A DNA stretch of 64,000 nt from Lama glama (Eukaryota). The stretch covers positions 53,012,001 to 53,076,000 of the forward strand of contig CM052816.1 in the NCBI GenBank assembly GCA_028534125.1, written 5' to 3'. This document shows positions 1 through 64,000 of the stretch, piece after piece. How positions within the stretch are numbered: the first letter of the stretch is position 1; every line of letters begins with the position of its first letter. Position numbers and translations under genes: made by a program. Below the pieces are notes generated by a model that saw only the letters and a list, made by a program, of their open reading frames with translations, had not been told where the DNA came from and did no database searches.

Positions 1-149
1 CCCGTCTCATTCACTTAGTCTTATAAGTTTTTCCCTTGATTACCTCTGCAATATTAAATGAGGCCATAAAAATCTAATTGTGTATACTTTGGGTCTGTGC
101 TACGAAGTTGATGAATGACCAGTTCTGGAAGACCACCAGTCACATTTTA

Positions 150-696
150 TTGGGAAGCATGTTATTGCAGAGTTTATTATATGTAGATCTCTTTCTCCAG
201 TTATTATTTGGGTAACTTTTAAAAATGACAACTTCCTGGAACAATTAGGAAACATATCACATAAAAAGCCTAGAGGCTGATTCACTGATTCAATGACATA
301 ATCAAGGAACCAGATTCTTGGTCTTTCCATATGCTCGTCTTCACAATGTTGGCTTTGTTTTTAGGTTAGTTGCCCTCACACTACTAAGGTGACTCTTCAG
401 GGCCGATGTCACTGCAAACATTATCTAAGAGAACATCCCTTTTTATGTGTGTATCTTTTTGTGAGTGTACCCAGAAGCTTCTGGCAAACATTGCCTCATT
501 ATCTCATTAACCAGAATTGCTTCAGAGGTCCATTCCTAAACAGATTTCCAGCAAGGAGAATGGGATTGCTTTGATTATCGTAGTGAAGCTTACAGTCATG
601 TAGAGGAGGGTAGAGCCGCAGAACACTATCTGAGGTGTGTTAGGAAGGAGCGAGGAGCAATAGTTGGTGGATAGTCAGCCAGTAGTGTCTGTAACA
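150..696 (-). mobile_element. Old MaLR LTR remnant (MLT1-like)
   Basis: Motifs typical of MLT1 LTRs (cccagaagc...ctcatt..ccagaattg, gcaaggagaatggga), ending in tgtctgtaaca. Boundaries approximate. Confidence 0.55.
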
Positions 697-2359
697 GAGC
701 CAGACTCTCAGTGGGAGCTGTTATCCACCTTGTTTCTTATACCTCTGTCAGGCTGCTTTCTTTTGGAAAATTAAGTAGAAAGGGAATTATTTGAAACCAT
801 AACTTTCTTCATATCCCCATTTGCTGCAATATCTAATTGTATTTACATATGTGAAAAGGGTATTGGTAAGCTAGGCATTAAAAGAAGAGTAGGAATGTAT
901 AATTATTCTTTATTCCCTTGGGCTTGGTTGTATGTATTGGACCCATACTTTTGCATTTCCTTAGAAGAAAAGTTTATTGAGTAATCACGTAATGTTTGCA
1001 AAAATACAGACTTCAGTAGTAATTTTTTAAAATTATTGTCATTGATTTTTTTTTTAATCCAAGCTATCCAGACGACAAATGTTACCTTTTTGATTGTTTT
1101 CTTAGATCTAGAACTTACATATCTTTTGGCAAATAGTCTTTTTGTTTTGCTTCCGTTTTTCATGATCTTCATTTCTTGCTTATTACACAAATGCCTGAGA
1201 GTTAAATATAATAATTCTTTATGTCAATTTTTATGAGTTTGAATAAACTTTATTTCTAAAACAAAATTCTGATTTTTACTGGATTTTCCTCAGGGTCATC
1301 TTATACTTACATTCTTCCAATTTTCTGCATCCATATTAAGTTGTAGAGTCCATCACGGAGCATAGTTCTTTTACAGAGTATTTGCCCATGATTAAGACCT
1401 TCAGAATTATTTTTATATCAGTCTTTCTAGAATTACTTTATGAACCTTCTGGAAAATACTTTAGTAACCTTTACTTTTAACAGTAAGGTCATTTGAACCA
1501 CTCATTGTCTTAATTATTGATATAAGAAATTACAAAGTAGATTATTCTCTAGGATTAAAGTGTGTGTGTGTGTTTTGTTTTTCTAAACTGGTTTAAAGCA
1601 TTTCATGCCAAAATCTCTTGCTTTTCAAATTAATTTTTAGATTAATGTTTAATTTCTTAGGAGAGTTTGTGTTGTTATATCTATTTATGAAATAACACTA
1701 CAGTCATTACTAAATAAGCCTCAATTTTCTATTATGTCTTTTGTATATATTTTCTAGTGACAGTAATGTCAATAAATATAGTAGAATACACAGATCAGCT
1801 TTTAGTGAGATGTATTTACTTCAAAATTCATCTTTTGATTCTCATACTGTGATTGTAAATATAAGTTATGAGATGTTGCTGTATTAATGAAAAAGAATTC
1901 TGGAGTCAGATCATTTTGTTGCATGCTGGGTTATTCAGGGTGAAATGAGTTTCTTTACAGCAGGATTTCATAGAACCTTTAACATATTAACGTGCATTAT
2001 AAATGTTTCAAAATGGGACATAACACAGTGTTTGCAGAACTTATTTAAACACAAAACACTCAATTCTAGCTCTATTTTCCATAGAACATACTTTGGAAAA
2101 TGCTGGTATTTGATGCAGTTAATATAAAGCAAGTAGTGTGTCTAACCGTTTTTTATGAGTGCTATCCAGTTTATTTGAAAAAGTATTAACTTTAACATTT
2201 GGACACTTGGAATAATCGGTGTCAGATGCTTTTAGAGATCCTTTTAAGATAAGAGCTTTAAGGTTTCAGGTATAGCTTCTCTACTGCTGCTTCTATAGCT
2301 TTTCTCTAAAATGAAATTTATCCACATGTTTAGTGATGAAATTTACCTTAAACAGACTA

Positions 2360-3290
2360 GTTGTAAGATCTCTTGATGATTTTCACTCCACCCTGGTTTT
2401 CTCTACTGAGCTCCAAACTAACATTTTAAGTTCCTGACAGTTTTACATGCATACCCTGTAGGCATCTGAACTTGGTCAAAACTGAGCTCATCCTCACCCC
2501 TGCTATCCCCCAAATTCCAGACTTTATTTTCTGTTTACCATCTTGCCTAGTGGCACTGTCTTCTTTTCAGTCATTCAAACTGGAACCCCAGGAGACTCAG
2601 GTTCCTCCTTCATCTCCTACATCATTATTTCTTAACCTTGGCGCTGTAGGTATTTTTGGCTGGATAATTCTTTGTTATGGGGGGCTGTCCTGTGCATTGT
2701 AGATGTTTAGCAACATCCCTGGTCTCTTGCCACTAGAAGCCCGTAGCAGTCTCCCTCAGTTGGGACCACCAACTGTGCCTCTGGATTTTGTGAAATGTCT
2801 CCTGGAAGACAACTCACGTTTGATGAACCACTGTCCTACATCCAAACTGTTACTTAATCTTATTGATTCTACTTCCTAAATTTACCTTTAATCCCTCCTC
2901 ATGTCTTCATTTTACTCCATAACCTCCTGTCCTCTTTATTTTTTTTTAATACTTGGAATTCTTCTTAAGGGTCTGACTAGCACCCCTGTGTCCCATATTG
3001 TTTGCCTCCAGTCCACCCTCTTCAGTGCTACCAAATTTATCTTGCTAAAGTGCAAAGCTGTTCCCTTCTTACGTCTCTCAGTACCTTCCAGTGGGTACCC
3101 TCATGAACTAGCTTCTCTCTTTATCCCTAGACTCATCCTTCAAAGGCCCTCATACTCACTAACGTTCTTGCTACACATGCTGTTGTACTGTGTCCTCTCA
3201 CTGCTGTGCTATACTTTGTTTCAGACTCTCCTGAGGCATCAATTTCTCCACAGTAGCCCTTACCCACTTATTTTCAGAGAATTTATCATG
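2360..3290 (+). mobile_element. L2 LINE 3' remnant, interrupted by MER20 and L1; continues at about 4533-4635
   Basis: Pyrimidine-rich L2-like text (ggcatctgaacttggtcaaaactgagctcatc). An L2-type tail (gatactcaataaaagtttgaat) follows the L1 insertion. Confidence 0.6.
2624..2834 (-). mobile_element. MER20 (hAT-Charlie) DNA transposon
   Basis: Reverse complement follows the MER20 consensus (ggataattctttgtt..ggggggctgtcctgtgcattgtagatgtttagca...gaaccactg). Confidence 0.85.
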
Positions 3291-3308
3291 GTGAAGAGCA
3301 TTTTATTT

Positions 3309-4516
3309 ATTTAGTTTTTAATATTTGAGAGTAGTTTTTTTTAAATTGAAGAATAGTCAGTTTACAGTGTTGTGTCAATTTCTGGTGTACAGCATAATGC
3401 TCAGTCATACATGAACATACATATATTTGTTTTCATATTCTTTTTCACCATAAAGTACTACAAGATATTAAATATAGTTCCCAGTGTTACATAGTATGAA
3501 CTTGTTGTTTATCTACTTTATATATATTAGTTAGTATCTGCAAATCTTGAACTCCCAATTTATCCCTTCCCACCTCCTTCCCCTCCTGGTAACCATAAAT
3601 TTGCTTTCTACGTGAGTCTCTTTCTGTTTTGTAAATAAGTTCATTTATCTTTTTTTTTCTCAGATTCCACATATAAGTGATATCATGTGGTGTTTTTCTT
3701 TCTCTTTATGGTTTATTTCACTTAAAATGACAACCTCCAGGTCCATCCATGTTGCAGCAAATGGCATTATTTTACTATTTTTTATGGCTGAGTAGTATTC
3801 CATTGTATAAATGTACCAAACTTCTTTATCCATTCATCTGTTGATAGACATTTGGGTTGTTTCCATGTCTTGGCTATTGTAAATAGTGCTGCTGAGAACA
3901 TTGGGGTGCATGTACCTTTCTGAATTAAAGTTCCCTCTGGATATAAGCCCAGGTAAGACAAGACACTATAAACCTCTTAGAAGAAAACATAGGCAGAACA
4001 TTTTCTGACATAAATCTTAGCAATGTTCTCCTCGGGCAGTCTACTCAGGCAATAGAAATAAAAGTAAAAATAAACAAATGGGACCTAATTAAACTTACAA
4101 GCTTTTGCACAGCAAAGGAAAACATAAGCAAAACAAAACGATAACCTATGGAATGGGAGAATATATTCTCAAAAGATGAGACTGACAAGGGCTTAATTTC
4201 CAGAATAGATAAACAGCTCATACAACTTAATAATAAACAATGTAATCCAAAAATGGGCAGAAGACCTCAACAAGAAATTCTCCAATGAAGACATACAAAT
4301 AACTCATGAAAAACTGCTCAATATCGCTAATTATCAGAGAAATACACATCAAAACTACAATGAGGTATAACCTCACACCAGTCAGAATGGCCATCATTAA
4401 AAAGTCCACAAACAATAAATGTTGGAGAGGGTGTGGAGAAAAGGGAGCCCTCCTACACTGCTGGTGGGAATGCTGTTTGGTGCAGCCGTTGTGGAAAACA
4501 GTATGGAGATTCCTCA
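3309..4516 (-). mobile_element. 5'-inverted (twin-primed) L1 insertion with 16-bp TSD
   Basis: 3309-3953 is an L1 3' end on the - strand. About 3954-4516 is the adjacent upstream ORF2 segment on the + strand (ORF 4306: ...[37 protein letters not shown]). GAAGAGCATTTTATTT occurs at 3293-3308 and 4517-4532. Confidence 0.92.
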
Positions 4517-6289
4517 GAAGAGCATTTTATTTTTCAACACATCTGTCTTCCCTCACCAAACTGAACTTTTCAAGGGCAAAGACCAATTCTGTCTGTTTTT
4601 GGCATGTAGAGATACTCAATAAAAGTTTGAATCGCTTATTTGTATGCCCTGATAAATGTAGTAACATCTTTGTTACTTCTAGGAATTCTGTTCCCTGTAT
4701 CAGCAATACAATTGTTTTCCTAGTCTTTGTCACCCAGGTCTTGATGGTTAGGCTTTTGACCACCGAAATCTTGAACTATAACTTTCTTTAAGAAATCAGC
4801 TTTTCAGAAAAGAATTGAAGAAAGCAGTGTATTTAGTTGATGGCAAATGTCATTTGCTTGTAAAATAGCTAGTTTACCCTAAAGATTTTTATTCAGAAGG
4901 GAATTGTGTGGGATAATTGTGCAGATTAATTACATTGTGTAAATTAATAATGGTGTGGGAAGTATTTATTGGACTCTAAACATTGCAATTCTGTTGAGTA
5001 AGGATTTGATGATTGGTCATGTAAGGCTTCTGAAACCAGTATCATTGTCTTAACAAATTTAATTTTTTGGAAAATATGTCTATTAGCACACATTCTTATA
5101 ATTATCAGCCTACACTATCTAGAAATTTACCCCCTGTCAAATGAAAAAAAAAAAGTATCAAGTCAATAAAGTCTAGAGTGGCCCACTTACCTTCCTTACA
5201 TATCTTAATAAGTAGAATTTTGTGTGAATGAATTGCCCTGTGCATTAGGACTAGCCACAGTCACTGATGCTTAGAACTTTTAAATTAAAAGGTGAAAAAA
5301 AGAATTGCAGTGGTCGCAGGGCTTCAGGAAGGTCACGCACATATAGCAGCAGCCTTGCTGTGAAAGGCCAGGGGAGGAGAGTGAGTAAGACCTAATTGGG
5401 AAGAATTCTCTATCCCCGGCATAGTGCCTGCCAAACTACTCATAATTATTTGTTAAATGATCCCCTGACTAATGGCAGTTAAGCCAGAAGTGATGACTTT
5501 CTGCTTTAGGGAGGGACATAAAATGTACACTTCCTTTCGAAAGAGATTCTTGAGTAGGAACAGTTGTTATGGAGGTTTCCAGAAATAAAACTACAGAGAG
5601 CCAGGTTACACACAGGGAAGGTACCTCCCTTTCCTAACAGCTCTCCCAGGACTGAAGTAAATCGTGGGAGACGTGTGACACCCAGCCCATCATTATTAAC
5701 CTGAAGGGTCATTTTGCTAAAGACCAAGATTTGCCTTGATTGTTTTCTAATTTCTCTCCTTTCTATATTCTCCTTTCCCTTTAAATTTAAAGTTGAAAAA
5801 AATTTTAATTCTTTAAAATTAAAAAAATTAATTTGTTTAATTTTAATGTTAAATAATAACAGTTAAAATTCTCATTAGGACCTTAAGCTGCTTTAGGAAA
5901 AAAGGTGTTATGTAAATGAAAGAAACAAGCTTTATTTGGGCTCAAAAAAAGAAAAGTAAATGCTCTTAGAGAATTTTTACTGAAAACTCGGAGAATTTTG
6001 CATTGTAACGCTTCTATTACATACAGATTATCTCATGCTTGTTTTTCAGACTAAAAAAACTAATGATCATATTTTGAGTATATATTTTTGAATCATTTTG
6101 GTAATTGAAATTATAATTTTAAAAAAATCTCTATTGTTTGTCTTTAAGGCCTTACTTGATCTAAGTAAAACAGACTGTGATGATGGGCTACTTTGTTTAC
6201 CTTATACTTTTCAGTGTCATAGGGATTATATTGAATATAAACTTTTCCAGTAATTTACTTACTTGTTACCAGAATAATGTAGGTTTTTT

Positions 6290-7335
6290 TAATACCTTTA
6301 TTGTGGTATAATTCCTGTACAGTAAACTACACATATTTCAGATGTACAATTTGATGAATTTTGATGGATATATATATACCTATTAAACCACCATTACAGT
6401 CAGGATAGCTAACATTTCCATCACTCCCCAAGGGGTGCAATTTTCCTACTCCTGATTTATCTCTTCCCACCTCATTTACCCCCTGGTAACTGTAAGTTTG
6501 TTCTCTATGTTTCTGAGTCTGTTTTTGTTTTGTAGATAAGTTCATTTGTGGGGTTTTTTTGTTTGTTTGTTTGTTTTAGTTTCCACATTTAAATGATATC
6601 GTATGCTGTTTTTCTTTCTCTTTCTGCTTACTTCATTTAGAATGACAATCTCCAGGTCCATCCATGTTGCTGCAGATGGCATTATTTTATTCTTTTTATG
6701 GCTGAGTAGTATTCCATTGTATGTATATATACACCACATCTTCTTTATCCATTCATCTGTCGATGGACATTTAGGTTGTTTCCATGTCTTGGCTATTGTA
6801 AATAGTGCTGCTATGCACCTTGGGGTACATAAGTCTTTTGAATTATATTTTTCTCCTGATATATGCCCAGGAGTGGGATTGCTGGATCATATGGTAACTA
6901 TATTTTTAGTTTTTTAAGGAACCTCCATCCTGCCCTCCATAGTGGCTTCACCAATTTACCTTCCCACTAACAATTTAAGAGGGTTCCCTTTTCTTCACAC
7001 CCTCTCCAGCATTTATTAAGGACTTTCTAATAATAACCATTCTGAATGGTGTGAGGTGATACCTCATTATAGTTTTGATTTGCATTTCTCTAACAATTAG
7101 TGATGTTGTGCATTTTTTCATGTGCTCGTCGGCTATCTGGATGTCGTCTTTGGAGAGATATCTGTTTAGATCTTCTGCCCATTTTTTGATTGGGTTGCTT
7201 GTTTTGTTTTTGTTTTTGGTATTAAGCTGTATGAGCTTTTGGAAATTAGTCCGTTGTTGGTTGCATTATTTGCAAATGTTTTCTCCCATTCTGTAGGTTG
7301 TCTTTTCATTTTGTTGATGGTATCCTTAACTGTGG
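6290..7335 (-). mobile_element. L1 3' region (ORF2 end and 3'UTR), possibly composite
   Basis: Minus ORFs 7166-7381 ([19 protein letters not shown]) and 6542-6739 (IMPSAATWMDLEIVILNEVS) are L1 ORF2-like. Confidence 0.9.
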
Positions 7336-7414
7336 AAAAAAATGTAGTTTTAAATGGGTAAAAACTTTTAGTAAGAATCACATATATGTAAGATACTTGT
7401 ATTTTAGCAGGGCA

Positions 7415-8032
7415 TAGTCAATTCTAATTATTTGCAGTGGTTTTGTTCTATAAAGACACCACAAACATTGAATTAGTGAATATTGAACCGTTGTCCTAGG
7501 GGAAATGCAGGGTTGGATTCCTGTGAGCTTCTGGCCACAACATTTTCATCAACCAATCAATACATAACCTTGTTTGATGTGTGTTTCCATTTAAAGACAC
7601 CTTATTTAATGTATATTGTTGATTAATTACCATTGAACTCATGGCCAAAAGCACTGTAACACATGACTGAACAGAGCTTATATAACATTTTTTCTCCATG
7701 AGGCACATCACAGCCTTCTTGCACCTAGGAACAGGCAGCACTTCAGCACTGCTTGGGGGCCATTTGAAACAGTGAAAGCGCCAACAAAACACACAAGAAT
7801 GCAAAACTCATGGCGCTAAACAAATTGCAAAAGGGACACTTGTTCATAGTGTGAGAACTGAAACAAGAAGGCAGAGTATTGCCTTGATCCACCTCAGGTG
7901 GAAACGTGCATGTCAGGTCACTGGAAGAGACTAAGAAAGTACTTCAAGTATGGACTTTGGGGTTACAAACGCATTTTATTGAGTAGGCAAATTCACAAAT
8001 ACAGAATTTTCAAATAATAAAGATTGTAACTG
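7415..8032 (-). mobile_element. MER82-like (TcMar-Tigger) DNA transposon
   Basis: Degenerate terminal inverted repeats (tagtcaattctaattatttgc ... caaataataaagattg). The interior matches the recalled MER82 consensus. Confidence 0.75.
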
Positions 8033-8216
8033 TTTTAAAGAAACTTAGGATTGAATACTTAGAATATTCAAATATAAGGGAAAGTTTCTCTTATTTTCAA
8101 AGATGTGGGAGTTTTTGGTTAAGTGGAATGAATCATCCTCCCAGTTTCCATGTTCTGTTGTCCAGTGGAATAAAATTGACTGCTTTCAATCTATCATTTT
8201 GTTTTCTCCCCAACAG

Positions 8217-8373
8217 GGAACAACCTATCTTCAGCACCCGAGCTCATGTCTTCCAGATCGACCCAAACACAAAGAAGAACTGGGTACCCACCAGCAAGCA
8301 CGCAGTTACTGTGTCTTATTTCTATGACAGCACAAGAAACGTGTATAGGATAATCAGTTTAGACGGCTCAAAG
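8217..8373 (+). CDS. HOMER1: HOMER1 coding exon 2 (157 nt, phase 2-0), N-terminal part of EVH1 domain
   Basis: Acceptor ttttctccccaacag|G, donor AAG|gtaagt. Translates (G)[52 protein letters not shown], the Homer EVH1 start. Confidence 0.98.
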
Positions 8374-9227
8374 GTAAGTTACATTTGCTTTAAATAACCT
8401 TGCTGTTTTGCTTTGTACAGTATACACTTCAGTTTTATTCAGAAGATTTTTATCTTCATTATTTTCTTTTGAGTTTTAAAAAGTTACCTCTTGAAAAACA
8501 AAATTGATTGTTCTTAGGGTATCAACTTTTTCACCCAGTAAACTACTTGGATTAACCACCATGTATACAGAGAGAGTTATATGCCAAAATATTCTACAGA
8601 TTTAGGGTCAGTTTGATGAATATTCATTGTGTATCTGTTATGTCAGGCATTATGCTAGGTGATGGGAATATAGTGCAAACAGAATGGACACAGTTTCTAC
8701 TCTTGGAGCATGCAAGCCAGTAAGGAACAAGAATTCTTTTCAGATGTGCTTCCATAGCCTAGTAGACAGTTCAGTATCCCTAATTCATATGAAGTCTTTA
8801 ATATTAAATTCAATAATAAAGCTGACATCCATTATTCAGAAGAGAAGCAAATGGATAAGACCTGTTTTTATCTTTTAGGAGAGGCAGATAGTAAAATGTT
8901 TGACAGCATGGACTGCCTGGGTTTACATCTCAACTTTATCATCTGCTAAGTTTTTGACTTTGGGCAAATTATGGGTTTACTTCTCTCAGCCTCATTGTTC
9001 TCACCTCAGTACTGGTACTTGTAAGCACTGAGTTAATATCTACAAAGCTCCTACTTAGCTCAGTGCCTGATGGAGAGTATACCCTCAATGAATTCTGAAT
9101 AACACACATAAGTAAATACCAAACATTAACTTCTGGAGATAGTGTGTAGGAAGATGAGGCTTCCATTCTTCTCCTTCCAGCTTCCCTGATGCCATGAGAC
9201 CTTTTCACCCCCAGGAAAATTTCCCAG

Positions 9228-9470
9228 TTCAGTGTAGGGCTAAGAGCACAGACTCTAGAGCTGGACTGTCTGGTTTGAAGTTTTACTTTGCTGCTTACTA
9301 GCCATGTGACCTAGAGCAAGATAGTTAATGTCTTCATGCCTTAGTTTTCTCATCTGTAAAAAAGAATTCATATGAATACCTACATCATTACGTCATGGGA
9401 TTATCATGAAGATTAAATAAATTATTTTGAACACAAGCACTTAAAGTATGTATAGTAATCACTGTACAAA
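9228..9470 (+). mobile_element. MIR SINE
   Basis: MIR core: gctgcttactagccatgtgacctagagcaag...ccttagttttctcatctgtaaa. Confidence 0.75.
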
Positions 9471-10940
9471 CACTGATAATAATTGTTATTATTAATAATA
9501 AGCTTTTAATTATGTATTGCCTAGTGGGTTGAGGGACTAAAAGATAATTTAATGTTCAACTTCCTGTCTGCTTTTTCTGTATGCTCATTCCTTTTCTCCT
9601 TAACTAGATGATAGGCCCAAGGTGCTATTTGCACTTTGTCTTGCATGTAAGTGACTAAGGTGTATTTATTTGAATAATTGATCCTCTTTTCATTTTTACT
9701 CAGGATTTAAAGGACTTGGAGAATAGCAGTAGTTAATTTCTATGAAGCTTTATTTAATAAAGAATAATTTTGTCACATTTTGTAACTGTTCATGAAATTG
9801 ACAGATATTAATTATTATAATCTCAGACCCTAGAATGTTTATATCTTTCCCCTGACTCAAACTTTCAGTTCTCTATAATCTGTATTTCTCTCTTGGCCCA
9901 AACCACAGATAAGATGTAGTTTTTATTAGAGACGACAGTCAAATGACGTATAAAAGTAAATTAGTCCCATGTCCATTGTGATGAAATAATCCTCATGTAT
10001 TCTTCCTTCTGAAGCAGTATGAACTATTGCTTCTGTCAATCCCATTTTGAATATACTTTGCAGCTTGTAATTATTAGGCTCTTATATAACTCTTGTGAAA
10101 AGTTGTTTTTTTTGTTTCTTTGAACAAAATCTACCGTCTGTACCAGAGTTAAATTTTCTTACACGTTTTCTATTTTCTAGTTACTTTTCTAAACCAGTGC
10201 TATTAACTACTGCAGTTTCCCTCAGGAGTAGTTTTCTGGTAAGCAGTAGTGGTTTATTTGATGCAGCTAAATGAGTGTTTTTCTCCTCCCCACCCCCACT
10301 TCTATTCCTGCACAACATGATGGATTGGAAGAACCTTCGGTGCCCTTGATTAGAAAGCGTCCATTTATTCTCACTTAGGGCCTCTACAGTGCATGTAACT
10401 TGCTTGAAGGTTTTCTAATCATGCTGCAGAGACACCAGCATAGCCGAGGGCTGGAATCAGGGCACTATATGGTTGGTAATGACACAGCATTTCTGTGTCT
10501 TTTCCTTGAAAAGACAAGAGCTCTAAGATTGAGAGATATATTTTAAAGAACTAAAATTTTTCTTTTAAATGGATTCATAGTAGCATTCTATTCAAATAAA
10601 TCTGATAAATAACTGTAAGTGTGGAATCATCTGTCATTTTTAAGTTTTCTTCACTGATGAAAGAATTCCAGAACAAGTCATATGTAGGCAAGGAAAGTTT
10701 CAAAATGGGAATTAAAGTGGAACTCTTAAAAGCAAAAGAAGTTCATTTAAAATAGCTAAAACAGAAGGTTAGTAACCAGCAGCACATGGGTCCCTTATAT
10801 GCCTTATAAAGCCTGTGACTGCCTGCTGTGTGTGAGTTACTAGGATCACCTGTAAAACACCCTTATCTCCTTAGACATACTCAGAGCTCTGCTCAGAGGG
10901 AACACTCAAGGACCATCCAAATCCAAAGCCGTGCTTGAAT

Positions 10941-11122
10941 GGGGAGGGGATAGCTCAGTGGTAGAGCACGTGCTTAGCATGTACGAGGTCCTGGGTTCAA
11001 TCTGCAGTACCTCTGTTAATAAATGAATAAATATAGCTAATTAGCTTCCTCCTCTTCCCCCAGAATAGGCCAGAAAAGGAAAAATCCTTGCAACTTCAGA
11101 GAAATAATAAAAAAGAAATAAT
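10941..11122 (+). mobile_element. tRNA-derived SINE (camelid vic-1-like) with extended tail
   Basis: A box tagctcagtgg, B box gggttcaatc, A-rich tail. Imperfect TSD aaagccgtgcttg (10925) / aaagtagtgcttg (11123). Confidence 0.85.
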
Positions 11123-12691
11123 AAAGTAGTGCTTGCCAGCCCTTACCTTCTTGCCTCTCAGTCTTTATCCCATCCTGGTCTGTGGTCTTCACAGAACTTA
11201 ACACTCTGAAATTTCACTGGTCAGCTACTTGTTTACCTGTTCATTGACTGACTATTCTTGTGCTGGAATGTAATCCACAATTATATTGCCTCTCATTGTT
11301 GTATCTCAAGTTCCTAGAATTGTGCTAGGCATTTAATAGGTACTCACACACACACAAAAAGTTCAATATCCAAATGATTCCTTGCCATTTGGTAATATAT
11401 CCTGTCTCTCTTAGTCTTTCATTCTATGACAACCCTACGAGTTAGAGCAGTTGTTAACCACACTTTACAGGATCTAAAATGACATGCTAGGGAAAACAGC
11501 TTTTGAACTGAAGGGTAAAGCAGTATATTAGTATATAAATTTTGTCGGAGATAAAAATGCTTATCAAGAATAAAGGCTCTCATGTAACAACAGAGAATAT
11601 GTCTACTGTCTGTGAGATTGAAAGCAAGGAACCACTTTTACATCTACTTTAGTAGGACAAGAGTCATACATTCATTATTATAACTTCATCAATACCTGCA
11701 TAGCTCATAAATATTTACATTTATACTGTTGTTTATGTGGTAAACAGACTTAGCCGTGTTCTGAAAATGATTGATTTTTTTGTTTCACATTTAATAGTTC
11801 ACCAAATAACTGCTTATGGATTTGATAATATGTTTATTTTTATTATTATTAGAACCATTTTGTAATCTCGATCTCAGTTACAAAGTCATTAGGCTACTTA
11901 ACTAAAACCAATTATACACTTCTGTAGTGCTGGCACAGGGATGAATGAACTTAAGTTAATATGTTATAAGAATAGTTGAAATTTATTGTAGTGGTCACCA
12001 AAGTTAATATTTAATATACTAAAGTACTAGTTTTCTAAGAAACTATGTGTTAAACAGAAATGATAGTGATTCTCACTGCCGTGATTTTATACCACTTTGT
12101 ATGTGAAGAAGTAAAGCATATATTTAAGAGTTTGTTTTTCCCTTGAATAAAGGAAAATGTATTAAATGATTGAAAGTCTTTTTTGTATCATAATGTATTT
12201 CAGATAAGTTGGCTTTAAGAAAATTCTTAACTATGGATTTTAGAAAAGTGTCCAAATAGAAAATTTGTTCTGTTGCTGTGTTCATTTTTGGAAGACTCTT
12301 TGGAGAGGGAAAACTTGCTTTCAAATAAACAACTATTAAAACCTACTGGCTTTCAGTGAATATCATCCAAAATTAATAGATATTGATCCTAAGTGTTCAA
12401 AGGGAAGAACTGACCACATTAAAAATTCTTTAAAATTTCTTGCATCACAGGAAAACTTACTTTGATTGTGAAGTGTTGAAATTTGTGATAGAGTGCCATT
12501 ATACTTATAGTTCTATTATTACCATATTTCCACCCTGTCACTTACAATGTTAAGAACTATTTCTCTGTCTTTATGTATTTAACATTGTATCTCAATAAGA
12601 ATCTTAAGTTTATATGTAACTAAAAAGTCCTGTGCTTAAATGCCTGTTTGCTAATTTTTGGCTGGTTGCTCATACTTGTTTTATTTTTCAG

Positions 12692-12823
12692 GCAATAATT
12701 AACAGCACCATCACCCCAAACATGACATTTACTAAAACATCTCAGAAGTTTGGCCAATGGGCCGATAGCCGAGCAAATACTGTTTATGGACTGGGGTTCT
12801 CCTCTGAGCATCATCTTTCAAAA
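12692..12823 (+). CDS. HOMER1: HOMER1 coding exon 3 (132 nt, phase 0-0), EVH1 domain
   Basis: Acceptor ttatttttcag|GCA, donor AAA|gtaagt. Translates [44 protein letters not shown]. Confidence 0.98.
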
Positions 12824-15427
12824 GTAAGTTAAATCATAAGATCTGAGAGGAAATCTGCATTTTTCAAGTCAGATGTCTTAAATATATAACAGACAATGGA
12901 GAGTGTAAAATGCAAGAGAAATTTTTTTAATATTCTCAGAACAACTTTAGTGACTTTAGAGCAGAAAGTAAGAGATCATTGGATTCCTCGTCAATTGAAA
13001 AATTTATTGTATACATTAAAAATGGTCACCGTGGATTGAGAAGGATTTGTGTGGTTAACTCTCTGTGTGATAGGAAATAAAAGGAAGGGATTATCACTTC
13101 AGAATGGATTTTGCTGAGGAGTTAACACCGTTGGCTGAAGATGTTATGCAAGATAGGTAGACACTAAGTTCTTCTGGATTATGAAAACTCAAGCTGATAA
13201 TGATTTAGATTTCTGCCTTTTGGCATCATAGCAGGCACATATAGAATTCCTGTGTTCCTGTTAGGAAAGTGGTGAGAATTACTCTGAGCAATCTGATGCA
13301 ATACAGCATACAGTCTAATAGACACCATGAAGAGTTCTCGGAACTGACCAAGTGAATTACTGTGGTCAGAGGGGCTGGTGAAATACAGAGCATCACCAGG
13401 CTAGATACTGGAAGTAAAACAGTTGTCTGCATATAAGTAAAAGCCATGCAATGTTCTTACCAGCAGCACCTTGAATTCTTGTGAATGTCACACAGAAAAA
13501 GTTTATAAGGAAAAGGAAACGATCTCAGGATAATAAGATCAGGGGGATGAGGATTACTGACTTTTGCTCTTCAGATTTTATGCTTACCAGACCTAAAGAT
13601 TTATGGTGAAAACTGCTGTGTTTAAAGCATTTTGTTAAAAGGATGACCCTACATTTGAAACATGTTACCTTTGATTTGGTATACATAGAATCTGATGGCT
13701 TGAGAGTTGAAATTGCTCAAGTGTAGGGTATTTAGGCTCTTGTTAGATGCACTCTGTTAATACTTAAGTTAAACCTAAGCTAATTATTACAGAAATCACT
13801 CAGTCTTAAAAATCAGTTATTTAAAAAAAAAAACTTACCCTTTTGTGAATATTTATTGACTTGAGGTTATAAGATAGTTTAATAATTAAAATAATCTTTG
13901 TTTGCTTTTGTTTTAGTTGTAAATTTTCCTTAACACTGTTGTTTTCAAGTGCTTTTGTTAAATTTTTGATATAAATTACACTTTAACGCTCAGTTTTATG
14001 ACTTTTAAGTTTTGCCTTGGTGATTATAAGTCATTCTCTGTAAGATGATTAAAACAAACAAGTGTTACCTGATTTCATTTCTCTAACACCCATCATATTC
14101 TCTAAATACATTTCCTGAACTGTGGTAAAGGAATAAGTTCTAGACTCAAAGTATTTCAACATAACAGGGACACAGTCATCTAGTTAAGCATTGCCCCTCC
14201 ATAAACAGTTCCCTTAGGAAATTACACAGTTATTCTAATATTTTTGCTCTTACTCAGAACCTTTTTGGAGCTTTTCTTTTGAAATAATCTATTAAAGCCT
14301 ATAGCAAATAAATTAAAACTGTAATTATATTACATTTGCTGAATTTCTTGACAACAAAGGAACTAAATTGTGGATTAATTTCTGAAACCTGCATGAAATG
14401 ATTTTTAAGCCTAAGTAATTCTGACTATAAATTAAGTTTGTTTTTTTTCACCATGTCTTTCAAGTTACTGGGCAGATAGCTAATGTGGTAAAGAAATAGT
14501 TTATTAAATTCTGTCAGTCATATTGGCTCCTCTTATCCCGTCTTTTCTCTGAGAATGGGTTTTATATATAAACAATTTTATTTTTCCTCTTTAAAGTTAA
14601 CAAACATTTGCTTTTTGACCAAATTTACTGCTAGTGAATCCTAGTGTTCTGAGGGTGAAATGACTATTAGGAGACAACTCTAGTTTATTTATTCACTAGA
14701 CTTGGTCCAAGTCTATAATCAGTCTCTTCAGAATATTTTGGCCCAGCGATGACAAAATCATGACTTACTTTCCAAGCCACCTTGAAGGCTAATGTTGGTG
14801 CTTTGTAGACTGTAAGGGACCCAAAGGAGTATGTAATCTTTTATAGTTGAAGCAAGCATGTAAATATTCTGGCTTGTTTTATCATTAAAAACTGTACGTG
14901 AAACAGTTATACGTCAAACATCATAAAGGTTTGAAGAAGGCTGTGAAGGCAGTTCTAGACAAGAGCCTCTCAAAATCAGGGAGAGCAGCAGCACGGAAGG
15001 AAATGTGTGGTCTCCAGAGGTTGATGTATGAGGAAAATTCCAATTTAATTTTCTCCGTGATACACAAACATAGTATCCTTGCTGATTACACTCCCAAACT
15101 GTACCCTCACCCCTTGGTCTTATTAAATATATATGAGCAACCAAGGAGGGACATGTGTAAGCTATCTGAGACCAAACTCTAGCTTCGTTGTATCATGATG
15201 TTTTTAAATGAGATTTGTCAGAGTACTCTATGGTGCGCAAGCAAATGTTTGATATTAGGCTTATTTTCCCGTCATTTTCATATTACACCTGTAATTGATT
15301 TGAGGGCTTATTGGCTTGTGTAAGAGTCAGCTATTCGGTAAAATGGAAGAAAACGAAGATAAAAGTAGGCAAAATTGAAATCGACCCGTTTTTATTTGGT
15401 TAATGTCTATAGTCTTTATACATTTAG

Positions 15428-15520
15428 TTTGCAGAAAAGTTTCAGGAATTTAAAGAAGCTGCTCGACTAGCCAAGGAGAAATCACAAGAAAAGATGGAAC
15501 TTACCAGTACACCTTCACAG
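15428..15520 (+). CDS. HOMER1: HOMER1 coding exon 4 (93 nt, phase 0-0), end of EVH1 and linker
   Basis: Acceptor catttag|TTT, donor CAG|gtgggt. Translates FAEKFQEFKEAARLAKEKSQEKMELTSTPSQ. Confidence 0.97.
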
Positions 15521-15844
15521 GTGGGTATCTAATTTCTATTCTTATTTATAAGTCTTTTTCATTTTCAGTGGTATCCTTTACGCCAGAGATAAGTTTGGGG
15601 GGAAAAATGGCAAAATTAAGGTGATTTCCAAAGTGGACATAAAAATGCACCCTTCAGTTAATCTGTACTCATAGATGAAGGATTTTTTTTCTTTTTTTCT
15701 TTTTTTCTTTTCTATATGCCAGTGTCTTCAAGAATCTCAGGGGGAAAAAATCAGCTTAATAATTAAAACTCAGGTTTTTTTAATGTGCATATAACTTAAA
15801 AACAATTGTACATAAAGAGCATAGATTGGCCTATTGTTTGTTTT

Positions 15845-16360
15845 CTGTGTTCCGTGATGGTCAGTTGGGTGCAGCCACAAGAGGAGACACAGGAGAGGCT
15901 TGGGAAAACAAAAGTTTGTTATACTCACAGGTCCTAGAAACTGGGGGCATGGCACACCTCTGAGGGGTACCAGGGATGCCTCAAGGTGGTCAGGAGGCAG
16001 AAAGCAGGAGCAGAAGGGAATACCAAGGCTAGAGCCCTGTACTGGGCTTTCTCTGGGAATGGCAGGGGAGAGTGAACAGTTTGGGATTGGCTAGTCTGAG
16101 TCATTTCATTGAGCTCTGAACTACAGGGGTGGACCCTGGTTGCCTGCTACTGGGCTCTTAGATGACTAAGGCAGAGGAATATTGCCTCCTGGGATGCAGG
16201 GGCCAGAGAGAGGATGTGTGGCTCGGCCAGGGTGGGGGTGGGGGTTAATTTGCATATCAAAGGCATGTTCCCACCTTACCCCTGCTCTCTCTGAGAACTG
16301 GCTTGCCAGAAAGGTTTTTAAGATGTCAGAACATCACAATATACAGAAAATGTATATAAA
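15845..16360 (-). mobile_element. Solo ERVL-type LTR (MER76/MER74-like)
   Basis: GC-richer block with sharp edges in an AT-rich intron. Contains tttgttatactcacaggtcctag and atatacagaaaa motifs recalled from these LTRs. Confidence 0.55.
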
Positions 16361-17964
16361 CAGTATAGTTTGTTCTACCTGATTTCAAGGTATACTTAAA
16401 TCTGACAGTTGGAACATTTACATCTTAGCACTGAAACCCAAAAGGTTATAGGTTTTATAAAAGTATCACTTTTTCCTTTAACAAATGAGTTAATACCTGT
16501 TATTTGTCCATCATAGTCTTTCCTTAGCTGGAAATTAATTATACCTCCAAATAAAATTCATTAAATAGTTACATTTCAGTACTTTTTCAAATGTTTTAAT
16601 GTATATAATATGACTCATAGAATGCCAATTATTTCCAGTTTTCTTAATAATAGACTTCTAAAATTAATCTTTATTTCAGTTGTCATCTTAAGAATAAGGT
16701 TCAGCTTTTTGCTGAGTTCTTCTCTGTAGTAATTATTGGTTTTTGAAATATAGTTAAGAAATTTTGTAAAAGGAAGGATTGGATGTTACAAATGGTTCTC
16801 TGGAAAAATAGCAGTTGTAGCTGGTTTACCTAAAACTTTCTTGAGGAAGTTAATAGGAATTGCCTTGGAATTTTGTGACTGGCCAAATGATTGGCACATT
16901 TTAGAAAATGGTTTGCTCTTCACCTTCTTTCTCATCCCTGGCAGCCAACTCTATTTGATAAACTCTACTGGTGTAAAGAGTTTTGGGTTTTTCAGAGGAA
17001 AGGAGAGCTCTATTAACAATGCTTAGAGTACATATTTCCTCATAGACTAAAGGTGTACTCTGGATTGAAGCCAAAGCTCTGTTATACCTCCTTTATACTC
17101 GCAGTGACCTGGAATGACGTGAATGATCATTTTGAAACTTCCCTTGAATCTGTCTTCCCTGAGTGTTATGGTAGTGTAGTTACGCTTTTAAGCATAAAAC
17201 CCTATTTAAAATTTAGTACCAGTACATTAAAATTTAGTACCAGTACACGTTGGGAGCTCCCAGTTCCTCGGGTGAATGATTCTAGTATCACAAGAGGATG
17301 CTACAACACATTCAATAAGAGCATACTCAAAAGACTCCAATAAAATTGTAGTAGATTACACTTTGCCATTGTACTTAGTTCCTGTTTCTCTAATCATAAC
17401 TTGTTTTTGTTTAATTGACCATGAACCATTACAAGTTGCTGCTAAGATACCTGCTCCTCTTTGGTGGAAGGAATGTCTTTAAGCCTTTACTTTCGTCAAA
17501 GGACTATTTCAAAGATGTTTACATTTGGAAAGTGCTGTGAAGTGTAAGGCATAAAGAAATGTCTTAAGTTCATTTGTATTTGAAAGCAAAAATATACTAA
17601 CCTTAATTTACCCTTTCAAAATATTTGAAATCTGATTGTTAATTTACAGAAGCCAGAGAAATAGGGGGGAAGTATTTTCATTTCTTTTTCCTCCCCTTCC
17701 TCTTTTTCATGCCAATCCCTTATAGAGGTCATTAATATTTCTATTTTAGCTTGACTTGTATGACCTCTGGCTACCCTAACCCTGCTCAGCTAGAAAGCAG
17801 AGCTTGATTCTCACGGGTTTAACCCAATCTACTAAATGAATGCTCTGCCTGGAGAATAGAATATTATTCAGGAATTCAGCAAGGGGATCAAGAAATTAAA
17901 TGGGATAATTGATAATAGTACACATTCAGTTGGTCATAGCTTTTGCCTTTTTTTTTTGAGGTGG

Positions 17965-18370
17965 TGTAACAAACTGGTAAAGTGTGTAGATTTTCAGGTC
18001 AAAGAGACTCAAATATAAATCCTTTTTTCTGTCACTATGTGATCCTGGGAAAATTGCTTAACCCAAATCTATCTATACACTTGTAACATGAGTTTTATGT
18101 TGCTTACCTTATAAGATTATTGAGTGGAGTAAATATGATAATGGCAGTGTCCGTTAGGCAGTGTTACACAGTAATGGCAATAATGTAGACTCCAGAGCTG
18201 GGCTTTGAATCTGGGCTCTAACCCTATTAGTTTTCTGAACTTAAGCAAGTTACTATTTTCTTAATCTATAAAATGGGAGTAAGGACAATATTTCCTTACA
18301 GAGTTATTGTGAGAATTAAATGAGGATTATAAAGTGCTCAGTGTACAATAAAGGCTTAATAAACGTTAAC
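17965..18370 (+). mobile_element. Two adjacent MIR remnants
   Basis: MIR-like text such as ctatgtgatcctgggaaaattgcttaa and atctataaaatggga...gttattgtgagaattaaatgag. Confidence 0.65.
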
Positions 18371-18473
18371 AACTGAGTTGGTGATGTGGCTGTAATGTTA
18401 AAGACGATGATGTAAAGCCTTGACATAACAGTTTTTTAGAAAAATAGAGATGCCTTAACTGACTAAAGCTTCC

Positions 18474-18636
18474 ATTAGAAGCCCCTGGAAGAGTTGTTAA
18501 AACACAATTGCTGCATCCCAAACTTAGGGTTTCTTATTTAGAAGGGCTGAGATAGGGCTTGAATTTCTGTTTCTTACAAGTTTCCAGGAGATGCTGATGG
18601 CTGTTGATCTGGGGACCACACTTTGAGATGCAGTGC
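18474..18636. mobile_element. MER5A (hAT-Charlie) remnant
   Basis: cattagaagcccctggaagagttgttaaaacaca...gatgctgatg..ggggaccacactttgag. Confidence 0.75.
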
Positions 18637-19410
18637 TATAGACAAATCAGTCTATCTCTCTAAAAGCTTGTAATGAAAGGAGTCTGGCATGTTTTCTGGT
18701 CACTTCTCTCTTCTTAGACTCTTGAATTAAGATTGTACCCATGATAATAAATGTGTGGTGGTGTCAGATAATCTTAATGTTGATTTCATCAAGGTAACAT
18801 CTTTAGGAATAAGTTGAATCACATATTAGTTGTTAGTTTCTTTTGTGTATCTCTTTAAATAACACATTGATTTAGAACTTTGCCTCTGTCAGAGATTTAC
18901 GTTCTCCCTTTTCCATGGGAATCTTTTAAACAGTCTGTTTGATATAAAATCAAGAGTGATGATTGACTTTAAATCTGAAGTTTCTTAGAAAGTTCACAGT
19001 TTTAAAAACACTGTATTTCAGTTAACTTGTTAGGCACGTTCCTGAGAATATACATTGAAGAAAAAAGATCTGTATAATCAAATAGTATTCAAATTTTTCT
19101 TCACTAGAGTTTAGAAAAAAATAATTTTAGCTGTCAGTTGACAAAGACTTTTAAATTGAGTAAAGTCTATTTACTCCATCACTTGTTTGTAGGCAAACAA
19201 AAGTCATGGGTTTTTCCCCCATTTAAATTGTCAGGTTGTATAGCATGGAACATATTGTAGTTGTTATCTTGATTTATAATTAATATATGTAGCTTTCTCC
19301 TTAAGATTTTTTAGACTTCACTTTATAGAAAAAGTGGATTATATGTGTGTGAGTATATGTATACGAAGAAAAAGTTTCTTTAGCTTTGTTATTAATACCG
19401 TAATTTGGGT

Positions 19411-19541
19411 GGGGGAAGGTATAGCTAGTGGTAGAGTGTGTGCTTAGCATGCATGAGGTCCTGGGTTCAATCCCCAGTACCTACATTAAAATAAATACCT
19501 ACCTACCTAATTACCTCCCCCCAAAAAATAAAATTTAAAAA
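19411..19541 (+). mobile_element. tRNA-derived SINE (vic-1-like)
   Basis: gggggaaggtatagctagtggtagag...ctgggttcaatccccagtacc...cctaattacctcccccc, followed by an A tail. Confidence 0.9.
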
Positions 19542-19620
19542 GTACAATAATTTTTTAAAGTATTCATTTTAGTGATAAAATTGTATTTACCCAAATAGCA
19601 CAGGCTTATTGTAACTGATT

Positions 19621-19709
19621 TTTTTTGGAGGGAGTAGGGAGGTAATTAGGTTTATTTATTTATTTATTTCTTAATTAAGGCATTCTACCACTGAGCTATA
19701 CCTTCCCCC
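19621..19709 (-). mobile_element. Internally deleted vic-1-like SINE with perfect 14-bp TSD
   Basis: TATTGTAACTGATT at 19607-19620 and 19710-19723. The A box is present, the B-box region is missing, and the 3' cctaattacctccc motif is present. Confidence 0.88.
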
Positions 19710-20224
19710 TATTGTAACTGATTGTTAGGATCTCTGTGACTGGTGTTTGTACCCATGAAAGTCAGTTGATCCTCTCTAGAGAGTAGTTCTTGAATCTATC
19801 AGATCAGAAGTTTGAACTGTATCATATCTTAGAACATTTAAAGTGCAATAAATCTCAAATGTTTTAGGTTTTCTTTAACAAAGGTGTCACTTGCTATAAA
19901 TGTATTTTTTGAAAGGTAGTCTGCATTAGCCAAGTATTACTTCCCTAAACTATAATATTTATATATCTAGTCCACAAATATACCATTAGAATTAGTAAAT
20001 GCCTATAAATTAACATGATACCCTGTTACTATCATTAGACAAGTATGGTTTCACCGAACCAAATGCCACAAGAACAACTTTTACAACCTCAGGAAAGGTT
20101 CACTAGAATTCTCTGGTATTATTGTTTGCCCTCCAAAGTAAGGACAGTGTAGATAAGATATGTGTCTTTAATCATGTTACTTGTCTCAGTGGAGTATTTT
20201 TCTCCTTCTGTATTGTTTATGTCC

Positions 20225-21790
20225 TAGATGTTGGCAGTGAAAATAGAAAAGGAAGAAATTAGACGTAATGGTGAAATTGACTGAACTGGGAGGAAATGCA
20301 GGAACTGAGGGAGTGATGAAGGCAAGAGAGAATAGTAAAGAAAGATGTTAAGTTAGATGTTCTTGAAACTTCTATTCTTGGTTTGTAGCATCAACTTCAA
20401 AGGAACATTCCTACTTCAGACAGTGAATTTGAATCCTGTTGGGAGATACAGGTGAATAGTGGGTAGTTAGAAATTTGGAATTGGAGCTAAGTCTCAGGAG
20501 TCATCAACAAATGAATAATAGTTAAAGCTGTAGGTGAGAATGATATCCAGGAAAAAAATAGGATGGAAAGACAGGAGAGACAGGGGTCAAAATTTGTCAC
20601 TTAAGATTGTCACTTAAGAAATTTGAGGAAGGTACAGGGGAAGACACAGAAGTAGGAAATGAAATAGCAGAGAATGTTAGCACAGAAGTCAAGAGAACTG
20701 CATTTTAAATTGGAGACAGTGATTTGGTACTTCAGGGGCAGAATTCCAATAGGTTGAGACTTAAGGGTGCAACAGCAAACTGGAGTTCACTGGTAATTAA
20801 AGGTGGACTGTTGGTGAAGGAAGGGCAATGTGAAGTAGCTTCTAGAATGAACGGAGGTAGAGTTAGTGACTTTGGGCTGTTCTTGAGGCCAGAAGGCTTG
20901 GTAGTAAGAATAAGGTAAGATATTTGGTTCTCCTGTAGGAGAAAAAGGGTTAGCATAACCTAATAATAATAATCTCAGGAGGATGTGGAGTTAAGAATTT
21001 TTTCCTAGAATGTGTGTGTAGGAGTAACATGAGTGTGTTTTTAAATGTAAGGAAGGAGTTAGGGAAGGAAAAAGAGAATAGAAGGAAGGGATCATTGATG
21101 CAGCGTTGTGCAGAAGAACGTAATGTTTTGAGAGGGGAGGGTGGAAACAAATTAGCAACTTCATCTGAGACAGGAGGGAAAGATAAAAATGGATTTAGAT
21201 GCAAATAGGTGGGAAACTGAGAAAGTCTATGCCAGTTTATTTCTATTTTTTTCTGTGAAGAAAGAGATCATTCTCTAAGAGGAAGTACAACTGAAGAAAG
21301 AGAAGACTTGAGCAGAGGTTTGGAACTGCAGTTAGGTAAAGAAAAAGAAGAACCAAGTGTAAGTAAACTAAGGGATCCTCTGCACTTCAAGAGCATAACT
21401 GAAGTTGGAGCTCAAAATTATTTTCATGACACGACCCACTGTATTTAATGTATTTTCTCTGATAGCATTTGGTAGCTTGGGCACATGAAAATAGGGAATG
21501 ATGATATGAAATTGGAAATTGTCAAGATGGGTGTTGTGGAAGGTAAGGAATCCAGAAAATTGTGATGATGCTGGTGAGGATATAATTAAGGTGATTGCCT
21601 TTCTGCTGTAGGCTGACTGTGGAGAGAAGTAAAGCTGGATTGAGCTGGACAATGTAGCAAAATAGCAGATGGCCAAGAGATCTAAGTCTTGATGAGGCTG
21701 AAGAGCAGATGGAAAGGGAGTGGGAGAGGTTGGGAAGATAGGAGGTTGTACAGCACAAGCCTTCCATGTCTGTTGGAATCAAAACCAGCA
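20225..21790 (-). mobile_element. Old L2 LINE fragment
   Basis: About 1.5 kb of purine-rich degenerate sequence typical of antisense L2 ORF2. Boundaries approximate. Confidence 0.6.
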
Positions 21791-24700
21791 GTTGATGAGT
21801 TAATCTGAAAAGTCGGTTAATGTAAAGACTTTTTTTTAAGATTCTTTTAAATTATAAATTAAAATTCAACAGTATTACATTTCATTTGTTCACCAACTTT
21901 TTTTATTTAAATCTTAAGTCTTTTCTTTAAATATAAATCTGTTCATTGGAATTCATGTTCTCTTTCTTACATAAATCACCAATAACTGATTGTAATTGCA
22001 TGAGTTTGTTTTCATTAAGTAGAGCTAACCCTTGGCCCTGCACACTCCTACTGCAGCACATACACCTGAGAGTAGGCTGGTGCTACCACTCTGAAGGTCT
22101 GGCCTGGAGTGAGGGCCAACATCATTTTCTTCCATGTGATTTAAGATATTTCTAGGGCTTTTTGCTTTTTTTTGGGGGGGGGAGCTTTCTTGCCGCTCTA
22201 TAAATAGAGTAGAGGGAACAAATTCTTAAGCACTTTCTGAATCTTACATCGGTGCTGAGGCGCCTTTTATGTAATGGGGTCATGTGTTAGTTTTGGCTTC
22301 CTTGATACTCTCAGATTTTAATATGCAAATTTTTTTCCCAGTTTGCCTATTGTTGTAGATTATATGTGTAGGTGTAGGGTGTAGGGAGAATTTCTCAGAA
22401 ACAGTGAGATGTGAGTTTTATTTTCTCAAAATAAGGATGTAGAGGTGAAAGAAATTCGTTAAATCTCAGTTTTTATTTATATTTTACACTTTTTATTTTT
22501 ATCAACTATGATCAAAGAATATGGTATTTGATAATTTTTTCCTTAAATGATTACTGTAGAAGTGACTAGCCACTCTGTTTCTAAGGAGAAGTTATCCTAC
22601 TTTTTCAAAAGTTTGTAGTCTAATAAATATACTTCCATGTTTTTTATTTTAATGTTTGATTTAAAGATGTAAAATGTTGGCTTTATGAAAGTTAAGGTTT
22701 TTAAGGAATAACTAAAGTTAGATGTTTAGAAAATTACACAAAGTTTATATTAAAAAAACAATTAGATGTTTGGAATATGTTAAGTAAAACAAGTTTCACA
22801 GTGCTATTTTTAGCATATGTTAAATTTCTGGAAGGTTTCACCCAATACTTTTGGCTACCTCTAGGGTAGTTGGAGAAGCTGGAGAGCAAAGGAGATTGAT
22901 TTCCCTTATTTCTGTTGGATTCTTTCTTATTTTCATGAGCAAATATTAATTTTTTTAAACCTCCTTAAAAATAAAACATGTTCTGGGCTTTTTTGTTTTC
23001 ATTTTAGATATAATGTTTAGGATAACTTAAATATGCCTTTTGTTAAACACAGCTAATGTTCGAGCTTTTGGAAGAAAAGCTTGCTGCAGTGAGATACTGG
23101 CATCATTGCAACCTCCATCGCTTTCTTCCTTCTCTCCTTCTTAGTTGCTTCAGCAGCATCACCATTTCTAGCCTCCCCAACACCCATGCCTCATAATCTT
23201 TCTTATTTTCCCCCAGAAGGTAGTAAGAACCAGAAATCAAATGACTATTCCTCTTCCTTTCTCTTTTGGTCCTAATCTATTTTTGTCCCTCATACTGTTA
23301 TCATCCAGTTCTAGCAAATCCATAGTTGCTAATACTGGTTATGCCTTTTCAGGATAACAAGGTAATTTGCCTCTGTTATCATTTTCACTGAATCAGGTCC
23401 TGGCCAACTTACTGTTTAGTTCATTGGACAGTGAACCTTGATTATTTTAGTTTGGTTTGGCCTTTCTTGGAGAAAAATTTTCCTGATTTATTGAAACCAA
23501 ATGTGAATACCTCATGGTTTCTTACTGGCTGCTTGAAGTTTTTCTAGCTAATTGATATGGTCCATAACTGATCTAGAAATAGTCATTTTGGATACTGTTC
23601 CCATTATTCACTTAGTGAGATTTGACTTTGTTGTTGAACAATTTCATGTTGTCATATTATCCTACAAACTATTCATGCATTGACTATCAGTTAATAGGAA
23701 CAATAGATTTAGGAAAAAGATTTAAAAATAATGAAATTGAAGATCAAACTAGAGGTTCCATTAATAATTAAAAAATAGTTAAGTGATAATGTGAAATCAA
23801 GAAAGTAGCCTTTTGATCTTTGATGGCTTGTACAATTTATAGCATTATGGAATTATTAGTAAAATATTTAAATGTGAAATAAAACACATACAACAATATA
23901 AAACTAGAAGCCCCAGAAAAGAAAGTTGGTCTTACTACATTAATATTTTCTATATTTCTTCCTAGTCCTTCTTCATATGCAATACTTTTTCTGTGATCTA
24001 AATATCTCCTTATATCACCCTTTTTTTCTAGTTATAAGCATTTTCCTATATTACACATATTCTTCTTCTTTTTATTTGAGGAAATAGTATATTCTTTCAA
24101 GCTGACAAATTATGACCCATATCCCTTTTGGACGCTGGTGTTTTAATTTTCTTCCCCAACATAACCTCGTATTTCAGTTGTTAAGTTTTATTGCCCAGAG
24201 ATTGCAAGGGGTCCACCAAGCTGCTCTTTAACAATCTGGTGCTAGTACCTTCCCTGGTTAACAGGTTTATCAAATGACCTCTCATTCTGATTTCTAGTAT
24301 CACATTTAGGTAGTCTGATGATGGCAGTCACGAACGTGTCAGCATGAGCTTCGTTTTAAATTCCATTTATTTTCCAGTGGGATAAATTTAATTTACATCC
24401 ATAGAAATAAGACAGGAAATTTTGCAAAGAAAAATATTTTCATTATGAGTAGCAGGCAAGAAAAGCTAAAATACACTAACATCATTATATATAATATGGT
24501 ATAGAAATATTTCTGGTTACTTTTCTAAATGACTGTTGGAATTGAAAACAATGGCAGATAAGAAAAATTAAGACTTGTTGAAGATTCATTCTCCTCGCCT
24601 TCCTACCCTCCCAAATAAAAAATAAAATCTTGCATTTTTGTCCCATTTTTTTCTTCTCAAGTAATTATTGAATATTTTTTATTCTAATCAATTAATTGAT

Positions 24701-25000
24701 TATATAAATGCAGAAGTTTTTCGGTTCTTTGAAACTACACTTCTAAATTGTGTTATGTTTACATCTTTTTTTTTAATGTTTACATTTTTAAATTGTATTC
24801 TTTCAATTTTCTTGTGTGTTAAAAAATTGTTTCTCCTTCACAGTTCATTTTTTAAGTCTTTGACGCAAATGTCAATTGAAATATAACCATACTTCATAAG
24901 TAAACATACATCAGAGTCTTTTTTAATTTTTAGATGATCTTGTGTATTTTAACATATATAACTCTTTTTTATTTCCACTCCCTTTTTTTTTTTTTTAAAG

Positions 25001-25140
25001 GAGTCAGCAGGCGGGGATCTTCAGTCTCCTTTAACACCAGAAAGTATCAATGGGACAGATGATGAGAGAACACCTGATGTGACACAGAACTCCGAGCCAA
25101 GGCCTGAACCGACTCAGAATGCATTGTCATTTTCACATAG
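25001..25140 (+). CDS. HOMER1: HOMER1 coding exon 5 (140 nt, phase 0-2), contains Homer1 P-motif SPLTP (25025-25039)
   Basis: Long poly-T acceptor ttttaaag|GAG, donor TAG|gtacag. Translates ESAGGDLQSPLTPESINGTDDERTPDVTQNSEPRPEPTQNALSFSH(S/R). Confidence 0.97.
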
Positions 25141-25174
25141 GTACAGATTCAATTCAACCATCATGATTAAGTAA
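25141..25174 (+). CDS. HOMER1: Homer1a-specific C-terminal tail (exon 5 read-through into intron 5), (R)YRFNSTIMIK*; predicted 186-aa protein
   Basis: In-frame continuation AGG TAC AGA TTC AAT TCA ACC ATC ATG ATT AAG TAA. Closely matches the rodent Homer1a tail as recalled (RYTFNSAIMIK). Confidence 0.92.
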
Positions 25175-27061
25175 AATATGTAGATATGGAAACTTACTCA
25201 GTTTCAGATAAATCTTGCAAAGTTACAACCCTGAGTGAAAATTCCAGGACAGACTTTTCTTTTTAACTGTTAACCTCAGACCGGTTTTAATAATTTATAG
25301 TTTATAGTTGCCTAGATGAACTGGAGTGAGCATTTCCATTATCCTTATAGAAGAAGGGCTACTGAGCTGATTATAGTACAAGTTGTTTTTCAGTGAAACA
25401 ATATATTATTGCAAATCTCTTCTACTTATTTCTTATCACAGCCCGTAAAAGGCCCTCTGTTAACCTAGTTTCTATTCTCTTGTATGTTCTTGTTCTTATA
25501 AAATTTTAAAAATAGATTTCCTACTCTGAAATTAAACTTTACCATCGTCTTAGAGGTGACCTCACTGTATGATTTTGAAGAAGGGAACAAGTTACTGGGG
25601 TAACTTTTAGCATGGACCTATTAATTTTAATATCAGATTTATTTTGCATACCAAATAATAGTAAATAAATCTTCATGTGCTTCTGAATTTTAAAGAATTT
25701 GATACTTTAAAAAGGTGCAGTTTATCCTAAATGTGTTCCAAACTAGTTCCATTAATTATTGGCCATACTGTGGGATTTTGGAGGTGTAAGGAGATTTTTG
25801 AAACTGAAGTATTGCTAAACAAATACCTATCAGTCATTGTCTTAAAACTAATTTTTTTCCTTCTTTGGAAACTTTTGACTAGGCAGTTTTAGTTAACATT
25901 AAGAAAACAGTTTTCCTTTGTTGTGTTCTTTGGACCAGTTAAAAAAATCAAATTCTTGAGCATATTCAGAAGAATTGTGAAATGAGATACTCCAAACTCT
26001 TTTTCACGAGAATTTTAATTTTGATTGAATTTGTTGAATATTAGGGACATAGGATTAAACTTACTGAAGACTAACATTGTGGGATCTCAATGGCTGAGGA
26101 AGAAGAAATTAGGGTCTTTTTAGGAATGAACGTAGAAAAACTATTTGACTATGAGACTATTCTAATTTGTTCCTAAAACTGCTAACAATTTTGCATAAAA
26201 GAGTAGGCACATTTTGGAATTCTCATAGAGCTCATGCTTCAAGTATTGCAGTATAAGCATATTCTCTTTTCTATAGCTATAAAAATGAGTGAATCACATG
26301 AAAATTTTTGGTTCCACCAATCTGAAGACTGTATGTTTACACTGATTTGTAGATCATACAGGTTTTTAAAATACACAATTACAATTAAAGAGCAACGTGA
26401 TTCATACGCAGTTTAAAAAAATACTAATGTTGAGGGAAGGAAAAATTTCTTTCCTGTTAAACATATCCATTTAATAAATAGATATGACTGCACTGAACAT
26501 AATTATAAACTTGATTTCTTTGGCTAACACTTGAACGAGACATGGATTGAATACTGTAGCATTAAGAAGGAAATATGAACTTTTGTATTTATCATTTGTA
26601 AAAGCTATTTCTAGTTTATGCACCTAAAAATTTCTAAATGTTTATTATTTTGCTGACCCTTGGTATTTGGAGTTACTGTGATTGGTCATCTATTGATTTT
26701 CTCTGCTCTTGGGAGTCAAATAGAAGTTACTTACTTTGATGTGAAGATATAGCTTCTTTGACAACTGGAATATGTAGATTAGCAAAGGAGATATTTGAGT
26801 TCTGAAAATAAAACTTAACAGGTCAATTTAAGCTTTTAATTTTGTTAAAGGTATTACATAATCTTACAGTTTTCTTACTTATAGGATTTTAGAAGACTTA
26901 TTCTCTGAACTTATTTTGATTTTACATCAGTCAATATTAATGACTATTCACCTAGTTACTTGACTGAAATCAAGATTTCTAGCTGAGATAGAAGACTGAG
27001 TATTTTATAACTAATGTCAGAATCTCAAAATGTCAGTTAGAGAGCTCAGAGACATGTAATC

Positions 27062-27252
27062 TAGGATTTTCCAAACTACGGTAGCCTGAAATCAACTTAG
27101 GTTATTTAACGCATTCTTAAAAATAAAATGTAATAAAATAAATGGGAAACACCAGAATAAAACCCACATTAAAAGAAGAAACTGTATGTCACTAACATAC
27201 ATATTTATGTGTGTGCTGTATTATAGGGTAAGACGTCAAAGTTTGAAAGCAT
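27062..27252. mobile_element. MER103-like hAT remnant within a MIR-like remnant
   Basis: ttccaaact...tgaaatcaa...atgtgtgtgctg...aaagtttgaaagc resembles the recalled MER103C consensus. Confidence 0.45.
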
Positions 27253-28728
27253 GTGCCTTTGGCATATGAAGAGATTAAATCCCTGAAGTTAGGTAGATTT
27301 GTCCTAGGTCACATAGTTCATTAATAACAACTTCAGGACTACAGCTCAGCTCTTTTGATACTAGTGTGTACTGCCAGTTAATAGTGCATCTTAATAGAAT
27401 CCCAGTCCCCAAAACAAGTACATTGTTGTGTCAGGAAGTTAATAACTGTTCCTATTTTATGAGAACTACAGAGAGATAAGATCAGTGTTTCATGAATTAG
27501 AGACACAAAGAATATTAAAATAATTTTTGTTTAAATCTGAAACTCATAAATGTTTAAACTTGATGTATTATCCTTTTTTTCCCCGATGGCAAAGAAAACG
27601 TTTAAAAATCTGTATTTTTAAGGCTTATTTATACTATTTATTTTTGCCTTTCTTCCTTAGCACTTATTTCAGCAGAAAAGAATGAATGGCAAAAGAGATA
27701 TTTTGCCAACATTCCTTTGTTCTGGTTGATACCATTTTACTGCTAAATAAGGAGCAAAATCACTAGAATATCTGTGCAGTTCTTGGTTTTTTTTTCTTTT
27801 AAAGATGGAAGAATATAGGGAACAGTAACCCAGTCAGTCAAGTTAACTAAGAGTTGATTGTAGTAATAGCTACTTAGCAAGCAATTCAAATCTTATACCT
27901 AAATCTTAGTAATTCATTAATTAACACACCAAAAGAAGGCCCTGATTTTCATTTAGCTCTAAAAATTTTAGTAATGTGTGTATAGTTTGTTGACTCTCTG
28001 TAAGCTTTGTATTACTTGCTTTAAAGAGAAAAGCAAGATTTTTGTTAGCCTTTAAATTTACACAAATTTTCAAGTATCTTTGAAAGAGAGAGTACTATAA
28101 TGAACTCCCATGAACACATCTCCCAGCTTCAACAGTTAGGGGAAAATGGCCAGTCTTGTTTCATTTCTAATCCTATCCACCCTTCCAGTTTTGTGTTATT
28201 TTTAAAGCAAATCCTAGACATACAATTTTATCCACAAGTATTTTTTTAAAAATTACTTTTGAACTTAAAAAAAACTTACTTACCAAGCTAGTAAACTTTT
28301 TTTTATATTTTAATTCACTGGCATTATAGGGGTACCTTTATTTACTCTTTTCTTTGTTTTTTTAAAAATTACACTGCTGAACTCAGTTTTAAAATGTATG
28401 GGCTGCTCAGTATTCTTTAGTCAAGTGCTGTAGTCATGTTTTGTGTCTTTGTCATAGCTATGCAGAAACATTCTTATTAAATAAGTTTCAGTAAATTAAC
28501 AATGTTTTGGTATAGTCTAGGGATGTATAAAATAGGGAGATTATGAGGATGAAAATGTTTAATTTCTTTGGGGAAATGGTATTAAATTTTATCTAAATCA
28601 CTATTTTTCCTTAAAAAATAATTTTTTAACCTAAATGATAATATTCTTTGGGGACTTAGCAGGTATACACTCTGACCCACTGAAGTGTGGAGGGCATCTT
28701 TTGAGACCTTAGTCTTAGAATAGTTATA

Positions 28729-28937
28729 CAGTTGACCCTTAACACAGGTTTGAACTGCAAGGGTCCACTCATATGTGGATTTCCTTCAGTAGTAAATATT
28801 ACAGTACTACATGATTCACTGTTGAATCTGTGGATGTGGAACACGTATATGGAGGACCAACTGTAAAGCTATGCATCAATTTTGACTGCATGGAGGGTTG
28901 GCACTCCTAATCCCTTGCATTGTTCAAGGGTCAACTG
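28729..28937. mobile_element. Tigger2a-like MITE (TcMar) with TIRs and TA target duplication
   Basis: TA|cagttgaccctt-aac ... gttcaagggtcaactg|TA. Confidence 0.88.
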
Positions 28938-30711
28938 TATACTAAATAAAATAACTTCTTCGTGCTAATCGACTAGCATATATTATATGGGGAAAGTGTT
29001 TGTTCTCTCACTCCAGGGAGGACTTGTTTGCTTCATAGCATCAGCTGTATGGAATTGTGGAATTTACTTGTTATTTCTTAATAAAATCTAGGCTTTTTAA
29101 AAAAAGATTTAAAGCTATCTAAAATTCTCTTAGAAATAGTTAATTTTATAGTATCCCAGTGCTATTAGAATATAATGCTGAAATATAATACTGAAAACTA
29201 AAACTTTTAACTTTGTTTATTGTAAATTTATGATCCTCAAATATTCAGTAATACATTGATAAATAACTGCTATCATATTTTTGAGAGTTGAGAGCAGGTA
29301 TGTATATACAGTAGTAGCTCATAAAGCTATTTTTGTACTGATAAATTTTAAAAACAGTTTATCTTAACGGAAAGTAAGCTTTTCTGAGCACCAATTGTAT
29401 TTAAATTATTTGATATTTAGATAATGTATTCTTATGGTGCTGCTAGATTTTATGCATTTTGGGAGTACTGCATCTATCTTCTATTCAGTTAAAAGAGATT
29501 TTTTTCTGCCACTCTATGTGTTTCCAGCAGATATTCATTAAAGGATGTAGGCAGAAACATTACTGTTTAGTATATTGATTTTGCTTTAAATCAATATGAC
29601 TACAATTTCACCCAAATTTATGAAATCTGGACACTTCATTCCATTTGTGTTTAGTAAATTAATTTTTTCATTTATTATCAGAATTTCCAAAAGCTACTAC
29701 TTTAAAACTGTCACTAGGGATTTTTGTACAGTTTCAAAAACTATTATTTCATAGGAAAATGTACATACCAGTTTAGTTACATGTTAAAAAAAACAATGTT
29801 TTATCTTGAATGAAATACATTTTGTACTTAGTTTGAAGATGATACAAACAGGAAAAAATTGAATGACTGTTAAACACTCTGGGGTACTGTATTCTCCACA
29901 GCTGTGCCATTTGTCTCTTTCTCATGGATAATAAGCAAAACTCCTAAGATTATAGTTATGAACTAAAATAGAAGTAATTTCTGTAGATCACTCTTGCTTA
30001 AATAAAACCATGTATAAAGCTAGGGCTTGATTTCACAAAAAGTGCTTTATCATTGCTAAAAGTGCAGATGAAAAATTTAACTTGTAGTCTTCCCCTTATT
30101 GTTACAGTTACAATTGACTTAAATATTGTTATTCTTCCACCATCAAACCTAGAAAATTAGAATTCATTTTGAAAAATTAATTTGAAGACCAAGACAATTT
30201 GTGAGAGATTGCAGTTCAGCAATTTGGAGATGTCAGAACTTCTTTTACCATAATTGTGAACAGATAGCATTTTCTAAGAGATGTTATGGTAATTTGGCAG
30301 TATGTATAGGTCTGCATTGCTGGGAACTAAGAAGTAATTCATATTTTTAAAAATAAGATGCAGTAAAAAATACAGTTTAGTGACCAAGAATTTTCACTTT
30401 ATTAGCTTTTTACATATGTATACTTAAATTTCCTATCTTAAATTTTTTTGGGAACTTTTATTCTATTTTAATGTCTTCTAAAAATTTTTAAAGACAATGT
30501 AAAAATTTGCTAAAGCATTTTGTCAGGCATTATCGCTTAATATGGGTTATTTGCAAGCAGAAAAATACTATTCATATGAGATAATGACATTACTAACACA
30601 TCTCCAGTAGGGATTAATCCCTTCCCCTCCTTCTCCTCTGCCTTACCATTGTAATTAACTGGAAGAATTTTCACCAATCCATCCTTAGTGATTGTGAGTT
30701 TCTATTTTCAG

Positions 30712-30835
30712 GAAGATTGGCTTGGAGTTAGAGGTGTGGTCATTCACAATGGAACAGATTGACCTTAGATTAATTATGATCTCTTCCCTGTGGCAGGCTT
30801 TTAAAAATCCCTTTTTCCCCTCTTTCTCTTCTTAG
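30712..30835 (+). CDS. HOMER1: Candidate Ania-3/Vesl-1M-type alternative terminal exon, coding part
   Basis: Acceptor tttctattttcag|G, 5.57 kb after exon 5. Phase 2 continuation is open: (R)KIGLELEVWSFTMEQIDLRLIMISSLWQAFKNPFFPSFSS*. Position is consistent with the recalled rodent Ania-3 exon. Confidence 0.65.
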
Positions 30836-31334
30836 AAGTCAATAGTGGGGATTCCATTGGAAGGGAGGTGTGTGATATGGACAGTTCTGTTCTAAGACTC
30901 AGAGGAAAGTGTTCCTGCTTTGGATTTGGCTTTCCGTCTTTCCTCTTACTAGAATAGTAAGGGATAAGAGTAAGGTGTGAACGTAGGCAGAGACCAAGCA
31001 AGCCACATAAATGTGTGAAATTTGTGGTGTATATGACAGTATGGAATTGTGAAGTAAGGTGGAATGTGCAAGGTTCATCCAAAGATATTAAATTAAAAAA
31101 AAATAAGACCAGAGAGATGAGGATTATATGACCCATCTGGTTTCTAGTCTGGGCTTTCAAAAGGGATCTTTGTGATTTACATATGGTTTAGCCCAAGGTA
31201 AGGATCTTAAGCAAATTCCCAACTAGTAATATTCATTGCCTTTTAATTCTTGGTGGTGGTATTTGGGAGGATATGATCTGCAGATTTGGAATCCTGGGTA
31301 TTTGGTGACATACTATTCTGACAGGTGTTATTCT

Positions 31335-31870
31335 CTCAAACACAAAAATCTGACCATGTCACTTTTCTCCTTAAAATATTTCAGAGGCGTGATGTATGTA
31401 GACCAGTCCATAGTCATCAGATGAGGCTTCCTCAGCCTCATCATTTTGTGCTTCTGTAGCATTTACTCCCAATTGCTTGTAGTCCTCCACTTAAAACCAA
31501 GCAGCCATGCTATTGCTCCTCTGCAAGTCTTTGCTCCCTTGTTTTTGGAATGTTCTCCCTTCTCTTTGGAGTGGCTACGCACACAAACATATAGTACTTT
31601 ATACTTCCTTGCCCCCCATCTCTGCCTCTAACTTGATCACCAACTGATGAACCCCTATATATCCTTATAAACTCCAGCATCACCTCCTCCAGTAAGCTCT
31701 CTCATGTCCTCAGACTGAATTATGTGTCTCCTTTGTTAAATTCCTATTGTCTCCAAGCTGACATATGGAAGTTAACATTAGCTTCTCAGTCTCTACTGGG
31801 ACAAGGACTGTGCTTTATTCATTAGTGTCACTGGTGCTTAGTACAGTAGGCATTCATTAAACATACGAAG
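31335..31870 (+). mobile_element. L2 3' remnant
   Basis: Pyrimidine-rich L2-like text ending gtgcttagtacagtaggcattcattaaacat. Confidence 0.6.
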
Positions 31871-33324
31871 GAAACAGTTTCCCTCACAGAAACTGAGTAC
31901 ATGCTCTGAATGCCCTTGGTACGGTGCTTCAGTCAGCTAAAGTTACACTGGTTCATAAGACCTTGAAGCTAAGATATAAAACTAGTTCTGTTTTTGAAAA
32001 GCAGTCAGTCTTACCAAACTTGAGATTTGAGTTTAACTGACTTAGTTTAAATTGTCTTCAAAGTTTCATAGTTTGTGTAAAGAAATTTTAAAGATAGTTT
32101 TATTAATAATGTTACTAAGTACCTAAATAATGTGAAGAATGCTAAAATGTGCATTTTCATTGTAACAGAATCATTTTCATTCTTTTCTTGAGAATAATTT
32201 TTCTTTTTATTTCAAAAGAAGTGCAGAGAACAATGATGTATTTTCTGTGAAATGAAGCAATATTTGTATTCTGTGGTTTTAAAACTGGTTATAACCACAG
32301 TGTTTTTAAAACTTTGATCTCTTATAAAGGCCAGAATAAGTACTTATTATTTGACTCAAAGAAGTGAATTTAGGGAATATAGAATTTTTTTAATTGAGAA
32401 TTTTACTATGTACATTTGGCAAAAGTAAAGATGAGGGCCAACTTGTGCTTTGTGGGGTAACACATTAGCCTCACATTTATGCAAATAAGCTGACAATTCA
32501 CTGAAATGTATTGAAAGTAGTCATGTTTCAGGGCCTACTTTCCTTGTAGAGTGTGTAAAATGTAAATGTGACTAAACAGTTGAAATCCATGTAAATTTTA
32601 CTTTATTTGTTTTTTATCAGTTTTCCATTTTCCTTTGACAGTTTAGATTAGCCATATATCCAGTGTAGACAAAATAGTTTGATTTTTTTTTTAATGACTC
32701 TGTCCTAAATTGAAGTCTAAATGTTGATTTTAGAACTTTGGAGATAGAAGGAACTTGCACTACTAAATAGTCCAGACACTTCATTTTACAGGAACGGAAG
32801 CAAGTCCAGGGAAGAGGCGTTCAGCGTCACTATTTGCCCATGGCTAAATTAGACCAGAGAGGACTCCTGAGTCATTGATCATTAGGGTCCATCCTAGTTG
32901 AGGCAGCCCTCCTTCTACTAAACTTCAAGAGGATTTATTTTCTGTATCACATTTCCAGATACTCATTGTCTCATTTTTATCATCGTTCAACACACATTTA
33001 TCACCACTTACTAAATTCCCCTGCTAGGTTCTTAGCTTCTGGCTAAGCCTGATTGACTTGCATTTCTTGGTAGCCCATATTGTTGTTTCTAGTCACTTAG
33101 GCATGTAATAGATAGGAAATAAATGTGTGAAAAAAGAATGTACATGCTTTTATTGTTACTGAGATGACAGGGGTATATAAGTTGGTACAACTTGATTATT
33201 AGCATCAGAAAACATACATATACTAGGAATGGCTAACAAATATACCAATATGAAGAATAATTAGTTTACCTTTTTAATTCTAATGGGGTCTACTTACCTA
33301 TTAACATTCCCATATCATTAATAG

Positions 33325-35540
33325 TTTTATTGAGATATAATTTGCATACTAGACAAATCATCTATTTTAAGTGTATAATTCAGTGCTTTTTGGTATTTTC
33401 AGCGTTGTGCAGCCATCACCACAGTTAATTTTAGAACACTTTCATTACATCCCTCAAAGCTTTGTACCCATTAGCAGCCACTTCCTTCTTCTCCTTCCTC
33501 CTAGAAGACATCCCCTGCCTCTCCCAATCCTAGGCAACTGCTAATCTACTTTCTGTCTTCGTAGATTTGTCTGTTCTGGACATTTTGTATAAATGGAATC
33601 ATATAATATGTGGTCTTTTATAGCTGGATTCTTTTATTTAGTGTGTGTTTACAAGGTTTATCCAAGTTGTAGAATGTGTCGGTACTTCACTTCCTTTTAT
33701 TGCTGAATAATACTCAGTTAACCCAATCATCAGTTGATAGACACTTGGATTGTTTCCACTTTCTGGAAGTTCCACCATTGTTATGGATAATGCTGCTATG
33801 AACATTTGTGTATGAGTTTTTGTGTGAATATATGTTTTCAATTCTCCAAGTGTATACTTAGAAATGGAATTACTGTCATATGGTAACTCTGTGTTTAACC
33901 TTTGAGAGGAACTGCCTGATTGTTTTGCAAAGCAGCTGCACCATTTTAAATTCCTACCATCAGTATGTAAGGGTTCCAGTTTTTCCACATCATCAACACT
34001 TGTTATTATCTGTCTTTTTTTATTATAGCCATGCTAATAGCTGTGAAGTAGTATCTCTTTATGGTTTTGATTTATATTTCCTTGATGGCTAATGTCGAAA
34101 ATTTTTTCATGTGCTTATTGGCTACTTGCGTATCTTCTTTGGAGAAATAGCTACTCAGACCATTTGTCCATTTTTAATTGAGTTTGTCTTTTTGCTGTTG
34201 AGTTGTAATTCTTTATATATTCTGATGTTAACTCCTTATCAAATAAATGATTTGCACCTATTTTCTCCAGTTCTGTGGGTTGTCTTTTCACTTTCTTGAT
34301 GGTGTCCTTTGCAACACAAATGTTGTTAATTTTAGTGAAGTCGCATTTACCTTTTCTTTACCCGTATGTTGCTTGTGCTTTTGGTGTCATATTTAAGAAA
34401 CCATTGCCTACTCCATGGTCATGAAGAGTTACACCTATGTTTTCTTCTGAGAGTTCTATAGTTTTAACTCTTACATTTTGATCTTGTCCATTTTGAATGT
34501 TTTTGTATATGATGTTGGATAGAAGCCCACTTTATTCTTTTGCATGTGGATATCGAGTTATCCCAGTGCCATTTGTTGAAAAGACTGTTATTTTCCTATT
34601 GAGTTGTTCTGACATCCTTGTGAAAAGTCAGTTGACCATAAATGTGAGGGTTTATTCTGAACACTCAGTTCCGTCCCACTGGTCTATCTTCATGCTGTTC
34701 TTCTGTATGGTAGCTTTGTAGTACATTTTGAAATTTGAAGATGTGAGTTCTCTAATTTTATTCTTTCTTTTTAAGATTGTTCTGTTTTGAGTCCCGAGAA
34801 TTTCCATGTAAATTTTTGGATCAGCTTGTGAATTGTTGCAAAGAAGTCATTTGGGATCCTGATAGCAATTGCATTGAATCTATAGAACAATTTGGATGGC
34901 CATCTTAATAATGCTGAGTCATCCATCCATGACCTGTGATGTTGTTTAGTGTTGTTTAATTTTCAGAGTATGAGTTTTGCCCTTCTTTTGTTAAATTTAT
35001 TCCTAACTATTCTTTCTAATGCTGTTATTAGTGGAATTGTTTTCTTAACTTTATTTTCTAACTGTTCATTGCTGAATATAGAAATACAATTGATTTTTGT
35101 ATAGTGATATTGTATCCCATAAACTTCCTAAACTCATTTATTAGTTTCATTAGTTTTTTAGAAGCTTCCTTAGGATTTTGTATAGTGATACTGTATCCTA
35201 TAAATTTGCTGAAATTCATTTATTAGTTTTAAGTTTTTTAGTAGCTTCCTTAGGATTTTCTATATACAAAATCATGTCATCTACAAATATAGGTAATTTT
35301 AACTTCTTCCTTTCCATTCTTGATGCCTTTGCTTTCATTTTCTTGACAACTGCCCAGTCTAGAACCTTTGGTACAATGCCGAATAGAAGTGACAAGAAGG
35401 GACATCTTTGTCTTTTTCCTGACCTAAAGGGGAAAGCTTTCAGTCTTGCATCCTTACGTATAATATTAGCTGTGGCTTTTCATGGATGCTCTTTATGAGA
35501 TTGAGGAAGTTCCCCTGTATTCCTAGTATTTTAGTGTTTT
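33325..35540 (-). mobile_element. Old L1 (L1MB-like), about 2.2 kb 3' portion
   Basis: 3' end ttttattgagatataattt. Minus ORF 33638-33988 is L1 ORF2 C-terminus-like (TELPYD...MFIAAL). Confidence 0.9.
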
Positions 35541-38500
35541 ATATTTAATATTTATTCTGGCTGGTTAGTGATTTCTTCCCCCTCAGTGGAAGCCCCAACA
35601 GTTATATAGAGAGATTTCCTTCATAGGTGCTTTGGCATCTATAATACGAGGTTAATGAAAAAGCATGTTAGCAAAAGTGACTTTAGAAAGTATATTCAAT
35701 CCTTTGGCTTAATTGTTTTTTGTAATTGGATCATTTTAGGGTATGCTTTACTCACAGGCTAAGTTACTATTGAAGAGACAACCTAAAGCCTCTCTGCTCT
35801 ATGAAATAATAGACTTTTTTCCTCTAGATATATAGAGAATAGATATTAGTAATTTGTTAAATTATATGAAGAAGCACATAATTGGGTGTTACCTGAGTCC
35901 AAAACACTGCTATTGTATGGTAGTCATACCTTTGCAGCTTCTTTTAAAAGGCATAGCTAAGCCATCCTGTCATTATTATATATTGTCACAAAGTCTTAGT
36001 TTCCGTAGCAAGGAAGATGTACTGTATCTTAGAGGTCTCACAGCCCACAGTACCTACTAGGTGTCAAGCCCTGAACTAGACGTGTATCATGTTTTAGTTT
36101 TTTGGAGAGAAATAGGTGTCTTGGGCAGAAACAATAAAGAAGAAATTGGACTCACTTCCCTTTCCCGACTTCCCACTTCTGTGACCACATCTAGTTTTGG
36201 AACATAGTGGAGTCACCATTTCTCATGGAAGAAGAAGATCTGCAGTTTAGCCTAATTGAAAAGATGCAAATAGTCCCTGACTGAGAGACTAACTAACATG
36301 GAAGAAACATAACACTTTAAAAAGACCCAATCATCACAGATTTAACTTTGAAGAGTCAAAAGAACTGTACTTAACTGTAAGAATTCCTGAGTATGCCTAG
36401 ATAGCATTTAAGATATCTCTGATTAGAAAAGGAAAAAATGACTTGGCGTGGCATCCTGTGTTTTGTTCCTTTGGCAAAATGCTATTATACTTGCTCCACA
36501 TAATTTTCAGAAGTCTTAAAAGCTCTTGATGGAGAAAATGTTCTGTTTCTTAAAAATCAAAATAGCTATTATTCCTGATAAAGATAGTGAAAAAATAAGC
36601 AACCTGATTTTTCTGGACTTCAAAGTAGAACTCGTTCATAGATGCTGCTTCTTTTAAGACTTTAATGTAGCTATTTTCCTACATGTAATCTGATACTCAT
36701 ATCTTGGTCCATTTCTTTTCTCGTCACCTCACAGGGATGTTGTGAGGCAAATTTTAAATGTTCCTAAGAAAAGTGTAGAATTAATAACTCTTGACTGTCT
36801 CTGTTGATAGTTTATACAATCGTAAGATTTTTATCTTAAAAGTTACAAGTGCTTTCCTATAGTTATAAATGGATTTTAGGTGTAATAAAATGGAAATAGA
36901 GAATGAAGTTGTATTTGATTTATCACTGAGCATCGTTGTAAATAATTTAACTGCATTAATTGTTGCATTGTTTTTTTTTCCAACCAAAAGCTTTTATACA
37001 ATTATAATTAAAGAACAGTAAAAGTGTCTGTTTTCCCCTTTAATTTAGTTGAGATTTAATTATTCATATCTCTTAGATAAAAGGTAATCCAACTCATCAA
37101 TTTCTAATGAAGAGAAAATGAAAACTACAATGAAATAGATATAGTTTAAAGGAAAAAAATCATAGAGATGCCCAGAATTCAGACTTTGAATAAAACTCTA
37201 TATTATTAGGTAGAGGTGACATTTTAGTAATATTTTCACTAAAAATAAGAATAGAGAGATGATAAGCACTTGCTTTACCTCACAGTAAAAAGAGTTAGAA
37301 AAATTACGTTACTAAATAAAGGAAATATGTTTAAGTATTAGTTAAAATTCATGTATAGAAAATTTTTGATAGCCTGCAGAATTTGATTTCATTTGTACAA
37401 TTTCATTTTTATAACATATTTTGGAAAGTAATTGTATAACATTTTCTCCTCCGCATAAATCAACCAACCCAGTTTTTGCAAATCAAACAGATATAGCACA
37501 TGAATTATCTGATAATGGCTCCCAGAGCAAGGTTTTTAAATTGCTGTCAAATGTCTATTTTCTACTGCTTTATTCTCACTGTGTATAGTATCAAAAGAGA
37601 AATCAATTCAAAGTTAACTTATGGATTCAGGCATATAACCTGGCATTTATAAACAACTAATTTAGAAAATCTTTTCTAAATTACCATATTATTTAAATAT
37701 TTGTTTTATAACTTATTCTATATGCTATAAAAATGGGAATGGATATAGTCTTAGGTTAAGTGTGTTGGTATCAAGAAAGCACTTGAAATTAGAATGTTGT
37801 ATTTTTTGTATGCCTCACTTAAAAAAAATTTAATACCTTTAAATGAACCTTGTACACTTCACTTCACCAGAGATCCTGCTACTCCCTACTGTCATATATA
37901 CCTCAGTTCACTCACTTATGTTGTTTAAGTTGTTAATTTACTTGATTTGTATGGTGGGAGTAACTATAGAAGGGGCCTTTCTTTGGCTAACTCAGTTTAT
38001 CCCTCTTTTCAACATTTTCATAGTTTGCCTTCATTTAAGCATTGTATGCATACATTCATACCTACTACTGATATGAATGATATAAATTGGCTCATAGTAT
38101 ATTATTCTTCCGGTTTAATGCTGGTATGTTTGAATACTGCAGCTAGAATAACAATTTGGAAATTCTAACCTCATAATAATGAGGAAAGCACCATGTAAAC
38201 AGTGAGCTAGTTTGAGGATAATTATGAAATTAGTGATAAAATTTATGTATAAGCATTAATAAAAATAAGGCTCCTTTTAAAATAATTCTGAACCTGGTTC
38301 CTTTTGCCCATACTGATACTTTTTTAACATTAAAAATGATATCTAATTGAGATAAGTTATTTTTTATTAAAAAAATTAGAATGTTTTTCTTTTCCCCCCA
38401 AATATGATAGCATCTAATACAATATGTGTATTCTTCTAACCAATCTATCATAGAAAGCAAATATTAAAGTTGGTAAACATGTGCTTCAGAAATAATGAAG

Positions 38501-41500
38501 AAATACTGCTGCATTAGTCATTACCTTAACAATATGCCCTGTCTGATCTTTAAAACTTAGAAGGGCTATCTTGTATCAGTGCCCATTTTATTATGGGAGC
38601 AGTTTATCAAATACATCCTGAGCCTGATATAATTCTAGAAAGATTAATTTTCTGGGAGGAAATGTGAATAATATAATAGTTTTGTGATCGTTTTGTCAGT
38701 CTCTAAAAATAAAACACGTTCTTACCATCATATACCTCTCAAAAGGTGAACTTAGGTTCTTCTGGCTGTGCTGCTTGTAATATTCTTTTAGGTAAATCAC
38801 TTCATCCCTCTAAGCTGGTTTCCTCATCTATTAAGTAAAAGCAGGGGGTGGGGGGCAGTGAGTAATGATTTATAAGGCCCTTTCTCTTGATCATGTTAAA
38901 GTGATCTTGCCTTTAGTCCAAGAAATGAGTAAGATGTCCTCTTGCGGTCTTTTGTGGCTGGGCATGAGATTTAGCACCGAGTTTATAATCATTAAAAACA
39001 CTGATATGTTACTCTGCTACATAAAAAATTAAATAAGTCATATTCACCATCTCTGTCTTTAAATAGTAGAACATTAGGCAGAAGAAGTTGTGCCCTATGC
39101 TTTTCCATGATATGTACACATAATTAAAATTATTTAAATTCCTTCCAGATGGCACTGTGGATTCAAAATATGTGATCCATCAGTTATTACTGTTGAACGA
39201 TAAACTCATTTAAAGTTAGAGCACTAGCATAGGAGACCGCATAGCATTGTAATGTCCTGGAATGGATTACTATAATGGGATGAACTTTTGAACAATAATA
39301 CCACCTAATAACTAGACTTACAGATTGAAACCCATAATGACAATTAAGTCTTCTATACTTGGGAATGAATTTTAGCAGCATTAAATCATAAACAGCAAAT
39401 TGAAACCTGCTTTATGTACTGGTTCACTTTGAAACATGGTATTAACCAGTGGAAAATGGTGAGATCTGAGAGGCTGTCCTTGGGGAAAGGAAGATGTAAG
39501 AATTTAATTAGTAATTTATTGCTATACCTGGAAATAATAGTGTAGTCATTTACACTTCAAATAGTGTTGTTGGATATCTCGTCTGTGGGTCATGCCTCAC
39601 AGTTTAACACAAGCTCCAGACTAATTTATAGAAAGCATTGTGCCCCAAAAGGCCGGGGAGGAATACTCCTTGCTTTTAATTCACTAAATTTCAGTGATGC
39701 CAACTGAGAGAAAGATCATGTTTGTTCTTCTTCTTTATTTTCTTCCTCAAGAGATCATCTTTTAATAGTTTATTTCAGTTCAGAACTCTAAAGGCTAGGC
39801 TATGTGTACTATCCTTAGTGCTTCTGAAGATTAGATGGTATGGTGTATATAGAAATCTATTTATTAAAGGGGTTTGTATTTAAACCTATATTTTTATACT
39901 GTTAATTTTTTTTACAGTTTTATCTCCACTCATTTTATTTTACAATTGTCTCATGAGAAGTAGAATTTACCCATTTTCAAAGAAAAAAAGAACCTGAGAT
40001 ATAAGGAGGCTAGGGAGTTTTTCTAAAATCTGTAGATCTCAGAATTAGAATTTGACTCTAATCTTCTGCTTCTCTGCCTCAGTCTTTGCCAGATTTATCC
40101 TGAAGAAATTTTAAGCCCATATGGAGACCAAACTTGAAAAAGATGATAATTAACAAAATTCATTCGTTGTTTGGCACAATAGGTCACAAGTCACCAATAA
40201 GTAGTAGGTCTGTAGGCATTTAATTCACTTCACTTCTTATGTATTTAGGCTAAGTCAACATGGTCATGTTGATTTATAGTTATTTACACTGACAAATATG
40301 TTAATAGGGTTTATTGTGTATACTTGTATCTGTGTATAGTCATAGTATTCTTGATTATATACTGCCGGAAAGGAAAATCATTAGGAAATCTTAGATTTGG
40401 GTAACATATATGAGTATAGGGCACAATAAATTTACATATAATGTGTTTTTTGTGCTCTTTAGTCTATTAATCTAGTAATATAGTTAAGAGTACAATCTGA
40501 GCGTTTACCAAGTAGCTGGTTAACTGTTTCAATACTGCTTAGAGCTACCCTTTATGTTTCCAAAACCATCATGGCATGAGCAAACGTTTGGAACCCTTGT
40601 AAGGATGTGGCAACTTACCAGCATCTCATTCCTTGGGAGCAGCAAGTTAAAACTTGCACATAGTTTATGCATAATATGGTCGTAGTCCCTGAATAGTTCA
40701 AAAGTAAATTCTAGATTTTATTTGAAAGTAAAGAGGTTAAAATTAGCTCTGCTATGAACCAGTGATTCTAAAAACATGTCCAGAGGTTGGGGGCACCTGG
40801 AAAGCACAATTACGGTTATGGAGTGCTTTTTTATGTATGTATATATACGTGGGTAATCACATGGATTAGAAAGCATTTAGCTAACGTGTTATATGTGTAA
40901 AAATTACCATGAGCCACATTCAAAAGTATGGTCAAACTAAGCATAACCAGCTGTTTCTGGAAGTTATCCATGTATAGGTCCTCTTTTCATATTCATTCGT
41001 TCAAAATCATTAATTGAGCGTGTCTGTGTGCCAGGACAGAGTGACTAAGACTGCCCTTAAGGAGCTTTGTGAGGCAGTAGGACATATATTTGGTGGTGAT
41101 CCATGATTATGCAGAGGTGGTGATTCATAGAGAGCCCTGGAAGCCCCAGAGAGCCCAGCTATCTTCCTGTATACCTCAGCTCTCTGATCTCATGCTTCCC
41201 TTTACACTCTTGATGTATTTGAGTGCCAGGTACTGTGGATACATCGGTGCACGAGGAACACAGCTCTGTTCTCATGGTGTTTAGACTTAAGTGTGGGGAG
41301 TAAGAAAAATAAATAACTGCATAATTACTGCTGTGAAAAGTGTCGTGGAAGAAGAGGTCACAGGGAGTGGGAGAGGGCAGGTAGTGTTATGTCTGAGTCA
41401 GAAGTGAACGCCCCCCTGAGGAGTCACACGTCAGTCAACCTACCAGAGAACAGAAGCCACCTAGAAGAGTGGAGGAGGAGCATTCCAGGCAGAGGGAGGG

Positions 41501-42454
41501 GCACCTGAAGCCCTTATGTGTTTAGTGCCATCAGCCCAGGTCACAGTAGTGGCGGTGGAAAGAATCTGTAGAGAAAAACTGGGATGGAAGAAATGAGAGA
41601 ATTTTTTCACTCGGTAGCATTGAGAGGAACGGAATAGGAAAAGATAAAAATGTCTCTACTCCATGAGCTTGTAAGCCTTTGGAGAACAATAGCCATGCTT
41701 ATTATTTATTCTTGAATTCATCTTGTCTGGTAGAATGCAGTGAACATTTGTTAACTCAGATGACTGGTCACTTGTTTGCTATATATTACAATTTTTTTCT
41801 ACACTTAGGGTGAGAAATGCCTTTGAGGATGAGAAAAATGTCATATACATCTAATCCCCTAAATATTAAGTGCAGTACTGCTGATTTATCACTGATTGCT
41901 TGAATTAAGTTCAGAAATTACACAAACTGATAGCCTTTTTAGTTATCCAGTAACCATGAAAATGTTAGCATCACATGACTAAATAAATTAGAAATGTAAA
42001 TCTTAATGCATCGATAGAAAACAAACACTTCTTTGTCTTTCTTCTCCTGTAGAACCCAAGAGGTAAAATATATAAATTCCCACATTTTATAGAATTTGTC
42101 ATATGGTTCTCAATTGCTAAAAATTTTAAGGAAGAGATACTTCTGACTGTATTATAATAAATCATTATATATTATTTAGCATTGTTAAGATCATCTATGA
42201 ATATAGTGTTAAGTGGTATCAGTAAAAGGAATCTAAAATAAGTTTGTCTTCTTTCTTGAATTTCTCTGTTCACTTTTACAAAAATGCATCTGAAAAGTAG
42301 TTAAGTATACTCTCAAAGATTAACATTTCTAAGTTGCCTGAAGTTAGTTGCCACAGGTCATGTCATTTTAATGTAATTCTTGAAAAAACTCAGCATGGAA
42401 GCTAGCTTTCTAGATCTGTATTTACATAGAGTTTCTCCGAAGTCTTTATTTTTT

Positions 42455-43232
42455 CCTAGCTTTATTAAGGTATAATTGACATATAACATTGTGTAAGTTT
42501 AAGGTATACAGTGTGTTGATTTGGTATATTTATATATTGCAAAATAATTTCGTCAGGCAACACCTGTGTCAGGTCACATAATTACCAATTCTTTTTTGGG
42601 ATAAGAACATTTAAGGTGTACTCTTAGCAACTTTCTTTTTCTTTTTCTTTATATATATATATATTTTTAAATTGAAGTATAGTCAGTTTACAATGTTGTG
42701 TTAATTTCTGTTGTGTAGCATAATGCTTCAGTCATATATGAACATGTATTTATTTTCATATTCTTTTTCACCATAAGTTACAAGATATTGAATGTAGTTC
42801 CCTGTACATAAGTTTCAAGTATATAATACAGTATTCTTAACCATAATCAGTATGCTGTACATTAGATCCCCAGAAATTTTTCATCTAATAGCTGGAAGTT
42901 TATACTCTTTGACCAGTATCTGGATCCTTTTTCCCCCACCACCTCTTCCCTGGTAACTGCCATTGTAGTCTGTTTGTATGCATTTGGCTTTTTTTAGATT
43001 CTGCATGTAAAAGACAGTATACAGTATTTGTCCTTCTCTGACTTATTTCACTTAGCATAATGCCCTCAGGGTCCATCTATGTGGTCACAAATGGCAGGAT
43101 GTACTTCTTTCTCATGGCTGAATAATATTCCATTGTGTATATATACCAGATATTTGTCTGTTTTCCGTTGATGGACACTCGGATTGTCTCCATATCTTGG
43201 CTATTGTGAATAATGCTGCAGTGAACATGGGA
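42455..43232 (-). mobile_element. L1MA-like 3' end with a younger L1 3' end nested at about 42635-42808
   Basis: The outer element is split at gcaactttc...aagtttcaagtatataatacag. The inner piece is near-identical in style to 3340-3485. Confidence 0.8.
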
Positions 43233-44161
43233 TCATAAGTCCTTAATTTGTTTTTTATAAATCAGTAAGTCATAGAGATGTAACATAACTAGTTAAAAGG
43301 CAAAAAAATGAGTCATTACAATTGCCTAAGATATTTACGTAAGGAGTCACTAATACGGGTAAACACAATGTATATGATGAAAGCTCCTCCGAAGCTTGGG
43401 ATATGTAGTTATTTGGAGTGTTTTCTGAAAGCTGTTAATAAACCAAGTAAACCTCAAAGCATATTTTAGTGCTAAGAGCCTAGTTTTAGTTTCTGCGTTC
43501 ATTTGTAGAAAACAGCACAGCAAATAGTAACAGTGGTTCCTTGAAGTAATTACGCAGGTAATCACATGTACACATTGTATCAAATTGTTACCTTTACATG
43601 TAAATTTAAGTAAAACGTCCATCTCTATAATGCCAAGTCTTTTGATTTTGAGTTATTTAGTGACATGGATGTCTGTTGTTTTCATATCCTCAAAGAGAAA
43701 TAAAGAGATCCTACTTTATTAGTCAGTCCATACTTGTAACCATTCTCCACTTCAAAACATGTTTCAAAATATGTTTTGCAAATTTTACTGTGATGTTGAA
43801 GGCCTTTGGAACAACATCTTAAATCTGTTTAATCCATTCTTTACCAGACTCTCTAAGGATCTGAACCCAACTTTCACATTTTCATTTCACTTCTGACTTG
43901 TATAAGCTCATCATTATTGATTTTTATTAATCTACATTCTAAGCTAGTTGAAAAGTAGTCCCCTTCATGGCGTTCTCAACACCCTTATATGACGGCATCT
44001 AGCCTATTGTAGATAACAGAGCACCGGAATAGCCCATGTGGGAAAAGACATGGTTTAGTTGGAAAAACCTTGAGGCAGGAATCTTGATTCAAGTTTTAGC
44101 TCTGTTGCTGTTATATAGAATGTGGAAAGTCCCCATCCATTACAGCATTTGGATTTAATAG

Positions 44162-44256
44162 TCTGGATTAATTCAGTTGCTTAAGCTTGGCATAAATGAA
44201 GCCCATGTCACTGTCTTGATATCATATGTGATAGCTTTACACAAACAAAAACTCTT
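44162..44256 (+). mobile_element. Highly decayed tRNA-Ile-like head (MamSINE1-like)
   Basis: ctggattaattcagttgcttaagcttggcataaatgaagcccatgtcac aligns by eye to tRNA-Ile ccggttagctcagttggttagagcgtggtgctaataacgccaaggtc. Confidence 0.4.
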
Positions 44257-46594
44257 TTAAAGTCACAGATTACAAAAGAAGTGTTAAGCAAGGGAAATTC
44301 AAGTTAATGGAATGGACATGTTCAAATCTGCCACTGTTACTAGAAAAACACACAAAGCAAATATCCCGCTGACAGTGATTTTAGTTTTATCATCTTTCTA
44401 TTGCTTAAGTGATGACTGTTGCTGAACTAATCTGGAGATGGAGCACAGCCAGTCTTCATCAGCTTGGCCAGTAAAGTTGGTCCTTGGAGTTACTGTGGCT
44501 TCTATCCAGGCTGACTAGGCAGGCTTTAGAGGAAAAACAAAAAAAAAACCCTCTTGGTAATAGCCAATCAATCAGTAGTAGACTAAACTGTTATTAATTC
44601 TGAACTATATTCACTTATCAGAAGTTCCCCCTTTTAAAAGTTCATTTGCATAATACTTTTGATCAGGCCCTTACTTTTGCATAATATTTACATTGCTCAC
44701 ATATACATTAAATAAATGAAGTTACTAATGATGATCTGCCTCAACTAAAAGACAATAATAGTTGCAAGTAAAATTTTGTTCATAGTATAACTCAAACTTT
44801 TAAGTAATTTGAAGTTATAGCTTTAGACTCTGGCCTTATCGTTAAAAACAAATTTAAACTGAAATGCAAAACTTCTCTGATTCTGAGTACCAAATAATGG
44901 TCAATTGAATTATTGATTATAATTGGTTTCTAAAAAAATGAAAAGTTTTCATGACAAAAAAATTGGAAAACAGATTTTACTATAAAATTAGCCATATATT
45001 TCCACTCAGTTTTAGCTTTGGCAAAATCTCTATTAATAGCATTTTTTTCTTTTTGCCAGTACTGAGAGTGACTTCTATTTTATTTATAATATTTTCCCCC
45101 AACAATACTAATATTGTGCTAAACAATTTTTAGGATGGCTTTTTCCTTAAATGACCTACTTTGCAAGGAAACAGAGGCATCTTAGCCTCTAAAACTAAAT
45201 CAAATTATGACTAGATAGATAAAAATATTCGTTTCTGTCTTGAATAAAGTATAATGATTATAATGCTATTAACCTGCAAATGACAGGCTTAAAATTAATT
45301 GATCTCTTTGTAAAAGATAGATGTATATTCATGAGGTACATAATTCTTAAGATAAGAGAAACATAATTCTTTACTTATTATGTAAGGCTATTTCCCTGAA
45401 GACATCTCCCCAGTAGGATGATCTAACATCATACTCTAAATGAATTTCCAAAGAAAGTTTTTAGTTACTGATCAGTTTTTATAAGAAGGAAACCAACACA
45501 AATACTGACTTGTATGAAGACAGTAAATGCATAATTCACAGTAGCACCTTGAGTGAGTTCTTTTCTCATTTATGAACTAGCAATAGGCCCATTAAGTAGC
45601 TCTTTATTCCCTTCCCTTACATCCAGCACCCAACCCCGTAAATTCACTGATGGCAGGGAAAGTATGTTTTTTACTAAAATATTTGAAACACCTGAAAAGG
45701 AGTTTGAGCCTTTCACTTCAGGCAAGAAGTTGTTATCCACACCTTTTACTTTAAATAGGCTGCTTTAAATTTTCAAAGGGAATCTCTTTACAGGTTTTAG
45801 AGGTAGGGAGTTGCAGCGAGAGTGACAAGTGAAAATGAAGTTGGGACCTCCTTGACCCCTTCACCTTGTATCTCCTTTCCTTGACCACAACTACCTTAAG
45901 GCGTGTGGCAGAGACCACAGAAGGTGCTGTGCCAGGCAGGCAGTGCGCAGATGTTAGAGTTCAAAACCATCTCCAAAGCCACGAGTGCTACTCCAGCACA
46001 TAGGTACACTTCTCTTACTGCTAGGAGCACAGTTATGGGAACTAGGGGATTTCTGAGGGGCCTCTTTTTAGTGGGTTTATGTCTCCCTCAATTTTAGTGA
46101 ATAAAAATGGGGGTAGGGGTAGAATTTTGTGTCCTCTAAAGTCAAATGGGAAACTGCACCAAAGTGCAGTATATTTTTATAAATGTAACATAGTTCAGAT
46201 TCAGATTTCATCTTCTCTGCTCACTGCTCACAATCAGAAATCAACATTACCACTTTATGAGAATCCTTTTGGTTAACTTATTTTCTCACTTCTTCATTAA
46301 CTTGATAAACTTATTCGGAGGTCTGTACCCACCAGAGGTTAAACTTATACATATTGGAGTGCGCACCTGATGTTGTTTCATTTAAATTATGTCTAAGTTA
46401 TTTACATCACTAATCAAAAATATCTCCCTTAAAATACTTAATGTTATGTATTTTTAACCTTATAGTTCACTGAAGATTCTTTGAAGGTTGTTGCTTGTGC
46501 ATATACAGAAGGTGCTAACATTTGAGTGTCTGTTACGTTCTTTTTTCAGAGATACTTTTATTTGAGCTGTTTGTTCCTTGGAGTCGATGAGAAG

Positions 46595-46725
46595 AGTTAG
46601 TATTAGTGCTGGTTTTACAGATAAGGAAACTGAGAGCCAATGAGCTAGACAAGCTGCCCAGGGTCATAAAATCAGCAAGTGGCTGGAGCCGTGAGTTGAA
46701 CCACGTGAACAGACTCCTAAGCCTT
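46595..46725 (-). mobile_element. MIR remnant
   Basis: ttttacagataaggaaactgag...gcccagggtcat. Confidence 0.75.
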
Positions 46726-47762
46726 TGCCTTTTTAAAGTGAGCTGTAATAGACGTGTAACGTTGTGTTAGTTTTTGGTGTACGTGAGCCTGTACTTTTAA
46801 TCGCTGTTTCACAGCTGGTTCTTGCTTCATGTGTTCTTTTAACAAAATTCTTTACAACTCAGATACTTCTATTTATAGATTCATACAGTTATGCATTACA
46901 TATTTTGAAATAATTTGTTTCAGATTAATTTTATAACTTCCTCAGAAAAGTCAATGGTATTTCAGTTTCTTTACCAGAACTAAGTGAAATTCTGTTTTAG
47001 AATCTAATTTCAGATGCCTTTGTTAAGACACACTATTACTTACATACTACCAAGAAAAAACATTGTCAATTAAACTGATGGTAACAGTGCTTTCAGATGT
47101 ATTTAGACATAGATGTTAATATATCTGTGTAACACTTTTGTATGCATGTAAAATAAAATAAACAGTTTAAGATATTCCTATAATATCATCAGATTCAGAG
47201 TAGACCTCTTCTGCTTCACTCATTGACTTTTTTGACTCTAATCTATGTCCAGTTTTTCAACCCAATATCATTTTTGGGGGCTACCAGTAACATTGGTGAT
47301 ACAGTGCTTCTTTAAAAACTAGTTCACTCTTGTCTCTGAGACTTTCTTCTGAGCCATTGTTTATTGAAAGCTTTAATACTTAAATTCCAATTCAGTTCTA
47401 AAAACTGTGTTTCCCAGAGTATGACCATGTGATTTCCAGTTCACTACAGGGCTTTCTTTAAACCTTTATCGGCAAATTTATCTTTATCTGTTTATCAGTA
47501 GCCATCGGTTTCTATATTGTATGTTAATCTGGACACACCAGGCTATGTGCAAAGATAATAGAGTGTGAGGCAGGGGAGGAATCTGAGCTGGAAAGTAAGA
47601 CTTGGGAGAATATCAAGGCAAACAGTGAAAGCAAATGGTCAGAGGAGGCAGCGTTTAGAAGCAGATGCCAACAAGAGGGTAAGGAACGGAGCAGTGGGAA
47701 CAGATGATAAGACGACCCCCAAGGATAAGGAAGTTAATGAGTTGCCAAAACTACAGTAAGCT

Positions 47763-47855
47763 TTTTTTTTTCTTTTTAGTGCAGGTACTGGAGATTGAAC
47801 CCAGGACCTTATGTATGCCAAGCATGCACTCTACCACTGAGCTATACCCACCCCC
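47763..47855 (-). mobile_element. Short tRNA-derived SINE (vic-1-like) with 12-bp imperfect TSD
   Basis: Reverse complement reads gggggtgggtatagctcagtggtagag...ctgggttcaatctccagtacc plus poly-A. TSD ctacagtaagct (47751) / ctgcaataagct (47856). Confidence 0.9.
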
Positions 47856-50367
47856 CTGCAATAAGCTCTGAGAGACACCTTGTTAATATAGCATTTAGGC
47901 AAACTGAGGCTTGCACCTACACCTAGCAGAAAAGTCCTTTCATATACTGGGCTCTTTAAATACTGTTTATAAACAACGCAGAATTACTCTGTTTTCATTT
48001 AAGAGGTATTTCTTTCCTTTGAAAGGATAACTTACACTGTATTAAGAAACACCTTTACACCCTAAACTGTTTCTTCAGAAAGCATTAATTTCTAAGTGGA
48101 ACTAGCTTAGGGCCAGTAGTCCACCATGAGCACCTACCCCAGAAGGCGGCTCGCAGACAGGTGAAAGTCCATGGTGACTGCTTCTGCGTTCACAGGTGTG
48201 GAGGGGGAGGGAAGCTGACGACAGGCAGATCCTGAGATAAGGCAGTATTATGGGGTGCTCAGTTCAGCTCTCTTTCATAGTTAGGGAGTAACCTTATTAC
48301 CAGTGCTGAAATTAATGTGGAGAAGTAAGCCTGTTGCAACCTATTCTTAAATCCTCTATTAAAAGCTTATCAGGATATTTCACACAGTTCTATGTATTAA
48401 CATGCTTAGGAAGTATATGCAAGGAGCTGCCACTCCAGAGACTCTGATGGTGGATCCTGAGGCCTGGAGGTGTGCAAGAGAGGTAGCTCTCTTCAATTCT
48501 GTTAGTGACCATTCACGTGTAGGATTCACTCCGCAGGATAAATAAGTGCATTGCTCATGCATGAGACTCTTATTTTGGTAGATAGTCTATTTGTTAGATA
48601 GTACTTTTGAAATACTTTTTCTTCTAGATTTTATATAACTTAATGAAGTTTACCAATCACTTACAGAAAGAACTTTGACTTTAAAGGAAAACAATAAAAT
48701 TCCAGTTTAAAGAATCTTTCCAATGATGTTTTTGCAGTGTTTTGAACTCTCTCATCTGACTTCTAGATCTGAAGCCAACAGGAAACCAGCTGGTCCTTTT
48801 AGAAGGGAAACGTTACCAAATAGTCACAAGAATAAAGAATTATTTTGCCCTATTCCAGCATTCAGACATGAGATCATAGTGGTATTTCAGTATCTCTTCT
48901 GACTCACTGGTGTCTCCAGCTAAACAATTTCTTTGTGAACAGTTTATATTTTTACTTACCGTGAAACTATCAACACTATACTTGTAAAAAAAAAAGGGGG
49001 GGAGGGGGTGCATATTAGCAGCCAGAGAACCCCCCTCCTTTTTTAAACAATGCTGACTTAAAATTTTGGTATCAGAACTAATCCCAAGGTATTAATTACT
49101 GCTAAAAATTAGTCTGTTGGGGAGGAATATGAAATCTTAGAGTTGTGGATTAAATCAAGGAACATTGTTTTTGCAAAATTGCAAAAGTGTGCCAAGTATT
49201 TTAAATTATATGTAAAGACTGAACAAATCTAAGATAACAGATAGCTCACATGTAGAACTTCGTTCAGGACACTCCAGAGTTCATTGTCAACTGAAATTGT
49301 GGAGGGTGTTCTGATGTACTAGATGGTGAAAGGAATATATGAAGAAACTGTAAAGAGAAGACAGAGCAGATTGACAAAAATCAAAAGCATTGTATTTCCT
49401 CCACTCTGTTTCACACGGTGCTCTAGAAAGACAGATTATTAAAGAAATAGCTCATAAAGCAGAAGCAGCAAGAATGTTCTGAAAGTTTCAGATTTACCAA
49501 CAGAGATGAAATTTTCGTTGGTAATTGTAAAATAACCTTGAAAACATGTATTTCTTTACCTTGGAAACAAATACTAAGAAAAATGCAGAAACAAAAACTT
49601 AGCGTTGAACTGCCTGCCTTTAGTACTCATTTCAGGACCATTAAATCTCAAATTGTTATTGTTTACTGTACTCTTATTCAGTATGCATAAAAGCATTTGA
49701 TATGACAGTCTTCTTCAATATTTATTTTCTTCTTTAAGTGCAATGAGCAGTACTTTGGAGCTCTGCAGAGGAAAGAAAAGAAAGGTTAATGGGAATCCAT
49801 TGAACAGCTTAACTGTGGCGAGACATCACTACTTAATATATTAGATGCTCAAGACACATTCTTGGATATGAAGTAAACAAGTTATAGTATACGAAGACTT
49901 TGTATGTTCATCTTTTTCTATCCCTTCCAGAGGCGTCGTTTCAAATTTTTCTTGCCCAAAGCAGTTTTAACTGCACCTTGTCTATGTCCTGTTCCTTTCC
50001 TTTTCATATCCTTGCCTCTATAATTCTACTTCTCCTATCTGCTTCTTATCACTATCTCCAGATGCCCTCACCTCCTTCCTTTTATTTTCACCTCTTTTAT
50101 TATGTGTCACAGCTATTCTGTTTCCTGCCCACCCAGTCTCTTCTCTGCCAACAAATACAGACATGAATGGAGCAGCTTAGAGATCATTCTACCCCTTTTA
50201 AGAAGACCTGAGTTTTCAGCTCTTTATTATTTGTAGTCCTACAGTCACAGGAAGAGTTATCTGGGAGTTCTTAGAAAGAATTTTTTTTTTCTTTTAGTTG
50301 TGTGATAATTTTTTTTTTAATTTCACATATTGCTGGTTTTATTTTGTGTGTGTGTGTGTGATAATAT

Positions 50368-51960
50368 TTTTTAATTGAAGTACAATTTATGTATAGTAAA
50401 ATTCACCTTTTCTACTATAGTTTTATGATTTTTGACAGATTTGTACGATTATGTACACATCAACACAATCCAGGTAAAGAAGGATTCAGTCACCCCCCAA
50501 AATTCTCTCCTGCTCTTCTGTAGTTAGCCTCTCTCCCTACCCCCAGCTACAAGCAACCAGTAATCTGTTTTCTGTCCCTATAGCTTTTCCCTAATGTCAT
50601 ATAAATGAAATCATATAGTAGTAGATAGGCTTTTCTCCCTTCTTTAAAAAAATTGTGGTAAAATATGTATAACATAATATTTATCATCTTAACCATTTTT
50701 AATGGTTCAGTAATGTTAAGTATATTCACATTGTTGTGGAACTAATCTGTAGAATTTTTTTTCTCTTCCAAAACTGAAACTCTGCCCATTAAACAACAAG
50801 TCTCCATTTCTCTCTCTGCCCCCACCCCTCCAACACCTGGCAGCTACCCTTCTACTTTCTCTCTCCATGAATTTGACTACTCTAGGTAACTTACATAGGT
50901 GGAATCACATAGTATTTGTCTTTTTGTGACTAATTTATTTCACTTAGCATCATGCCCCCAAGGTTCTGCCGTGTTATAGTACGTGTAAGAATTTTCTTCC
51001 ATTTGAAATCTCAGTAATATTCCATTATATGTGCAATGTAGGCACCATGTACTGTTTATCCATCTATCAGTGGACACTTGGGTTGCTTCTACCTTTTGAT
51101 TATTGTGGCTAATACTGCTATGAACATTGTTGTACAGCTATCTTAGATGTATACCAAGGAGTGGAATTACTTGATCATATGATTATTCTAGTCTTAATTT
51201 TTTGAGGCACTGCCATACTGTTTCCCATAGCAGCTCCACCATTCCCAGCAGTGCACAGGAGTTCTAAGTTTCTCCTTATCCTCACCAATACGTGCTGTTT
51301 TCTGGTTTTTTGATAGTAGTCATGCCAGTGGTTATGAAGTAGTACCTCATTGTGAATTTGATTTGCATTTCCCTAATGATCAGTGATGTTTAACCTCGTT
51401 TCAGGTACAGGTGCTTACTGGCCGTTTGTATATTTTCTTTGGAGAATCTTTTCAAGTCCTTTGCCCATGTCTTAATCAGTTGCTTGTTTTTTGTTGTTGA
51501 GTTGTAGGAGTTTTTCATATGTTCTGAATAACCCCTTCTCAGGTATATAATTTGCAAATGTATTTTCCCATTCATGGGTTGTTATTTCACTCTGTTGATT
51601 GTATCCTTTGATGCACAGACGTTTTTAATTTTGCTGTGGTGCAAATTTATTTTTCCTTTTATTGCCTGTGCTTTTCGTGTTATATCCAAGAAATCATTGC
51701 AAGTCCAATGTCGTGAAGCTTTTCCCTGTGTTTTCTTTTTAAGAGTTTTATTGTTTTAGCTCTCATGTTTAGGTCTTTGATCTATTTTTAGCTAATTTTT
51801 ATTTATGAACAAAACTTTACTCTTTTGTGTGTGGATAGCCAGTTTTCCTAGCACCATTTGTTGAAAAGATTTTCTTTTCCCCATTGAATGGATATGGTAA
51901 CCATATATGTGAAAATGATTTGACCACATAATTGAGGGCTTATTTCTGAACTCCGTTCTT
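50368..51960 (-). mobile_element. Two adjacent or nested old L1 3' fragments
   Basis: Two L1 3' ends (about 50370 and about 50650), followed by ORF2-derived antisense sequence up to about 51960. Confidence 0.85.
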
Positions 51961-52564
51961 TTTATATTATGCCCATCTTTTTGGGGGCATAATAATTAAT
52001 CTTATTATCCAGCTTTATGCCAATATCAGACAAATGATTGAAATAATTATGCGGTAGGCTGAGTTCTCAAATTTTTAATGGACTTTGCAACCTGTAGACT
52101 ACAAAATAAAACCTACAGAAATAAAATACAAAATGCCCTCATTTTTGTTCCCTTTTGTTTTATACAAATATGGGTAATCTTACTTTATAATTGTGAAACT
52201 TTCAACAAATGGATTTTTTTTAATATTCAAATTCATTTCTTCTCTTTAATTTTTAAGGGGTTTGATATTTGCATATATCAAGTGTTTACATTAGTTCAGT
52301 AAGATTTTCATTGTCGAATTGAAGAGTCCATTTAAATAAAATTCATCCCTGTAGAGGAAAAGTTGGTTGGTGTTTTTTTAAAGAAATCTGTAATTCAGTT
52401 AGAGCAAGTGAGTTGGTACATTCTTTACTCAGAAAATCTGAATCTGGAAAGTCATTCCACAGAACAGGAAATAGAGAGCTTTCTTTTTAAGCTTAACTTA
52501 CTGTTTGATTCTGTCCATTTCAGATTTGATAAAATTTTCTCAGTAAACTTTAGAAGAATTTTTA

Positions 52565-53180
52565 ATTTTTCATTTTAAACTAATTTTAGACTTAAAAATT
52601 ACAAAAACTTATAGCACAGGGAAATATACACAAAATGTTATGATAAATCACAGAGAAAAAAATGTGACAATGAGTGTGTATATGTCCATGAATGACTGAA
52701 AAATTGTGCTGAACACTGGAATTTGACACAACACTGTAAAATGATTATGAATCAATAAAAAATGTAAAAAAAAAATTACAAAAACTGACAGAGAATCCTT
52801 GTATACCTCTCACTCAGCTTCCCTTAATGTTAACATCTGACATAACCACAATATAATGATTGAAACCAGGAAATTAACCTTGATGCAATACTACCAACTA
52901 AACTACAAGTCTTAGTTGTCATCAGTGTCCCTCTTCTGATCCAGGAACCTATGCAGGATCTACATTGCATTTAATTATTTCTTCTTAGTTTCCTCCATTC
53001 TGTTTCTTAGTCTTACCTTTCCTTGACACTTTTGAAGAGTACCAATCAATTATTTCATAGAATGTCTCTCAGTTTGGGCTTATATGATGTTTACTCATAG
53101 TTGGAATGAAAGCTACAAGTTTTTGGCAAAAATACCACAGAAATTATCTTGTGCTTAATATGTCTTATTACTAGTGATGT
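52565..53180 (-). mobile_element. L1MC-like 3' remnant interrupted by a young L1
   Basis: taattttagactt...cactcagcttcccttaatgttaacatc..cataaccac. Confidence 0.7.
52610..52770 (+). mobile_element. Young 5'-truncated L1 3' end (camelid-type) with 16-bp TSD
   Basis: AAAAATTACAAAAACT at 52594-52609 and 52771-52786, TT/AAAA endonuclease site, AATAAA and a poly-A tail. Confidence 0.9.
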
Positions 53181-54199
53181 GCTTTAAAAATCTTGATGAT
53201 AGAAACTATGCTTTCTTTTATATAATGTATATGTTAAAATTACTATAAAATATCAGTCCAGCAAAACATTTGGTCTGTGATGCAAATGACTTACCAAAAA
53301 CCAAAATGCTTATTAAAGAAAGCTATTATCATTAGTTAGTTAATTGGATGTGGTTAGTAGAATTTCACTAATAGGAATAAACTTTCAATAATGAGAAAGA
53401 GAAGCCGCCTTTTTCTTTGAAGTAAGGCAGTTCTTTCTTCATTGGAAAATTAAGAAAGGAGTTATCAAGAGAGGGGTCTTCTCACTTAATAGAATTGTCT
53501 TTATAATAGAAAATTGTCTTTGTTGAGGTACTTAACTCTGGACAAATTATCAAGTAGAACATTAAATGAGGAAAAAAGTGATTGCTTTAGTTTTGTTCTA
53601 TAAGTGATAACTGGAATTCTATCAGAACTTAAGTCAGAACCAATTTATAGGTCTAGCCTATCATGTGAAATCAATTTATTGCAGCAAACTTTGGTATTTT
53701 TCACATTTTAAAATTCTGAGTAAAATGAAATAAATCAACAATTTCAAAAGAAATACTACATTATATGTTCCAAACCTTATTGACATTGAAGCATCTTCTT
53801 ATGTTTCATATGAAGGAATGAAATTGTACTTCAGGCTTTGATACTCTTTAAAAAAATAGAGTACATTGTTAGGTTTTGTTTGTAGGTATTTTTCAAGATA
53901 CAATTTCATGTTTATTCCTCAAAAAAATAGGTAGAGACTCTTTTGTGGATACTTATATCTGTCATAATGATGGAAAGTCTTCCATGTTAAGCCTTCTACT
54001 TCGGTAATTTTTATATTTCTTTAGTTGGTAGGTTTTATTCACTTGGAACATCTCAGTGAAGTGTATGTGTTTTTATTTTTGAGTGGTTGTCTTTGAAACA
54101 TTCATGGATTACAAACCACATAACAGAACTGAGTACTGCTTTCTCTTCAAATGACAATATTCAGTGGAATGGGTAGAATTTTATTTTCTTTTATTTTAG

Positions 54200-54356
54200 T
54201 TCAGCAATCAGCAAACATTGGGAGGCTGAACTGGCTACCCTCAAAGGAAATAACGCCAAACTCACTGCAGCTCTGTTGGAGTCCACTGCCAACGTGAAAC
54301 AATGGAAACAGCAACTTGCTGCGTATCAAGAGGAAGCAGAACGTCTGCACAAGCGG
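54200..54356 (+). CDS. HOMER1: HOMER1 coding exon 6 (157 nt, phase 2-0), start of coiled coil of long isoforms
   Basis: Acceptor ttattttag|T, donor CGG|gtaagt. Translates (S)SAISKHWEAELATLKGNNAKLTAALLESTANVKQWKQQLAAYQEEAERLHKR. Confidence 0.97.
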
Positions 54357-54529
54357 GTAAGTTCAGGGCTGCTGTCGATAAGGATTTATGGCTAACATAT
54401 TTCCTCGATCAGAGGAAATTTACATATAGATTCAGCACAGGGATATCTTCTGGAGGCTTTTGTTGGTTATCAAAACATGTATATGGTTGTATTACACATG
54501 GGTTTATTAGTTAAGAAAAACATTTTCTG

Positions 54530-54720
54530 CAGTTTAATGAGAATGAAGAATATACGGCTTTTGGAGTCAAAAGACCTGATTGCCAATTCCTGGTCCACCA
54601 TTTATTAGCTATATGACCTTTGGTAAGTTATTCCCCTCTTTCTGCTCAGTATTCTCATCTATGGAATTGAAATAATAATATAGACTCTGTATAATTTCTG
54701 TGAAAATTGAGATACTGAAT
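54530..54720 (+). mobile_element. MIR remnant
   Basis: gcttttggagtcaaaagacctg...tagctatatgacctttggtaagtta...ctcatctatgg. Confidence 0.7.
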
Positions 54721-55169
54721 TGACATGTAATTACACTGAGTTAATGATAATGCTTTTGTTATTTTATTTTATTGTTGTTTCTTGAAGAAAGAACAATTTG
54801 AAAAATACAGGTAGAAAATTCTTTATAAAAGTTGGTAATAATAGAAATATATGGGGCAGCAAAACAAAAATCCCAATACCATTTATATCAGACCAAACAA
54901 TTACTCACAAAGAATTTTTTAAATTCAAAACATATGCATTCACTCAGTTGGAAGCAGATGTCACTAGTTTCTGTTTTTAAAAAGGATGCCAAAGAAGTGA
55001 ACTCCCTAGACAATAGGAATTGGGCTTAGTATCCCATTTCACAATTTGGACTTAGTACCCCAGAGCACAATTTGAGGAGTACAATAGGACCAGGATGACA
55101 GGGGAAGTAAGACAGGAGTTGAATAGAGACAGGACGGCAAGTAAGAACCCTGAGTAAACACCATTCCGT

Positions 55170-55348
55170 GCAGAGTATAAAGTTAAGGCGAGGAGGGAAG
55201 TTGTTTGATGAGTATAGAGTTTCCATTTCGCAATATGAAAAGTTGGAGATCTGTTTCACAACAGTGTGAATATACTTAACACTACTGAACTATACATTTA
55301 AAAATGGTTAGGATGATAAACTTTGTGTTTTTACCATAATTAAAAAAA
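55170..55348 (+). mobile_element. L1MB-like 3' end
   Basis: gtgaatatacttaacactactgaactatacatttaaaaatggttag...accataattaaaaaaa. Confidence 0.75.
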
Positions 55349-55832
55349 TTAACGTATGACAATTAACTCGTAACCCAAAAACATTCATTGGGAAGCTATC
55401 CTTTTTATGTATTCCCTGCCCTTGAGGAATTTTTGCTTTAAATAGTCAATTGAATATTAAAGAATTTTAGAAACTAAGTATTTTTATTTACTCACATGTT
55501 TATAATATCCAGTGCTCTTCTTTCCTTCCTGTAGGTCTGAATTTTCATCAGGTATCATTTCCCTTCAGCCTGAATAACTTCCTTTAGCATTTTTTGTACT
55601 TCAAGTGTACTGGCAATAAATTCTCTCAGCCTTCATATATGTGTGTGTATATATAGAGATGTGTGTCTTTACTGTAGATTGCATTTTCCTATTTCTTCAC
55701 ATGTCTAGTCATTTTCAGTTGTATATTGGACATTGTAAATGGTATCATGTAGAGCCCTTAGATTCTATTATCTTCCTCTGAATATTCAATGTTGATTTTG
55801 TTTCAGCAAGCAGTTAAATTACCTGTAGAGTA

Positions 55833-55996
55833 CAGTCATCTCTTGGTATCCAAAAGGAATTGGTTCCAGGATGCACCCCCAACCCCACAGATACCAAAAT
55901 CCACAAATGCCCAAGTCCCTTATATAAAGTGGCATAGTATAGTCAGCCCTTTGTAATCCAGATTCTGCACCCACAGTGGGTAAGGAGGGCCAAGTG
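55833..55996. mobile_element. MER2-like Tigger MITE nested in an old L1 remnant (about 55510-56610)
   Basis: TA|cagtcatctcttggtatcc...ttggttccagga...gataccaaaatccac...gagggccaagtg|TA. Confidence 0.75.
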
Positions 55997-58110
55997 TACT
56001 TTGAATTTGTGGAGGTGTGGACTTATGCTTCTTCAGTAGTTTATGTATTTCAGTTTTGCCCTTAATCCTAGGGTGAATCGATGAGTCCTGGGAAATCTAT
56101 ATCTCTGGGGCATAACCCTTCTAGGATTTCAGTGGAAAGCTGGAGGTGTTTACCAAGACCCTCTGATTTGGCAGGACCCGAACCTCAGTGTCCTCTCTGT
56201 CATGAGCACTACCACAGTTTAGCTCTTTCAGCTGTCTAACTTTTCTCCCACGCCCCTGACTCCTTGGATCCCTACTTTTACAATGCTCAGTTCAGAGATC
56301 ACCCAAAGATTTGATGGGTGTCTATGCTTATTAGAGCCCTTCCTTTCATACATTTCCCTGAATTTCTAGTCATTTTAGCTATTCTGAGGCATTTCAAAAT
56401 CCTCAGGCTCCTCAGGAGAATAAGATAACAGGTTATTGCTTGAGTTCTAGTCAAGCAATGCATCCAGGCTGCACAGGGTCTTCAGGCCAAAAATTGTGTC
56501 AATTTGTATCTCACCCAATATGGTGCTTTCTTTCAGTCTTTTGCCCAATTTGGTCACTCACCAGGGCCTTCAAACAGTTGATTTCTACATTTTGCCCATG
56601 ATTTGCAATTATTTTCTGTGGAAAAGTTAATCCAATAGAAACTACTCCATCATTTTCAAAACTGGAACTCCTCATAAGAAATTTATTACCTAATCAGACA
56701 AAGAAAACCAATATATATTAAGAATAAGGAGATAATTCCTGAGATTTTTGAACAGATGCTCAGTGTTGTGGACCAAAGGACAAGAGAGCCTTGAGCACTT
56801 GAGTAGATAGAGCTGGCTTTCTAGACAAGTGCATTCTGAGCTGAGAGTTGAGGCTTGGTAAGTTCTGAATGGTTTTAAGAAGTAAGAGAAGGCATTCTAG
56901 TTAAGTCAAAAAGATGGGTATGAGCATGGTTTGTTCTTAGGACAAGGAGATTTACCTGCTTTTAGTTCAGTGTACATACGAGAGTGTTGGGCAATGAGAT
57001 GGTTAAGTAGTTTGGGGCTAGCTTATGGAGGACCTGAGAATTTAGGTTTGATGCTGTAAAAAAAAAAAAAAAGATGAGCTGTTGAAAGGCTTTTAATGGA
57101 GGAGTCACACAATGAATGATGGAACACTAGCAGTTTGCAGAAGAGAGAAAAATAGACAACAAATGTAATTAAGTACACTGGCAAGCCATTGCTTTTGTTT
57201 ACACCTGGATGAGAAGGGTCTGCACATGTCTACTAGAGCATGAATAGAAAGAAAGTGATATGAGAGGTAGACTGACAGAATGCGGAGGTTAATTCAATAT
57301 TTGGAAAATGGGAGGGAAAGAGATTTGCTGTTTTCTTAGTAGTCTACAATTTATTATATTCTGGTCAATCAAAATGTATGAGATCTGAACATGTGTAGAG
57401 AGATTTGATAAGGTGTGTGTGTGCTTATGTTGACTTCTGTCTATTTAGACTGGTTTTGGATGGTATAACTTTTAGTGACAATGTCCTCTGTTCTCTCAAA
57501 AAATAGCAAGTGTTCATTAACAGTTATGTTGCTCTCCGGGCCCTCAGTAAATCCGTATTAAGTAGAAAATTGTTATCTTTTGCCATAAGAGACACTACTA
57601 ATGTGAAGATATTCTAGTTTCAAATGATCGAAGTTGTATTTTAAGCATATCTTTTCTTCCAGATTCTTTTACATTTTAGAAATATATTTGAAAAATTTCT
57701 CACTTCTGTAAGGCCAGTTTTCAGAACCCATATTTAATTTGAAGGCTACAGATGGAGGGCAGATGGCTGATTTTGAATTTGCTCTCAGAAATAATTTTTA
57801 AAGAAGACTTTAATGATAGGGGTTCTCTACTGTCAATTAATCTCTACTGTCATTCATTTAAATTTTCCTAACCTTTTCATGACCAAGCCATGCAAATGAT
57901 TATTTCCTTTACTTCTTTTTCTTTTGTCCTAAGTTCACATTTTTAAAGAATCTCTTCTGTTCATTCTACTCTGTCTTAATATTTCTCAAAATTTATTTTC
58001 ATATGTTAATTTCAGAATTCATTATTCACCTATCAGGGGCTTATATGTCTTCAGCAAGAAAGCCTTTGGAATTGTCATACAATTTAATCTACATTCTCAT
58101 CTAATTTTAG

Positions 58111-58221
58111 GTGACCGAGCTTGAATGTGTTAGTAGCCAAGCAAATGCCGTACACACCCATAAGACGGAATTAAATCAGACAATACAGGAACTGGAAGAG
58201 ACGCTGAAAGTGAAGGAAGAG
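58111..58221 (+). CDS. HOMER1: HOMER1 coding exon 7 (111 nt, phase 0-0), coiled coil
   Basis: Acceptor aattttag|GTG, donor GAG|gtattt. Translates VTELECVSSQANAVHTHKTELNQTIQELEETLKVKEE. Confidence 0.97.
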
Positions 58222-58812
58222 GTATTTGCTATTCTCACTCGTTTATAATCACACTAAAATATGTGTACAAATATTAGCGCCTGTGTCAGATTTAAAGGTA
58301 CTTTACACAGTAGGGTAAAGTTGTGGGATGTTTGTAGAATGAAATTTTTCTCGAGTGATACTAAACTTGTTTCTGTTGTGAAATTATGGTGAGACACTCA
58401 GACCGAGATATTGCCTCTTGCCTTCCATATGAAAAGCTGCGTTCATGTAATCAACAGAAAATCATAAGAAGTTAAATGAATTTTACAAGCTGGTTTCTCT
58501 GGTTTCCAGTCAGGAGGTTTAATATCCCAGGAAAGAATTATATCTTCATTCTTGAAGCAACCTTATAATGTTCAGTTTGCTGTTTCTAAGCAGTGCTGTA
58601 CCAAAGCCACCAAGCTGACTTGCTGCTTAAGATTATTCTGTAAAAGACAACATACTTGTAAAGGTGAATTTACCTCTTGAAAAACAAAGGAATGTTTTTT
58701 AAATCATCTTTTTTTTTTAAGGACTAGGACATTAATTTCAGGGAAAAATAAGGTTCTCTTTCCTTGATATAGTTAAATATTGTTGTTAAAGACATTGCTC
58801 TTCTTTTTCTAG

Positions 58813-58893
58813 GAAATAGAAAGATTAAAACAAGAAATTGATAACGCCAGAGAGCTACAAGAACAGAGGGACTCTTTGACTCAGAAACTACAG
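58813..58893 (+). CDS. HOMER1: HOMER1 coding exon 8 (81 nt, phase 0-0), coiled coil/leucine zipper
   Basis: Acceptor ttctttttctag|GAA, donor CAG|gtgagc. Translates EIERLKQEIDNARELQEQRDSLTQKLQ. Confidence 0.97.
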
Positions 58894-59858
58894 GTGAGCA
58901 ATAATAAGATCTTTATTCCTTTTTGCATAGAGAGGCATCAGTCATTCTTTCATATTGCAATGACCTTTTCCCCCGCAACTCCATTTTGTAGGTTGTTGGT
59001 CATTTTTCCTTTCTAGGACCTCTGCTTCATGCATAATCTTTGATTTTTCAAAAATTACTTGATAACTTCATTTGGGAGGCTTATGATCATCATAGATGGT
59101 CATTTATAAATTGTCTTTAGTAAATTATTTTAGAAATTCTAGTAAATTATTTTAGAAAATATTTTAGTACTTTTATTTACACTGAGCTAAATGTAGGAAT
59201 TACAACAGTAATGGTGCCCTAATGGAAATCAAGATAGTGTTCTTTTTCTTTCTTTGGTCTAATTAATTTTACCAATTTTTTCCTCCATACATAGTATTCT
59301 TCCTGACTCTAATTTACATGCATAGATCTTGTGTCAGTGGTAGTCAACCATGTTTAGGGAAGATCTTTCAAAATTACAAATTCTCCTCCTGCCAGCTTGG
59401 GCACTTTTCTTATGCCCCTGTGGGCTCAAGAAGGGTTAGGTCCACTTCAGGGTTTGGAGTAGAAACAAGTTCATGTAGAAAGCGAGGAATTTGGGACAAG
59501 GGGAGATCAGTAGGACCTGAAAGTCTAGGACTATAAAGAGTACCTAGATTTTAGTAGGACTGACCAACATTTGTTGAGTGCTTACTGTGACCAGACTCTG
59601 CACTTTACTTATATTATGCATTTAATCCCTGTAACAGTCCAAAAGGAAACTAAATGTTGAATAGGTTGACTTGTCCAGTGGGCACAAATTCTATGAGAAT
59701 AGAGACCCTTCCTAAAGAAAACAGGTTCTTTTTATGAAATGAGATATTTCCCCCTTCCTCTGCCATCACTGACTTCCAGCAGTCTGGGAAAAATGAAGTT
59801 GCTTGTTGTGATTTGCCCTATTAAATATTGTTTCTACATTTCAACCATCTGTGTAGAT

Positions 59859-60020
59859 TAGTGGTTCTCAGCTGGGGGCAGTTTTGTGCCCTGGGGTACA
59901 TTCAGCAGTGTGTGGAGACATTTTTGATTTTCACAAGTAGGGTGGTGGAATTGACATCTAGTAAGGCTGCTGCTAAACATTGAATTATCCAGCCCAGAAT
60001 GTCAGATTGAGAAAACCCTG
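59859..60020 (+). mobile_element. MER20 remnant
   Basis: agtggttctca.ctgggggcagttttg...ggagacatttttg...gaattatccagcccagaatgtca..gagaaaaccctg. Confidence 0.8.
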
Positions 60021-61639
60021 GTGTACAACTGAAGTATGCAGCAAGTAATCAGGGCTGGAAGGAATGGGGGAAATGCAGGCTAGTTCTGTCTTTTGTTTTG
60101 GTTTGGGCTACCATTGTTCAAGTACTTGCTGTGATTCAGGCCGTTGCTAAGCACTTATGTGTATTAGCTCCAACGCTCACAGTAGTAGGTGTGGTATCCG
60201 CATGTTCAGAGAGAAAGCAGTTCAGAGGTGTTAACAAGTGTAACTAAGGCACTTAGCTGACTGTTTCAGCAGTCAAGCATCCAAGCCATCTCCAGCAATT
60301 CTTTAGAAAAGCTTTTACAGTGTAAATGTGTACATTTACGTTGTCCTGGAGAAACCAAGAGATGGTTTATTCATATCAAACTTCTAAATGTATTTCATCA
60401 TTGATTGAGCAATAATTGAATTTTACAGCTAGCACCTGGAACTGTGAATATCACTTGTTAGCTGTTCTTTCACTGAATATCAGAAATACTGGGCAAGATA
60501 GCCTCCCTGGAACAGGACAGGAAAGCTTTCAGAAAAGCTAAGAATGAATTTTAAATGGCCAAGCCACAGAAATAACCCGTATTTTTTTTTCCAGTTTGAA
60601 GAAAATTCCTCCTTATAGCCTGCTCCCTCCCACCTAACATCTGTTTATCACAAGTCCCAACGCCCTTAAACCTCCATTCATAAATTCAGTCCAAAAAATT
60701 GGGATCATTAAATTTCTGGAATGGTAGAGGACTTCTGAAATTGTACTCCATGAAATTGGATTGTAGGTATGATTATCTAATTTGCAGGTTGGTTTTTCCC
60801 CCAATATCAATGAAACATGTTCATCATATAAAGTTAAGAAAGATGTAACTTAGGGCAAGGAAAAAAAAATTTAAAAAGGAGATATAATCTCATCATCCTA
60901 AGGCAAAGTATTTAGAGTTTCCTTCCCCCAATGTTTGTTTGGATAACTTTTTCTTTATGTAAGACATATAGATACCAATTTTTTGTCTTGCCTTCCTAAC
61001 TTAACATTATGTCATAGGCTGCATGTGTCACGGAGATGTGTAGATGTACCATAGTTTTCTTCCAGCATTCTTACATTTGTTTTCAGTGTTAACTATAATA
61101 ATGTCATAATCTTTTTGACATAATCCTGTCTTTCTCATTATTTCTTTAAGATGAACTTGTAAAAAAGAATTACTTGGCATCATTGTTTTCAAGTTTCTTA
61201 TGCTGAGAAATTGATGTCTGGAAAGGCAGGATATCCTCTGATATTGATCTCCTCCCATTTTTGCTGTCTGATAAAGAAGAAAGAGTAGCTCACTATTTTT
61301 CTTAAGTATTGTCATTTTTTGATTACGAGTAAAACTGAGTAGTTTCCTATATGTTTATTGCCGTCTTTCTATATCTTGAAGGCATCAAGTACATTTTCAC
61401 CTTAGAGTACATGGCATATCCTTGCCTGCAGTTCTAAGCCCCCAGATCTTCAAATAATCTGGTTTCTAATGTAACTGAGGTCTTGGCTTGCATGTTAATT
61501 TCTTTGACTTCTCAAGTTAAGCACTACTCTGCAGGTCTCCCCCAGACCCCAGCCCTGGGAACTCTTTGTAATATTACCATGTCTCACTTTCTTTGTAGGA
61601 CTTATCACTGTGTGAAATGATCTTATTTGTTTAATTTAT

Positions 61640-64000
61640 TTTTAAATTTTTTTATTTTGAAATAATTTCACCCTCAACAGAAAAGTTTCAAGACTGAAAT
61701 AAAGACTTTTCATGTATCTTTCACCCACATCCCCACCAAATATTAACATTTTTGCCATATTTGTTTTGTTTTATCATTATGGAACTCATTCTGTATATAT
61801 TCATTTTATTTTTTCCTAAAATGTTTGAGAATAAGTCGCAAATATGATACCCCTCTACCTCTAAAGACTTTGGTGTGTATTTTCTAAGAGTAAGAACAGT
61901 CTCTATATAACCATCAAAATCTAGAAATTATCTAAATACTTTATTCAAATTCCCATAATTGTCCTAATAATCTTTTTCATAACAGAATTTTTTAGATTGC
62001 TTTTCTGGTCCCAGATTCATTCCAGGATCACAAGTTGCATTTAGTTGTCATGTCTGTTTATTTTGATGTTTGAATTGTTCCAGATTTAGCAGGCGGGAAA
62101 CCCTTCAATGCTGCCTCTGCCTCTGTGTCCTTTTGATGTGACCCTGTCATTCTTTAAAGAACTTCATGTTTTAGCTCAACTAGATATTCCAGGTTCATCT
62201 TGTATTTCTCAGCTCCAGCTTTGAAATTAGCAATTTTTCAAAGACAAATTTTTTTTTTTTTTGCAAAGACTGGTATTTAGAAACCAAGATCTGGGCACTA
62301 GATAGACTCTTTCTGTTCTAATAGAGGTTCAAAAGTTGGTTACATTAGTTCTTCCTCTCCCCCTCTTCAATTGGTTAGGTTATTCATTTGAAATACCTTT
62401 ATGTTCATTTGTATCATACTGTATTCCATTTTAGTTTTTTCTTCCTCATTCTTCTTTATTTTATATTTGTATGCATTTACTGAGTGTATGAAACATTAAC
62501 ATGGAGAACCTGAAATGTTTGAGAATACTCATACCTAAAAGTCTGAACTGTTCAGAAAGATATCTTCAGAGAAGTGTCATCCTGTCCAGTTCAGTCCGCC
62601 CCTATTCTTGCCCCCATTCTCATCTGCCCCCTGCAGGTAACCAGTCTCAGTAGTTTCTGGTTTATGCTTTCTGTGTTTTTTACACAATGAACAGATACAT
62701 ATTTTTAAAATTTCCTCCCCCTTTTTTTCTTACACAAGTGGTAACATACTCTAGATTACTCTTCTGCATTTTGCTTTTTTCATCTAAGATATGTCCTGGA
62801 AATCACTGTTAGTTCATAGTGATCTTGTTCATTCTTTTTTATAGCTGTATAGTATTTGCGTGTACAATAGTTCATTCAACCACACTCCTTTATATGGGTA
62901 TTTAGGTTGTTTCCAGTATCCTGTGACAGTACTGCAATGAGTTATCTTGTGCGTAGGTATTTTGTTATTGTTGGAGGTGTATCTTCAGGATAGACACTTA
63001 CAAGTGAGATTTCTAAACAAGAAGGTCATACTGTCAAATTCCTCTCCATAATTGATTGTGCCTATTTTCCCTTGTACCGTCAGTGTGAGTAACTGTTTCT
63101 CCACAAGCCTTGCCAACAAAATGTGTTCTCATACTTTTTAACATTTGTCAATGTGTGATAGGTGAGAAATGATCGTTTTAATTAGTGTGTCTCATGTTAT
63201 GAGTGAGATTAAATATCTTTCATAAGCTTAAAGGCCATTTGGGCATACTTTTGTATGTATATGGATTGTGTTTCTCCCAGTTTGTCATTGGGACTTTGTT
63301 AAACACAGTGATGTTGTTTTATGGAGCAGTCAAATATATCATTCTTTTCTTTCGTTGTTTCTGGCTTGTCAATCATAGTTAAATAGCTTTTTTCCAAACT
63401 CAGATCATATAGGAATCTATCCATATTTCCCTCTAGTACTTATACAGTTTCGTTTTTTTTTTTTTTTTTTACATTTAGATCTCTTATTCATTTGGGGTTT
63501 CTCCTTTTGTATGTGGTATGAGATATGGATCTAATTTTATCTTTTTCCAAATGTCTATCTAATTATTCATTGCCATTTTTAAAATTCTATCCTTTTTTTT
63601 TTCCAGAGATTTGAGATATTCAATTTCTAGTTGTATTTTGGTTTCTCTCTGGACTTCCTTTTCTGTTCTACTAGTAACTCTTATTTATTCATGCATCCTA
63701 ATACCACACTGCTTTAATGGTAGAGGCTTTGCAAGACATTGTAATAAGTGATAAGGCCAGTCACTCCTCATAGCTTTTCATTTTCATTGTTTTTTACATA
63801 TTCTTACATGTTTATTTTTCCATATGAATTTTAGTATTAACATTAGTACCAGTTTTAGTGTCAGCAGAAGTTTAGCTCTATGAAAAGGTTTCATTGAGAT
63901 TACTTAAAATTTATAGTTCTACTTTAGCCAAAGTGATATCATCATGAGGTTTCCATCCTCTTCAGGAACAAGAGATGTCTTCCTATTTGTTCACATCTAC
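61640..64000 (-). mobile_element. Cluster of old L1M (MC/ME-like) fragments
   Basis: ttttattttgaaataatttca 3' end at about 61655, and continuous degenerate antisense L1 text from about 62600 to the window end. Confidence 0.7.

Follow-up and report, generated by a model that had tools for sequence, protein, structure and literature searches.

The reading frame of the circle that exons 2 to 5 of Homer1 would form in Lama glama has no end, and our analysis leads us to conclude that this is very probably a by-product of intron phases and that the circle most likely serves as a non-coding regulatory RNA. The endless frame was found in a window of 64,000 nucleotides (contig CM052816.1), the whole stretch of DNA that was analysed; it is a real but generic property of the sequence, and it carries a testable hypothesis of low prior. 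Introns 1 and 5 each split a codon after its second base, so that a join of exon 5 to exon 2 stays in frame. The endless frame is thus very probably an arithmetic consequence of these phases and not something shaped for translation of the circle, and its methionines, Met65 and Met121, are ordinary conserved residues of the Homer1 protein. An exon 2-5 circle is known in human, mouse, and rat, according to those parts of the literature that were available, and in the neurons of these species the circle most likely acts, as described there, by binding HuD/ELAVL4 and competing with Homer1b mRNA. We infer that the circle also forms in Lama glama and that it is not translated to any appreciable extent.

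The anatomy, frame, and domain content of the exons are observed directly in the window, where all features lie on the forward strand and exons 2 to 8 were placed in order by tblastn of the public proteins P0044, P0047, and P0048. Exon 2 (8217-8373, 157 nt) lies between an AG and a GT; its first base completes codon 2, and the 52 codons that follow (residues 3 to 54) account for the first half of EVH1. The second half lies in exon 3 (12692-12823; 132 nt, 44 codons, residues 55 to 98), while exon 4 (15428-15520; 93 nt, 31 codons, residues 99 to 129) encodes the end of the C-terminal helix of EVH1 and the start of the linker. Exon 5 (25001-25140; 140 nt, 46 codons plus AG, ending in phase 2) is a Pro/Ser-rich linker with the motif SPLTP inside it, at residue 138. 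Exons 3, 4, and 5 likewise have AG/GT borders, and the coordinates and lengths that the earlier note had assigned to exons 2 to 5, together with its total of 522 nt or 174 codons, all hold. Intron 5 (25141-54199) is of phase 2, as is intron 1, and the first base of exon 6 (54200-54356, 157 nt) completes the codon that is begun by the AG at the end of exon 5.

Similarity searches indicate that exons 2 to 5 encode the EVH1 (WH1) ligand-binding domain of Homer1 and the flexible linker behind it. Exon 2 matches Pfam WH1 (PF00568) with an E value of 2.3e-14 (profile positions 9-55, 53.7 bits) and exon 3 with an E value of 1.9e-12 (positions 61-101 of 111, 47.5 bits), both above the gathering cut-off of 22.4; exon 4, searched alone against Pfam, gave no match. 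Exon 2 also aligns with residues 3-54 of the Homer EVH1 structure 1ddv_A (E 1.3e-31), and all seven of the PDB sequences matched are Homer 1, 2, or 3. The match of exon 4 with residues 99-129 of public Homer1 proteins is 100%, and exon 5 shows 91-98% identity with the corresponding segments among the best 120 of 216 matches.

Joined head to tail, the four exons (157+132+93+140) make a circle of 522 nt or 174 codons, which is a multiple of three with an in-frame back-splice because introns 1 and 5 are both of phase 2. The AG that ends exon 5 (25139-25140) is completed to AGG (Arg) by the G that opens exon 2; exon 6 completes it to AGT (Ser), and the intron's own G, as in Homer1a read-through, again to AGG (Arg). 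In the native frame (offset 1, G|GAA...) there are 0 stops in three laps, since exons 2 to 5 are coding, and the other two frames hold 36 and 21, that is, 12 and 7 per lap; the arginine junction codon and the lack of an in-frame stop described in the earlier note are thereby confirmed. One lap amounts to 174 amino acids (19.6 kDa), consisting of one EVH1 domain and a linker of about 64 residues. Leaving out exon 4 keeps the frame, as had been claimed, and the resulting circle of 429 nt is likewise stop-free. Eleven ATGs occur in the circle, and the two that the earlier note had singled out are the only ones in the native frame. The ATG at 12722-12724 (context CCAAACATGA, lap position 63) is Met65, and a start there would fall inside the EVH1 domain; the ATG at 15494-15496 (context GAAAAGATGG, lap position 119) is Met121, has the strong context that had been noted for it, with A at -3 and G at +4, and would give a 55-residue leader followed by whole EVH1 units. 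The available methods text of PMC9242994 defines an rcORF as an ORF of at least 20 amino acids with an NTG start that is stop-free when the circle sequence is repeated, and the exon 2-5 circle, with 0 stops in three laps and ATGs at 12722 and 15494, is one by sequence.

How ordinary this is can be judged from the gene itself. When the introns on both sides of a block of internal coding exons share one phase, the circle made from that block has no stop. Four of the ten contiguous blocks within exons 2 to 5 are divisible by three, as are 11 of the 21 within exons 2 to 7, and the stop-free circle is thus no more than chance would give and a property shared by roughly half of all the exon circles that Homer1 could form. 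The earlier note had itself cautioned that any circle of phase-matched coding exons behaves in this way, and this correct remark carries the most weight of all that it contained. A host-frame rolling-circle ORF is present in 14% of human full-length circRNAs in the available part of PMC9242994 and in 8% of AUG circRNAs in that of PMC6487579, and the same testable hypothesis applies to thousands of other in-frame exon circles.

The flanking introns were also searched for inverted matches of the kind that could drive circle formation by pairing. Within 4 kb or less on either side of the circle, the best inverted match is 20 nt long (E 0.047) and no better than the same-strand control. Two distant and weak matches pair the 8.2 kb of intron 1 that the window covers with intron 5, one between 3337-3489 and 52612-52762 (72% over 154) and one between 4057-4519 and 51200-51663 (65% over 486).

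In the circHomer1 literature, as far as it was accessible, the circle is labeled non-coding or without coding potential on the grounds that the start codon of exon 1 is missing and that no IRES is predicted; the label is asserted there, and in the same portion of that literature we found no reported ribosome or mass-spectrometry test behind it. In a narrow sense, the sequence contradicts "no coding potential," as the circle has two in-frame ATGs, one of them in strong context, and no stop. Such published statements are not literally true of the circle sequence, which is a smaller gain at present than if the circle were translated. The question matters because Homer signaling depends on the number of EVH1 domains that are tied together, and links of circHomer1 with cognitive flexibility and with schizophrenia, bipolar disorder, and Alzheimer's disease have been described; were the circle a source of EVH1 chains, knock-down results that were taken as RNA effects would need to be re-read.

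The earlier note had proposed that the circle, if translated, would make a covalent poly-EVH1 scaffold and hence a third valency class. The conditional part of this proposal is sound, given the stop-free frame and the EVH1 residues 3 to about 111 in each lap; we found nothing in support of actual translation, and the third valency class is best treated as a hypothesis with a low prior. Rolling-circle translation would call for internal entry (through the EJC and eIF4A3, m6A, or short IRES-like elements), a start at Met121 or Met65, and several laps, and we consider it highly unlikely. Its products would be covalent EVH1 chains with 64-residue spacers and one Arg per joint, able to cross-link PPxxF-type ligands without a coiled coil. 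Besides the stop-free frame with its two ATGs and the whole EVH1 domain in each lap, it can draw on precedents, including circEGFR, circ-E-Cad, circCORO1C, circASPH, circALTO1, and tau 12->7 and 12->10 (PMC11263353) and, in the accessible sections of PMC9242994, circPSAP, circPFAS, and circABHD12. Expression data are compatible with it too: the expression of the circle in human entorhinal cortex exceeds that of every other HOMER1 variant and lies 440% above that of HOMER1A (PMC8430762), and circHomer1 is described as abundant, mainly cytoplasmic, dendritic (PMC11953392), and linked to eIF4A3 in its biogenesis. An EJC with eIF4A3 on a back-splice junction reportedly brings in eIF3 so that initiation takes place internally (PMC11263353), and stop-free circles are reportedly translated better than stop-containing ones in what was available of PMC9242994. 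What speaks against this reading is that no evidence from ribosomes, peptides, or blots was found, that the stop-free property is expected by chance, and that HOMER1 occurs 0 times in the eight searched supplementary files of PMC9242994 (with junction peptides for 646 genes) and in the eight of PMC5387669, absences that weigh little for a neuronal circle because the material was non-neuronal or from fly. The passages covered here from papers that name both circHomer1 and "rolling circle" draw no connection between them, concatemer products are described as low in abundance and degraded by the proteasome (PMC9242994, in part), and general scepticism about circRNA translation is voiced in the available text of PMC6487579, where Ribo-seq back-splice reads are held not to come from translating ribosomes, no circRNA peptides were found, and infinite ORFs were left out of the conservation and Ribo-seq analyses. 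A more specific version, in which circHomer1, which ranks among the most abundant dendritic circRNAs, is translated locally, is to our minds more doubtful still: a back-splice EJC with eIF4A3 would recruit eIF3, and a ribosome starting at Met121 would circle to make covalent EVH1 chains with an SPLTP in each unit, which would cluster mGluR, Shank, or IP3R ligands with no need of the coiled coil and regardless of competition from Homer1a, so that part of the circHomer1 knock-down phenotype would be a protein effect.

Translation might also be sparse and short, with ribosomes lost through drop-off or frameshift once they have made roughly one lap, to give a single EVH1 domain with its linker or an unstable, degraded fragment; the product would then resemble monovalent Homer1a or be lost, and there would be no new valency class. 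A -1 shift would meet the 12 stops per lap of one alternative frame and a +1 shift the 7 of the other, -1 frameshifting to an out-of-frame stop has been proposed as a means of rolling-circle termination (PMC11263353), and the circPSAP product is mainly single-lap in the available pages of PMC9242994. Nine of the 11 ATGs of the circle are out of frame, moreover, with ORFs of only 1 to 52 codons. As with rolling-circle translation, we found no evidence of translation, and we hold this outcome to be highly improbable as well. Scarcely credible is a third source, in which an exon 5-2 junction seen on ribosomes or in peptides would stem from rare linear mRNAs made by exon repetition or trans-splicing (exons 1-5, 2-5, and 6 onward). 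As 522 is divisible by three, the in-frame block would make such a capped mRNA coding, for a Homer1 of finite length that carries two EVH1 domains; the products of such transcripts are indistinguishable from circle-derived ones, according to the part of PMC6487579 that deals with plasmid artefacts. A duplicated EVH1 domain occurs in 0 of 120 public Homer1 proteins (the best 120 of 216 matches), however, and no report of such an mRNA for Homer1 was found in the literature covered. Read-across from exon 5 to exon 2 is found in none of these 120 proteins either, with exon 5 as query, which is a weak negative, as assemblies drop rare forms. A late "QPIF" does appear in nine of the 120 listed proteins, and these proved to be N-terminally extended gene models in eight cases and an Ania-3-type tail in one (P0044).

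The preferred reading, that of a non-coding circle with an incidental frame, also accommodates features that might be mistaken for signs of translation. Met65 is kept in 90 of 90 Homer1 proteins that have its flanking motif and Met121 in 98 of 99 with its motif, from fish to mammals, and a 173-residue span is found in 39 of 50 listed proteins with both landmarks (142 to 271 in the other 11), all among the best 120 of 216 matches. We rejected this conservation as evidence for translation of the circle, since constraint on the linear protein suffices to explain it. Of the two IRES-like hexamers in the available text of PMC9242994, AAGAAG is present at two places in the circle, a number that 3% of mononucleotide shuffles equal or exceed, and AATTCA has 0 occurrences; 16 DRACH sites are also present. 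The AAGAAG and DRACH sites were likewise set aside, as motifs this short occur in nearly any coding sequence.

By homology, the four exons are those of circHomer1/circHomer1a (hsa_circ_0006916). Protein identity with rodent Homer1 is 98-100% for exons 2 to 4 and about 91% for exon 5, for which the best public match reaches 98%, and both ATG contexts are preserved in the sequence of mouse exons 2 to 4 given in PMC12249824. circHomer1 is treated as non-coding in the print record available to us, and in Lama glama it is a putative circle. With the rcORF circRNAs of PMC9242994 the circle shares a length that is a multiple of three, a stop-free host frame, and a start codon in that frame; unlike those cases, it lacks the host start codon, and whereas circEGFR, circ-E-Cad, circCORO1C, circASPH, circPSAP, circPFAS, and circABHD12 are backed by junction peptides, tagged reporters, or blots, none were found for Homer1. 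The neuronal tau circRNAs 12->7 and 12->10, which are divisible by three and have multimeric products, are similar in that a functional binding module, encoded by internal exons, would recur with every lap. For the tau circles, translation was demonstrated with expression constructs and needs a start codon or A-to-I editing, and we found nothing comparable for Homer1 in the accessible literature. The circle also resembles the non-coding AUG circRNAs of PMC6487579, in the part available, in that it is plentiful, conserved, and built from coding exons, and that its ORF features need no translation to account for them; it has no annotated start-codon exon and is not itself an AUG circRNA in the sense of that source.

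The closest comparison lies within the gene. Homer1a is short and monovalent, and Homer1b/c are long forms that multimerize through a coiled coil. The circle would share with Homer1a the same EVH1 domain and linker and the same Arg after ...SFSH, as a G follows the AG in both read-through and back-splice; a tryptic peptide ending in ...SFSHR would thus be common to both. An Arg also stands ahead of EQPIF when exon 2 is entered from intron 1, in the ORF 7987..8397 (...LPNREQPIF), and a free EQPIFSTR peptide would be no more than suggestive of the circle. Homer1a ends 10 residues past that Arg (TAA at 25172-25174) and Homer1b/c continue into exons 6 onward, whereas a circle product would have neither tail nor coiled coil. 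Read-through of the exon 5 donor yields the Homer1a-type tail at 25141-25174, (R)YRFNSTIMIK followed by TAA, in an ORF that spans 24962..25174, and among the matches listed the same type of tail is present in the public proteins P0006, P0011, and P0015 and in bird fragments.

The Homer1 gene lies on the + strand of the window, in AT-rich vertebrate genomic DNA (GC 0.29-0.38), with exon 2 at 8217-8373 (157 nt), exon 3 at 12692-12823 (132 nt), exon 4 at 15428-15520 (93 nt) and exon 5 at 25001-25140 (140 nt), each bounded by an upstream AG and a downstream GT. Farther along the same strand come exon 6 (54200-54356), exon 7 (58111-58221) and a portion of exon 8 (58813-58893), which makes 25141-54199 intron 5. 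The Pfam WH1 profile is matched by exon 2 over positions 9-55 and by exon 3 over positions 61-101 of its 111, and exon 2 also aligns to 1ddv_A, a solved Homer EVH1 domain, at residues 3-54. Exons 4 and 5, to which the Pfam profile search assigned no family, encode the last part of the EVH1 helix, followed by a Pro/Ser-rich linker.

An earlier note had claimed that back-splicing of exon 5 to exon 2 (circHomer1) creates a stop-free rolling-circle ORF encoding tandem EVH1 domains, and its description of the sequence is correct in all particulars. When the exons were joined again, exons 2-5 totaled 522 nt, the native frame contained no stop over three laps of the circle, and exon 5 (...CAT AG) met exon 2 (G GAA) in the junction codon AGG. 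Only 2 of the 11 ATGs in the circle are in frame, Met65 at 12722 (+, context CCAAACATGA) and Met121 at 15494 (+, context GAAAAGATGG), and the circle that lacks exon 4 (429 nt) is likewise open. In each lap the two other frames meet 12 and 7 stops, so a slip into either would soon end translation. The exon 2-5 sequence falls within the definition of a rolling-circle ORF (rcORF) in PMC9242994; ORFs of this kind have been cataloged for thousands of circRNAs.

Very probably, the circle acts as RNA and its open frame is a by-product of the matching phases of its flanking introns. Two things keep the frame open: its exons are coding, and intron 1 and intron 5 each have phase 2. The caveat already voiced, that any circle of phase-matched coding exons has this property, is borne out by Homer1 itself: 4 of the 10 contiguous blocks within exons 2-5, and 11 of 21 within exons 2-7, have a length that is a multiple of three, and all such blocks would make stop-free circles. 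The stop-free frame is thus no more than chance. In the sections consulted, host-frame rolling-circle ORFs are reported for 14% of full-length human circRNAs surveyed (PMC9242994) and infinite ORFs for 8% of AUG circRNAs (PMC6487579).

Conservation was also considered as a sign of circle translation and rejected. Among the best 120 of 216 matches to the exon 5 query, Met65 is kept in 90/90 and Met121 in 98/99 proteins in which the flanking motif was found, and the stretch from E3 to H175 measures 173 residues in 39 of the 50 listed proteins with both landmarks; the linear protein accounts for all of this. No sequence feature is left that circle translation alone explains.

Real translation over several laps appears highly improbable to us, even though the circle is described as abundant (PMC8430762, in part) and dendritic (PMC11953392, in part), its biogenesis has been linked to eIF4A3 in the text available, and the passages seen of PMC11263353 have eIF3 recruitable by EJC/eIF4A3 at the back-splice. 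PMC9242994, as far as consulted, reports better translation of stop-free circles than of others, but also that rolling-circle products are scarce and degraded by the proteasome; in the careful study of PMC6487579, again in the part consulted, Ribo-seq back-splice reads did not come from translating ribosomes and no circRNA peptides were found. Sparse translation of a single lap, yielding a Homer1a-like product, is just as improbable, and linear mRNAs with repeated exons are less probable still. The closest demonstrated neuronal analogue, from the accounts available to us, is the tau 12->7 circle.

The by-product reading sits beside a literature, seen in part, in which circHomer1 is termed non-coding (title of PMC12496186), RNA-level mechanisms via HuD/ELAVL4 and the Homer1b 3'UTR are described (PMC7577899; review PMC11919710), and a 79-aa ORF is predicted for a different, three-exon isoform (PMC12249824). 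The consulted portions of these papers mention neither ribosome nor mass-spectrometry tests on the circle of exons 2-5. HOMER1 is absent from the 8 searchable supplementary files of PMC9242994 and from 8 of PMC5387669, and a full-text literature search, within the text it returned, found no report tying circHomer1 to rolling circle translation, which is not proof of absence. The exon 2-5 finding is accurate and testable, unsurprising as sequence and unsupported as biology.

One lap, as computed, encodes 174 residues (19.56 kDa, pI 6.6), predicted to form an EVH1 domain complete but for Met1-Gly2, together with a linker of about 64 residues that contains SPLTP. Judging from the reading frame, a start at Met65 would fall inside the EVH1 domain and one at Met121 would give a 55-residue leader; with either, the first intact EVH1 would come only past the junction, and two EVH1 domains would require more than two laps.

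Back-splicing is attributed, in the papers as far as seen (including review PMC11919710), to RNA-binding proteins and intronic complementarity. Public protein predictions matched by exon 5 alone offer weak evidence here, since assemblies are prone to drop rare forms: none of the best 120 of 216 runs from exon 5 into exon 2. Few inverted repeats link intron 1 (8.2 kb visible) to intron 5; they are weak and distant, and none above the same-strand control lies within 4 kb of the exons, a picture that speaks neither for nor against back-splicing. A repeat of ~150 nt in intron 1 (3337-3489) has a direct copy in intron 5 (42664-42805, +, 87%) and an inverted one (52612-52762, -, 72%); the inverted copy alone, in the sequence visible here, is a candidate for pairing of the introns on either side of the circle, the two partners lying 4.7 kb and 27 kb away from the exons.

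The same AGG (Arg) arises beside Homer1 coding sequence from three joins (25139-25174; also 8214-8217) because the splice sites read AG/G: the back-splice, read-through of the exon 5 donor (AG plus the intron's own G), and intron 1 read into exon 2 (ORF 7987..8397, ...LPNREQPIF). Donor read-through gives (R)YRFNSTIMIK with a stop at 25172-25174, a Homer1a-type short form whose tail also occurs in public mammalian and bird sequences. As Homer1a and the intron 1 read-in share the Arg, tryptic peptides flanking the junction are not specific. Several public gene models with odd N termini (P0037, P0087, P0119) carry the same ...R-EQPIF.

Elsewhere in intron 5, 36195-36334 (+) has 62-71% identity to the C-terminal tail of rat/mouse short Homer1 proteins (P0044, P0048), and we take it to be, probably, an Ania-3-type alternative terminal exon. 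In many rodent Homer1 proteins (P0024-P0033, P0047, P0050, P0069), an insert of 12 residues (SAGDRT... or SVGDRT...) separates exons 5 and 6, implying a mini-exon of 36 nt within intron 5; tblastn, for which such a length is too short, located none in the window. In intron 4, 20000-22000 is purine-rich (GC skew +0.355, AT skew +0.095, the window maximum), with a sole tandem repeat (26-nt, 20594-20619); its minus strand carries stop-free frames of unusual length, the longest running for 136 codons (21368-21778). Introns 2 (10945-11015, +), 4 (19415-19485, +) and 5 (47780-47851, -) each contain a tRNA-like Rfam match (32-50 bits), most likely the head of a tRNA-derived SINE, and the motif ...HVLSM.EVLGSI... 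recurs in the translated ORFs that surround the first two.

Follow-up and report, generated by a model that had tools for sequence, protein, structure and literature searches.

The window analyzed in this work, a stretch of 64,000 nucleotides from Lama glama, carries the mammalian gene HOMER1 on its plus strand. Two of its exons enclose intron 5, which is 29 kb long (from the end of exon 5 to position 54200).

25001..25140, plus strand: HOMER1 exon 5, ending in phase 2
54200..54357, plus strand: HOMER1 exon after intron 5 (SAISKHWE...), end approximate

The exon-5 end is the same in a Camelus RefSeq protein (P0218), and the native donor at 25141 is weak, with 5/9 consensus matches. P0218 is the sole camelid short isoform that we saw; its tail maps to window positions 32790-32849 (18/20 residues matching), and it uses an intron-5 acceptor other than either of the two AGs in the SINE described below. 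Coverage of PDB structures stops in the middle of exon 5. In rodents, the long isoform Homer1c has a 12-residue insert at residue 177 (excerpts of PMC5323044). According to excerpts of PMC13522067, the insert is encoded by a 36-bp rodent exon 6 that human does not have, and Homer1c is the prevalent long form in mouse brain.

Rfam found a single tRNA-like stretch in intron 5. It belongs to an ordinary intronic SINE at 47751-47867, inserted antisense to HOMER1, whose head, tail and target-site duplication identify it as a camelid tRNA-Ala-derived simple SINE of the vic-1 type.

47780..47855, minus strand: SINE head, tRNA-Ala-derived, with a short G-rich 5' extension (Rfam, ARAGORN)
47762..47777, minus strand: A-rich SINE tail, a polypyrimidine tract when read on the HOMER1 strand
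47751..47762, plus strand: target-site duplication, tail-side copy, 10/12 identity to 47856-47867
47856..47867, plus strand: target-site duplication, head-side copy, 10/12 identity to 47751-47762

The tRNA-like head (47780-47851, minus strand) scores 49.5 bits against the Rfam tRNA model over model positions 1-71 and is labeled tRNA-Ala by ARAGORN. As in the SINEBase definition of a simple SINE, the head is tRNA-like over at least 60 nt, the tail adjoins it with no body in between, and a target-site duplication is present. An automated repeat search of the window did not report the 47751-62/47856-67 duplication; its 10/12 agreement has a chance of 0.0027 over 6x6 offsets and bears out the claim of the first-pass annotation that the element has a duplication of its own. 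Folding of the head gave no signal (z 0.88). In SINEBase, vic-1 is the simple SINE of camels (PMC3531059, in part), and our assignment goes by build (tRNA-like head, direct A-rich tail, target duplication, copies of 79-88% similarity) and by host.

The window holds further copies of the same element, which serve as controls for everything that might seem particular to the copy in intron 5.

10943..11015, plus strand: control copy of the SINE in intron 2, full copy
19415..19485, plus strand: control copy of the SINE in intron 4, full copy
19678-19709: 5' fragment of the SINE

The heads are 46-51/58 identical (79-88%), and the density amounts to three full copies and one fragment per 64 kb (the SINEBase criterion is at least 100 per genome). 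All three full copies have a TGA at the antisense B box and an AG|GT at the antisense acceptor stem, and hence these are family traits or the result of recurrent decay and do not mark the locus; the idea that the TGA is a lesion of the 47.8-kb copy was rejected for the same reason. In two of the three, an AG is placed so that splicing from a phase-2 exon would yield the Homer1c frame. At the density observed in the window (three copies in 64 kb, which is a small sample), an antisense copy would be expected in intron 5 with a probability of 0.49, and one with a same-frame AG with a probability of about 0.36. The first-pass annotation regarded the camelid copy as a notable parallel to Homer1c, which is not supported given these family-wide features and this base rate. 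Its proposal that a similar simple SINE inserted independently in the camelid lineage fared better: SINEBase describes ID and vic-1 as simple SINEs that resemble each other but arose independently (PMC3531059, in part), and the camelid duplication is well kept. On the same grounds we rejected the idea that the camelid and rodent elements are orthologous.

Why does a camelid SINE then resemble the rodent insert? The Homer1c peptide that the first-pass annotation used for the comparison is right for rat, while mouse has A for the second G. Among 201 Homer1 proteins compared (120 of the 216 matches listed, plus cluster members), 42 carry the insert; the 33 named carriers are all myomorph rodents (murids, cricetids and jerboa), and the other nine are unnamed transcript assemblies. 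The long forms that we saw from squirrel, guinea pig and mole-rat are without it. The insert varies by three single changes only and is identical in rat and jerboa, which suggests purifying selection. In these records and the excerpted literature, rodent exon 6 is restricted to its lineage and spliced in mRNA, with three divergent, lone non-rodent models remaining (see below).

The rodent insert itself reads like an antisense tRNA-Ala. When the rat-type 11-mer was scored against all frames of both window strands, with stops penalized and no tuning, the three SINE copies ranked on top (32, 26 and 25; the next window scored 20). These copies are 6-7 base changes away from encoding the insert, compared with at least 9 for the other 127,927 windows. 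A search of viral and metagenome contigs with the exact back-translated pattern returned no locus. Relaxing it at four bases and the last one, a choice made with the tRNA in mind, gave three metagenome loci, of which two were called tRNA-Ala and the third is a tRNA-Ala-like 3' part; the relaxed patterns had no match in viral contigs or prokaryote genomes. Two metagenome loci read AGDRTQGLIHA, identical to the insert at 10/11 residues (score 51, chance approximately 1e-13 per random window). A short pattern of 8 codons had four viral matches, none of them tRNA-like, which is chance level, so the 8-residue core alone proves nothing.

A second line of evidence does not depend on how the pattern was relaxed. 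Two proteins, one from mouse (P0183, BAE23253.1) and one from Arvicanthis (P0219), continue beyond the cassette and read AGDRTQ[A/G]LSHA-RQVPYC-stop, which shows that the rodent element extends into the flanking intron on the downstream side. The camelid copies continue with K-H-[A/T/V]-L-Y-H-stop, and in 3/3 the stop falls at the same codon as in the rodent tail. Over its 21 nt the read-through tail differs from the camelid copies by 5, 6 and 7 changes, fits that 42, 261 and 1037 of 127,958 background windows reach; its fit to the three metagenome tRNA loci is poorer (8, 7 and 11 of 21). The proposal that the Homer1c cassette is an exonized antisense tRNA-derived element is thus supported at the peptide level by the 10/11 identity to antisense tRNA-Ala and the in-register read-through tail. 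Judged from these sequence comparisons, we are confident that the rodent exon is derived from an antisense tRNA-Ala-type element, and at the peptide level the 36 nt correspond to its antisense B-box-to-anticodon part.

Which element was it? ID, with the sequence and tRNA-Ala origin that we take it to have, is presumably the obvious rodent family, and we consider it the likely source. The residues R-Q-V that follow an exon ending in AG imply an intron start of GCARGT, which would be a GC donor of otherwise full consensus. In 6/6 tRNA-Ala-type sequences compared, the exon end has AA (K after H-A) where the rodent exon needs AG, which suggests that the rodent element is a derived form. Alternatively, the ancestor of the exon could be a tRNA-Ala pseudogene that was retroposed, or some other element with a tRNA-Ala head (the ID part of B4 would be one), and not a plain ID. 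This is compatible with the likeness found, for which tRNA-Ala sequences alone were compared, but it is unlikely given that none of the six reads R-Q-V and that R-T-Q-x4-A-R-Q-V stands in the same register in a gene model of guinea pig (P0135), pointing to a derived family present throughout rodents. Presumably, ID has the letters for AG and R-Q-V at the exon end, and we favor ID as the source.

The copy in the llama intron has some of the features required for splicing.

47778..47779, plus strand: cryptic acceptor AG1, in the Homer1c frame, stop 6 codons on, rank 38/1858 among intron-5 AGs
47783..47786, plus strand: cryptic acceptor AG2 with GT, in another frame open for 47 codons, rank 12/1858 among intron-5 AGs
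47786..47821, plus strand: 36-nt counterpart of the rodent Homer1c exon; 7 changes would make it encode the insert; preceded by no AG, followed by a poor GC site
47796..47798, plus strand: TGA in the Homer1c frame (antisense B box), also in the other two copies

Much of what the first-pass annotation read from this stretch is correct: the T tract, the AG at 47778-79 with the T at 47780 as first exonic base, the translation S-A-G-T-G-D-stop-T-Q-D-L-M-Y-A-K that follows on the phase-2 exon 5, the in-frame TGA at 47796-98, the second AG (47783-84) followed by GT, and the length of 181 aa for the AG1 product (the rat insert begins at A177). The leading A-G, which had been taken as a match to Homer1c, is out of register. 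The rodent A-G-D-R aligns with the camelid T-G-D-stop, which places AG1 6 nt upstream of the position of the rodent acceptor and makes the A-G match accidental.

The element provides an acceptor with a polypyrimidine tract, supplied by the SINE tail as would be expected of an antisense SINE. On an approximate splice matrix, AG1 and AG2 both score above the true exon-6 acceptor; AG2 outscores AG1 but gives a frame other than that of Homer1c. The site that matches the rodent donor is a GC that agrees with the consensus at 5/9 positions (in the other copies at 3 and 5); a fair GT is first reached 376-381 nt downstream of the SINE acceptors. With no donor that is likely to be usable, the copy would almost always be removed with intron 5, and rare use of AG1 would lead to a stop and probably to nonsense-mediated decay. 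Because the native exon-5 donor has 5/9 matches, so that this gene does employ weak sites, and the SINE acceptors outscore the true exon-6 acceptor, low-level use is not dismissible on scores. Nevertheless, judged from these approximate splice scores, the camelid copy is very probably ordinary and silent.

The copy might instead be used as a poison exon or a Homer1a-like terminal exon, yielding 181 aa from AG1 or 222 aa with a SINE-derived tail from AG2, which would make it a second exonization in the same intron. Both acceptors are in the top 2% of intron-5 AGs (on the approximate matrix), poly(A)-type hexamers occur at 48358 and 48693, and gene models of guinea pig, dolphins, rabbit, fruit bat and Camelus contain cryptic intron-5 exons. 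A share of up to 0.41 of the words from this intron region recurs in the RNA runs listed, none of which is labeled brain; such word shares are not evidence of exon use. A last exon starting at a camelid acceptor would keep EVH1 and drop the coiled coil, as in the intron-5-derived short forms Homer1a and Ania-3 (known to us from excerpts); in contrast to these, use of the camelid acceptors, its induction by activity and its conservation are hypothetical. We consider exon use improbable: there is no good donor within 370 nt, 11 other intron-5 AGs outscore AG2, a weak protein search with the AG2 reading found no record, and in mouse 8 of 18,022 intronic ID copies are exonized (table 2 of PMC2394776, in part). 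An extended version is equally improbable. It would make intron 5 a recurrent trap for antisense SINE exons, loosely defined through the weak donor of exon 5, on which the Homer1a switch relies. Mouse-like rodents would have fixed such an exon as Homer1c, guinea pig, dolphins and lagomorphs would have tried out others, and in camelids the tRNA-Ala SINE would be included as a poison exon or one like that of Homer1a, tuning the dose of long Homer.

The CAG|GT at 47783-86 was also considered as a functional recursive splice site. Its acceptor ranks 12/1858, and joining exon 5 there rebuilds a donor with 5/9 matches, equal to the native exon-5 donor. However, AG|GT is simply the antisense tRNA acceptor stem, intron 5 contains seven YAG|GT sites with pyrimidine tracts, the element is lineage-specific, and such use would leave the mRNA unchanged; we regard recursive splicing here as very improbable.

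The three non-rodent models with 12-residue inserts come from siamang (P0023), lynx (P0166) and the frog Leptobrachium (P0118) and score 28, 30 and 25 against rat; the lynx insert scores 34 against mouse. The chance of reaching the siamang and frog scores in a 29-kb intron is 0.01 and 0.04, respectively, if splice sites are not required, and drops to 3e-5 and 1e-4 if they are. Both the siamang and the frog insert have S-K at positions 5-6, and each of the two proteins forms a cluster of one member. Of the 33 matches to a query centered on the siamang junction, none from another primate or an amphibian carried an insert of this kind. Judged from the sequences, the three are probably artifacts of gene models steered by a rodent protein: their pairwise scores (14, 16 and 22) are below those of each against rodents, the lynx insert has the Ala found only in Mus, and in other gene models this gap is taken up by plain intron-end text. 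In addition, intron 5 of the window has no intact Homer1c cassette elsewhere, as had been claimed from the first reading; the Rfam scan points to the SINE only, and the best of 79 stop-free AG..GT/GC candidates of 36 nt reaches a score of 1, where the insert against itself scores 57. The above-chance scores of the three inserts (25-34) and the shared S-K might suggest that exon 6 is an ancient vertebrate micro-exon, retained by rodents, siamang, lynx and frog, whose likeness to a tRNA is coincidental, but this is scarcely credible in view of the 10/11 identity to antisense tRNA-Ala with its in-register intronic continuation, the single-member clusters, the poor mutual agreement and Mus-only Ala of the inserts, the plain intron-end text in other models, and the lack of a candidate in the camelid intron or in human (excerpts of PMC13522067).

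We therefore think it likely, taking both halves together, that the camelid copy is an ordinary SINE and that the Homer1c exon comes from an antisense tRNA-Ala-derived element, most likely ID; the camelid SINE would resemble the Homer1c insert because the Homer1c exon is itself antisense tRNA-Ala-derived. Under this hypothesis, tRNA-Ala-derived elements retroposed antisense into intron 5 in two lineages separately, as seen in the camelid and as we infer for the rodents. The rodent insertion, most likely of an ID SINE, would predate the split of jerboa from mice and hamsters. The rodent copy would have had a phase-2 AG directly before the B box, CGA and not TGA at the B box, and, as its read-through R-Q-V suggests, a near-consensus GC donor 36 nt on. 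These three features would have created a frame-keeping exon in the linker before the coiled coil, which selection may have kept and which could then have become the prevalent long isoform in mouse brain. At the matching positions the camelid family has neither the phase-2 AG nor the open B-box codon nor the donor, and splicing most likely discards its copy together with the intron. The camelid element and rodent ID/BC1 are alike as simple tRNA-derived SINEs (excerpts of PMC3531059), and the antisense reading fits the Homer1c insert; they differ in belonging to independent families and in that the camelid element does not have the bases on which the acceptor, open frame and donor of the rodent exon depend.

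Exonization of antisense SINEs (Alu, B1, B2, B4 and MIR) is well described: the poly-A tail acts as a polypyrimidine tract, an AG behind it is the usual acceptor, and there is a bias for the antisense orientation (Sela et al. 2007, PMC2394776, in part). Most such exons are minor, whereas Homer1c exon 6 keeps the frame and is prevalent in mouse brain (in the excerpts of these sources); it is also set apart by being nearly invariant from jerboa to mouse and by its presumed GC donor. It would be one of few ID exonizations, of which 8 were counted in mouse genes (PMC2394776, in part). Our literature searches found, among the matches listed, no paper stating a SINE or tRNA origin of the Homer1c insert, although lists of exonized elements and the repeat tracks of genome browsers may already show the overlap. 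One supplementary table of PMC2394776 has no Homer, and its mouse sheets have no ID row; the five supplementary files of PMC1479377 have no Homer either, nor does the word occur in the text available of the Merkin 2015 preprint. A paper-text search for cassette-like primer words returned none with Homer1. SINE exonization is thus a known process of which Homer1c would be a new case, and its status as unreported is provisional.

Homer1c, also called Vesl-1L or PSD-Zip45, is the long Homer1 of much rodent synapse work. An origin from a tRNA-Ala element would explain why human HOMER1 is without the 12 residues, and the exon would be a clear case of a young SINE exon turned into a major, conserved coding exon within a highly constrained synaptic scaffold. 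It also makes testable whether selection acts on the insert itself or only on its splicing. The camelid copy, alone of no importance, shows the unexonized state of such an element together with the three features that it is missing.

The Homer1 linker takes up new exons repeatedly: salamanders (P0078, P0102, P0104 and P0105) and gar and bowfin (P0110 and P0112) carry conserved inserts of their own, 18 and 22 residues long, which occupy the same exon 5/6 junction as the 12-residue rodent Homer1c insert but are unrelated to it. Additional inserts or tails occur at this junction in P0030 and P0008 (rabbit), P0046 (hare), P0070 (wallaby) and P0052 (titi monkey), and we presume from their appearance that these derive from repeats (C SINE, MIR-like and Alu). 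In guinea pig, isoform X6 of Cavia porcellus (P0135) continues directly after exon 5 with R-A-R-T-Q-D-C-L-L-A-R-Q-V-L, which, like the Homer1c insert, reads as the antisense strand of a tRNA-Ala-type sequence and keeps the Homer1c frame. This stretch differs from the camelid SINE copies by 7 to 9 changes in 36 nt.

Four intron 5 stretches of the window have counterparts in Homer1 records of other mammals.

Intron 5 stretches matched to mammalian Homer1 records
32790-32849, + strand: cryptic last exon of Camelus RefSeq isoform X8 (P0218), 18/20 residues matching the window
36195-36334, + strand: counterpart of the intron 5-derived tails in P0044 (rat) and P0048 (mouse), 59-71% match
47534-47702, + strand: ortholog of a fruit-bat exon in P0171 (Pteropus X2), 48% identity over 47 residues
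52243-52272, + strand: match to the unique end of the dolphin insert

The match to the rat and mouse tails indicates that intron 5 is partly alignable between camelids and rodents. The fruit-bat model joins its exon to exon 5; the orthologous stretch lies 50 to 220 nt upstream of the camelid SINE, and the AG at the start corresponding to the bat exon is absent from the camelid sequence. Models of three dolphin species (P0002, P0225, P0226 and P0227) have 54 extra residues, in frame, between exons 5 and 6. This insert resembles an antisense SINE, presumably of the CHR-2 family, and the match of its unique end in the window is a site distinct from the camelid SINE. Isoform X8, of 195 aa, is a Homer1a-like truncation ending in the cryptic last exon.

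Both splice sites flanking intron 5 are weak, the exon 5 donor at 25141 matching the consensus at 5/9 positions and the exon 6 acceptor at 54199 also scoring low, which fits with read-through producing Homer1a. Positions 25139-25173 still encode the complete Homer1a tail, RYRFNSTIMIK-stop.
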